Source: Eledone cirrhosa (taxonomy: Eukaryota). Taken from it: DNA of 64,000 nt. Below, in pieces: positions 1 to 64,000 of this stretch; within the stretch, counting starts at the first letter, position 1, and each line of letters starts with the position of its first letter. The stretch lies in assembly GCA_964016885.1 (NCBI GenBank), contig OZ024745.1, positions 28,768,001-28,832,000 of the forward strand. Reading direction: 5' to 3'. The position numbers and the translations under genes are program-made. A model generated the notes under the pieces. That model searched no databases. It was not told the DNA's origin and saw nothing but the letters and a program-made list of their open reading frames with translations.

Positions 1-54
1 CAAAGACAACAACGCTGATCTACCCCCACTCCCACTCCCACAAAATGCGGCATC

Positions 55-392
55 TCACCTCACTCACACCAAATCCGGCACACCGCCACACTCACACCAA
101 ATCCGGCACACCGCCACACTCACACCAAATCCGGCACACCGCCACACTCACACCAAATCCGGCACACCGCCACACTCACACCAAATCCGGCACACCGCCA
201 CACTCACACCAAATCCGGCACACCGCCACACTCACACCAAATCCGGCACACCGCCACACTCACACCAAATCCGGCACCCCGCCACACTCACACCAAATCC
301 GGCACCCCATACACTCACACCAAATCGGGCACCCCGACACACTCACACCAAATCTGGCACCCCGACACACTCGCACCAAATCTGGCACCCCG
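55..392. repeat. 28-bp minisatellite (CACTCACACCAAATCCGGCACACCGCCA)n, about 12 copies
   Basis: Near-perfect tandem copies with period 28, degenerating towards 390. Confidence 0.95.
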
Positions 393-504
393 AGCTGTGT
401 ATATGTTTGTGACTGTATATAGGTGTTTAGCAGAGAACACAGTGGGTTAATAGATACGTTAAGGCGTCAGACAACATATATTTCTTTAATGTTCCAACTC
501 TTTA

Positions 505-615
505 TGGTCAGAGTTCGAATCCCGTTAAGTCAAGTTGGTCTCCATCCTTCCGGGATCGATAAAATAAAGTACAAGTCACGTACTGGTGGGGTCGATTTAA
601 TCGATATTCACCCTC
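505..615 (+). mobile_element. tRNA-derived SINE fragment with Meta/MESC-like core
   Basis: B-box GTTCGAATCC followed by TCCATCCTTCCGGGATCGATAAAATAAAGTAC, the core shared by many copies in this window. Confidence 0.75.
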
Positions 616-739
616 CTCCACCATCACATCATGCATCAGAGCCACCAACGCAACCACCACCACCGCAACCACATCCAACACCGCAACCTTCATCACCTCC
701 AGCATCACCACCAACACAGCAACCCTACCACATACATTG

Positions 740-3700
740 AGTGGTGTGGTGTGAGTGCTGTAATTCGGTAGTGCTGTAGTGTAGTGTAGTGTAGTGTAGT
801 GTAGTGTAGTGTAGTGTAGTGTAGTGTAGTGTTGTAGTGTAGTGTGGTGTAGTGTTGTAGTGTAGTGTAGTGTAGTGTAGTGTAGTGTAGTGTAGTGTAG
901 TGTAGTGTAGTGTAGTGTAGTGTAGTGTAGTGTAGTGTAGTGTAGTGTAGTGTAGTGTTGTAGTGTAGTGTAGTGTAGTGTAATGTAGTGTGGTGTAGTG
1001 TTGTGTAGCGTAGTGAAGTGAAGTGTAGTGTAGTGTGGTGTAGTGTAGTGTGGTGTAGTGTAGTTTTGTGTAGTGTTGGGTAGTATGGTGTAGTATAGAG
1101 TGGTGTAGTGTAGTGTAGTATAGTATTGTGTGGTGTAGTGGTGTGTAGTGTTGGGTAGTATTGTGAAGTGTAGTGTAATGTAGTGTGGTGTGGTATAGAG
1201 TGGTATAGGGAAATGTAGTGTAGGGTAGTGTGGTATAGTGTAGTGTGGTGTAGTGTAGTGTGGTGTAGTGTAGTGTGGTGTAGTGTGGTGTAGTGTAATG
1301 TAATGTTGTGTGGTATAGTGTAGTGTGGTGTAATATAGTGTGATGTAGTGTAGTGTGGTGTAGTGTAGTGTAGTGTGGTGTAGTGTAGTGTTGTGTAGTG
1401 TTGTGTAGTGTTGGATAGTATGGTGTAGTGTAGTGTGGTTTAATGTTGTGTAGGGTAATATAGTGTAGTGTAGTGTGGTGTAGTGTAGTGCATTGTTGTG
1501 TGGTGTAGTGTAGTGTAGTGTAGTGTGGCGTAGCGTGGTGTAGTGTAGTGTAGTGTGGTGTAGTGTAGTGTAGTGATGTGTTGTGTAGTGTTGTGTAGTG
1601 TTGGGTAGTATGGTGTAGTGTAGTGTGGTGTACTGTAGTGTGGTCGGGTGTAGTGTGGTGTAGTGAAATGTTGTGTAGTATAGTGTGGTGTAGTGTGGTG
1701 TGGTGTAGTGTCGTGTGTTGTAGTGTAGTGTGATTTAGTGTAGTGTGGTGTAGTGTAGTGTGGTGTAGTGTGGTGTGGTGTGGTGTAGTGTAGTCTAGTG
1801 TAGTGTAGTGCGGTGTAGTGTAGTGTGGTGTAGTGAAGTGTTGTGTAGTGTGGTGTGGTGTGGTGTAATGTTGTGTAGGGTAGAATAGTGTAGTGTAGTG
1901 TAGTGTAGTGTAGTGTAGTGTAGTGTAGTGTAGTGTAGTGTAGTGTAGTGTAGTGTAGTGTTGTGTGGTGTAGTGTAGCGGGGTGTAGCGTTGTGTAGTG
2001 TAGTGTAGTGTAGTGTAGTGTAGTGTAGTGTAGTGTAGTGTAGTGTAGTGTAGTGTAGTGTAGTGTAGTGCAGTGCAGTGCAGTGCAGTGCGGTGCGGTG
2101 CAGTGCAGTGAAGTGCAGTGCAGTGCAGTGCAGTGCAGTGAAGTGCAGTGAGTGCAGTGCAGTGCAGCGAAGTGCAGCATAGTGTAGTGTAGTGTAGTGT
2201 GGTGTGGTGTGGTGTGGTGTGGTGTAGTGTAGTGTAGTGTAGTGTGGTGTGGTGTGGTGTGGTGTGGTGTGGTGTAGTGTGTGTGGTGTAGTGTAGTGTA
2301 GTGTAGTGTAGTGTAGTCTATTGTGGTGTGGTGTAGTGTAGTGTGGTGTGGTGTGGTGTGGTGTGATGTAGTGTGGTGTGGTGTGGCGTGGTGTGGTGTA
2401 GTGTGTTGTTGTGTAGTGTAGTGTTGTGTAGTGTGGTGTGGTGTAGTGTAGTATGGTGTAGTGTAGTGCAGTGTGGTGCAGTGTAGTGCAGTGTAGTGTA
2501 GTGTAGTGTAGTGTAGTGTAGTATAGTGTAGTGTAGTGTAGTGTAGTGTAGTGTGGTGTAGTATAGTTTAGTGTAGTGTAGTGTGGTATAGTGTAGTGCA
2601 GTGTAGTGTAGTGTAGTGTGGTGTGGTGTGGTGTGGTTTGGTGTAGTGTAGTGTAGTGTAGTGTAGTGTAGTGTGGTGTGGTGCGGTGCGGTGTGGTGTG
2701 GTGTGGTGTGGTGTGGTGTGGTGTGGTGTGGTGTGGTGTGGTGTAGTGTAATGTGGTGTGGTGTGGTGTGGTGTGGTGTGGTGTGGTGTGGTGTGGTGTG
2801 GTGTAGTGTAGTGTAGTGTAGTGTAGTGTAGTGTAGTGTAGTGTAGTGTAGTGTAGTGTAGTGTAGTGTGCTGTGGTGTAGTGTAGTGTAGTGTAGTGTA
2901 GTGTAGTGTAGTGTAGTGTAGTGTAGTGTAGTGTAGTGTAGTGTAGTATGGTGTAGTGTGGTGTGGTGCGGTGCGGTGCGGTGCGGTGCGGTGCGGTGCG
3001 GTGCGGTGCGGTGCGGTGCGGTGCGGTGCGGTGCGGTGCAGTGCAGTGCAGTGCAATGTGGTGTAGTATAGTTTAGTGTAGTGTAGTGTAGTGTGGTATA
3101 GTGTGGTGTAGTGTAGTGAAATGTGGTGTAGTGTAGTGTTGTGTAGTGAAGTATGGTGTAGTGTCGTGTTGTGTAGCGTAGTGCTGTGTAGTGAAGTCTG
3201 GTGTAGTGTACTGTGGTGTAGTGAAATGTTGTTTAGTATAGTGTGGTGTAGTGTGTTGTAGTGTAGCGTAGTGTGGTGTAGTGTAGTGTAGTGTAGTGTG
3301 GTGTATTGTAGCGTGGTGTAGTGTGGTGTGGTGTAGTGTAGTGTGGTGTAGTGTAGTGTTGTGTAGTGAAATGTGGTGTAGTGTAGTGTTGTGTAGAGAA
3401 GTGTAGTGTATTGTGGTGTAGTGTAATGTAGTGTAATGTAGTGTGTTGTTTAGTATAGTGTGGTGTAGTGTGGTGTAGTGTGGTGTAGTGTGGTGTAGTG
3501 TAGTGTGGTTTAGTGTGGTGTAGTGTAGTTTAGTGTAGTTTAGTGTAGTGCAATGTGGTGTAGTCTAGTGTGGTGTAGTGTGGTATAGTGTAGTGTGGTG
3601 TAGTGTAGTGTTGTGTAGTGACGTGTAGTGTCGTGTAGTGTGGTGTGGTGTAGTGTCGTGTAGTGTGGTGTGGTGTAGTGTAGTGTGGTGTAGTGTAGTG

Positions 3701-5545
3701 TGGTGTAGTGTGCTGTAGTGTAGTGTAGTGTGGTGTGGTGTAGTGTAGTGTGGTGTAGTGTAGTGTGGTGTAGTGTGCTGTAGTGTAGTGTTGTGTAGTG
3801 AAGTGTGGTGTAGTGTAGAGCTGTGTGGTGTAGTGTAGTGTGGTGTAGTGAAATGTTGTGTAGTATAGTGTGGTGTAGTGTGGTGTGGTGTAGTGTCGTG
3901 TGTTGTAGTGTAGTGTGGTTTAGTGTAGTGTGGTGTAGTGAAATGTTGTGTAGTATAGTGTGGTGTAGTGTGGTGTGGTGTAGTGTCGTGTGTTGTAGTG
4001 TAGTAGTGGTTTAGTGTAGTGTGGTGTAGTGTAGTGTGGTGTAGTGTGGTGTAGTGTAGTCTAGTTTAGTGCAGTGTGGTGTAGTGTAGTGTGGTGTAGT
4101 GAGTGTTGTGTAGTGTGGTGTGGTGTAGTGTGGTGTAGTGTAATGTTCTGTAGTGAAGTGTGGTGTAGTTTAGTGTGGTGTAGTGTTGTGTAGTGAAGTG
4201 TAGTGTAGTGTGTTGTAGTGTAGTGTATTGTGTAGTGAAGTGTGTTGTAGTGTAGTGTTGTGTAGTGTAGTGTGTGGTGTGGTGTGGTGTGGTGTGGTGT
4301 GGTGTGGTGTGGTGTAGTGTAGTGTAGTGTAGTGTAGTGTAGTGTAGTGTAGTGTAGTGTAGTGTAGTGTGGTGTGATGTAGTGTAGTGTAGTGTAGTGT
4401 AGTGTAGTGTAGTGTAGTGTAGTGTAGTGTAGTGTAGTGTAATGTGGTGTAGTGTGGTGTGGTGTGGTGTAGTGTGGTGTAATGTGGTGTAGTGCAGTCT
4501 AGTGTGGTGTAGTGTACTGCAGTGTAGTGTGGTGTAGTGTAGGGTAGTGTGGTGTAGTGTAGTGTAGTGTGGTGTAGTGTAGTGTTGTGTAGTGAATTGT
4601 GGTGTAGTGTAGTGTTGTGTAGTGAAGTGTAGTGTATTGTGGTGTAGTGTTGGGTAGTATGTTGTAGTATAGAATGGTGAAGTGTATTGTGGTGTAGTGT
4701 TGGGTAGTATGTTGTAGTATAGAATGGTGAAGTGTAGTGTGGTGTAGTGTTGGGTAGTATGTTGTAGTATAGAATGGTGAAGTGTAGTGTGGTGTAGTGT
4801 GGTTTAGTGTGGTGTAGTGTTGGGCAGTATGGTGTAGTATAGAGTGGTTTAATGTAGTGTAGTGTAGTGTGGTGTAGTGTGGTTTAGTGTAGTGTAGTGT
4901 ATTGTGGTGTATTGTGGTTTAGTGTGGTTTAGTGTGATGTAGTGTCGTTTAGTGTAGTGCAGTGTGGTGTGGTGTAGTGTGGTGTGGTGTAGTGTAGTGT
5001 TGTGTAGTCTAGTGTGGTGTAGTATAGTTTGGTGTAGTATAGTATGGTGTAGTGTAGTGTAGTGTAGTGTAGTGTGATGTAGTGAAGTGTAGTGTAGTGT
5101 AGTGTAGTGTAGTGTAATGTGGTGTAGTGTGGTGTAGTGTGGTGTGGTGTAGTGAAGTGTGTGTAGTGTGGTGTCGTGTAGTGAAGTGTGTGTAGTGTAG
5201 TGTGGTGTGGTGTGATTTGGTGTGGTGTAGTGTTGTGTAGTGTAGTGTAGTGTGATGTAGTGAATTGTAGTGTAGTGTAGTGTAGTGTAGTGTAGTGTAG
5301 TGTAGTGTAGTGTAGTGTAGTGTAGTGTAGTGTAATGTGGTGTAGTGTGGTGTAGTGTGGTGTGGTGTAGTGTGGTGTGTGTAGTGTGGTGTCGTGTAGT
5401 GAAGTGTGTGTAGTGTAGTGTGGTGTGGTGTGATTTGGTGTGGTGTAGTGTAGTGTAGTGTAGTGTAGTGTAGTGTAGTGTAGTGTAGTGTAGTGTAGTG
5501 TAGTGTAATGTAGTGTAGTGTAGTGTAGTGTAGTGTGGTGTAGTG
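740..5545. repeat. 4.8-kb pentanucleotide satellite (GTAGT/GTGGT/GCAGT/GCGGT)n
   Basis: Continuous period-5 array. The His/Tyr/Thr ORFs over it are artefacts. Confidence 0.98.
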
Positions 5546-5999
5546 ATGCTGCTACACTGAGATGTTTGATGTAACATACTGAGGGGATAAGAATCTATCT
5601 ACAGATGGTAAATAGCTGAAATATGGAAGACAAGAGAAGAGGGATATTGGAGATAGAGGGTGGAGGAGGATGGGGGCGGTAGTTTGATGGTGGTGGTCAA
5701 ATGTAAGGGAGGTTTGGGTTGGGTGGTATGGAGACAGCTTGAAAGTTGACTCTTTAGGAAACAAGACGGTAGATGGAGCGAATGTGTGGAGGTCTGGTGT
5801 GGTGTGGGGATGGGGTTGGTGAGTGTCTGATCAGTTTGACTGTAGGAAATAAGACTGCATGGATGGAGAGGATTGGAGAGAGGAAGGAGGTGAATGGCAG
5901 ATATGGGTGGCCGCAGTTATGATGTTTGAGAAATTAGTCCATTCAAGTAAGCTTGTGTAGTGCTCATTACATGTGAGTGGAGTACCCGAGAAGCAGGTG

Positions 6000-6595
6000 G
6001 CTGAATTAAGTGCAAGAATTGCAGGAGCTGGTGCAGTAATGCGCCAACTTCAGCATTCGATCATCAGAAGAAGGGGGTATGCGTAAAGCCCACACTCGCT
6101 GTCTTTACTTATTCGTGCCAACCTTTATCTATGGTCATGAAACTTAGATAATGACCGAAAGAATGCAATCGCGAATACGAGTGGCCGAAATGGGATTTCT
6201 CCGTAATGTCTTTGGAGTAACGTTACTCGATAGAGTGCGTAGCACAGAGATTAGCGAGTTGTTCCATGTAGATCCGCTATTCCTCTGAATTGAGAGTTCA
6301 CAGCCCCGATATTACGGACATGTGGTTAGAATGTCTCAAGATAGAATCACTGGACAGATTTGACGGGCAAAATCAATTGGCAGGAAATGGAGCAGTAGAC
6401 CCCGAGCAAGATATTTGGATAACATCCTTGAGTTCGGCTGGTCTCGTTTGGGGATCCAGCTTATCGATTGGAGATGGTTGCTTCTCACAGGATTTGCTGG
6501 ATGGCGTGTTTGAGGACCCCCCACCCATACCCCTCCCCCACCCCACCCCATGACTCTTCCAGGAATAAGTGAGCGAAGAAGAAGAAGAAGGAGGA
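6000..6595 (+). mobile_element. Degenerate 3' end of an RTE-clade LINE
   Basis: Remnants such as PTFIYGHET and AEMGFLR of the post-RT region, ending in a (GAA)n tail near 6575-6590. Confidence 0.75.
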
Positions 6596-6734
6596 GAAAA
6601 CTTTGTAGGGGTTTGTTCAGTGAACATGACCACCACGACTGAATATAGACTACTGCTTCGGTTGCACACACACATACATACACACACGTAATCACACATA
6701 CACACACACACAGAAATATGCAGTTACACACACA

Positions 6735-7145
6735 TAAATCTACCTGCATGTGTTACGCTAAGTCTCCCTGAGAATTGCGTTAAGGGTACATGTGCACTTA
6801 TAATATAATACAAAATGGACCGTACCAGTAATTCAAAGGGCCAGCTTTATCATACATTATGCCACCGAGTCTCCCTGAGAACTACGTTAAGGGTAGAAGT
6901 GTATATGGAATGTTCAGCCACTTACAATATAATACAAGAAGGACTTGTAGCCGTAATTCAAAGAGTCAGCTTTTCCACTCACAGTGTTATGCTGAATCTC
7001 TCTGACAATTATGTTATGGGTATACATGACTGTAGAATGTTCAACCACTTGCATATTACTTTCACGAACAGGCTGTTCCGTTGTTCAAACAACTAGAACA
7101 CTGATCGACGGAATCGACGAAGGTCCAACAACAGCAACAACAATA
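6735..7145 (+). mobile_element. Tandemly reiterated SINE-like fragments
   Basis: Three diverged copies of (G)TCTCCCTGAGAACTACGTTAAGGGTA..., ending in a (CAA)-rich tail. Family not identified. Confidence 0.5.
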
Positions 7146-7565
7146 TCAACAATTTCATTGCAATGCATAAATTCAAAAGTAAAAGTAAAGGGCCCTGATG
7201 AAGTGGTAGGGTGCTTTCACACGGTATGTCATGGGTATTTAATATATGGCGGAATCCTCCAGAATGTATAAAATTAACTCACAAAAAGGCAAATTAATTT
7301 TCTCATACGAAAAGAAATTGCGAAAGTAATTTCAAGGAATTTATTCCCAAAACCCCTACAATTCAACATTTATCAGTTTATAGATTTCTTCGCTGGTACA
7401 TAAATATTTCTACGCATTCTTGATTCATGTTTTTCTCAGTATTCATCATAATCATCAACATAATGATCATTAGCAATAATAATAAATGATAATAATAATA
7501 ATGTTAATAATAATATTACTTTTGAATTAGATGCGGTAGTTACTTTTAGCTATCGAGTTCTTTTG

Positions 7566-8210
7566 TTATCGATTTAGAGTGGCAAGAGCGTTCTTCCATA
7601 TCAGTTGGTTAAACTTGGCACCAGATACATATATTGCCGTCATCATAGGCCACATCGATAAAAAGAAGATTAGCCGGGAATTGAACTTAAATGAGTCGAG
7701 GAAGAGATACACCCAAGAACCAGTATTTGTCCTCAGAAAGAGAACGGTTGTCTGATAGGAGGTTGTAATCATGACAATTCCAATGAGGTGAGCCAGAACC
7801 TGGAAATAAGGATGGTAGACGAGGTATTTTTCCATGAGAACCATGAAAAGAGGAAGAGAGTGTATGATGTGGTTATTAATATCCGTTAACACGTTGGTAA
7901 TAAATTCGGTGTCCAGAAAAAATATACTCCAGAAAATCAGAGAGACTAACGTCCCCATAGGAAAGACGATGGAATTGAAGTAGTGTGTTAGGAGTTCACG
8001 GAAGATCCTTTGGCTTGACTTGAACGAAAGGATGATATCGTAGGTTAAGCTCAGTAGGAAGAAAAGCCAGAGAATCCACTGGTTCCATAAACTCAAGACA
8101 TTTAAGTTATGTGTGATGATATACAAGTTGTGCCATCTATTCTTCATTATTCCGTACGTCAACACGAACAGACATGCAGTATGAAATAACAGACGAATTT
8201 TCAATGCCAT
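7566..8210 (-). CDS. FAR-17a/AIG1/ADTRP-family multipass membrane hydrolase, 214 aa, intron-free CDS
   Basis: Hydrophobic ORF with family motifs L(S/T)xWN, FPxGxxVxxIFW-x4-D, NHxxH-x-LP-x5-E, HPY and WVY-x-FL. Confidence 0.85.
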   Translation of the reverse strand: MALKIRLLFHTACLFVLTYGIMKNRWHNLYIITHNLNVLSLWNQWILWLFFLLSLTYDIILSFKSSQRIFRELLTHYFNSIVFPMGTLVSLIFWSIFFLDTEFITNVLTDINNHIIHSLPLFMVLMEKYLVYHPYFQVLAHLIGIVMITTSYQTTVLFLRTNTGSWVYLFLDSFKFNSRLIFFLSMWPMMTAIYVSGAKFNQLIWKNALATLNR

Positions 8211-8814
8211 TTTTTTTTGTTTTCCTTTGTGGGGTTAACGTATCAAATATTTACCCAAATTGTTTTCCGAATAAGTTTCTTCTGAACTGATAGATGAACA
8301 ATTGTTTTTACACAATATAAACAATGTCTGTCTATGGTGTGTGTGCGTGCGAGTGTGGACGTGTGTATGTGTGTGTGTATAATTATTATTGTTATAATTA
8401 TCACATACAATATATGTTTGTATGGGTGTGCTTGTCTGTGATTGTCACTGTTATAATAAATGCCACACACAATATATATAATGTTTGTGTGTGTTATTGA
8501 TTTTGTTGTATAATTTTTTAGCTATCATTGATAACAGACGAGAAAGAAATATTTTGGTTGAAAGCAGACGTTTCCCTCCTCTCTTCCTATCTGTGGTTTT
8601 CCTTGTTTTGATCCTTTCTTATACAGAATTCGCCTTGTCAACCTGGTTTGCGTTTTTAATAAAGCTTCTTGTCTGTCCGTGTGTCTTTTAATATCACTCC
8701 CTGTCTGGGTGTACTTTTTTTTTATAAAACTATTTCAACCTCATTCTTCTTCATCTCTTCGCCATTTTCAAGTCTTAACTCTATGTCACCAAACTTTAAT
8801 ATGACAACTGCTGG

Positions 8815-8822
8815 TGACGTCA
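8815..8822. promoter_or_regulatory. Full CRE palindrome TGACGTCA upstream of AIG1-like copy 1
   Basis: Exact motif, retained at the homologous position upstream of copy 2 (16998-17005). Confidence 0.45.
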
Positions 8823-9279
8823 TAAAAGGCATTCATTTGTACAAGGTCAACTGATTCGTGACGTTATAATTAGCATTTTAACAAAATTAACACGGGGAGA
8901 AGAGAGTAAAGAACAAATAAATAATAACAGTAATAATAAAACGAGAAAAATAAATTGCCAAATGTAAAAAATAAAGACTTGGAATAAGAAAAACTGCAGT
9001 GATTTATTGCTGCCGATAACAGGAAGACATACTTAAAAATCTTCACGCGCTACCGTTAAGTCTTTCTATTTTTAAAAGCAATATTTGGTCGTAAATTTTT
9101 TTTGAAATATTTACTTCTGCGTCCACAGATTGATATTTCTCAGTTTCAGATGATCCCGCTTAGGGTGAAAGCAGAAATTGTTTGCTTAGACTTTCAATCT
9201 GCGATAATAATAGATATTTGGACGGCGGGTTTATATATACAACCCTTATCAAGTCCCTTCTGGATTTTGCTCTTTGTAT

Positions 9280-9301
9280 CTACTACTACTACCACTACCT
9301 T

Positions 9302-9340
<39 letters not shown>

Positions 9341-9390
9341 TCTACTACTACTACTACTTTCTACTACTACTACTACTACTACTTACTACT

Positions 9391-9422
<32 letters not shown>

Positions 9423-9468
9423 TCTTTATGTATATATATATAGAGAGAGAGAGAGACGTGTACATATG

Positions 9469-9549
<81 letters not shown>

Positions 9550-9572
9550 AAATATATATATGTATATATATA
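9280..9572. repeat. (TAC)n and (TA)n microsatellites
   Basis: Directly visible. Confidence 0.95.
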
Positions 9573-9931
9573 ACAATGAAAAGGTACAGGGGTATACTTA
9601 AAGATTACTTTTTCTTTAATCTGACAGAATGAATATTTTTATAATTTTTATATTAAATGGATTTATGTTTTGTCAAATATTACTGGTTTTGATTGGCATG
9701 TCAATCTCATCAATAAATAAACAGTTTGTTCTCATATTTTGTGGGCAGTTGGAAGATATGTGAATTTTCTGTCAAAAGTTCTTATACATATGTTCTTTGC
9801 GAAAGTAGGGTTGAAGTGGAGTTGAATAGATCAGGGTTCAACTGATTCACGAGAAAATTCTCTTGTTTAAATAGAAAATTCATTTACCATTAATAAAAAA
9901 AAAAAGACTAGATGATAAATTTTGTTCTGTA

Positions 9932-10019
<88 letters not shown>

Positions 10020-10183
10020 ATTAGATGGGGTTTGCATGTGTAAAAAGGTCAAATTATTTTCAAATTCTGTAAGATATAAATGGAAAGCTGACAATCGTAA
10101 TTAAAACACTCGATAAATGAGTGGCAAAACAGAACAAGAAACTTCACACCACATCAAAAGCAAGATCGTACACCCCCCCTCTC

Positions 10184-10215
<32 letters not shown>

Positions 10216-11229
10216 GAGAGAGGAAAAGAGTCAGGACCCCGACGGCAGAGCTCCGGTCGTTTCGACAGCTAGATCCGACAATAATGTTTCTTCTCTGAGG
10301 ATTCTAAGTGCATAATCTTTATAATAGTTTATAATGGTTTTCTGCTGGCATGTGTAGTGTGTATACATGTAGATATAATACATCAAATAAAATCGTAATT
10401 GACAATATAACAGAAATTGAACGAAGACCGTTACACTGTCTTATGTAATCAGTAAAGTAATCCATGATACATTAAAAAAAGACGATATTATATATAAACT
10501 GCATTAGGAGAAAATTAGTGACAGAAAATAATATGTTTATTTAAGCGATGGCTACCGGAAGTGTTGACCTTTGAAAATGTTAAAGAAGTGAATCTTTAAA
10601 TAAATAATAAAATATATTTAATGAACAGCCACGAAATTTAGTAGATAAATTATGTAATATTCATTCATTATTTATTCAAAGTAATCCAACTTATTTTACT
10701 AATGGGATAAAAAAAATTATAAACTGTACGCAGTCGCGCGCTTCTTACTTTATTATAGTTTAGATATGTATGCATACACGCATATATCGACCTGTTGCAT
10801 TGTATTTATACATTAGATGAAACACTGTGTAAGGAGTAAATCTTGTTTTTAAATGTATTGCCTTCTTGTTTTTAAATGTATTGCTTATACATGCTCTGCT
10901 CACCTTCTGCGCTTAAATCTCATCAAATATTAACCTTACTATAATATTTAACATTGCATTGAGCACACTTTGCTTCGGCTACAGGCATCTAATATATTAA
11001 TTTATTATATCATAGTTCTTTCTCTTCTACTGTAATGATATATGTTTTTTCTTCGATATTTATATATAAGATACAACGGAGGCACTATTTCCATTTAATT
11101 TTAAATCCTCCGCTGTTTGTAAACAAAAGCTGAAAAAGCTTTGTATCTTAAATATATGTATTCATACGCTATGATTATATAGCTTCGCGGGAGAATAGGT
11201 GTGAAAATCGGGCAAAATACCTCTATAGA

Positions 11230-11420
11230 AGGAAAAAGTGGTCAGCATCCTTGGCCCTAGGGCTACCTCGATATTCACCACCATAGGCGCTGAGCTGGCC
11301 AGCCGCAGGTGTGAGCCTCGCGAGTTGGAATGGCTCTTCCAGCGCATCTCCTTTACCATCCTCAGGGGAAACGCCTTCTCCATTCTGTCCGCCGGGGCTG
11401 TGGGGAATCCAGCACGTGGG
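11230..11420 (+). mobile_element. C-terminal fragment of a CRE-like (RLE-type) non-LTR retrotransposon
   Basis: Translation EPRELEWLFQRISFTILRGNAFSIL resembles the FQRISxAxQRGNA end of CRE-clade ORFs. Confidence 0.65.
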
Positions 11421-11554
11421 ACCCCATTTGCTCCCCATACGGATTAATAGGCAAAGTTATAAACTATTGTTTCTACCGGTTGGAAGTCGGTGTTACAGTT
11501 CTGTAGTTTTTGGTTTTCACGAGATGTATTTCCAAATAGTAGTCGTTAGAACGT

Positions 11555-11670
11555 CAGATAGAATGTTTCGCGGTAATCGTTGCAGCTCCTACGTCCCGAG
11601 TTCAAATCCGGCCGGAGTTAACTTTGACTTTTATCCTTTCGAAGTCGATAAATAAAATACCAGTCTATCT
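11555..11670 (+). mobile_element. SINE, Meta/MESC-like core
   Basis: GAGTTCAAATCC...TTTTATCCTTTCGAAGTCGATAAATAAAATACCAG. Confidence 0.7.
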
Positions 11671-11767
11671 CTTAAAAAAAAAACAAAAAAAAAACAACAA
11701 CTGAACTCTGTACCTCTCAAACTCCGGCTGAGCAATGTGTATTTTAGCTAAACGATCCCTGGCGTAT

Positions 11768-12084
11768 CAGGGTTGGATTTAGACCTTGGGGGCTCCGGGG
11801 CACTTAGGTTGAGGTGGATGGGAGGGGGGGGGGGGCTCATGCACAACAATTAGTATACATAGCAAGCCCCCCACCCCCCATTAATTTTACATATCAAAGT
11901 TAGCTTGGCGCGAGTAATTGAAATTGAAATGTTATACATACAGGTATTAAATTCAAAATATCTAACCATCATAAAACTAAAATGCCCAGCTGAGGGCACA
12001 AATAAATTGCTACAGCCGTCACTGGTGCCCCACCCCCCACTGCGGGTAATTGCCCCCTTTGCACCCCTATCAAATCTGACCCTG
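11768..12084. mobile_element. Non-autonomous hAT-like MITE
   Basis: Terminal inverted repeats CAGGGTTGGATTT / AAATCTGACCCTG. No clear TSD. Confidence 0.55.
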
Positions 12085-13389
12085 GTGTGACAACATTTTG
12101 TAAATAAATATTGGAGCGTCGAGTGAGATGATATATTTAGAAACGCAGAAAATCTCAAAAGCAAGACAATCGATGTCGTCAAGGGTCGCTTAGCTCAAAG
12201 ATACAGAGCACTCAGTTGGAATTTAAAAAGTATTTATCAGAGGTGAATAAATTGTTGGATTGTAGTAGGCGTTGTGAGATAAGGTTGATGAAGTAGATGA
12301 ATGAGTAGTTTGTTGGTCGAGTTCATGACAAGTGAGAGAAGTGTCTCTCAGCGAGTCGAACAAATTGTTGCTGTGAAGTCTTGCCATTGCCGAGGAAACC
12401 AGTGGTTGTAGTCGCTTGTTGTGGGGATGTGATATTACCGTGGGGGAAACGATTTCCCCCAATCACATTATATGTCTTTCAATATGATACCAAGTATGTC
12501 TGTGACGTGTTTAAGTTGGTTGACTTTGCGTGTGTGAATATAGAATCTAAAGGTAGAGAATTCTACTAACCACTTGTCGATGGGGGTGTGCGAATATTAG
12601 CCGACTGTTTTTCTGTGGTCAAAATCACTTGTATTTATAAGGATTGGGTTGCCCAGAAACATTAAACAGGCAGCCTGGCAGTTCACTTTTCAACAAAAGT
12701 AATAAATCTATTCGATGAAACAAAAGGAATTGGTATCTCAGTTTGTCTGAGGTCAAAGGTATGTGTGTGTCGATAATGCAACCACCTGAGAACATTGGAA
12801 AATATCTTGAGGTTTCGCTACAGGTACAGAGTGTAAGTGGAAATTTAGCAGCACAAAAAACAAGACCGGATGAACTCCTCAGAGTCAACGGCCAACCACC
12901 ACAATTATGGGTTAGATACCTTCACCAACCCGCAATTAGCCAAGTGTGGTGAGTACGGCTACACCTTTGAAGACATAGCCAAAGCCAAACAGAAAACGGT
13001 GGAGGAATCCATCCTTCTCCAGCTCTGAGCACAACAAATTTCTTCTTCGAGATAGGGAGGTAGAATCTACCCCAGTACTGGACTATTACTTTATTTATCA
13101 ACGTCGAAGGGATGAATGGCAAAGTTCATCTTGGCAGAGCGAAATGTATACCGCAAAAAATTCTAACGCAGAGTTTCTTAACCTTTTTTATTTTTGTAGA
13201 ACCCTTGAAATAGTTTTCATGTCTCAGGGAACTCCAGCATAAAAATTATTATATACTATTATTAACATTTATTTCTTTCATATTTTTATCGTAGTTCACA
13301 TGGTAAACATATATTTTGGGGGAATAACTGATAAAGAAAAAATGATCCCCTTTTTTGTCAAATCTATTAGCAATGCCCCCCCCCCCCCC

Positions 13390-14945
13390 AGACCTAGTGC
13401 ATCTTGGATCGGACAATCCCGACTAACAGCACTTCTATGCCTGTAAAGTTTATCTCGAACTGGCAATGCCTCTCGGGCTAGGGATTTTCTAGAAATTATC
13501 TATGAACTCTTCGCCAAAAGTCTCCCAGATAGAAGTGGCTAGTTGATTTTTGTCGACGCATAGAATCTACTCAAGAACGTCGTCGCTTTTACTCGCTATA
13601 GATCGCCAAGATATAGTTTCCACTGACCGTACAGTCCGATTAGCAGAGGGCTGTGAGTGCTTATGGGCATTTCAATTTCGAAGCACTCACTCTCGGCCTT
13701 CGCTTGACCCATGACTGCAACTCCATCAATGACGTGAGCTGGAGAAAAACGCGTTTAGCGAAGGGTGACCACAACTATTCACTGTCAAAAAAAGTTGGAG
13801 ATGTCTTAAACACGGTGCATCTTGCTCGTTACCTCGCTCCATTTGTTGTCCTTCTGGAGATCTAGGTCAAACCAGACCCCTAGCAATTTAACTGGTCCGT
13901 CTGTCCAACGCCCGACGACACTGTTGGACGAAATGGACCTGTCTTTTCAGGTGCCGAGCCGATTTTTCATGGTTAATTTTCGCCCCGGGCATCTCTTCAT
14001 ATTCCCTCAGAACAGTGCCAATCACCTCTATGCGTTTGGTGCTAGACACTGCTACGGTGACATCGTCGGTATATACTGACATGCATCTCCCGTATCCTAG
14101 TTCTCGCTGGATGCCTTACATCGTCTCCAATTTGTGCATAATCAATACATATAATGGACGAAAGGGGACAACCTTGGTGGACCGAATACATGATGATGAA
14201 CGGTTCAGAGAGGTGACCGTTCACTCTGACCGCAGAGCAAATGTCGGTGTGCATTGCAGCGATCCAGCCTCTGAAAACAGGCCCGAAGCTGGCTGCCCCG
14301 AGGAAAGTTATTGACTGATCTGATTTGATCAGTGCCTCACCCGTGCCAAGTTCCGTAGCCACCCTATCAATGATGTATTGCATAAGGTGGAGGTTCTTGT
14401 GGATGGATCTGTGCGGAATGGCGCATGACTGCACCTCCCTACCCCACCACAGACGACAAGCGCCAACCTCGTCACTAACACGTTGGCCAAAACTTTAAAC
14501 TCTGCATTTAGAAAGGTTGTGGGCCTAAAATGATCGATATAGTCCCCCTTATTCGAGTTTTTTCTCAGCAGCGCCACACCTCCTCTGCTCACAAAACTGG
14601 GAATTCTCCCGTTCTGCTGCCAGTTGCAGTAGACGTCAGCTAAGAGGTCGCAGAAAAAGTCTGGCGTGCAAGCGTAAAACTCGTAGGGCAGACCATCCAA
14701 ACCAGGCCATTTACCTCTCGTGCAGTTAGCCACCGCCTATTATCGGCTTCTCGTAACACTCCATCTCCGTCGTCGTGACCCACTGTAGGTCGTCGAGGTT
14801 GACACAGAAGCCCATCCTGCAATCCAGCCCACCATCACTCCCGAACAGTTGAGCGAAGTGTTGCTGAAAAGTCGCACATATCTGCATGGGATCGAGTAAC
14901 TTGCGTCCGCCGTGATCCGCCAACGACCGGATTGTGTTTTTGTTT
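13390..14945 (-). mobile_element. Degenerate L1/Tx1-clade LINE ORF2 fragment
   Basis: GKWPGLDGLPYEFY, FRPTTFLNAEFKVLA, SVHQGCPLS and YTDDVT RT motifs spread over frameshifted ORFs. Confidence 0.85.
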
Positions 14946-15016
14946 CCACAATGAGAATTAACGAATTTGTATTAGTCATTACTATTTAATTAGAAGTGGA
15001 ATATTGTAAAGTTGTT

Positions 15017-15663
15017 TTATAATCGATACATAGTTGAAAATGAATGTTTCCATAAAAAATCGTTAATTTTGGCACCAATTACATATATTGCTGTCATCAT
15101 AGGCCACATTGATAGAAAGAATAGCAAGCGGGAATTGAACTTATATGAATGGAGAATTAGATAGGTCCAAGAAACTGTGTTTGCTCTCAGGTACAAAACG
15201 GTTACTTGGTAGGAGATAGTTATGAGGGAAATTCCAAGAAAGTGAACCTGGACCTTGAAATAAGGATGGTAGACGAGGTATTCTCTATAAGAACCATAAC
15301 GAAAGGAAGTATATGAACGATTGGGTCGTTAATTTCATTGAAGAGTTCAATAAGAATTGGTTTGTCAAAGATAAATAAACTCAAAAAGATAAGAAAGACA
15401 GCGGATCCCATTGGAAAGGCGATCAAATTGAAGCAATGTGAGAGACATTTCCGGAATAAATTGTGTCTAACTTGATGCAAAAGGGTTATATCGTAGATGC
15501 AACTAGATAAGAAGAAGCCTCCCAGGATCCATAGATTCCAGATAGTCAAGATATTTAAGTTGTGCAAAATTCCGAGGTACATGTTCCATTTCTTCATATA
15601 TAATATAAACAGTAGTATTAAAACGCAAAATATATGATAAACCAGCCGAATATTCAAAGACAT
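15017..15663 (-). pseudogene. Second AIG1/ADTRP-family paralog with one 1-nt frameshift (pseudogene or sequence error)
   Basis: ATG at 15663 (MSLNIRL), colinear with copy 1. GAG AA TAC CTC at about 15282 lacks one base relative to GAA AAA TAC CTC in copy 1. The shifted frame continues YLVYHPYF...WTYLIL...KHSFSTMYRL* to TAA at 15017-15019 (647 nt = 648-1). Confidence 0.85.
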
Positions 15664-16075
15664 TTTCTTTAACGTATTTAAATTGTTTTCCAAATAATAT
15701 TCTCCTGAACATGTAGAATTATTGCCACACACAACATATACGTTATATATAATGTTGTGTGTGTGATTGACATTACTATAATATTATGTCAGGCACAGAT
15801 AATATAGAATAATAGTTTTATTATACAGAAATTACGTAATATGACGATTGCAGATTGATAACGTCTGTCTTCACCATAATAGTGGTTGTTGTGCGTGTGT
15901 GGCTGGTATATGGAATATAAGGGTGCGGGTCAGGAGTTGGTTTAGCGGAATTATGAGAAGAGCGGTTGGTTTACGGCATTTTCAGGGTGATTTGATTGTG
16001 GGTTAAGGCAATCAAACGTCTTATATGCATATATATATATTCTGTGATTGTGTGATTGGCAGTTACGAAGATTGC

Positions 16076-16195
<120 letters not shown>

Positions 16196-16298
16196 AAAGT
16201 TATATTTAAATTGTTGTGTTACAACTAGTAAATATTTATAACTGATATAAAAGCACTCGACAAATATTTGGAGTATATTTACAAAACTGTTTATATTG

Positions 16299-16364
16299 TA
16301 TTTTGTCTGAGGAAGGCATAGCATATTGTTAATATGTTATCCCTGAAATATATATAATGAAATA
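16299..16364 (+). ncRNA. Minimal type I hammerhead ribozyme motif (Penelope-like)
   Basis: TATTTTGT-CTGAGGA-stem II (AGG...CCT)-GAAA-TATATA-TA-ATGAAATA. Confidence 0.6.
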
Positions 16365-16534
16365 AATATGGTTTTATAAATATAGTTTCCATTTATTTAA
16401 TATTGTATATATATATATATATATATATACTGTTTTTGTATATTGTCTATATACTGTTATATTGAATTTTTCACACAATATACGTTTGTGTGATATTAAT
16501 TATTATGTAATTATTATGTAATTATTATGTAATA

Positions 16535-16722
16535 GGGCGGTGGGTTGGCAGTATCGGTAGAGGGTCGGACGCCATGCTTTCCAGCATAGTTACGTCCCTT
16601 TACGATCTGAGTTCAAATCCCGCCGAGGTTGACTTTGCCTTTCATCCTTACGGGGTCGATAAAATAAAGTACCAGTAATGCACTGGGTAATTGCAGGCCT
16701 TGTGCCTAAAGTAGAAACAATT
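16535..16722 (+). mobile_element. Near full-length tRNA-derived SINE with Meta/MESC-like core
   Basis: A-box-like TGGCAGTATCGG, B-box GAGTTCAAATCC, core GCCTTTCATCCTTACGGGGTCGATAAAATAAAGTACCAG and tail GTAGAAACAATT. Confidence 0.85.
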
Positions 16723-16997
16723 AATTATTATGTAATTTTCAAACTAGCATACTGTATTTAACAGGAGAGAAAGAAGTGACAGATAAAAAACTTGTAGTTG
16801 TTTCCCTTTGGTATTTTCATAAGTTGATGTCTTTGTCAATTATTTTATACTTCCCTTAGGCAGGATACTCCTTGTCTGTCTGTGTCTTTTAATAAAACTT
16901 CAATAATATTCCAAATCTTCCCGTTCTCCTCTTCACGATTTTCATTAAAACCAATTCCTAACTCAGTATCACCACGTTTTGATACGTCGACTGCTAG

Positions 16998-17037
16998 TGA
17001 CGTCATAGAAAGCGTCCACTTTGGGATAGTCACGTGA
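16998..17037. promoter_or_regulatory. CRE palindrome plus E-box (GTCACGTGA) upstream of AIG1-like copy 2
   Basis: TGACGTCA at 16998-17005 and GTCACGTGA at 17029-17037. Confidence 0.4.
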
Positions 17038-17229
17038 TTCAGTACGTTATTAATCTTCTTCTTTAGTTCCTTTTGTTCCTTATGCAATATTTGGTGCCGA
17101 GAAATCTCCACTCGGCGGGGTAGTAAGCCCTGGGCCTGCTCCCACGTCAGGCACTATGTCTGCCAGGTTTTACTCTCCAGGCCACAAGTGCCTTCTCCTC
17201 GGATTTTCTGGCGTATACTCCGAGCTAAC

Positions 17230-18570
17230 TATTCACCCAGATCATGTTGACCTCTCGTTCACATTTCAACAAAAAAGCTGCAAGGTAACACTTCCCTTTC
17301 CACCCTGATTTTCTTCTTCAAGTGAAACTTGAAAAAGTTAATGAGGGATTGACCAAAGAGGAATGTGCCTGTCTTCAACCGTTCTGTCCAGGGCCGGATT
17401 TAGATTTGATGAGGCCCTAAGCTATTTGAAATAATGGGGCCCTTTATATGTTATAAAAAATGTTATAAAAAATGTTATAAAAACTGCAAAACGTTCAATA
17501 TTAAAGCAGAAAACTGTTTAAAACTATTGCATTATTTTAGTTCTTTTTTATCTTATATTTTGGAAATGTACACACCGTTTTTTTTTTCAATTTTTTCGGG
17601 GCCCCAAGAAAGTGGGGGCCCTAAGCTATAGCTTGTTTAGCTTATACATAAATCCCACTCTGGTTCTGTCGGGTCCACCATACAACCTCTTTTATCATGT
17701 CCACCAAGCAGATAAAAACTGCCTATCCTTCGCAGTTAAAAGAAGAGGGGGTGCAATCTTCACGATGGATGTAGCTGATAGCCGGATTCGTTCCACACGT
17801 TACAGCAGCTCTTTAACATAAACCTACAAGTCAACAATGCTCGGATATTAGATGAGCACGTGCAGGACGCTTTCGTCGCCCTGCGCGTATTTTGGACACT
17901 TTCGTGCCTGTAGAGCTTATCTCGAACCGGCAATGTCCTCCGGTAGCACTGCCAGGAAATTATCCATAAGCCCGCACTGAAAGTTCCCTGTAAGAGAGTG
18001 GATCATTGATTTTCGTTGACGCCTAGAGTATCTCTAAGAACATCGTCGCTTCCCCGCCAATAATCCTCTATAGAACGCCATTGTGGATTCTCTATCGATT
18101 GCAAAGCCCAACTGATAGCGGACTGTGATCGGTTGGCTACATTACAGTTGGCAAATGCTTCCTCTCGGTCTTTGCTTAACCCAGGGCTGCATCTCCTTCA
18201 AGGAGACAAACTTGGAAAATACATATCTAGCAAAAGGCGACCACACCAGTTCGCTGTCAGGGAAAAGCTGGGGATGTCATAGCCTCAGCGCATGTCTGCG
18301 CATCATCAGCCAGAGCATGTCCAGTCCTTCACACAGCGAGTGTTGAAAGCAGATGGACCGTGTGACCACTGGAACGCGTGCCATCCACAACAAGCGAAAG
18401 AGTATTGTGGTAGTACGTGGACGAGGACAAGACACGATAGTCAGGTGGTTGTAGATGATCGGAATGATATATACATTCGCCACCTCCGCCCGTTCTTTCA
18501 AGTATACTTTCCCCTCGGCCAATTTCTGGGTGAGAGTGACCACCCTTATTTTGAAAGAGTAACATCGAAT
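17230..18570 (-). mobile_element. L1/Tx1-clade LINE 3' fragment, interrupted by a MITE
   Basis: LKERAEVANVYI...LFRLLW...RRHALRL, homologous to 13400-13800. Confidence 0.7.
17389..17662. mobile_element. hAT-superfamily MITE
   Basis: TIRs CAGGGCCGGATTTA / TAAATCCCACTCTG with a perfect 8-bp TSD GTTCTGTC (17381-17388 and 17663-17670). Confidence 0.9.
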
Positions 18571-18918
18571 ACAAGTCCGTGTCCATATCACTAGGCTGCA
18601 TTTCATTAGAAATATATTGCATAATAATGTATTACCTAAGATGCTGTCTGAAGAAGTCGTGTTAGTCATTGAGCGATGGCTGCATTACATAATTGATAAC
18701 ACCACAGAAATACGTATTACGATGGAAACTTGCCATCGCATGTTTTATTATTATAGTACTCCATCAGTGACTACCACATCTGAATTGGAAGGATACACAA
18801 TGATGTTGAGTGCTTGATCCTAATTAGAGACTTATTTATTGATTGGAGTATTGCAAACACAACCTAATCCGTTCACATATATTTATAGCAGCGCATCGAA
18901 GGTGTAAATGCCTATCTA

Positions 18919-18951
<33 letters not shown>

Positions 18952-19199
18952 CTATATATCTACCTATCTATCTATTTATCTATCTATCTATCTAATAAAG
19001 AAATTTCTCTATCTATCTATCTATCAATCTATCTACCTCTTCGCCTTCTCTGTATCTCCCGTATCTTTCACCCCCCCCCTCTCTCTCTCTCACTCTCTTT
19101 GATCCTATGGGAAATATACACCTTAAAACTCCTTCTTTTACCCTCTAATCTGTCATTGACAAGGGTTGAGCTGCCAGTAGGAGATCCTATGAAACGAAT

Positions 19200-19997
19200 C
19201 AAACCCCGCATGTGCTCTAGGCACCCCTCTAAACATCTCACTGACCTTGACTTTGCGGATGACATTGCGCTTCTTGCAGATTGCCTAGAAAATGTGCAAC
19301 AACTTTTGACATCTCTTCAGGAAGCAGCCGCCCTTGTTGGCCTTCATCTCAACGAGGGTAAACCAGTACATTTCAAACTGTACAGACAACAACATTAAAG
19401 CAATCAATGGCAGTGATATCAAGAAAGTCGAGGATTTTAAGCATCTTGGGTCTTGGATCATGGACTCTAGGAAGGATTTTGCCACCAGAAAAGCCCAAGC
19501 ATAGTCAGAGTGCAACAAAATGGATCGAGTTTAGCATTCAAATCTTTCCAACCGCACCAAAATGAAACTCAAGTAACAATTCAACCAATCTTACTATATG
19601 GAAGTGAAACATGGACACTTTCATCCAAACAACAAAAGTGCCTTGATGGCACCTACACTCGCCTACTTCGACGCATTCAGAACATAAGCTGGCGACATCT
19701 GACTTTGAGAGAGATATATGCCGGCCTCCTACGCATATCTGTCGTTGTACATAAAAGGAGAGTAAGATTTGCTGGCCACAGTCATCGTGCCACCTCTGAG
19801 GCTGTGTCCCCACTAGTGCTTTGGAAACTACAAACAGTCACTAATAACAGGGAACGCAAGCTCTCCTATCCTGATGTCATCTCCAGAGATTCTGGTGTTG
19901 AAATCCAGGACTTCGCAAAAACAATGAACGACAGATGCAAGTGGAGATCAATTGTTGGATCGATTTCGGCTGAGGCCGCCGGATGGTGATGATGATG
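19200..19997 (+). mobile_element. 5'-truncated RTE LINE inserted into the 82-bp array
   Basis: DLDFADDIAL, ILLYGSETW, (GAT)n tail, and an 11-bp TSD ATGAAACGAAT (19189-19199 and 19998-20008). Confidence 0.9.
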
Positions 19998-20419
19998 ATG
20001 AAACGAATATGACCTGAAGCCATTACTTTCTGACATGGGTTTAACTTGCCATAGGAAGTATACGGCCTAAACTGCTTCTTTCACCCTCTAACCTGGCATT
20101 GACAATGGTTTAGTTGATGGAAGGAGATCCTATGGGACGTATACGCCCTAAAGCCATTACTTTCGCCCTGTAACCAGGCATTTACCAGGGTGTAACTGGC
20201 TATATGAGATTCTGTGCAATGTATACGCTTAAATCTGCTTCGTTTGCTTTCTGACCTGCTATTGACAGCCTGAAACTGCTTCTTTTACCCTCTAACCTCG
20301 CAATGACAGGGGTTTAGAAGATCCCATGGGAGGTATATGCTTTAAAACTGATTCTTTTACCCTCTAAGCAGGCATTTACCAGGGTTTAGCTGGCCGTAGG
20401 AGATCCTAGCGCAAACAAA

Positions 20420-20860
20420 CCCGTGTACACTAGCTGCAGTAAGAGTGGAAAAAGAGCTCACAGAATTGTTCACTGTAAACAAAGGAATTCAACAGGGATG
20501 CCTGGTGTCACTTTTGGCATTCAATCTTTACTCTGAGGAGAGGATGAGAAAGTCAGTAGATATACTCTCCTGGATTTGAGTTACTGTTGGCGTGAAAGAG
20601 ATTAACAACCTGCGGCATGTACGTCATAGCAAACTCACCAGCAACTCTTCAAACACTGCTGGTTAAAGTTTACAAAATTTGGAGATCAAAGTTTACAAAA
20701 TCTGGAGATCAACATAAAAAAATGCAGAAGGTAGAAATGAACATACGGAGGCAAGGTGCGAGGCTGGAACAAGTGGAGAAGTTCAAATACCTTGGTTCAA
20801 TACTTGAGCAGACGACAGAGGGAAGTTGGGAAATAAGGGCGAGATTAGCAACTAAATAAA
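20420..20860 (+). mobile_element. Degenerate RTE-like RT fragment
   Basis: KGIQQGC, INNLR and LEQVEKFKYLGS remnants. Confidence 0.7.
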
Positions 20861-21483
20861 ATAAAATAAATACACTTCGGGATTCTCAGTACATTTTTCA
20901 ATTTTTTCAAAGGGATGTAAAAGGAAAATTGAAACAGATGTATCTCTCGTCTAGAACTGAACCCCTAAGCAGGATTTACACAGCCGCTAAGATTTCCCTC
21001 CAGGCCACCGAGAGAGCCACAGAAGTCTACTGAAAATTAATAATTATAAACCCACTTTCAATGTTAAATTAAATTAAATTAATTAAATTAATCTAAAATA
21101 AAATAAAATAACACAAATAAAATGAAATATATAAAATGATATGAATTAGATTAAATTAAATCGAAAACTGGAAATCTCAATAACGATAAATGTGTTTAAA
21201 AAATTAATGTATATCTCTCTCTTGAGCTCTTTCTCTGTCTGATGTTTTGATATCTCCCCGTTATTTTTCCTCTGTTCTCTTTTCTTTTTGCTTTCTTCTT
21301 TTTCTTTATCTATCTTTCCCTTTCTTTTCTCCACGTTTCTCTCTCTCTCTCCATCTTTTTACTTACTCTTAACACTATGACTTACTAAAGTAAACAAACC
21401 ACTATCCTGATGGCCTCCAAAAACAACGGTCACCTTTTTGAAAGGGTATGTCAATTATCTATTTGTAAAACTGTTATATATTG

Positions 21484-21548
21484 TATTTTGTCTGATGAAG
21501 GCATACCATGATTTAACTTGGTATCCTTGAAATATATATAATGAAATA
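21484..21548 (+). ncRNA. Minimal type I hammerhead ribozyme motif, same family as 16299
   Basis: TATTTTGT-CTGATGA-AGGCATACCA...TGGTATCCTT-GAAA-TATATA-TA-ATGAAATA. Confidence 0.6.
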
Positions 21549-21585
21549 GATATGGTTTTATAAATATAGTTTCCATTTATTAATA

Positions 21586-21660
<75 letters not shown>

Positions 21661-21693
21661 AATAAGGGCGCTGCGGAGTTGCAAATGGGTTAC

Positions 21694-21848
21694 ATATGAA
21701 AAAAGTTTGTCCTTCATCAGTGATATTCCAACTATCATAGGCATTTCATCGCTTTAAAGACCATATACCAACCGGAGGTATATGGTCTTTAAAGCGATGA
21801 AATGCCTATGATAGTTGGAAGATCACTGATGAAGGACAAACTTTTTTC

Positions 21849-21852
<4 letters not shown>
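21694..21852. repeat. Inverted repeat, 76-bp arms with a 7-bp spacer
   Basis: Arms 21694-21769 and 21777-21852 are reverse complements with one mismatch seen. Confidence 0.9.
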
Positions 21853-21916
<64 letters not shown>

Positions 21917-22075
21917 ACACAACATATATATATATATCCGCACACACAGACACACACACACACGCACACATTTAAAATTAAAATTAAAATTATAAATTCA
22001 TGGGAGACAATTCTGTTTAATTTACAATGTGTTTGTCTCCCTTTTCTCTTTTAAGCAAACGTCCTTCAAAAACTG

Positions 22076-22153
<78 letters not shown>

Positions 22154-24709
22154 ACACACACACACACGCACACACACACGCACATTAATATTTGCACTCT
22201 GACTCGGGTTTAGCTGGCCGTATGAGAACGTATGTGAAGTGTACGGTCTAAAATTGCTTCTTTCACACACTATCCTTGCATTGACAATGGTTTAGTTGGC
22301 TGTAGATCTTATGCGACGAATGCGCTCTAATCAGGTATTGACCAGTATTTAGCTGACCATATGTGATCTCATGGGAAGTATAGGCCTAAAGCTTCTTCTT
22401 TCACCCTCTAACCTGCCATTGAAAAACGTTTAGCGGGCTGTAGGAGATCCTATGGGAAGTATACAATCTAAAACTGCTTCTGTCTCCGTGTAACTTTATA
22501 TTGATCAGGGATTAAATGATCCTATGGGAAGTATACATCTTAAAATGCCTTCTTTTACCCTCTAATCCATCATGACAAGGGTTGAGCTGACAGTAGGGGA
22601 TCCTACTTTCGCACTCTGATATTGGTTGAGCTGGCCTTATGAAATCCTGTAGGAAGTATACGGCCTAAAACTGCTTCTTTCGCCTTCTATCCTGGCATTG
22701 ACAAGGGTTTAGCTGATGGAAGGAAATCCTATGAGAAGTCTACGCCTTAAAGCCAATACTTTCACCCTCTAACAAGGTATTTACCAGGGCTTAGGTGGCC
22801 ATATGAGATCCTATGCGATGTATACGCTTAAATCTGCTTCTTTTACTTTTTAACCTGGCATTGACAGCGCTCTAGTTGGCTGTTGGAGATCCTACAGGAC
22901 TTATATACATACAAATGCTTCTTTAATCCACTATCCAGTCAAGGACCGGGGTTTAGTTGGCGGTGTGTGATCCTAAAAGAAGTAGACGTCTTCAAACTGC
23001 TTCTTTCGCCCTCTAGCCTTGCACTGACTAGTGTTTAGCTGGCCATAGGAGGACATATCCTTGCAAAGACTAGTGTTTAGCTTGCCATAGGAGGACATAT
23101 GGGACGTATATGCTCTAAAACTTCTTCTCACCATCCCACTTCACTTTGATCAGGGATTAGATGGTCCTATTGGAAGTATGCACCTTAAAACACCTTCTTT
23201 TACCTTCTAATCTATAATGGACAAGGGTACAGCTGGCCTTAGGAGATCCTATGGCACGAATATGACCTAAAGCTATTATTTTCGCACTCTGACAGTGGTT
23301 TAGATGGCTATATGAGATACTAAGTGAAGTATACTCCTAAAACTGCTTATCCCATCCTTTAATCTTGCATTGACAAGGGTTCAGCTGGACGTAGAAGATC
23401 CTATGGTACGTACACGACCTAAAGCCATTATTTTCGCATTCTGACATGGGTTTAGCTGGCCGTAGGTGATACTGTGTGAATTATAAGGCCTAAAACTGCT
23501 TCTTTTACCATTCTAACAGCGCAGTGACCAGGTTTTAGTGGGCTATATTAGATGCCAAGGGAATTATTCACCTACAACTTCTTCTTTCGTCCTCTAACAA
23601 GGCATTTACCAGGGTTGATCTGGTCATATTGGATCCTGTGCGATGTATTCTCACAAATCTTCTTTCGCCATCTAATCTGGCATTGACAAGGATTTCGCTG
23701 GCCATTACTTTTGCAATCTGACCTGGGTTTAACTGGCCGTAGGAGAGCCTCTGTGAAGTATACGGCCTAGAACTTCTTCTTTCATTGTACTAAGTGCGCA
23801 GTGACCAGGATTTAGATGGCCGTAGGAGGTCCTATGTGAAGTATACGTCTACAACTGTTTCTTTCGCTCTCTAACAATGCATTTACCAGGGTTTAGCTGG
23901 CAATATGAGATATTATGACTGAAACGGATTCTTACAGACACGATCCTTGAATTTATAAGGGTTTAGAAAACCTACATGAAGTATTCGCTTTAAAACTGTT
24001 TCTTTTACCCTCCAGTCTTGCATTGACAATGGTTTACCTAGCCGTAGGAGATCCTATGTGACATATATACCCTAAAGCCCTGGCTTAACTGACTGTAGAA
24101 TATCCTGTGTGAAGTATACTACCTAAAACATCTTCTTTCATCCACTAACCAGGCATTGACCAGAGGGTAGTGGGCTGTAGGATATCCCATGGGATGTATA
24201 TGCCTTAAAGCCTTTACTTTCGGTCCTCTAACCCCGCAATGGCAAAGGTTTAGCTGGCTGTAGGAGATCCCATGGTACGAATATGACCTAAAGCCATTAT
24301 TTCCGAACTCTGATATGAGTATAGCTGGTTAAATGAGAAACTATGGGAAGTATATGGCCAAAACTGCTTCTTTCACCCTCTAACCTGGCATAACAAGGAT
24401 TTAGCTGGTCATGGGTGATCCTACCGGACATATACACCTAAAAGATCCCATAGGAAGTGTATGCTTGAAAACTGCATTTTTTACCCTCTAACCAGGCATT
24501 TACCAGGGTTTAACTAGCAAAATGAGATCCTAAAAGATATATATGTCTTCAAACTGCTTCTTTCACCATCTAACCTGACATTGACCAGTATTTAGTTGGC
24601 CATATGAGATCTCATGGGAATTATAGGCCTAAAACTGCGTCTTTTGCCCACTAACCTGGCATTGACAAAAGATTAGCAGACCTAGGAGATCCTAGGGCCT
24701 GACAAATTT

Positions 24710-24983
24710 TTTTCTTGTTTCTGTGTGTGTAGTTACCACCCAATCTTACATCAAAGGTGCTTGCAAATGACTATTTTTTCACATATTATCAATGATTATG
24801 ACATGAAAACCTATCGTTTACGATTGGTTTCCGTGTCATAACTTCACCAAACCAAACCACACTATACCAAACTACACTAACCATACCAAACTACACCAAA
24901 CAAAACCACACTATACCAAACTACATCATACTACATCACACCATACTATTGATCTGTGTGAAAAATTTTCTTCCTGTTTTTTT

Positions 24984-25056
<73 letters not shown>

Positions 25057-25860
25057 TGCGTGCGTGCGTGCGTGCGTGTGTGTGTGTGTGTGTGCGTGTG
25101 CGCGCGCGCGCGCGCGCGCGTTAGCTTACCACTTAATCTGACCTCCAAGTTGCTTGCAATTGACTGTTTTTTCCACCCACATATTATCAATGAATGTGAT
25201 TTTGAAACCTGACGAAAATGACTAGCTTTGTTGAGAAATGAGGGCGGAAAGTGGGAGGAAAAAACCATTCACAAAGCTAGTCATTTTTTATTGCAATGGA
25301 AATCATATTCGTTGATAACATGCAAAAAGAATAGTTGATTGCGTGCATCTTGGGGGTCAGAGAAGTTGAAAGCACAATAAAAACAAAGGAAAACAAATTT
25401 TCCAGCTTAAATTGTTCTACCTATTACTGTCTGTATATCTACGTATCTATCTCTGTATCAATCTATCTAGCTATCTGTGCATCAGTCTATCTATTTATTT
25501 ATATCCCTCTATGTAGCTATCCACCTATCTATACCTACCTACCAAGCTAAGTATCTATTTACTTGCCTTGCTATTTATATATCTAACACTAATCCAGGAA
25601 AAAAGGTCGATTCCAAGCATCTTTGAGGTCACTTTTTATGTTAGAGAGGATACGCGTTACTTTTTAAAGATTTTAAGTTAGAGAAAATCACGCTATACCA
25701 TACAACACAATGACACAGCACACCACTCTAACCTACACTATACCAAACCAGATTATACCAAACCCCGGTAAATTTATAGAACACCAGGATTTCTGTTTGA
25801 AAGTTTTTTTCCTCATTTTTTTTTTGTTTTTTTTTGTTTTTTGGTCTTATCACACAAGAT
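24710..25860 (+). repeat. Old local duplication, paralogous to about 30640-31620
   Basis: Shared blocks such as ACCATTCA(C/T)AAAGCTAGTCATTTTTTATTG and CCAGGATTTCTGTTTGAAA. Confidence 0.75.
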
Positions 25861-25865
25861 GTATA

Positions 25866-26590
25866 TTACTAATACACATCCATCGGAGCATGCAAGCTTC
25901 ATTTCTTTCCAATTTACGCAAGTCTTCTGCACACAGCGTCCAGGTCTCACTACCATGCAACATTGCCGTCCATATGCACGCATCATACAGTCTGCCTTTC
26001 ATTCTGAGGAAAAAACCTTTTGTAGCCAGCAGTGGTATTAGCTCCCTCAACTTCTTCCATCCCATTCTTACTCTGGCTACTGTGCTTTCAGAACACCCAC
26101 CTCCGCTTCTAATTCGGTCACCCAGGTAGCAGAAGCTGTCTAGTGTTTCTACCGAGCCCTCCCAGACTTTGATGGCACTTGTTTCCTGTGATCGTTTGCT
26201 GCTTACTGTCCCGGTGCAACAGCGAGATGTAAAGCCTACATTCTTAACTAAACTTCCTGAGATCCCACTACATCTCTTGTGTACCTTTAGTTTGCATATG
26301 GGGCAGCGGATGGAGTTCCTACCTACACCTTTCCTACATACTGAGCAAGGCCATTTCCCTGAAGGGATCTGGGCTCTGCTTTCTCACCTTCTTACTAGGA
26401 TCTTAGTCTTTGTCAGGTTGACTTTAAGACTCCTTCCTTCCTGACCCTGCTTCCACGTTTGGAACTTCGTCTCTAGTTCCGCCATGGATTCAGCTGTACA
26501 GGAGTTCCCATGGGCAGCAGATCTTAAACTCCTCTATTATAGCCTGCAGTATGATAATAAATAGGAGAAGGGCTAAGAACAGAGCTTTGT
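25866..26590 (-). mobile_element. RTE LINE fragment of the PHD-bearing family
   Basis: GKWPCSVCRKGVGRNSIRC and KGRLYDAC...MLHGSETW match the element at 43776-46959. Confidence 0.9.
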
Positions 26591-26834
26591 CATACTACCG
26601 ATAAAAACACACGCACTTATTGGTTCTCAGTTCAGTTTATTATAAACTCCCTGTAGGTTTGTTTAATAACAGGATGGTTGTTTAGTTGCTGATTGTCAAA
26701 GCTCATTCGTCACACATTCTGTGATCTCCTCAGTGTCTAGCTTTGTTGATATTTTGTGTCTCTCCTATGTTCTGTACTGCACCATCTTGATTTTGTGTTC
26801 ACAATGTTATAACTGGATGCCAGCTTTATCATGT

Positions 26835-26916
26835 GTTAGTGTGGCCAAGTGGTCTAAAGTGCTGGTTTAAGGCACCAGTCTCTTAGGAGGCGTGTATTCG
26901 AATCCCACTGCTGCCA
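26835..26916 (+). tRNA. tRNA-Leu(AAG) pseudogene
   Basis: 82-nt match to the eukaryotic Leu tRNA layout, anticodon arm CTGGT-TT-AAG-GC-ACCAG. Mismatches in the acceptor and T stems. Confidence 0.75.
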
Positions 26917-27010
26917 ATTATCCTCTTTTTTTTCATATAAGATAAAGCTGATCTTTAGGGACACCGGTGGTTGTCTGTACACATACATTGTACCGTTCCT
27001 ACCAATTATA

Positions 27011-28411
27011 TATGCCTCTCCTGGTCTTGATGGTGTTACGTACCTGCTTCTTAAACGCGGTGGGTACTTTCTTCTGCACCAGCTATCATGCTTCTTCCAA
27101 TTCTGTCTGAACAACGGTGCTACTCCAGAACAGTGGAAAACTGCCAGTGTCCTTCCTCTGTTCAAAAAGGGTGACCGCACATCACCTGTGAACTATCGTG
27201 TGATCAACTTATAGAGTTTCTTGAGGACATCACCCGGATCACTGATGGCGGCTCATGGGTGGATGTTGTTTACCTTGACTTTGCGAAAGCCTTCAATTCC
27301 GTGCTACACAAAAGACTTATGGCAAAACTCTCTGCGATGGGTGTGAAGGATGATCTTTTTAACTGGTTGAAGTCCTTCATTCTCAGTTGAAGAGAGGTAG
27401 TCACGGTTCTGGGACAGCATTCCTCATCATATGATATGTCATCTGGTGTACCACAGGGATCTGTTCTTGGCCCTCTTTTGTTTGTGGCATATATTAATGA
27501 CATAGATGCCAACTTAAAGAATGCCACAGTACTAAAGTACGCAGATGACATCAAGCTGTACCTTGAGATAAAAAGGACATATCCTGAAGACTATAGATCT
27601 TGCTTGCAGTCTGACCTGGACACAATGCAACAATGGATCTCAGACTGGCAACTCAAGCTAGCTGTGGACAAGTGCACCACCATGCATTTTGGGAGTAAAA
27701 ACCCAGCGTCCACATACTCCCTCCACAGCACTAATATCAAGAAGTCTTCTTGTGAACGTGACCTGGGCATTACGGTCAGCAGCGATTTGCGTTGGACGAA
27801 GCACGTCTCTAAAATTGTCAAGAGGGCTGAGGGTGTCTTAGCATCACTCAGCAGGACCTTTGTCAGCCGCTCTCCAGCTATCTATTTAAGGCTGTACATG
27901 GCTATAGTACGGCCACACTTAGAATTTGCATCACCAGTCTGGAACCCCTAACTTGCTCAAAACATTGACCGCCTGGAAACTGTTCAGAGACGTGGCAACT
28001 GACTTGGTAAACACCAACAAAATTGTTAACCATCTTGCCAACAACAACCCTGAGTACCTTTTTGATTTCCATGTGTCTAACACACGTAGGCATGCCCACA
28101 GAGTCAGAAAACAGCACAGTTCCCATGACTTTCGGAAACATTTTTTCACGCTCAGAGTTGCTGAAGCATGGAACAAACTACCTGCATCAGTTGTTAGCTA
28201 TCGAGACACTGCATCCTTTAAAACCTCCATGCTTCCCGAGATTCGCCAACACTACACCTAATGTTCCCCCTATATGCACATACACACATGTATATCATGA
28301 CTCATACACTATTCACTTCCCCGACATTTGTGTATTATTCTATGTACTATACATGCACCTTTGACGAGTTGTAGTGCACCTGAGCACTTTACACAATAAT
28401 TTCATTATTTT
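27011..28411 (+). mobile_element. CR1-clade LINE 3' part with internal deletions
   Basis: VYLDFAKAF, SGVPQGSVLGPLLF, YADD, RPHLEFASPVWNP, FFTLRVAEAWNKLP and a CATTATT tail. Confidence 0.9.
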
Positions 28412-28546
28412 ATATTTTAAAGGTTCTGTAAGAAATAAAGAGTCTTTTTTAATATATCTGATGTCCTTGACTGCAGGGTTTTCTCGGAGCCTGAAAAGAA
28501 AACAAACTCACACAAAAACACATACAAACAGAAACACACACACGCA

Positions 28547-28577
<31 letters not shown>

Positions 28578-28862
28578 GCGCGCACAAATACATAAACAGA
28601 TTCACACTCATGGTACTGTTAGACAAACAAAAGTTCTAATTGAAATTTAACCCATTATAAGAAATTATTGGGGTTAAAATTTTGATAATGGCAATTATTT
28701 TCAAGAAACATAAGGGAGACAACTTCTGATTAAAAAAAATTAACAATTAAATGAGTCTTTCAACATTTTCCAATATCAACTAATTTTAATTGTCTTAACA
28801 GTGAAATATTTTCAAACAAGAAATATTGTTAAAAGTACAATACAATAGCTGAGTTATCATAT

Positions 28863-28938
28863 GGTAGTGTGGATGAGTGGTCTAAGGTGCTGGTTTTAGG
28901 CACCAGTCTCTCCGGAGACGTGGGTTCGAATGCTGTTA
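28863..28938 (+). tRNA. tRNA-Leu(TAG) pseudogene with 3' deletion
   Basis: GGTAGTGTGG...CTGGT-TT-TAG-GC-ACCAG...GTGGGTTCGAAT, with the CCCAC half of the T-stem missing. Confidence 0.7.
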
Positions 28939-29348
28939 TTTATTTTTTGTAAATAGACATAACCAGTGGCGGACTGGCCAGGTTGCCCAATGGCAGGGGA
29001 CCCACAGTAGTATGTCAAAGGCCAATGATTTGCTTTCAAAAAATATAGTTAAAAAAAGTCTTAGAGAAAGAATAATTTTAAAAAAATAAATAAACAAACA
29101 AATAAATAAAGCATTTGGTCAAACAATTACCTAGGGAACTAATAGAAACCAACATTTATGATAGTGCTAACAATTAGAATCATTGGTTGTCTAAATTTAT
29201 AGTTTACTGTATTCATTCATGCATACGTACATATATATACATATGCATTTATGCATGCATACACACACACATATATGAGGTGTACTAGCCTGCTTTTAAA
29301 TTCCCTTTCTGGCATATTTTAGCACTGAATTTTGGTTATCGTGTTTGA

Positions 29349-29429
29349 GCTCTACTGATGAACGACTCCAACCGTGACTAACTCCACTGAAAAGTTTCGT
29401 GAAATAGTCTTTTTAAGACTATATAGAGC
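29349..29429 (+). ncRNA. Type I hammerhead ribozyme motif with complete core and three stems
   Basis: GCTCTA-CTGATGA-ACGA...TCGT-GAAA-TAGTCTT-TTT-AAGACTA-TA-TAGAGC. Confidence 0.75.
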
Positions 29430-29675
29430 ATTTGTAGTTTTTCCAAATTGAAGGATAAGTATTTAACCTTAATTTTATTCTGAGTTAAGACTCTATTGGT
29501 TTTTTCCCTGGATTTCATAAAATCTGTGGATAAAATTTCTGTCTTGACTTTTTTTTAATTGTGTTTGAATTATTTTCCCATATCTTACGTTAAATATTTT
29601 CCATCTTGACGTAACAGTAACTTATATATTATGAAATACTTTTGGCTTCTTGCTCACATTAATTTCTCTATTTTC

Positions 29676-29719
<44 letters not shown>

Positions 29720-29830
29720 AATTAATATCTAGTAACATCTATATACATACAGATGCATATCAAGGCTAGCAAATATATAGGTTTTGTCTTAGTAACATTG
29801 TGGTTCAATGCATGGGGTTGCAGAACAATA

Positions 29831-30284
29831 ATATGAGAGACGTAAGATAAGAAAATTATAAAATTATAAAAAAATTATAAAATTGACTTACTTACTAAAA
29901 TATCACTTCCAACTAATTAGTTTCTGGAATGGAGTAAATATATTTTCCGAAGAATATACAGAAAAGCATTCCGTCGTCAGGAAAGTCTATTTTCGTGTAA
30001 GCTTCCAGGCATAGCGAGGACTCTGGAAACTTATTAAAAAAATAATTCAGTGGAAAGGAAATAGCGAAGCTATTTTTTTAATAAGTTTCCAGAGTCCTCG
30101 CTATGCCTAGAAGCTTACACGAAAATAGACTTTCCTGACGATGGAATGCTTTTCTATATATTCTTCGGAAAATATATCTACTCCATTCCAGAAACTAATT
30201 AGTTGGAAGTGATATTTTAGTAAGTAAGTCAATTTTATAATTTTTTTATAATTTTATAATTTTCTTATCTTACGTCTCTCATAT
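29831..30284. repeat. Long inverted repeat, 214-bp arms with a 26-bp spacer, each arm holding a hammerhead motif (Penelope-like pLTR remnant)
   Basis: Arms 29831-30044 and 30071-30284 differ by four transitions. Confidence 0.9.
30129..30210 (+). ncRNA. Type I hammerhead ribozyme motif with palindromic stem III
   Basis: ACTTTC-CTGACGA-TGGAATG...CATTCCA-GAAA-CTAATTAG-TT-GGAAGT. A mirror copy lies on the minus strand at 29905-29986. Confidence 0.65.
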
Positions 30285-30558
30285 ATATATATATATACTT
30301 ATGAGTGTATATATACTTACGAGCTGCTGACCAAATAATTTTTAATATCAATGGTTTAAAGACATATCAATTAGTGGTCAGTTCCTCAATATAAAGACCT
30401 TAGGGAGAATGAGTCGCCAAATGATTTTTGTACAAGTTGAAAACATGTATGTATATATATATGTAACTCTATATATATACACATGTACATGTACACACAT
30501 GCACACACTCCCAGATATATATATCTCCTGGCAACCAATATTTTTAGCCCCAGTCCAC

Positions 30559-30649
<91 letters not shown>

Positions 30650-31169
30650 AAACTACACTATACTACACACACCCTAGTATTGATATCGGTGTGAAAACAT
30701 TTTTTCCTCAATTTTTTTTTTCCTTTTATTTTTCTGCAAGCATCTATGAGATAACTTTTTAAGTAGAGAGAATCACGCAATACCACACAAAAGCAAACCA
30801 GATTATACCACACCCGGGTAAATTTATAGAGCCCCAGGATTTCTGTTTGAAAAGTGATTCCCTCTTTTTTTTTTTTCTTTGTGCTATCACCCAATATAAC
30901 GGTCAAGATGGTAAATGTATTTAAAAATGCCTCCTCGATCTCAGTATGAACAATTTTCCTCATGTTTTTTTTTGTTTTTTTTTTCCTGTGTGTGCTTACC
31001 ACCCGTTCTGACTCCCAAGCAGCTCGCAATTGACTATTTTTTTTCTTCTTTTTTTGCATATTCTCAATAAATTTGACATGGAAACCTTTGTAAAAAGAAA
31101 GACCATTCATAAAGCTAGTCATTTTTTATTGGAGTGGAAATCATATTCGTTGTTAATATGCTAAAATAA

Positions 31170-31456
31170 TTGTTTCTACTTTTGGCACAAGGCCAGCAAT
31201 TATCCCAGTGTATTACTGGTACTTTATTTTATCGACCTCGTAAGGATGAAAGGCAAAGTTAACCTCGGCAGGATTTGAACTCAGACCATAAAGGGCCGTA
31301 ACTCTTTGCTGCAAAGCATGGCGTCCAATCCTCTACCGATACTGCCAATCCGCCGCTAAAATAACTGTTTCTACTTTTGGCACAAGGCCAGCAATTACCC
31401 AATGCATTACTGGTACTTTATTCTATCGACCCCGGAAGGATGAAAGGCAAAGTTCC
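31170..31456 (-). mobile_element. Two tandem SINE copies (one full, one truncated)
   Basis: Reverse complement of the 16535 SINE, delimited by GCTAAAATAA at 31160, 31355 and 31457. Confidence 0.85.
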
Positions 31457-31689
31457 GCTAAAATAATAGTTGATTGTGAGTATCTTGGAGGTCAGATTAT
31501 TTGATAGCACATAAAAAACAAAGGAAAAACATTTTCCGGCTTAAATTTTTCTACTTATCTACCCTACATACCTTACCTATTTATATATATATCATTACCT
31601 ATTTATATATATATATATATATGCATCTAACTCCCTATATATCTATGTACCTATCTAGCTATATATGCATCAGGCTATATATACCGGGA

Positions 31690-32070
31690 AGCTCTACCAG
31701 TTCGAGATAAAATTAAAAAGCACTGGCGCCCTGGCAGGGATCCTGTCAGAAGAACATGTCCAAGGTGCGAGCAGAATATCGAAACTGTTTTGCATGTAAT
31801 TGTTTACTACCCAGGAGTTACCAACCTGTGGAATTATGTCGAGCATCTACTGTCACATGTAGAACGAATTCAGTTGTCAGCCGAGTCCATCATTTGGTTT
31901 ACCGCGCCGCCTTCATTTAAAGGAGAGGCAGATTTCCTCTGTCTGGTGGATATGGCAAAAGAAGTGATACAGTGGATAAGTTTAAAAGGACTGAAAGCAA
32001 ACACCTTCCTCTCCAGACAACAACTCACCACCTTCTTCAAATATCATTTTAAAAGGAAGGTGAGATTGGC
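31690..32070 (+). mobile_element. L1/Tx1-like ORF2 C-terminal fragment
   Basis: TCPRCEQNIETVLH zinc-knuckle-like motif and HFKRKVR end, shared with about 17300. Confidence 0.6.
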
Positions 32071-32074
32071 TCAG

Positions 32075-33951
32075 ACAGTTTACCTCCGATGTTTACCCCT
32101 GCCTGCATGTCATCTTGGAAGAGCAACCTCTCCAAAATAACCCACAAAGCTTTCCGATTTATGGTGTCGAATGCCTTGGTCAGATCGACAAAAACTTGGT
32201 ATAAGAAGTTGTTTGGCTGAGAAGACCATGTCAACAGTGCCTCTGGCATTCCTAAAGCCACATTGGGACCCAGGAAGTAGAATAGCAATGTGCTATATCA
32301 ATCAGTCTAACAATATCCTGCACAAGATTTTCCCAGCCACAGATAACAGTGAAATACCTCTGTAGTTGCCACAGTCATCTTTGGCTCCCTTTCCTTTGTA
32401 AAGTCCCACCATCAATGCATCTTTTCAGTCCTGTGGTACATCTTCTTCGTTCCAAACATTCACAAAGAGATCAGTGAGGCGGTTTAAGAAGTTATCACCA
32501 GCACACTGGAAGATCTCGGCACTCAGTCCATCATTTCCAGGTGACTTGCCACTGTTCAATTTGGCAATGGTTTTTGCCACCTCATCAAATGAAGGAGGAT
32601 CAGCCATTTAAAGCTTTGTAGGTTTGGATGAAATCAACCGGATGAACTCATCATCGATTTCTGATAGTCTGTTGAGGAGTTCATCAAAATGGTCATGCCA
32701 TCTGATCCGGATTTCCTTTGGGTCTCTGAGCAATTCCTTGCCCTGTTTGGAGCGAAGTGGTGATATTTGTAGACCGGTCGGACCATACACCTCCCTGAGC
32801 AGATTGTATAAGAGTTTTGTATCATGTCTATCTGAGGCTTCCTGGATTTCATCAGCCTTTTTTCTCCACCAGGTATCTTGCATGGCTCACAATGGATGTT
32901 GCATATGTGCCTTGATCTGCTTGAAGGTCAGAACGTGTCCCACACAACAATGATATCAGCACTTTTTGTTTCTCTTCGAGCAAGGTCTGGATCGCAGCCG
33001 CATTTTCATCAAACCAGTCCTTATGCTTCCTATTGGTTTGACCTAAAACTCTTCAATGATTCCCACGCGTTTTCACATTCCATGGACTCAAGAGACTTCA
33101 ACAGCTCAGCCCTGACTTTTTCTGTCTTCAGACGAGTCATGTTTAGTCGTTTTGCAACCTTCTTCCCCCTAACTTTGGGCTTCACAACAAATTGAAACTT
33201 CGCGCGCACCACCAAACGAACCAATGTGATATCTTTAACATCGCGTTTCCTCGTTAAAACAAAGTCAATAAGGTGCCACTTCTTGCAACCTGGATGCATC
33301 CAAGTTGTCTTATACTTGTCTTTCTATTGAAAGAGTGTGTTCCCAACAACAAATCCACTTCAGCTCACATCTACAACAGAAGTAGGCCATTGTTATTGCA
33401 CTGTCCCACTCCATGCTTGCCTATCACACTCCAAGCTTCCCAGTCATTACCAACACGTGCATTAAAATCGCCAAGGATGACAATCTTGTCTGCAAAAGAT
33501 ATATTATGGATGACCTCTTTCAAAGACATGTAGAAAGCTAGTTTTTCATCATCACTAGCGCACATGGTAGGAGCGTACACACTGACCAGAGCCACAAAAG
33601 GGTTTTGAATCAGAGGGACTCTCATTGACATTACCCGATCACTGAATCTACAAGGAAGATTTTCCAGCTTTGAAATGGTTCCATTCCTGACAGCAAATGC
33701 GACCCTTGCCTCTATCTTACAACCCTCTGCTCTACCAATCCAATTGAAGGTATATCCTCTGTTCTGTTCAGTGAATTGACCCTCACCTGCTAATCTTGCT
33801 TCTGAAAGTGCAATGATGTCCATGTTATAGCGATTAAGTTCCTCTGCCCTTTGCCGGGTCTTGTATTTCATCCTGCAGGGTGACTAAACCGGCAACCTCA
33901 CCAAGCAAGCTTGGTGAGGTTGCCGGTTTAGTCACCGACGACCCGACCATA
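32075..33951 (-). mobile_element. RTE (BovB-like) LINE 5' half: 5' UTR, APE endonuclease and RT start, degenerate
   Basis: ELNRYNMDIIALSE, VSVYAPT, GDFNARVG, MHPGCKKWHLIDFVL, WWRKKADEIQ, GKSPGNDG and FVDLTKAFD. Confidence 0.9.
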
Positions 33952-33979
33952 TATATGTGTGTGTGTATGAATTCTTTTC

Positions 33980-35172
33980 ATCATCATCATCATTTAACGT
34001 CTATCTTCCACACTAGTATGGGTTAGACGGGTTTGTCCCATTTGAGGTAAGTTGGGTCGGGTGACTGTGACTCGCTCGTATAGGACTGTTTCTGGCTGGT
34101 TTTCTACGGCTAATGCCCTTCCTAATGCCAACCACATTTACAGTGTGTGCTGGGTGCTTTTTGCTGTGTCTCCTACACGATCATTTTACAGTGTGGACTG
34201 GGTGATTTTTCTTGTGACACCTACACGACCACTTTACAGTGTGGAATGGATGTTTTGTGGTGCCAACATAACTTTACAGAGTAAGGGTGGTGTGGGTGGA
34301 AGTGGAAGGAGGTGTATGGGGTGTAGGAGGTGTGGGGTGTACATTGGATTAAGAGGTGCCTACCGAGTGTAGTTTTAAGTCTGTGCGCAAGGGAAGGCGA
34401 GTCTTCTGTATTACTGCATGGCACCAAAGATCTTGATCCTATATCGTTGTCTTAGAGAGGTGCAAATGTCCCTGGTTTTTCTGGGTCTACCTACTCCGTA
34501 GCTTCCAGTACTTTTTTATACAGCTGTCATCCTTCATATGCATCACATGATCATACCAACGCAATCTCCTCTCTAGTAAGCTGCATCTAATCCCTCTTAT
34601 GCCTAATTTCTCACTTAGTTCGTTTATGCTTTGCCGTTCATGTATATTACAGATCCATCGGAACATGCATGCTTCGTTTCTTTCCAATCTGCACAGATCC
34701 TCTGCCCAGGTCTCACTAACATGCAACATTGATGTTCGTATACAAACATCATACAATCTGCCTTTCATTTTTAGAGAGAAACATTTTGTGGCCAACCGTG
34801 GTATTAGTTCTCTGAACTTTTTCTACCCCGTTCTTACTCTGGGTACTGAACTTTCAGAATACCCTCCTCCACTGCTGATTTTGTCACCCAGGTAAAAGAG
34901 AATGTCTACCATTTCTATAGAATCATCTGGGCAGTTGAAGGAGCCTGTATCCAGTGAGCACTTGCTACTTACCGCACATGAGCATTGGCCATATTCTTTG
35001 ACAGCTTGCCTATCATCCCACTACATCTTTTCTGTTACAGCCTGTAGGGCAATAATAAACAAGAGTGGGCTAATGACGCAGCCTTGGTGAACACCTACTT
35101 TTACGCTAAATTCTTCACTATATTCATTGTTAATTCTAACCTTGCTAACTGTTCCTTTATACATGGCTTGTA
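33980..35172 (-). mobile_element. RTE LINE 3' part of the PHD-bearing family, with 3' UTR and (GAT)n tail
   Basis: KMKGRLYDVC and LLERRLRWY, 3' UTR similar to 46960-47293. Confidence 0.85.
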
Positions 35173-35519
35173 TAGGACAGAACAAAGGAGAGACTCAAAA
35201 TAAATACCTAGTCACTGAGAAAGTCACAGAATGTGTGACGAAAGAGCTTTAACAATATATAAACAAACATCCGGTTATCGAACCAACCAACCGGAAATTT
35301 ATAATAAATTGAAGTGAAAACCAACAGGTGCGTGTGTTTTTATTGGCAGTATGACCCTCCCAAAAGTATAACAATATCTGTTTCAACACACGTTTTCAGA
35401 TAAAAAATCTTGCAAAACAAATTCAAAAACGAAATATATATAAATATATATATATCCAAAATTTAATTTTGATTGTATCATGTGTTTATTTTAGATATAT
35501 ATATATGTCAATCAATTTC

Positions 35520-35567
<48 letters not shown>

Positions 35568-35688
35568 TAACAGATTATATATATTTGATATATATTTATC
35601 CTTATCGAGCCCTCGTTGGATTTTAGTCTTCAAATTTATTATTATTACTATATATATATATAGTTCCTTTTAATATATATATATTATA

Positions 35689-35721
<33 letters not shown>

Positions 35722-35761
35722 CGATATTAATAAATGGAAACTATATTTATAAAACCATATT

Positions 35762-35824
35762 TATTTCATTATACATATTTCAGGGATACCAAATTAAATT
35801 ATGGTATGCCTTCATCAGACAATA
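35762..35824 (-). ncRNA. Minimal hammerhead motif, same family as 16299
   Basis: Reverse strand reads TTGT-CTGATGA-AGGCATACCA...TGGTATCCCT-GAAA-TATGTA-TA-ATGAAATA. Confidence 0.55.
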
Positions 35825-36085
35825 TATATATATATATATATAATTACAACAGTGACATAAACAGGTACTTAAGATTTGTTGGGTTCTAAACCCCAATCCA
35901 CTCAGCCTGTCATAACAAAAATAAAAGTAAAAGAAAAAAGTCGGCTGTCTGCGGTTGATTGTGATTTTATTTTTAGAAACATATAAGAAGGCGGAAGGTG
36001 AGATCAAGGGAAGTAACTCTTGCGATATCACAGAAGAAAAAATATATATTAGGTGTGTATGTATGTATGTATGTATGTATGTATG

Positions 36086-36119
<34 letters not shown>

Positions 36120-36147
36120 TGTATGTATGTATGTATGTATGTATGTA

Positions 36148-36342
36148 TCTCTGCACTTGTCGTCACATGGTACCATAGGCCCAGCACTATGTGTCAATAA
36201 TTGTCACAAGTGTAGTGTTTGTACCAGAGTTTTCAAGTCGCTGGCTGGACTAAAAAGTCACACTCGTTCAGCGCATCGGTAGGGGTTCTCCTACATGGAT
36301 ATAAAGTAGTGGCCGTACTCGAAAACGAGTTAGCAGCCACCA
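36148..36342 (+). mobile_element. RTE-derived 3' end encoding a terminal C2H2 finger
   Basis: [25 protein letters not shown], nearly identical to 56450-56644. Confidence 0.75.
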
Positions 36343-36353
36343 TGTATATATAA

Positions 36354-36911
36354 AGAAGGAGGTGTGGTAAGGAACAAGATGGACCATAACGTACCAGAGT
36401 ACTCAATACTTAGGGTAGTAGAGTGGATAATAGGAAAATGTTTAACCCCGACGGCAGAGACAAGCCGTTTCGTCGGAGTTGAACTTTTTCGTATATATAT
36501 AGGATAACAAGTTATCGTTTTAGGTAATCCAATTAGAGGTTGTCAGTACTCTGTACTATGGATAGTTTTAACGTACGGCGTTGTTTGACTCAACAAGAGG
36601 TTTCCTTAGTTAAGTAGCGAGTTTGCGAGAATTCCCATGCAGGTCATTCTTGGAGTAATAGTAGTGAAAAGGTGAAGAATAACATGGTCGGCTGTACCAA
36701 AAGGGTTTTATATATATATATAGGAACGAGTAGGACCTCGACGGCTGAGCTCAAGCCGTTTCGGCGGCTAATTCTGAGTCCAGAATTAGCCGTCGAAACG
36801 GCTTGAGCTCAGCCGTCGGGGTCCTACTCGTTCCTATTACCCACTCTACTACCCTAAATATTGAGTACTTTGGTGCGTTATGGTCCATCTGGTTCCTTAC
36901 CACATTTCCTT
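36354..36911. repeat. Nested inverted repeats of a Penelope-like terminal sequence
   Basis: 56-bp arms at 36721-36776 and 36781-36836. 36354-36436 is also inverted relative to 36831-36911. Contains the hammerhead 3' half GAAACGGC...GCCGTC. Confidence 0.75.
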
Positions 36912-36913
36912 CG

Positions 36914-36949
<36 letters not shown>

Positions 36950-37120
36950 CGAACAAATTGCTGCTGAGAGAAAGTACTGGAGAGAAAGGTGCCATAGTGC
37001 GATCAAGAACTTTGAATCCAGTCACTTGGAGGGATTGCGTGTTGACCGGGCAGGGATTGCAGTGTCACATGAGACACCATCATCCGGGAAGCTGAACGTC
37101 AGATATCGACGGGAGAGTCG

Positions 37121-37156
<36 letters not shown>

Positions 37157-37177
37157 CATATATATATATATATATAT

Positions 37178-37515
37178 GAAAATGAAAATTAATGGCAATA
37201 ATAATATTTATTGATTTGTGATTTATCGATTATCATTAAATTATCCAGAGACTTCTAATGTTAACAAAATCAAAATAAACACACACACACACACGCACCC
37301 ATACACACACACGCACGCATGCACACACGCACGCATGCACACACGCACGCATACACACAGACACGCCCCGCTCCCCCATATATATACGTGCGTGTGCGTT
37401 TATTTTGATTTTGTTGACAAATTAATACGTTAGAAGTCTCTGGATAATTTAATGATAATCGATAAATCACAAATCAATAAATACTATTATTATTATTGCC
37501 ATGAATTTTCATTTA
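37178..37515. repeat. Inverted repeat with ~110-bp arms around a CA-rich spacer, just upstream of the fucosidase ATG
   Basis: TATTTATTGATTTGTGATTTATCGATTATCATTAAATTATCCAGAGACTTCTAA and its reverse complement. Confidence 0.85.
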
Positions 37516-37613
37516 CAATTTTGTAATAAAAGCAATAAATTATTGTTTAGATAATTCAAGTCGGTGAAAGGAGTAAAGTTCGGCTTTTGAATAAAAACTA
37601 GAACAGAGGAAAT

Positions 37614-38059
37614 ATGGCGATGTCTTTAGAATTATCTGTGTGGCAGTCTCCCGCTTTATTCCTGCTTCTAATCCTATCTTTGGTTGATGTATTATCGTTG
37701 GGCCATGTTACAGTGACGGCACTTCGTCCAGGCACCGACTTCACGTCTGGAAAGGACAGGGCTGTCGGTGGTGGTCCCTACAAGCCGGAATGGCGATCTC
37801 TGGACACTCGTCCTATACCCACATGGTATGACCAAGCTAAAATCGGGATTTTCTTGCACTGGGGTGTATTTTCAGTGCCCAGCTTCCGTTCCGAATGGTT
37901 CTGGTGGGATCTGAGGGGTAAAAAGGACGCGGCTTGTGTGCAGTTCATGAAGGACAACTACAGACCAGACTTTACTTACCAGGACTTTGCAGCCATGTTT
38001 ACAACAGAATTCTTTAATCCGGACCAGTGGGCGGAAATATTCTCCAAATCCGGCGCCAG
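37614..38059 (+). CDS. FUCA: Alpha-L-fucosidase (GH29) exon 1 of 8, with signal peptide
   Basis: Hydrophobic leader, then [35 protein letters not shown]...SEWFWW. Donor AG|GTTATT, phase 2. Confidence 0.95.
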
Positions 38060-38759
38060 GTTATTATTATTTAAATGTTTATTTTCTTAATCTCTCTTAT
38101 AAATGTTATTTTACACAAAAACCCCCACACTATATCGTCCTGTACCATCTTTAATGTTTCCTTAATGTAAGGGTTGGGTGGCTAATACAGAAAGCATTAT
38201 TAATATTATTGCCTTTACGTTCTGAGTTCAAATCCCGCCGAGGTTAACTTTGCCATTCATCCTTAAAATAAAATACCTGTAATGCACTGAGTCGATCTAA
38301 TCGACTTTCCTCTCGCTCCCTATAATTGCTGGCCTTGTGCTTAAAGAAGAAACTACTATTATTCATTCTTTGTTGCTATTGTTTAACCATTGACCAGCCT
38401 CTGATCTTGTGAAACCACGTTGTGGCAGACATCCTAACCATGGCCATCACCTGGAACTACATTATTTAATATATCCTTCTTTATTTAAGACCACAACATG
38501 TGATTTAAGTGAGGGTTTTTTTTGTTTTTTTTCAAGAGCTTTTCTTAAGTAATAATTGTTTCTTTTATTATACAAAGCATATAAATAAATTTACAGTAGA
38601 ATAATATAACAAATATGTTTTAAATATATACATAAATAATATTACAAATGCTTAGATAACATTATAAATTGCTCGCGATTGTTTCAGAAGGATATATTCT
38701 TTTAATGTACCAATATTGAAGAAAATGTAAACCGAGCCAACACCAGAGCAAAAGACAGC

Positions 38760-38862
38760 AGCGTCGCGAGGAGTACCGGGCAACCTCTCTAATGATATTT
38801 GAGGCAAGCCAGCACACTCGCAGCGTTGCCACGGGTGATGGCGAGGCTAATGCGCTGTAACG
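38760..38862 (-). mobile_element. CRE-like LINE C-terminal fragment
   Basis: Reverse strand translates LQRISLAITRGNAASVLACL. Confidence 0.6.
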
Positions 38863-39467
38863 TTTTATTTTACTACTATTTCTAGCAGGTGTCTTGTTGT
38901 TTAGCCTCGAGGAGATGTGGTTGCTATTACTAGCAGTGGTCTCGCACGTAAGATGTAGGTGTTGCTGTTAATGTTTAACCACAGGTCAGCCTCTGGTCTT
39001 GTCGAAACACGTCATGGCAGACATCCCAACCATGACCACCCCATTTTACACGCCAGAAACTATATATAGTTCTTTATTTAAGACGGAGGGGCGGAAATCT
39101 GTACTAATTATTCATCGAGCTTCCTCTGTTGAGTAACTTAATATATATACCCCCCCCCCCCCCCCCATCACTCTCACTAAGCGTGAAACTAATACTGTTT
39201 GTAACTTGTACTCCTGCGTTGTTTTTTGTATTCCGATATATATATATCGGAATACAAAAAACAACAAAATTAGTACAGATTTCCGCCCCTCCGTCTTAGA
39301 TAAAGAACTATATATAGTTTCTGGCGTTTGAATTATATATAATTCGTTTTTGAATTGTTTTGCGAGATTTCTTATCTGAAAACGTGTGTTGAAACAGACG
39401 TTTTCAGATAAGAAATCTCGCAACGTTGAAACACACGTTTTCAGTTAAGAAATCTCGCAAAACGAAT

Positions 39468-39503
<36 letters not shown>

Positions 39504-40125
39504 ACGTGTGTTGAAACAGATATTGTTATACTTTGGGAGGGTCATGTTGCCAATAAAAACACGCGCACCTGTTGATTTTAACTTCAATTTAGTATTTCTC
39601 CTATGCTACGGGCTGTTTCACCTATGTATGTTATATTCTTATTCCTATATTGTCCTTAGTACATCTTATACTATATACTACGTTCCTAGTTTTGCAGTTC
39701 GTTTGTGGGCTTAGCTTGCAGACTATGCATTTCCTATCTGCACAGGGGGATCTTTGAAATGGGTGTTTTGCTAATTGGGGTTTTTATGGGAATACCTGGT
39801 CTTTCAACTATCTTAATATTTAATTTGAGCTTGTCTAAATCTATAAGTTAGTTCGCCTCTAGGGGTTGTCTTTATGAACATTACACTCTGGTATTTATTG
39901 CTATCATACCATGAGTTTATTTTATTAGCATTATTCCTAATTCTTTCTATTCTGTTTCAAAATGTGCTCCTATACATGGGGTTCTAGCTCCTTTATATAC
40001 TCTGATCTTGTTTCTCTGATTGTAGCCAGAGAACTGCATGCTGTGGATGAAGTAACGTATGTGTCTCTCTAATTCTTTGGGGTTGTACATGCGGGACATA
40101 TTCCTCATCACTCTTATATATATAC

Positions 40126-40168
<43 letters not shown>

Positions 40169-40195
40169 TATGTATATATATATATATATATATAC

Positions 40196-41248
40196 GTGCT
40201 CTGGTGCAATAAGTAGCAGCAAGTGCCCACAAACTACTAGCTCTTTCAATTGCGCAGAGGGTTCTATAGAAATAGTGGACAGCTTCCGTTACCTGGGCGA
40301 TAAAATCAGCAGTGGGGGAGGGTGCTCTGAAAGTACTGTAGCTAGAGTCAGAACTGGTTGGAAAAAGTTCAGAGAGCTTATACCACTATTAGCTGCTAAA
40401 GGGTTCTCACTAAAAATGAAAGGCAGGTTGTACGATGCCTGCATACGAACAGCAATGCTGCATGGCAGTGAGACCTGGGCATTGTGTGCAGAGGATATAC
40501 GCAGACTAGAGAGGAACGAAGCTTGCATGCTCCGCTGGATGTGTAACAGTAATATACGTGAACGGCAAAGCATAAACGAACTAAGGAATAAATTAGAGAT
40601 AAGAGGGATCAGATGTTGTTTACTCGAGAGAAGGCTACGTTGGTATGGACACGTGATGCGCATGAAAGTCGATAGCTGTATAACAAAGTGCAGGGCAATA
40701 AAGATAGACGGTAGTCACGGAATAGGCAGACCTAGAAAAACCTGGGACGAGCTGATAAACTCCGACATCACACACTTACACCTCTCCAAGACAATGTCAC
40801 TGGACCGAGACCTTTGGCGGTACTCAGTAACAGAGAAGACCCGCCTTACCTAAATATATAGTAAAACCTACTCCAGCCAGTAGGCATCTCTAACAAATAC
40901 ACCCCGTCCCACCACCCCCACCCGATCCACACCACCCCGTTCTATGTAAAGTTATGTTGGTGCCGCGCCATCGAGGCCGAAACAAATGAGATCGTGTAGG
41001 TGTCACGACAAAAAAACACACAGTCCACGCTGTAATGTGGCCGTGTAGGCAACACGGTAAAAACCTCCCAGACCCACACTGTAAATGTGGTTGGTGTTAG
41101 GAAGGGCATCCAACTGTAGAAAACCTGCCAGACAGTCCTATGCGAGCAAGACAATCACTCTTGCCTCAAGTGGGACTACCCCCGTCCAAACCCATGCAAG
41201 CGTGGAACACGGACGTTAAACGTTGATGATGATGATGATGATGATGAT
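40196..41248 (+). mobile_element. 5'-truncated young RTE copy
   Basis: Nearly identical to 46302-47293 and ends in (GAT)n. Confidence 0.95.
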
Positions 41249-43527
<2,279 letters not shown>

Positions 43528-43559
43528 CAATCATTACCTTCTATCTAGCTACCCAACAT

Positions 43560-46500
43560 CCCTCCCTCCCGCCCCCACGCACCACCATTGCTATTACGTG
43601 GACCAATCATAAGCCAGCCCCCACGCATCACCAGTATTATTATTACGCGGACCAATCATAAGCCAGAGGCCTATACTATCGCTTGCCTGGTTGCCTTTCG
43701 ATATATGATGTATGGATGGACTGTGGAATCCTGGAGAGTGGAGGAGAGAGAGAAAAATCTGGACGCTCAGCGACAATGCCAAAGATAAAGATAAAGATAA
43801 AGACAAATTCACCTCGTGGACAAGAATGCGAGCATTCCTCATTGTTTCGACCGCAGACGGCTAACATAACCCCATCGCCCCCCGCCCCCCACCGCCCCCA
43901 ACCCCCAAACGCAATCCAAAACTTCAGAGTTGGTACCATAAATGTAGGCACCCTAAAGGGTCGCGGTAACGAGGTTGTAGAAATGCTTGAACGTAAGGAG
44001 GTCGATGTTTGTTGTATTCAAGAGACCAGGTGGAGGGGTGGGTCTGCTAGATTCATTGAGGGTAAAAAACGATGTTATAAGCTTTTCTGGGTGGGAAACG
44101 ACGATGGGCTGGGTGGAGTAGGAATCATGGTAGCAGAAAAGTGGGCAGATAAGATAATAGACGTAAATAGAGTGAACGACAGAATAATTAAAATACGACT
44201 TGTCCTCAATAGAACTACGGTGACAGTAATATCTGCGTACGCACCCCAATCCGGACTGCCCGGCACTATAAAAGACAGATTCTATGAGACACTGATGCTA
44301 ACTACCTCCCAAATATCCGACAGTGACTATATAATTATTGCAGGCGACCTAAATGGTCACGTTGGACAACATTGTGACGGCTACGACGAAATCCATGGAG
44401 GCTATGGGTTTGGTACTAGAAATGAGGAAGGCTCCAGAATCCTGGAATTCTGTGATGCAAATAACCTAACTATCTGTAACACTAACTTCAAAAAACGTGA
44501 CAATCACCTGATCACCTATAGATCTGGGGAACACACAAGCCAGGTAGATTATATCCTTACCAGAAGACGTGACAAGAGTGTCTGTTGTAAACACTAAATC
44601 CCTCCCCCATGAAGAATGCACCTCCCAACATAGACTGATAATTAGCGACCTCATAGTCAGGACGAGACGTACTCGACAGCAGAAGAGTACTATCCTCAGG
44701 AGAAAAATATGGAAGCTAAAGGACCCCACAGCCAGGAATAAATTTCAAAGCATATTACTTGATGCTTTCGACAGTAAGGAAGAACATTTAGAGTCGGACA
44801 ATATAGAGGGAGAGTGGAAATTTCTGAAAGCAAACCTGCTGTTGGCGACAGACGAAGTCTGTGGCTGGAGCAGGCCTGTAGGCAGGAGGAGAGTAACATG
44901 GTGGTGGAACAGTAAGGTGGAGGGGTCAATTAAGGCCAAAAAGCAGGCTTGGAAAGTATGGCGGGATGGGGGAAGTAGAGAAGACTATCAAGTGGCCAGG
45001 AGGGAAGCTAGGAGACAAGTGTACTTAGCAAGAAGGGAAGCTGAGGAAAGAAAGTTCAAGCATGTTCTACAACGCGATGACCAAAAACGTGAGGTGTTCA
45101 GGATTGCTAAGCAATGCGTCAAGGAAAACCGTGATATTGTCGGGGAGAAGTGTGTACTTAACGATGATGGCATACTTGCCATCACCGACGCTGATAAGAA
45201 GGTAGCTTGGAAGTGTCACTATGAAAGGCTACTAAATGAGGAGAATAAATGGGAGAAAGACAGTCTCCCCCATATCGACCCAATAGAGGGACCAGCAGTG
45301 TTAGTCGAGGGGAGTATAATAAGTAAGGCAATCAAGGATATGAAGACGGGTAAGGCGGCTGGGCCTTCGGAAATAGTTGCTGAGATGCTGAAGGCATCTG
45401 GCACGGTGGGACACACCATGGTCACCCGCATAGTTAACCAAGTCGTACAGAATGGGGCTGTTCCGAAGGACTGGCATAGCAGCATCATCGTTAACTGTTA
45501 TAAGGGTAAAGGAGACGCCCTAGATAGGAGTAACTATAGAGGCATTAAATTAATCGACCAGGTCATGAAGGTCACGGAAAAAGTAATAGCACAACTAATC
45601 AGAGAGAGAATTGACCTAGATGAAATGCAGTTCGGGTTTGTGTCAGGCAAAAATACCACAGACGCTCTTTTCATTGTACGACAACTACAGGAGAAGTACC
45701 TAGCTAAAGGTAAACCCCTCTACTTAGCTTTTGTCGACTTGGAGAAAGCCTTCGACAGAGTCCCCCGCTCCATTATCTGGTGGGCTCTTAGAAAACTAGG
45801 CGTTGACGAATGGCTTGTGAGAGCTATACAAGCCATGTATAAAGAAACAGTCAGCAAGGTTAGAATTAACAACGAATATAGTGAAGAGTTTAGCGTAAAA
45901 GTTGGCATCCATCAGGGCTCTGTTCTCAGCCCCCTACTATTTATTATTGCCCTTCAGGCTATAACAGAGGAGTTCAAGACCGGCTGCCCATGGGAACTCC
46001 TATACGCAGATGATCTAACGCTCATAGCTGAATCAACGGCCGAGCTAGAGAAGAAATTCCAAACATGGAAGCACGGCCTAGAATCAAAAGGCCTTAAAAT
46101 TAACCTGGCTAAGACTAAAGTTCTAGTTTGTAAGAAAGAAAATAAGGCGGCGGTCCCCTCCGGGAAGTGGCCATGCTCAGAGTGTAGGAAAGGCGTAGGT
46201 AGAAACTCCATTTTGTGTCCCAAATGCAAAGTATGGGTGCATAAAAGATGTAGTGGGATCACAGGTAAGCTAACTAAGAACATAGATTTTACATGTGGCC
46301 GGTGCTCTGGTGCAATAAGTAGCAGCAAGTGCCCACAAAATACTAGCTCTTTCAACTGCGCAGAGGGTTCTATAGAAATAGTGGACAGCTTCCGTTACCT
46401 GGGTGACAAAATCAGCAGTGGGGGAGGGTGCTCTGAAAGTACAGTAGCTAGAGTCAGAACTGGGTGGAAAAAGTTCAGAGAGCTCATACCACTATTAGCC

Positions 46501-47293
46501 GCTAAAGGGTTCTCCCTAAAAATGAAAGGCAGGTTGTATGATGCCTGCATACAAACAGCAATGTTGCACGGCAGTGAGACCTGGGCATTGTGTGCAGAGG
46601 ATATACGCAGACTAGAGAGAAACGAAGCTTGCATGCTCCGCTGGATGTGTAATAGTAATATACGTGAACGGCAAAGCATAAACAAACTAAGGAAAAAATT
46701 AGAAATAAGAGGGATCAGATGTTGTTTACTCGAGAGAAGGCTACGTTGGTATGGACACGTGATGCGCATGAAAGTCGATAGCTGTATAACAAAGTGCAGG
46801 GCAATAAAGATAGACGGTAGCCACGGAATAGGCAGACCTAGAAAAACCTGGGACGAGCTGATAAATTCCGACCTCACACACTTACACCTCACCAAGACAA
46901 TGTCACTGGACCGAGACCTTTGGCGGTACTCAGTAATAGAGAAGACCCGCCTTACCTAAATACAAAGTAAAACCTACTACAGTCAGTAGGCATCTCTAAC
47001 AAAATACACCCCCGTCCCACCACCCCCACCCCATCCACACTGCCCCTTTCAATGTAAAGTTATGTTGGTGCCACAACATCCAGGCCAAAACAAATGAGAT
47101 CGTGTAGGTGTCACGTAAAAAAAACACAGTTCACGCTGTAATGTGGCCATGTAGGCAACACGGTAAAAACCTCCCAGCCCCACACTGTAAATGTGGTTGG
47201 TGTTAGGAAGGGCATCCAGCTGTAGAAAACCCTCCGTCCAAACCCATGCAAGCATGGAACACGGACGTTAAACGATGATGATGATGATGATGA
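43560..47293 (+). mobile_element. Near full-length RTE-clade LINE: APE endonuclease + RT with an inserted PHD-like finger, one +1 frameshift at about 44580
   Basis: ATG at 43776. GTINVGTL, CCIQETRW, SAYAPQ, GDLNGHVG, SQHRLI, FVDLEKAFD, HQGSVLSP, YADD, C4HC3 finger, stop at 46959, 3' UTR and (GAT)n tail. The 5' UTR has two ~48-bp repeats containing CCAAT. Confidence 0.95.
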
Positions 47294-47316
47294 TATATAT
47301 ATATATATGTATATAT

Positions 47317-47665
47317 CATCATCATCATTTTACGTCCACTTTTCCCTGCTTGCAAGGGTGGGACGGGAACTGATTCTGGCTTGATTTCTACAGCTGGATG
47401 CCTTTCCTAACACCACACCAACCTCATTTACAGTGAAAGCTGGGTGCTTTTTTCCCCGCATCCGAAAAACGTGTCCACCAATGCGACCTCCACTGTCCAA
47501 TCTCCCTGTACATCTACTGCATACATACCCCTCCCTACCCGCCAGCTTGCCCGCCACATCTCCCGTGCACCCAGGATCCGCACTGTGTGCACCCTATAGA
47601 ACCTATGCCAGCTCCCTTTCCGCACATCGAACACGGCCACCACCCCTGACGGAACCAGAGTTCTG

Positions 47666-47696
<31 letters not shown>

Positions 47697-48330
47697 CAAC
47701 ACACACACCAGCGCCCCCAACCCACCAACACCCCAGTCCCAGCCAAGCTCGCTCTCAGTCCTCTTGCTTCCAACTGCTGTTTCCATAGCCAGAATTTATT
47801 CTCTAGCTCCTCCACTGATTCTGCTACAAGAACCAGACAGTCAGCATAGAGAAGCTCCCATGGACAGCCAGTCTTAAACTCCTCTGTCACGGCCCGGAGG
47901 ACTACAATGAACAAGAGTGGGCCGAGGACCGAACCCCGATGCACTCCCACTCGCGTCCGGAATTCCTCACTAAACTCCACCCCCACCCTACCTCACCAAT
48001 AGCACCTCTGTACAAAGTCCGCACTGTACCACAAGCCATCCCCCAACACCCAATCCCTCCAGGGACCACCAGATGACAGACCAGGGCACCCCACCAAAGG
48101 CCCTCTCTAGGTCAACAAAGGCCAAGCATAGGGGCCCACCTTTCTCCAAGAACCTCTCCCGCAATTGTCTCACCAAGAAGAGGGTATCCGCTGCACTCCC
48201 CCCAGGCACAAAACCAAACTACATCCCACCCAGCTTGACCCCTTCTCCAACCAATTGTGCCAATATCCTTTCCGCCACTTTCACAACCCGATCCATCAGT
48301 TTTATACCCCCATAATCGCTCCTCTCCTCA
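47317..48330 (-). mobile_element. RTE RT/PHD fragment with heavy A-to-G change on its sense strand, joined to a 3' tail
   Basis: Aligns to 45525-46310 but reads e.g. FVDLERAFGGVP, HRGSVLGP, LAGTGVL and WVHGRCGG. Confidence 0.9.
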
Positions 48331-48464
48331 TTTCTACAGCTGAGTAAACTGGAGCAATGTGAAATAAAGTGTCTTGCTCAAGGAAACAACACATTACCCG
48401 GTCTGAGAATTGAACTCACAACCTTTCGATTGCAAGGCCAATGCTCTAACCACTAAGCCATGTG

Positions 48465-48466
<2 letters not shown>
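48326..48466 (-). mobile_element. tRNA-derived CORE-type SINE 5' part (second copy about 42452-42572)
   Basis: Reverse strand GGCTTAGTGGTTAGAGC...GAGTTCAATTC...TTGTTTCCTTGAGCAAGACACTTTATTTCAC. Confidence 0.75.
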
Positions 48467-48531
<65 letters not shown>

Positions 48532-49093
48532 GCACGCGCACGCGCACACGCACACGCACACGCACACAGAGAGAGAGAGAGAACGCATGTATGTACATAT
48601 GTATATTTTCCATCTACCAATTTCCACACACAACACAATTGGTCTACCACCAGAGGTTATTTACTGAGTGTAGAACAAAACACCTGCCCCACCTCAACCA
48701 ACCCCCAACATGCCACACAGGAGGCACTGGAGCACAAAACCAGGTGGTTACCAAAAGTGAACTCCTTGACCACACAGCCATGCCTGGCTAAACCTATTGA
48801 CACTAACATTAATCTACTCCACCTCCTCTCTCTCTCTCACTCCATTTCCTCCTCCTCTCATCCTGTCTTTGGTTGTTTCTGTTTGCCTTAAGTACACACT
48901 GGAAAAGGAGGAGGAGAAGAGCCAAAAGGGGAAGGAGCTTGTTTCTTTCTTGAATATGTAATTACCTGTTGTTCTCACTTCCTCTGTGGTTGTATGTGTA
49001 TGTGCATGTATATATATATGTGTGTGTGTGTTTATATATATATATATATATATGTGTGTATGTATATATACACACACACACATACACACTCAC

Positions 49094-49126
<33 letters not shown>

Positions 49127-49249
49127 GAAAGAGTGAAGAATAACATGGTCAACAGTACAAAAAAGGGGGTTTTATTTACAGTCTTAACAATTGTTTCACT
49201 GATTAAGTTGTCTAAAATTTACTGAGCGCTTGAAGTTGTGCCATAAATA

Positions 49250-49528
49250 TCATCATCATCATCATCGTTTAACGTCCATGTTCCACGCTTGCATGGGTTT
49301 GGACGGGAGTTTTCTCACTTGAAGCAAGAGTGGTTGTCATTGCTCGCATAGGACTGTCTGGCGGGTTTTCTACAGCTGGATGCCCTTCCTAACACCAACC
49401 ACATTTACAGTGTGGGGCTGGGAGGTTTTTACCGTGTTGCCTACACGGCCACATTACAGCGTGGACTGTGTGTTTCTTTGTCGTGACACCTACACGATCT
49501 CATTTGTTTCAGCCTGGATGTTGTGGCA

Positions 49529-49533
<5 letters not shown>
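49250..49533 (-). mobile_element. RTE 3' UTR/tail-only insertion
   Basis: Reverse complement of 40955-41248 and 47063-47293. Confidence 0.9.
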
Positions 49534-49562
<29 letters not shown>

Positions 49563-49819
49563 TTAAAACAATGAAATAAAAAATCAAGTCATTAGAGATA
49601 TACTTCACTGCTTTACGATTGTTTCTAGATGATGATAATACGTTGTAGCTATACTCCGTTATTGATCTATGTAAGGTTAGTTACAAACTATCAAATAAAG
49701 AGAATATTTACTTACATGCATATCACCAGCTGGTTTCAAAAGCAATAATAATTTTTTCAATAATAATTTTATTCTTTCAAAGGGTCATGACTTCAACTAA
49801 AGTATTTATTTATAACCAT

Positions 49820-51935
49820 ATAATAATAATGAAATTATTGTGTAAAGTGCTCAGGTGCACTACAACTCGTCAAAGGTGTATGTATAGTACATAGAATAAT
49901 ATACAAATGTCAGGGAAGTGAATAGTGTATGAGTCATGGTATACATGTGTGTATGTGTATGGAGGGGGAACATTAGCTGTAGTGTTGGCGGATCTCGGGT
50001 AGCATGGATGCCTTAAAGGATGCAGTGTCTCGATAGCTAACAACTGATGCAGGTAGTTTGTTCCATGCTTCAGCAACTCTGAGCGTGAAAAAATGTTTCC
50101 GAAAGTCATGGGAACTAGTGCTGTTTTCTGACTTTGTGGGCATGTCCACGTGTGTTAGACACATGGAAATCAAAAAGGTACTCAGGGTTGTTGTTGGCAA
50201 GATAGTTAACAATTTTGTGGGTGTTTACCAAGTCAGTTGCCAGGCGTCGGAGCTTCAATGTATCCATGCCCAGGGAAGCAAGGCACTCAGAATATGGTAG
50301 ATGCCTGATGAAGGGTATTCGCTTGGTTGCACGTCTCTGAACAGTTTCCAGGCAGTCAATGTTCTGAGCAAGATAGGGGTTCCAGACTGGTGATGCAAAT
50401 TCTAAGTGTGGCCGCACCATAGCCATGTACAGCCTTAAATAGATATCTGGAGAGCGGCTGACAAAGGTCTTGCTGAGTGATGCTAAACACCCTCGGCCCT
50501 CATGACAATTTTAGAGACGTGCTTCGTCTAGCGCAAATCGCTGCTGACCGTAATGCCCAGGTCACGTTCACAAGAAGACTTCTTGATATTAGTGCTGTGG
50601 AGGGAGTATGTGGACGCTGGGTTTTTACTCCCAAAATGCATGGTGGTGCACTTGTCCACAGCTAGCTTGAGTCGCCAGTCTGAGATCCATTGTTGCATTG
50701 TGTCCAGGTCAGACTGCAAGCAAGATCTATAATGTTCAGGATCTGTCCTTTTTATCTCAAGGTACAGCTTGATGTCATCTGCGTACTTTAGTACTGTGGC
50801 ATTCTTTAAGTTGGCATCTATGTCATTAATATATGCCACAAACAAAAGGGGGTCAAGAACAGATCCCTGTGGTACACCAGATGACATCTCATATGGTGAG
50901 GAATGCTGTCCCAGAACCGTGACTACCTCTCTTCGACTGAGAATGAAGGACTTCAACCAGTTAAAAAGATCATCCTTCACACCCATCGCAGAGAGTTTTG
51001 CCATAAGCCTTTTGTGTGGCACAGAATTGAAGGCTTTCGCAAAGTCAAGGTAAACAACATCCACCCATGAGCCGCCATCAGTGATCCGGGTGATGTCCTC
51101 AAGAAACTCTATAAGTTGATCACAGCAGCTGGAGTTGGGGATAAATCCAAATTGCAAGGGCCGGATAAGACTGTGAGAGCTCCAGAAGTTCCAAAGTGTT
51201 TCTCTGACACAGGATTCCATCAGTTTGGCGATGCAACTAGTAAGACTGACTGGACGATAGTTCACAGGTGATGTGCGGTCACCCTTTTTGAACAGAGGAA
51301 TGACACTAGCAGTTTTCCACTGTTCTGGAGTAGCGCTGTTGTTCAGACAGAATTGGAAGAAGCGTGATAACTGGTGCAGAAGGAAGTACCCACCACGTTT
51401 AAGAAGCAGGTACGTAACACCATCAAGACCAGGAGAGGCATGGTTGTGTTTATTTTTTAGGTGACGTCGCAGCATTGCAGGTGTAAATTCCATGGTTGTA
51501 ATAGAGTCCGGTGTCATAGGTGGTGGAGATGGTACACTCTGGTCTTCAATAGTGAAAATGCCTGCATAACATTCAGCAATGAGCTCTGCGCATTCCTTGG
51601 GGTCGTCAGTAACCTGGCTTGTGTGGGGATTGCGAAGAGGACCAACTGGAGAGTGAGGCCTCTGCTTTGAGTGAACATACTTCCAGAACACCTTACTGTC
51701 AGGGCTGGTTGCTATGTGCTGCTCAAATTGAAGCACTACCTTTTTTGTCACCTGTTTGAGGTGGTTGGACGATCTATTTCGCCTCTTCCAATTAATGTCT
51801 GATTTGTGAAGTTTGTACTCACGTTCAGCATTGCGCCGTTCTTTTCTGGCAAGACGGACTGCTGCAGTCTCCCAAATTGCACTTTTGAGATGTTTTTTCC
51901 CGCTTACGTGGCACCGATGCTGCACATGCTGTCCA
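49820..51935 (-). mobile_element. CR1-clade LINE, 5'-truncated, with a 465-aa RT ORF remnant
   Basis: ASPGLDG, NYRPVSLTS, YLDFAKAF, GVPQGSVL, YADD and an (ATT)n tail. Confidence 0.92.
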
Positions 51936-52019
51936 TATTGAGCTCAATGAAAAAAACAATTTGATTTGTTAGTTCTTCAACTACCTCCAAATAAGGACAT
52001 AATACTAACATACTACTAA

Positions 52020-53025
52020 TCTATATATATAAAACTGTGGTTGTCTGTCTGTCTATCGATTTTTGGCACACATCTCCTCTTAGAATCTCTGACGGAATTG
52101 CACCGAAATTGCTATACTTGTACATTGAGCCCTAGCGAAGACATCGGAAAAAAAATATTTCAAATTGACCCACCCTATGTGACGAAATCGAATATAATGT
52201 ATCGATTTTTGAGCGTAAGTTATCAGTTATTTCCTTTTGTTCTGTTTACATTGAGCGTCTTACGTAAAAAATTACGCTGGCTTTCTCAGCGTTTAAAATG
52301 ACATTAACACAATACACGAACAGTTGTCGAGCCAGCAAAATATTGACCTGCAAAATTCATCAGTTCGAACACTAAGCTTCCGTTTTGCTTCATTTCCATT
52401 TAAAAGCATTTTAAAACAATATTTTTACTTGAAAACAAGTCTATTTAAAGACTACGTAAAACAAGCAAATATTTCGTCGTTAGGCGTGCAGACAGACAGT
52501 CGTACAGACAGACAGTCGTGCAGAGAGGTGATATACGCGTGCAGACAGACAGTCGTGCAGAGAGGTGATATAGGCGTGCAGAGAGGTGATATAGGCGTGC
52601 AGACAGACAGTCGTGCAGAGAGGTGATATAGGCGTGCAGACAGACAGTCGTGCAGAGAGGTGATATCGGCGTGCAGACAGACAGTTGTGCAGAGAGGTGA
52701 TATAGGCGTGCAGACAGACATAACTGGTAATTTGGTTACGCTAATGTTTTTCTCTGCGTTGCAGTGTTTACATTTTCGATCTTTGTTAATAAATAACCAG
52801 TGCAGTTTTTATCCCCAGCATCCTCTTTTGTTATAACATTCGGGTTATCGTTATGTTTTCTTAACTTCATAAGGCATATTGTTGGTTGAGGGAATATTAA
52901 TCAAAAACACCACATGCAAGTCTGCACAGTAGACACTACAGTTTTTAAGCCAAAAAAGAAACTTAACATTGTAACTTTAACACAGCTACTGAGCGACCCC
53001 GAGCAACGCCGGGCTTTACTGCTAG
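52020..53025 (+). mobile_element. Non-autonomous Helitron with an internal 37-bp minisatellite (52483-52720)
   Basis: A|TCTATATATATAAAA start, subterminal hairpin CCCG-AGCAACGC-CGGG, CTAG|T end and no TSD. Confidence 0.8.
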
Positions 53026-53846
53026 TTCTGAATAAAATTATTATTGCTTTTGAAAACAGCTGGTGATATGCATGTAAGTAAATATTCTCTTTATTTGATA
53101 GTTTGTAACTAACCTTACATAGATCAATAACCGAGTATAGCTACAATGTATTATCATCATCTAGAAACGATCTAATGATTTGATTTTTTATTTCATTGTT
53201 TTATTATATCATGACTCTGTTTTCCTTTTAGTGTTTTATTGTTTTCTGATATTTATCTTAACCTACAATATTTTCAACATGTGGATTACATCGAGTTCTT
53301 CATGCAGAATAGACCCCACAACTTACTGTGGTTACCTCTGTGTATATATATATAGTGAAAAATGGAACGGGAACAAAACAGAGAGGCAGTACGAACAAAG
53401 GTTTATTAGTTTCACGCTCTTGAGAGTGACACACACACATACAAATATATACACACACATACAAATATATACTCACACACACACACATGCAAATATATAC
53501 TCGTACACACACACACACACATACAAATATATACACATACACACACATGTACTTGTAATCCTGTGTTTGTTATTTGTATCTTACCCTACTCCAAATATTG
53601 AGTACTTTCTAAACAGTTGTTTGTGTTTATGGCTGCTGAGTGTGTGTGTGTTTGATAAAACTAGGGCCCTCTCATTAAAATAGCCAAGAAACCTCATAGA
53701 AGGCCAGCTTAAACTTACATAGGTGTGAGCTGCAAATTTCATTTTATATATTTGTCTTTTCAAAATCCTTTCATCACAACTTGTGACCTTATCAGTGACT
53801 TCACCCTCTGTGTCAATGCTAACTCTTTTATGCATCTCCTTGTCAG

Positions 53847-53953
53847 GTATGTTGTTCTAACCAGTAAACACCATGAAGGTTACACCAACTGGCCATCCAA
53901 ACACTCCTGGAATTGGAACTCACAATCTGTGGGACCACATCGTGATCTTGTTG
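53847..53953 (+). CDS. FUCA: Alpha-L-fucosidase exon 2
   Basis: CAG| [17 protein letters not shown]...GPHRDLV |GTGAGT, phases 2/1. Confidence 0.95.
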
Positions 53954-53995
53954 GTGAGTTTTATAGTTGTCATAACCTACATCTTGCTCATTGCT

Positions 53996-54505
53996 ATTAT
54001 CATCATCATCATCACCACTACTACTACCACCACCACCACTACTATCACCATCACCACCACCACCACTACTATCACCATCACCACCACCACCACTACTATC
54101 ACCATCACCACCACTACTATCATCACCACCACCACCACCACTACTATCATCATCATCATCATCACCACCACTACTATCACCACCACTACTATCACCACCA
54201 CCACTACTATCATCATCATCACCACCACCACTACTACCACCATCACCACCACCACCACTACTATCATCATCATCATCACCACCACTACTACCACCATCAC
54301 CACCACCACCACTACTATCATCACCACCACCACCACCACTACTATCATCATCATCATCATCACCACCACTACTATCACCACCACTACTATCACCACCACC
54401 ACTACTATCATCATCATCATCACCACCACTACTATCACCATCACCACCACCACCACCACTACTATCACCATCACCACCACCACCACTACTATCATCATCA
54501 TCATT
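53996..54505. repeat. (CAC/CAT/TAC)n trinucleotide array in fucosidase intron 2
   Basis: Directly visible, lying between canonical splice sites. Confidence 0.95.
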
Positions 54506-54608
54506 GCCATCAGCATGTGATTCATAATCCCTATATTACTTACCTCCTTCCAATACACAACAAAATAACTCCCTGCTACCCCTATGTCCACTCTTCTTCT
54601 GTTCACAG

Positions 54609-54739
54609 GTGAGCTGGCAGCTTCCATCAGGAAAAACACCCCCATTCATTTTGGACTTTACCATTCCCTCTTTGAATGGTTCCACCCTCTCTATCTCCAG
54701 GACAAGGCCAACAACTTTACAAGTCAAAGTTTTGTCAGA
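54609..54739 (+). CDS. FUCA: Alpha-L-fucosidase exon 3
   Basis: GELAASIRK...[18 protein letters not shown] |GTAAGT, phases 1/0. Confidence 0.95.
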
Positions 54740-55135
54740 GTAAGTTCATGCCACTGTCTGTCTGTCTGTCTATTTGTCTACCTGTCTGTCTGTCTGTCTA
54801 TTTGTCTACCTGTCTATCTCTCTGCTTCTTTGTGTATCTGTGTCTGTCCCTTTGTCTTTTGGCCTGTCTGTTTGTCTCTCTCTCTCTCTCTATCTTTATC
54901 TTTAGTTTGTTTCATTCTGTATGTATAATATTGAAAACATACACACACACATACATATATATATATTTATAAATTTATATTATTGTGCCCTTAACATCCG
55001 TGTAACCCTGTTGTTGCTGTACTATAAACTCTTGTGTACTCCCAGGGTTGTCGTTACTGTGCCCTAAAAACCTGTGTACCCCTGGTGTTGTTACTGTGCC
55101 CTAAACATCTGTGTACCCCTGTTTATCTACCCCAG

Positions 55136-55269
55136 GAGAAAACCCAACCAGAGTTGTATGAGCTGGTGATGAAGTACAAACCTGATGTGATATGGTCTGA
55201 TGGTGATTGGGAAGCCCCAGACACTTACTGGAATTCTACAGATTTTCTTGCCTGGCTCTATAATGACAG
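55136..55269 (+). CDS. FUCA: Alpha-L-fucosidase exon 4, with the catalytic nucleophile Asp in IWSDG
   Basis: [11 protein letters not shown]...IWSDGDW...FLAWLYND |GTAGGT, phases 0/2. Confidence 0.95.
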
Positions 55270-55571
55270 GTAGGTAACGCTCCCTCTAAGCTGCATAGGT
55301 ATGCAGCCATACAGTTGCTCTAGTGATGCTGCACACTGACGTGCACATGAGAATGCTGTACAGTATACATCAGAATGTTGCTGCACATCCAAATGATGTC
55401 AGGATTTTGTATTTGTTCAACTTTTTATGTTCTGAGCTCAAATTCTGCTGAGGTTAACTTTACCTTTCATCCTTCTTGTCAATATAATAAAATACCTCTC
55501 CTCTCTCCCTAGCGCACCTTTTCTCTCTCTCTCCCTCCCTATAATTATCACACACTCTATCTCTCTTTCAG

Positions 55572-55669
55572 TCCAGTGAAAGATACTATTGTAGTTAATG
55601 ATCGCTGGGGAAAAGGAATTTCTTGTCACCATGGTGACTTCTACACCTGCCAAGATAGATACAACCCAG
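55572..55669 (+). CDS. FUCA: Alpha-L-fucosidase exon 5
   Basis: [14 protein letters not shown]...DRYNP |GTGAGT, phases 2/1. Confidence 0.95.
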
Positions 55670-55692
55670 GTGAGTGCAAAATAACAAACAGG

Positions 55693-55723
<31 letters not shown>

Positions 55724-56089
55724 ATATATATGTGTATATATATGTATGTATACATATGTATGTGTATGTAGGTATATATATATATATGTATGTGTATATA
55801 TATATATATATATATGTGTGTGTATATATATATGTGTGTGTATATATATATGTGTGTGTATATATATATGTATGTGTATATATATATATATATATGTGTG
55901 TATATATATATGTTTGTGTGTATATATATATATATATATATGTGTATATATATATATATATACACACATACATATATATATACATATTATATACATATTT
56001 ATGTCAGGTACATACATATATATATACATATTTATGTCAGGTCACCAGTTGGTGCTACTGGTAACATGTATCCCAGTACAACCTGTCTC

Positions 56090-56644
56090 ATGGTCGGGTC
56101 GTTGGCGACTAAACTGGCAACCCCACCAAGGTTTCTTGGTGAGGAGGGTGACTTTGGACATCCTGCAGGACTAAAAACAAAACCTGTCAAAGGGCACAGG
56201 AGCTCTTAAGAGTCAATGGCCATCCAAAATCACCGGGAGAGATGACCCCTTAGCCTTTGTCAAGGCAGAATTCTAGGAGAAGGAAAACTCTGATATAACA
56301 CCTGCAACCCTGATGGTATCCAATGATGTTGACTTGTTCTTCTTTTTGGTAAATATCATCTTGGTTAAGAGAGTGGGACTGGCTTTGTGCAGTGCCTTTG
56401 CTCACTATAAAAGCTTCACGGCACAGGCATTGCTTTATATCTGGAGATCTCTCTGCACTTGTCGTCACATGGTACCATGGGCCCAGCACTATGTGTCAGT
56501 AATTGTCACAAGTGTAGTGTTTGTACCAGAGTTTTCAAGTCGCTGGCTGGACTAAAAAGTCACACTCGTTCAGCGCATCGGTAGGGGTTCTCCTACATGG
56601 ATATAAAGTAGTGGCCGTACTCGAAAACGAGTTGGCAGCCACCA
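56090..56644 (+). mobile_element. Short non-autonomous RTE derivative (5' UTR joined to 3' end)
   Basis: The 5' end matches the start of the RTE at 33951 (minus). The 3' end matches 36148-36342. No coding core lies between. Confidence 0.65.
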
Positions 56645-57244
56645 TATGTGTATATATATGTATGTGTATATATATATATGTGTGTGTATATATATGTATG
56701 TGTATATATATATATATATATATATGTGTGTATATATATGTATGTGTATATATATATATATATGTGTGTGTATATATGTGTATATATGTATGTGTATATA
56801 TATATATATATGTGTGTGTATATATATGTATGTGTATATATATATATATATGTGTGTATATATATGTATGTGTATATATATATATATGTGTGTATATATA
56901 TGTATGTGTATATATATATATATGTGTGTATATATATGTATGTGTATATATATATATATATATGTGTATATATATATATATATATGTGTATATATATATA
57001 TATGTGTATATATATATATGTGTATATATATATATGTGTATATATATATATGTGTATATATATATGTATATATATATGTATATATATATGTGTATATATA
57101 TATGTATATATATATATATGTGTATATATATATGTATATATATATATGTGTATATATATATGTATATATATATATATGTATATATATATATGTATATATA
57201 TATGTGTATATATATATGTGTATATATATGTATGTGTATGTATA

Positions 57245-58842
57245 TAATAATAATAATAATAATAATGAAATTATTGTGTACAGTGCTCAGGTGCACTACA
57301 ACTCATCAAAGGTGCATGTATAGTACATAGAATAATGTACAAATGTCAGGAAAATGAACAGTGTATGAGTCATGATATAATAACAATAACAATAATGAAA
57401 TATTGTGTACAGTGCCCAGGTGCACCACAACTCATCAAAAAAGTGCATGTACAGTACATAGGGCAGTGCACAAACATCAGTAAAATGAACAGTGCACGAG
57501 TCATGATACACACATGTGTGCATGTGTATGGAAGGGGTACATCAGGTGTAGTTTTGGCGTATTTCAGGAAGCATGAGTGTCTTAAAGGATGCAGTGTCTC
57601 GGCAGCTAACAATTGACGCAGGCAGTTTGTTCCATGCTTCAGCAACTCTGAGCGTGAAAAAATGTCTGCGAAAGTCATGGGAGCTGTGCTGTTTTCTTAT
57701 CTTGTAGGCATGTCCACGTGTGTTAGACACATGGAGATCAAAGAGGCGCTCAGGGTTGCAGTTGGCGAGATGGTTAAAAACTTTGTGGGTATTCACCAAG
57801 TCCATTGCCAGACGTCGGAGCTTCAATGAATCCATGCCCAGGGAAGCAAGGCGTTCAGAGTATGGTAGGTGTCTGATGGAGGGTATGCGCTTGGTTGCAC
57901 GTCTCTGAACAGTTTCCAGGAGGTCAATGTTCCGAGCAAGATAGGGGTTCCAGACTGATGATGCGAATTCCAAGTGTGGTCGCACCATAGCTGTATACAG
58001 TTTTAAATAGATGGCTGGAGAGCGGCTAACAAAGGTCTTGCTGAGTGATGCCAAGACACCCTCGGCCTTCTTGACAAGCTTAGAGACATGCTTTGTCCAA
58101 CGCAAATCGTTGCTGACAGTAATGCCCAGGTCACGTTCACAAGAGGACTTTTTGATGTCAGTGTTGTGGAGGGAGTATGTGGACGCTGGATTTTTCCTTC
58201 CAAAATGCATGGTGGTACACTTGTCCACAGCCAGCTTCAGTTGCCAGTCTGTGATCCTTGCTGCATTGTGTCCAGGTCTGATTGTAGGAAAGAGTTGTAA
58301 ATTTCAGGATCAGTCCTTTTGATTTCAAGGTACAGCTTGATGTCATCTGCATATTTTAGTACAGTGGCATTCTGTAAGTTGGCATCTATGTCATTAATAT
58401 ATGCCACAAACAAAAGAGGACCAAGAACAGATCCCTGTGGTACACCAGATGACATCTCATATGGTGAAGAATGCTGTCCTAGAACCGTGACTACTTCCTT
58501 TCGGCTGAGAATGAAGGATTTCAGCCAGTCGAAAAGATCATCCCTCACACCCATTGCAGAGAGTTTTGCCATAAGTCTTTTGTGTGGCACAGAATTAAAA
58601 GCCTTAGCAAAGTCAAGGTAAACAACATCCACCCATTAGCCGCTGTCAGTGATCCGGGTGATGTCCTCAAGGAACTCGATAAGCTGATCACAGCAGCTGG
58701 AGTTAGGGATAAATCCAAACTGTGAGGGCCGGATGAGGCTGTGAGAGCTCCAGAAGTTCCAAAGTGTTTCTCTGACACAGGATTCCATCAGTTTGGCCAT
58801 ACAGCTAGTAAGACTGACTGGACGATAGTTGACAGGTGACAT
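57245..58842 (-). mobile_element. CR1-clade LINE 3' part with a duplicated 3' terminus
   Basis: Same RT motifs as 49820-51935. Two tandem 3' ends at about 57245 and 57378. Confidence 0.92.
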
Positions 58843-58871
58843 GTGATATGTGGTATGTATATATATGTATG

Positions 58872-58904
<33 letters not shown>

Positions 58905-59212
58905 ACATGTGTATGTATATGTATGTTTATATATCATCATCATCATCATCATCATCGTTTAACGTCCCTGTTCCACGTTTGCATGGGTTTGGACATGGGT
59001 TTATACATATATATGGGTTTATACATATATATATGTATATCATCATCATCATCGTTTTATGTCCATTCTTCCATGTTAGCATGAGTTAGACGGAATATAT
59101 ATAAATGCACCTTACCAAAAATATTAGTGGATTATTCCATTTTAATCATATCTATATATATAATCTGAAAACTTTCCTGATTTTATCACCTTGCAAATTT
59201 CTTCCATTACAG

Positions 59213-59345
59213 GTAAATTAATTACTCACAAATGGGAGAATGCTATGAGTATAGATAAATACTCGTGGGGTTACAGACGTCGTGCCCAATACTCTGACTA
59301 TTATTCTATTGAAGCCCTCATATCTCTCATGGCTGAGACAATCAG
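59213..59345 (+). CDS. FUCA: Alpha-L-fucosidase exon 6
   Basis: GKLITHKWENAMSIDKYSWGYRR |GTTTGT, phases 1/2. Confidence 0.95.
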
Positions 59346-59581
59346 GTTTGTTTGTCATTTCTTTTCTTATACTATATACTAATATAAAGAATGGTGCGCT
59401 CATGCCCAAAGATGCGATAAAATAGGGTAAAGACCCTGAATCTGTTGACTGATGTGTATATTTTATGCAGCTACAGTTACTGTGCCGCTTTTTTTCTCCA
59501 GTAAAATGGCCCTTTTTTTAAACAAACATTTATTAACAACACATATCTGAATGATTGACAAACATCACACAAATAACCTAG

Positions 59582-59866
59582 TAACAACTTATCCATTTGT
59601 AGGTTATTGATTTCTTTGGGGCATTGTCCCCATAAACTTGCTCCAGAGCGTCAATGATTTGGTTGCTCTGCCACCCTAGCTTCAACATGAATTTGATGTT
59701 TTGATGGAGGCCATGTTGCTCGAGTGGGTGCTGACTTTCAACTGGCGCCGCAGTGTTGCAATATGCATTTAAGTGTTCATGTTAGAACATGTTATGACAA
59801 GTTAAAATCCCTGCGTATGATTTTTTAGCTATGATTATTCCACAAACCTTTTGAAGCCCCCTTGTA
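59582..59866 (-). mobile_element. Mariner (irritans/Hsmar2-like) 5' fragment
   Basis: TA-CAAGGGGGCTTCAAAAGG terminus and NIKFMLKLGWQSNQIIDALEQVYGDNAPKKSITYKWI on the minus strand. Confidence 0.75.
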
Positions 59867-60015
59867 CTCAGGAAAGTACTGTCTGTGAAGGTCCTTGTTG
59901 AGACCTGCCAGACAGTAGAAAATACTGAATGATATTTACTGTAGAAACCAACAATTTGTAATTAGTATAACTGTTGATGTTGTTGTTACTGTTGATTATG
60001 TGACTTTATTCACAG

Positions 60016-60186
60016 CTGTGGAGGGAACTTACTCATGAATATTGGTCCCACACATGATGGGCGTATTGATCCCCTGTTTGAAGAACGGTTGCTCCAGATG
60101 GGGCAGTGGCTCAAGGTGAACGGAGAGGCCATCTATGCCAGCAAACCTTGGACCCATCAGAACGACACATACACCAAGAAAGTTTG
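60016..60186 (+). CDS. FUCA: Alpha-L-fucosidase exon 7
   Basis: [16 protein letters not shown]...[18 protein letters not shown] |GTAAGA, phases 2/2. Confidence 0.95.
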
Positions 60187-61174
60187 GTAAGAATATTTGG
60201 TTCATATCATTTCATCACTACCTATATATACATACACAGTTCAGAAAGTTCTCTAGGAATCTTTAAAAAAAACTCCCTACCGAAGTTAACAAAGAACTTA
60301 CTAGATCCACAAAACAAAATTGTAAAATTATAATATAAAATTAAATTGTTTAGGACGAGTGAAGTCATTCTTTTCCTTTTTTCAAATATACCTAACTGTA
60401 CCAAGGATTTCACACATTTTCCAATATATATATATCATCATCATCATTTAATGTCCATCTTCCACGCTAGCATGGGTTAGACGGTTTTTTTCCATTTGAT
60501 ATGGGAATGTCTCGCTTGCACGGAAGATATATATATCTATATACATATATTGTTATACTTTGGGAGGGTCATGTTGCCAATAAAAACACACACACCTGTT
60601 GGTTTTCACTTCAATTTATTATCATTAAAACACCCAAGAAATCTCTTTTGTGGTGCAAAATTGTAGGTGACCAGCTAAACCTATATATGTGTGAGTTGTA
60701 ATAACATAGGATTGAGGACCCTAGCAATAAAACACCTAAATAATTTCTTATGAGGTACAACCTCATCTAAAACCATATAAATGTGAGCTGTAACAATGTT
60801 GTAGGAGGCCAGGCTTAACCTAGATATGTGTGAGCTGTAATAACCTAGTATGATTGAAGCCTATTTCATTACAATACTCACAAAACTTCCTATAAGATAA
60901 AACCTTATAGGAGGCCTGCTTAACCTACATATATGTGGGAGCTGTCTATTTAGGACTGGGGACTCTATCATTAAAACACCTGAGAAATCTCCAGGCCAGC
61001 TAAACTTACCGTGTATACTCGAATATAAGCCAAGGAAAATGTCACCAAAAATATTGCTGGTAAAATGGAGGAGCAGGGGGTAGTCAACTTATATACGCCA
61101 TCTAAACAATATGTTGATAGGTACATACAGCAGTTGCCAGCTGTATTTAACTATTTTCATTTTTTTCTCTCTAG

Positions 61175-61430
61175 GTACACCAGTAAGATGGAGAACAACT
61201 CAACAGTTCTGTATGCAATGATGTTGTTTTGGCCCAGCAACCATATGATCAACCTAGGAGCTGTGGAACCCACATCAGCTACTGTTATCAACATGCTAGG
61301 CTATCCCGATACCTTTAGCTACAGTTATTACGCAACAACTGGACTGAAAATTGATATTCCAGACATCTCTGCTTCAGAATTACCATGTGACTGGGCATGG
61401 GTATTTAAAATTACAAACGTCTCAGAATAA
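61175..61430 (+). CDS. FUCA: Alpha-L-fucosidase exon 8 (last). Spliced CDS 1476 nt, 491 aa
   Basis: TAG| WYTSK...LYAMMLFWP...LPCDWAWVFKI* with all phases consistent. AATAAA overlaps the stop. Confidence 0.95.
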
Positions 61431-62512
61431 ACACTGTACTACCTGTTTGTCTATGAATCTATCTATCTACCAATCTGGTGGTCTAATTTTTATCTGCGTC
61501 TGTATCTGTTCATCTCTCTATTTCTGTGTCTGCCTTTCTACCTCTCTATCTGCTTGTGTATTTGTTTATCTCTGTATGTCTGTCTGCCATCTCTGTTTGT
61601 ACAAAGGTCGGCTGACTATGAAGGAGTGATACTACAGCTGTGATATCTTGCTTGCATTAATTTCAACTCTTCTTTGTTTCATATAAAACGGGTTAAACTG
61701 TCCGATTATCCAAGTGCCTATTATTGACTTGATATGAGCAGTGATGGTCAGATGTGGAGTGGGGGAAATTGTTGGTTTATTTGGAGATATTTAATTCCAT
61801 TTACTGACCAAAGATTCTTCATGATTTTAATTCAGAATTAACCACAAATTCACATACAAATACATACAGATCAATACACACATATATACAACCACATGCA
61901 AATACATTCACACACAAATTCCCATGCAAATACACATACAGATACATACACACACATGCAAATACACTCACACACAAAATTCTCATACAGATACATACAC
62001 ACTAAGATTATTTCTATTTTTATGTCCAATTCTACTTTAAAAGAATGAAAAAAAAAATTCTAAATTAATTTTTTTTATTAATTAAAAATAAATTTCTAAT
62101 TTCGAAAGTGTTTGTATTTATTTATTCATTTCTAAAAATAGTTTTTCTATTTCTAGGTGCATTTTATCACCGCACTAGCACTTTGCAGAGTGTACTGGGT
62201 GCATTTTCTTGTGGCACCACACCAACAAAAGTTATATGAAAAAAAAATGAAAAAATCTGATAATGAACAAACACATACTACAATCATTTTAAGGTCCAAT
62301 TTTCCTGCCAAATTAGGGGTTAGCTTAGCAAGCCCCATCACAAGCTTCATACTCAATGAGGTCCTTTTTGAGGCATGTTTCACCCCATGCCCTTCCTGAG
62401 TCCAAACCCCTTGCTGATCCCTTACAACACACATAGATACAATACCAGAAACACAAAAGAAAATATTTACAGAATTTATTAACTTTTCTTTTTTTCTTTT
62501 TCTATAAACAAA

Positions 62513-62990
62513 TTAATTTTTAGATGAAGCCATCTTTTGTTTCTTTACCTTCTCAACAATTTTTCTGGCTTTGTATGCCGTCACTTTGCAGGTCTGCAGT
62601 TTACTGTAATCCTGCCTTTCCATGTGGTTTCGGCCCATTTTGTTATGGAATGCATCTATAATCTTTGTCTTCTGGATTTGAAAATGGGATGTAAAGAAAA
62701 AAAAAGGGGGGGGATCTGTACAATGGTTGTTGATAAGGAGGAGGGAGGGATGGGTGGATGAATGGTCCCGTAACTCCTGATATAGTCGTAGGGATGCCGT
62801 ATTGACATACAGCATTTCTTAGGCATTTTAAGACTAAAGTTAGACAGGCTTCTTGTCGAAGCTATAGCAGTGGAAACATCTTGTGGCTTGGGTCCTCAGC
62901 CCACCTCCCTATTTATTGCGATCGGGATGGAGGAGAATAGTCATCCACAAGAACGACCCCATGAGTTGGAGTCGCTCTTTTTCACAATTC
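62513..62990 (-). pseudogene. RPF2: Decayed 3' fragment of a ribosome production factor 2 (RPF2/BXDC1)-like gene
   Basis: DAFHNKMGRNHMERQDYSKLQTCKV resembles the RPF2 C-terminal GRIHMQKQDLSKLQTRK. An upstream SLKMPKK is followed by a GTATGT donor. AATAAA on the minus strand at 62475-62480. Confidence 0.65.
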
Positions 62991-63128
62991 TGTCCTCTGG
63001 GAGACCATGAGACAACATCCATCTGAAGTTTTTCACTTTAGAGACAAAACAGAAGAAAGTAAAAATAATTGACAGACGAAGGGAAATAACTACAAGTTTT
63101 CTATCTTCTCTCTTGTTAAACTTACATA

Positions 63129-63318
63129 ATTGTTTCTACTTTTGGCACAAGGCCAGCAATTATCCCAGTGCATTACTGGTACTTTATTCTATCGACCCCG
63201 TAAGGATGAAAGGCAAAGTTAACCTCGGCGGGATTCGAACTCGGACCATAAAGGAGCGTAACTCTATGCTGCAAAGCATGGCGTCTGACCCTCTACCGAT
63301 ACTGCCAATTCACCGCCC
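63129..63318 (-). mobile_element. SINE, same family and same flanks as 16535-16722
   Basis: Reverse-complement match that includes the flanking DNA. Confidence 0.85.
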
Positions 63319-63445
63319 TATTAAACTTGCATAATGATCAATATTACACAAACATACATATTGTGTGCGAAACATTCAATATAAAATCACACACACACAA
63401 ACATAGTTCATATTGTGTGTAAGACATTTTATATATATTGTGTAG

Positions 63446-63482
<37 letters not shown>

Positions 63483-63546
63483 GTAGGAGACTATATATAT
63501 ATATACGATATTAAACAAATGGAAACTATATTTATAAAACCATATT

Positions 63547-63612
63547 TATTTCGTTATATATATTTCTGGGATATCATATTAAAAATATGGTATGCCTTCC
63601 TCAGACAAAATA
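63547..63612 (-). ncRNA. Minimal hammerhead motif, same family as 16299
   Basis: Reverse strand TATTTTGT-CTGAGGA-AGGCATACCATATT...AATATGATATCCCA-GAAA-TATATA-TA-ACGAAATA. Confidence 0.5.
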
Positions 63613-64000
63613 CAATACATAAGCTGTTTTATAAATAATTATTGACATACCTTATAATAATGCAACTTCCATTTAAAAAGTTGATTTGGTAGTGAAACTG
63701 TTATGACAGTTATATAGAAAGAAAAACGAGGATGAGAAGAAGAAGATGAAGAGATGTATGTAAATAAAAAAAAAAAATAAATAAAAATAAAAAAAAAGAA
63801 GATGAAGAGATGTATGTAAAGAAAAACAACAGAGCGAGATAGAGAGACAAGGAGATATGGGAGAGAGAAATACATTGAGGAAGTGAAAAAATATAGTAGG
63901 CAGCTTTTGGACAGATGATCATCGTATATGTGAGAGGTTAAGGAGGGAAGGGATACAGTTAAACTAGCCGACACATAAATCACGCCCAGTGTATAGGAGA

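Follow-up and report, generated by a model that had tools for sequence, protein, structure and literature searches.

Organization of the locus

We analyzed a stretch of 64,000 nucleotides of the Eledone cirrhosa genome (contig OZ024745.1, positions 28,768,001 to 28,832,000), here called the window. Exon matches revealed an alpha-L-fucosidase gene on its plus strand, and a fragment of a LINE lies antisense within a fucosidase intron, flanked by both halves of a SINE in the same orientation as the fragment. The features of the locus are as follows:

37773..60127, plus strand: alpha-L-fucosidase host gene, with exon matches at 37773-38069, 55133-55270, and 60011-60127
43662..47000, plus strand: neighboring LINE of another subfamily, with APE endonuclease, reverse transcriptase (RT), and PHD-like finger (Pfam)
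47317..47453, minus strand: SINE 3' part with (ATG)n tail; 0/38 A changed in 47335-47453
47455..48327, minus strand: internal LINE fragment from the RT domain to the PHD-like finger (here called the edited fragment), with about 120 sense-strand A>G changes
47666..47719, minus strand: simple repeat of G/GT without any A (17 G and some 36 nt more), substituting for an 11-nt A-rich stretch
47752..47812, minus strand: unedited patch inside the edited fragment, with 24 consecutive A unchanged (permutation p=1e-4)
48328..48466, minus strand: SINE 5' head with A- and B-box-like motifs recognized by eye; 0/33 A changed

The edited fragment is 870 bases long, lacks both the 5' and the 3' end of the LINE, and reads G at 44% of its sense-strand A positions. 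A first-pass annotation had placed it at 47480..48330; its limits are here corrected to 47455-48327. Its description of the copy as dead on arrival stands in the weaker sense that both element ends are absent, which holds regardless of editing.

The family of the fragment has the hallmarks of an APE-type LINE, i.e., APE endonuclease and RT domains (detected by Pfam on the homologous neighbor) and (ATG)n tails, and the RTE label given in the first-pass annotation fits its anatomy, making it a putative RTE element. Exact matches to an A-free 19-nt motif indicate about 3,500 copies in the genome, with a coverage that drops toward the 5' end, in line with variable 5' truncation. The neighboring LINE belongs to a different, young subfamily (98-99% identity, 2697 candidates) and is itself unedited when compared with 14 sisters (A>G 2/974, T>C 5/624). 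Its single open reading frame (43662-46956) is broken by one frameshift near 44550-44590, and its 3' part occurs as a 94% identical direct duplicate (40196-41148 and 46302-47254) with no substitution skew. Other features in the window are two SINE-type tails facing each other across a short TA repeat (47052-47455), neither of them edited where tested, and a C-poor, G/T-rich 4.8-kb tandem array with a GC skew of >0.9 (741-5548). Three alpha-L-fucosidase loci are present in the genome, on contigs C5, C10, and C12.

Substitution classes and neighboring bases of the edited fragment

The first-pass annotation had compared the fragment with the inverted neighboring LINE, cautioning that the latter might be of a different subfamily. 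This caution was justified, as the neighbor shares only about 70% identity with an unedited copy of the fragment's family, and same-family copies were used as the reference instead. Against the neighbor, we counted A>G at 122/289, G>A at 18/216, and T>C at 25/206 positions. When the column majority of 29 same-subfamily copies served as the reference, the proposed strand-specific A-to-G load became even clearer, with A>G at 121/272 positions and sense-strand T>C, already described as few, at 2/201. The remaining transitions were likewise infrequent (G>A 5/226, C>T 7/133), and transversions numbered six in total, including one A>C and one A>T. Scoring with 144 aligned hits gave A>G at 118/269 and T>C at 2/198. 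The two sister fragments, said to be free of the bias, indeed showed balanced classes against the neighboring LINE (A>G, G>A, and T>C counts of 48, 40, and 27 at 25.9 kb and of 28, 26, and 18 at 34 kb), and no skew of the A>G type was seen in any other repeat pair compared within the window.

Ordinary causes of such a pattern would be a G-rich subfamily, GC-biased conversion, or skewed dNTP pools during reverse transcription; a raised GC content, and nothing further, speaks for them. A search of the 3.0-Gb genome yielded closest relatives of 84-86% identity, the best other match thus being 86% identical, and 71 of the 121 edited positions are G in 0/29 same-subfamily copies. Among the candidates scored, the fragment therefore does not represent a distinct subfamily sharing these G's. 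GC-biased conversion would raise T>C equally, in contrast to the count given above. An imbalance of dNTP pools acts by way of wobble pairing to favor G>A and U>C, and it gives no avoidance of a 5' G as described below. We consider these causes exceedingly improbable. Without A>G, the divergence of the fragment is 2.1%, which falls inside the range of the family (median 1.2%, upper quartile 2.9%).

The A>G changes alter 63 of 262 alignable codons and are distributed alike over the three codon positions (42/92, 34/82, and 41/91). Most of the amino acid changes quoted in the first-pass annotation are accounted for by A>G; exceptions are the K>R change in LQEK>LRER, which is a subfamily difference (R is found in the sister copy as well), and the final part of VHKRCSG>VHGRCGG, which falls on an 8-nt deletion. 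Editing is patchy along the fragment, as illustrated by the unedited patch at 47752..47812. The G/GT repeat at 47666-47719 is private to the fragment, since no other aligned copy has a longer segment at this position, and its origin may lie in the editing of an A/TA-rich stretch or in slippage following editing.

The frequency of A>G depended on the 5' neighbor (p=3e-5), with T at 36/59 (61%), A at 43/78 (55%), C at 22/54 (41%), and G at 20/79 (25%). At the level of triplets, TAG was edited at 18/25 and GAG at 4/28 sites. The same order was found for ten other edited copies of the family (see below) when pooled (T 0.26, A 0.23, C 0.14, G 0.06; p=1e-24), while background A>G in 99 unedited copies was nearly flat, at 9-14 per 1000 across the four contexts. 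This 5' preference fits the published ADAR neighbor rule (PMC8586724; PMC2873906). The ADAR context predicted earlier was thus recovered for the depletion of G 5' of edited A; the accompanying enrichment of G on the 3' side did not reach significance in the fragment (49/100 vs 72/170 for the other bases, p=0.31) and was significant in the ten pooled copies (odds ratio 1.47, p=6e-4). An APOBEC-type signature is not seen, with sense G>A at just 5/226.

These features of the sequence point to ADAR as the candidate enzyme. Adenosine deaminase domains are encoded at several loci of the genome, and one encoded ADAR2 is 95% identical to that of Octopus vulgaris, which also assigns the animal to the octopods. 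Cephalopod editing is aimed at repeats in all tissues, and the report describing this widespread repeat editing in coleoids calls a defense against transposons unexplored (PMC9068888).

A transcript of the locus itself could also have been the substrate: an insertion that was originally unedited would later have been transcribed, its transcript would have folded on the inverted neighbor and been edited, and RNA-templated repair would have overwritten the locus. The inverted LINE lies 500 nt away and spans the same domain, and patchy editing is compatible with an imperfect duplex. However, the neighbor is unedited and only about 70% alike, and the adjoining SINE tail, with an inverted tail about 20 nt away, shows 0/38 A changed. 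Since the fucosidase exons lie on the plus strand and the fragment on the minus strand, editing of host pre-mRNA would read as T>C on the LINE sense strand; the polarity is that of the LINE's own RNA, as the first-pass annotation had argued. Moreover, no inverted family member was present near eight of nine other edited copies (3-8 kb examined around each), and near one edited copy (L158) a second family piece was found on the same strand only. We regard this course of events as very unlikely.

The SINE-LINE-SINE composite and the genomic status of its G's

The SINE head at 48328..48466 stops right where intact copies continue into a hairpin, and the LINE fragment substitutes for about 60 nt of the SINE, the halves of intact copies being most often 60 nt apart. 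This composite structure had escaped the first-pass annotation. A target deletion of 18 nt, read from the SINE of locus L003, was rejected because that SINE is a deletion variant and the usual gap is 60 nt. The last ~45 nt of the SINE 3' part match the 3' end of the fragment's LINE family, and judging from these matching ends, the RNAs of both elements likely use the same RT. The edited fragment itself ends about 600 nt short of the tail of the LINE family and is followed by SINE sequence; it thus lacks the LINE's own 3' end, which a canonical target-primed insertion of the LINE itself would carry. Microhomology at the LINE-SINE junctions amounts to at most about one base. The composite is flanked by (AG)n and (TA)n microsatellites, and because both flanks are of this kind, no target-site duplication is readable around it. 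A second locus with the 5' junction was not found among 40 candidates scored out of 1320. As to other SINE copies, arrays of 400-900 nt, in which an internal unit of about 49 nt is repeated in tandem, lie between head and tail at three loci (L062, L063, and L033), and at the first of these two array-bearing SINEs are arranged head to head.

Across the two SINE halves, 0/71 A were changed (27 and 26 copies compared), in contrast to 118/269 in the LINE fragment (p=7e-16). Unedited SINE halves beside an edited LINE mean that the composite was made by joining either two RNAs or an RNA with a DNA site, and the sharp boundary between edited and unedited sequence shows that editing preceded joining.

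The untouched SINE halves also bear on deamination at the DNA level. A DNA adenine deaminase, or ADAR acting on an RNA:DNA hybrid, that targeted the second (sense) DNA strand during integration would equally yield pure sense A>G, and ADAR activity on RNA:DNA hybrids is known. In such a hybrid, however, the DNA strand is the first-strand cDNA, and its deamination would be read as T>C, which prevailed in 0/223 loci of a survey that under-sampled T>C copies. Both SINE halves of the same insertion were left unchanged, and we know of no DNA-level adenine deaminase of such a kind in molluscs. We regard deamination of DNA as very unlikely.

The first-pass annotation had called for confirmation of the G's in raw genomic DNA reads, and part of them were recovered in contigs of public runs. 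A 321-nt contig of the public run X18 equals 47906-48226 without difference, including 43 edited sites, and a contig of run X19 equals 47424-47524 without difference, including nine edited sites and the LINE-SINE junction. Together, these exact contigs cover 52 of 117 edited sites, with 65 of 117 outside both contigs, and come from runs of unrecorded type (X18-X20, sequenced to a depth of 2.4-5 from one sample, which may be that used for the assembly). In these runs, 31-mers of the unedited family reach a depth of ~22,000 and unique pieces one of 2-5; genomic DNA would give such a ratio, which is close to the number of copies. RAD-seq runs of other samples (X21, X22) and a run of another organism (X1) gave no long cover and were uninformative either way.

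Furthermore, CpGs created by editing show decay. In ten edited copies, CA>TG was found at 7/84 sites compared with CA>TA at 8/752 (p=3e-4), a rate like that of native CpGs (CG>TG 32/321), and the seven observed CA>TG changes compare with 1.6 expected from unedited copies (p=0.001). This test, which is post hoc, pooled, and based on seven events (1/20 in the edited fragment alone), supports that the edited G's have since aged as DNA. If RNA-derived or erroneous reads had been built into the assembly, the G's would be an artifact; what speaks for this is that exact contigs cover just part of the sites and that the type of the runs is not on record. Against it stand the inclusion of the LINE-SINE junction in these contigs, the 31-mer depth, the CpG decay, and eleven independent patterns on different chromosomes, which make an artifact extremely improbable.

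Further edited copies and the proposed route

A survey of the LINE family comprised 251 loci, each aligned over 300 or more columns, corresponding to 223 distinct loci after merging of exact overlaps. Eleven of the 223, the fragment included, had an excess of A>G relative to T>C (p<0.001), in a set enriched for A>G-edited copies, as most loci came from edited queries. The reverse excess was found in none of the 223 even at p<0.01, the sampling being biased against T>C copies because the queries were either A>G-edited or a T-rich motif (nine T). Loads in the edited copies ranged from 25/687 to 124/817, and the rate of the fragment was the highest. The copies sit on different chromosomes, and the fragment has 0-2 non-A>G changes in common with each of eight others, so that the edited copies represent separate events. 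Sites edited in the fragment were edited more often in the ten others within every 5' class (after T, 55/159 vs 19/110). Locus L033, which is part of the edited set, passes the binomial test and fails the cluster test, and L055 (p=9e-3) was excluded. T>C clusters at L154, L157, L119, and L074, as well as an A>G cluster at L172, were gone once the microsatellite tail was excluded.

We also examined a sample selected blind to A, consisting of the first 100 motif matches listed (contig 1, first 87 Mb). One of the 100 was edited (95% CI 0.03-5.4%), namely L158, and only mildly; none was edited heavily. By the same filter, 3/100 had G>A clusters, at least partly at CpG-rich spots. Editing of surviving LINE copies is rare, and this low frequency bounds its share in shaping them. 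It also weakens the earlier suggestion that editing may restrict retrotransposons. Internal deletions are not a mark of edited copies (2/10 edited vs 28/100 sampled), and the 3' end is also absent in 12/100 sampled copies.

The edited fragment is very probably derived from an ADAR-hyper-edited LINE RNA that was reverse-transcribed into germline DNA. A sense LINE transcript would have paired with antisense RNA from one of the thousands of copies. Such an intermolecular duplex is suggested because the LINE has no long internal inverted repeat (none of >22 nt was found within a LINE copy); neither a nearby inverted partner of the fragment's own family nor its source locus was found, and no copy carries more than 5 of its 20 non-A>G changes. 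As the signature suggests, ADAR would then have deaminated A to inosine in patches. By established chemistry, RT places C opposite inosine, which would give G on the sense strand, and the cDNA would have become joined to SINE sequence on both sides, as seen in the composite. For this joining, we lean slightly toward two template switches while the LINE's own enzyme was retrotransposing a SINE; nearly as likely, the cDNA was captured where an already inserted SINE had broken, with a loss of about 60 nt. Subsequent ageing of the G's as DNA is supported by the CpG decay. At least ten other edited copies, which have normal 3' tails, would have arisen by this route, roughly 1% of the family.

More tentatively, we propose that ADAR could be a germ-line mutagen by way of octopod retrotransposition. 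RT would have passed from SINE RNA to a broken, inosine-rich LINE RNA and back, RNA fragments without tails would be written into the genome, and the G/GT repeat would be a microsatellite made by editing.

Clustered sense A>G through edited RNA and reverse transcription is also described for ADAR-linked hypermutated retroviruses, i.e., RAV-1, avian leukosis virus, and HTLV-2/STLV-3 in culture (PMC8586724). Those are exogenous and found in somatic or cultured cells, whereas the present case concerns a non-LTR element that sits in a chromosome-scale assembly, shows signs of ageing as DNA, and has at least 11 independent copies. In vertebrate genomes, LTR retrotransposons edited by APOBEC likewise preserve strand-specific, motif-biased hypermutation that was introduced during retrotransposition, but there G>A arises by C deamination of cDNA, whereas here A>G would have arisen at the RNA level, in a LINE of an invertebrate; as described, that screen covered LTR elements only and used invertebrates as a negative control (PMC4866542). 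In tripartite chimeric retroelements attributed to double template switching, different RNAs, LINE and SINE included, are fused in one insertion (PMC2104539); in the present composite, both outer pieces are halves of a single SINE, with a hyper-edited piece between them. Restriction of human L1 by ADAR1 in cell culture was described as editing independent, with no edits in >2.5 kb of L1 RNA (PMC5224506). ADAR would meet LINE RNA in both settings, and here the edits themselves are the record. A 2016 review considered it undetermined whether ADAR has a mutational role in the evolution of retrotransposons (PMC4982230), and the available text of two further reports (PMC12988792, PMC13282606) makes no mention of editing or ADAR. 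A full-text search, which included few subscription journals, found no publication that describes A>G loads of the ADAR type in genomic copies of LINEs.

RNA editing is usually taken as transient, and edited LINE copies would constitute a datable, heritable record of it. They would document that LINE RNA undergoes editing, either in the germ line or early in embryogenesis, and that it can still be reverse-transcribed despite nearly half of its A being inosine. Also, they would let past ADAR activity and specificity be measured from genome sequence alone and allow a test of the proposal that editing mutates retrotransposons (PMC9068888, PMC4982230).

Two of the other edited copies, L004 (C22:12.77 Mb; 78/425 A>G) and L034 (C3:299.03 Mb; 124/817 A>G), have normal 3' tails and harbor internal deletions of ~130 nt and ~205 nt, respectively, each with 14-17 extra bases. 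No daughters of either copy were found among 40 candidates scored for each, the best being 91% and 85-86% identical. In L004, editing ends about 80 nt before the tail. Furthermore, a zone corresponding to positions 2444-2640 of L007 is almost free of editing in seven of the nine edited copies covering that stretch, hinting at a common structure or at protection by protein.
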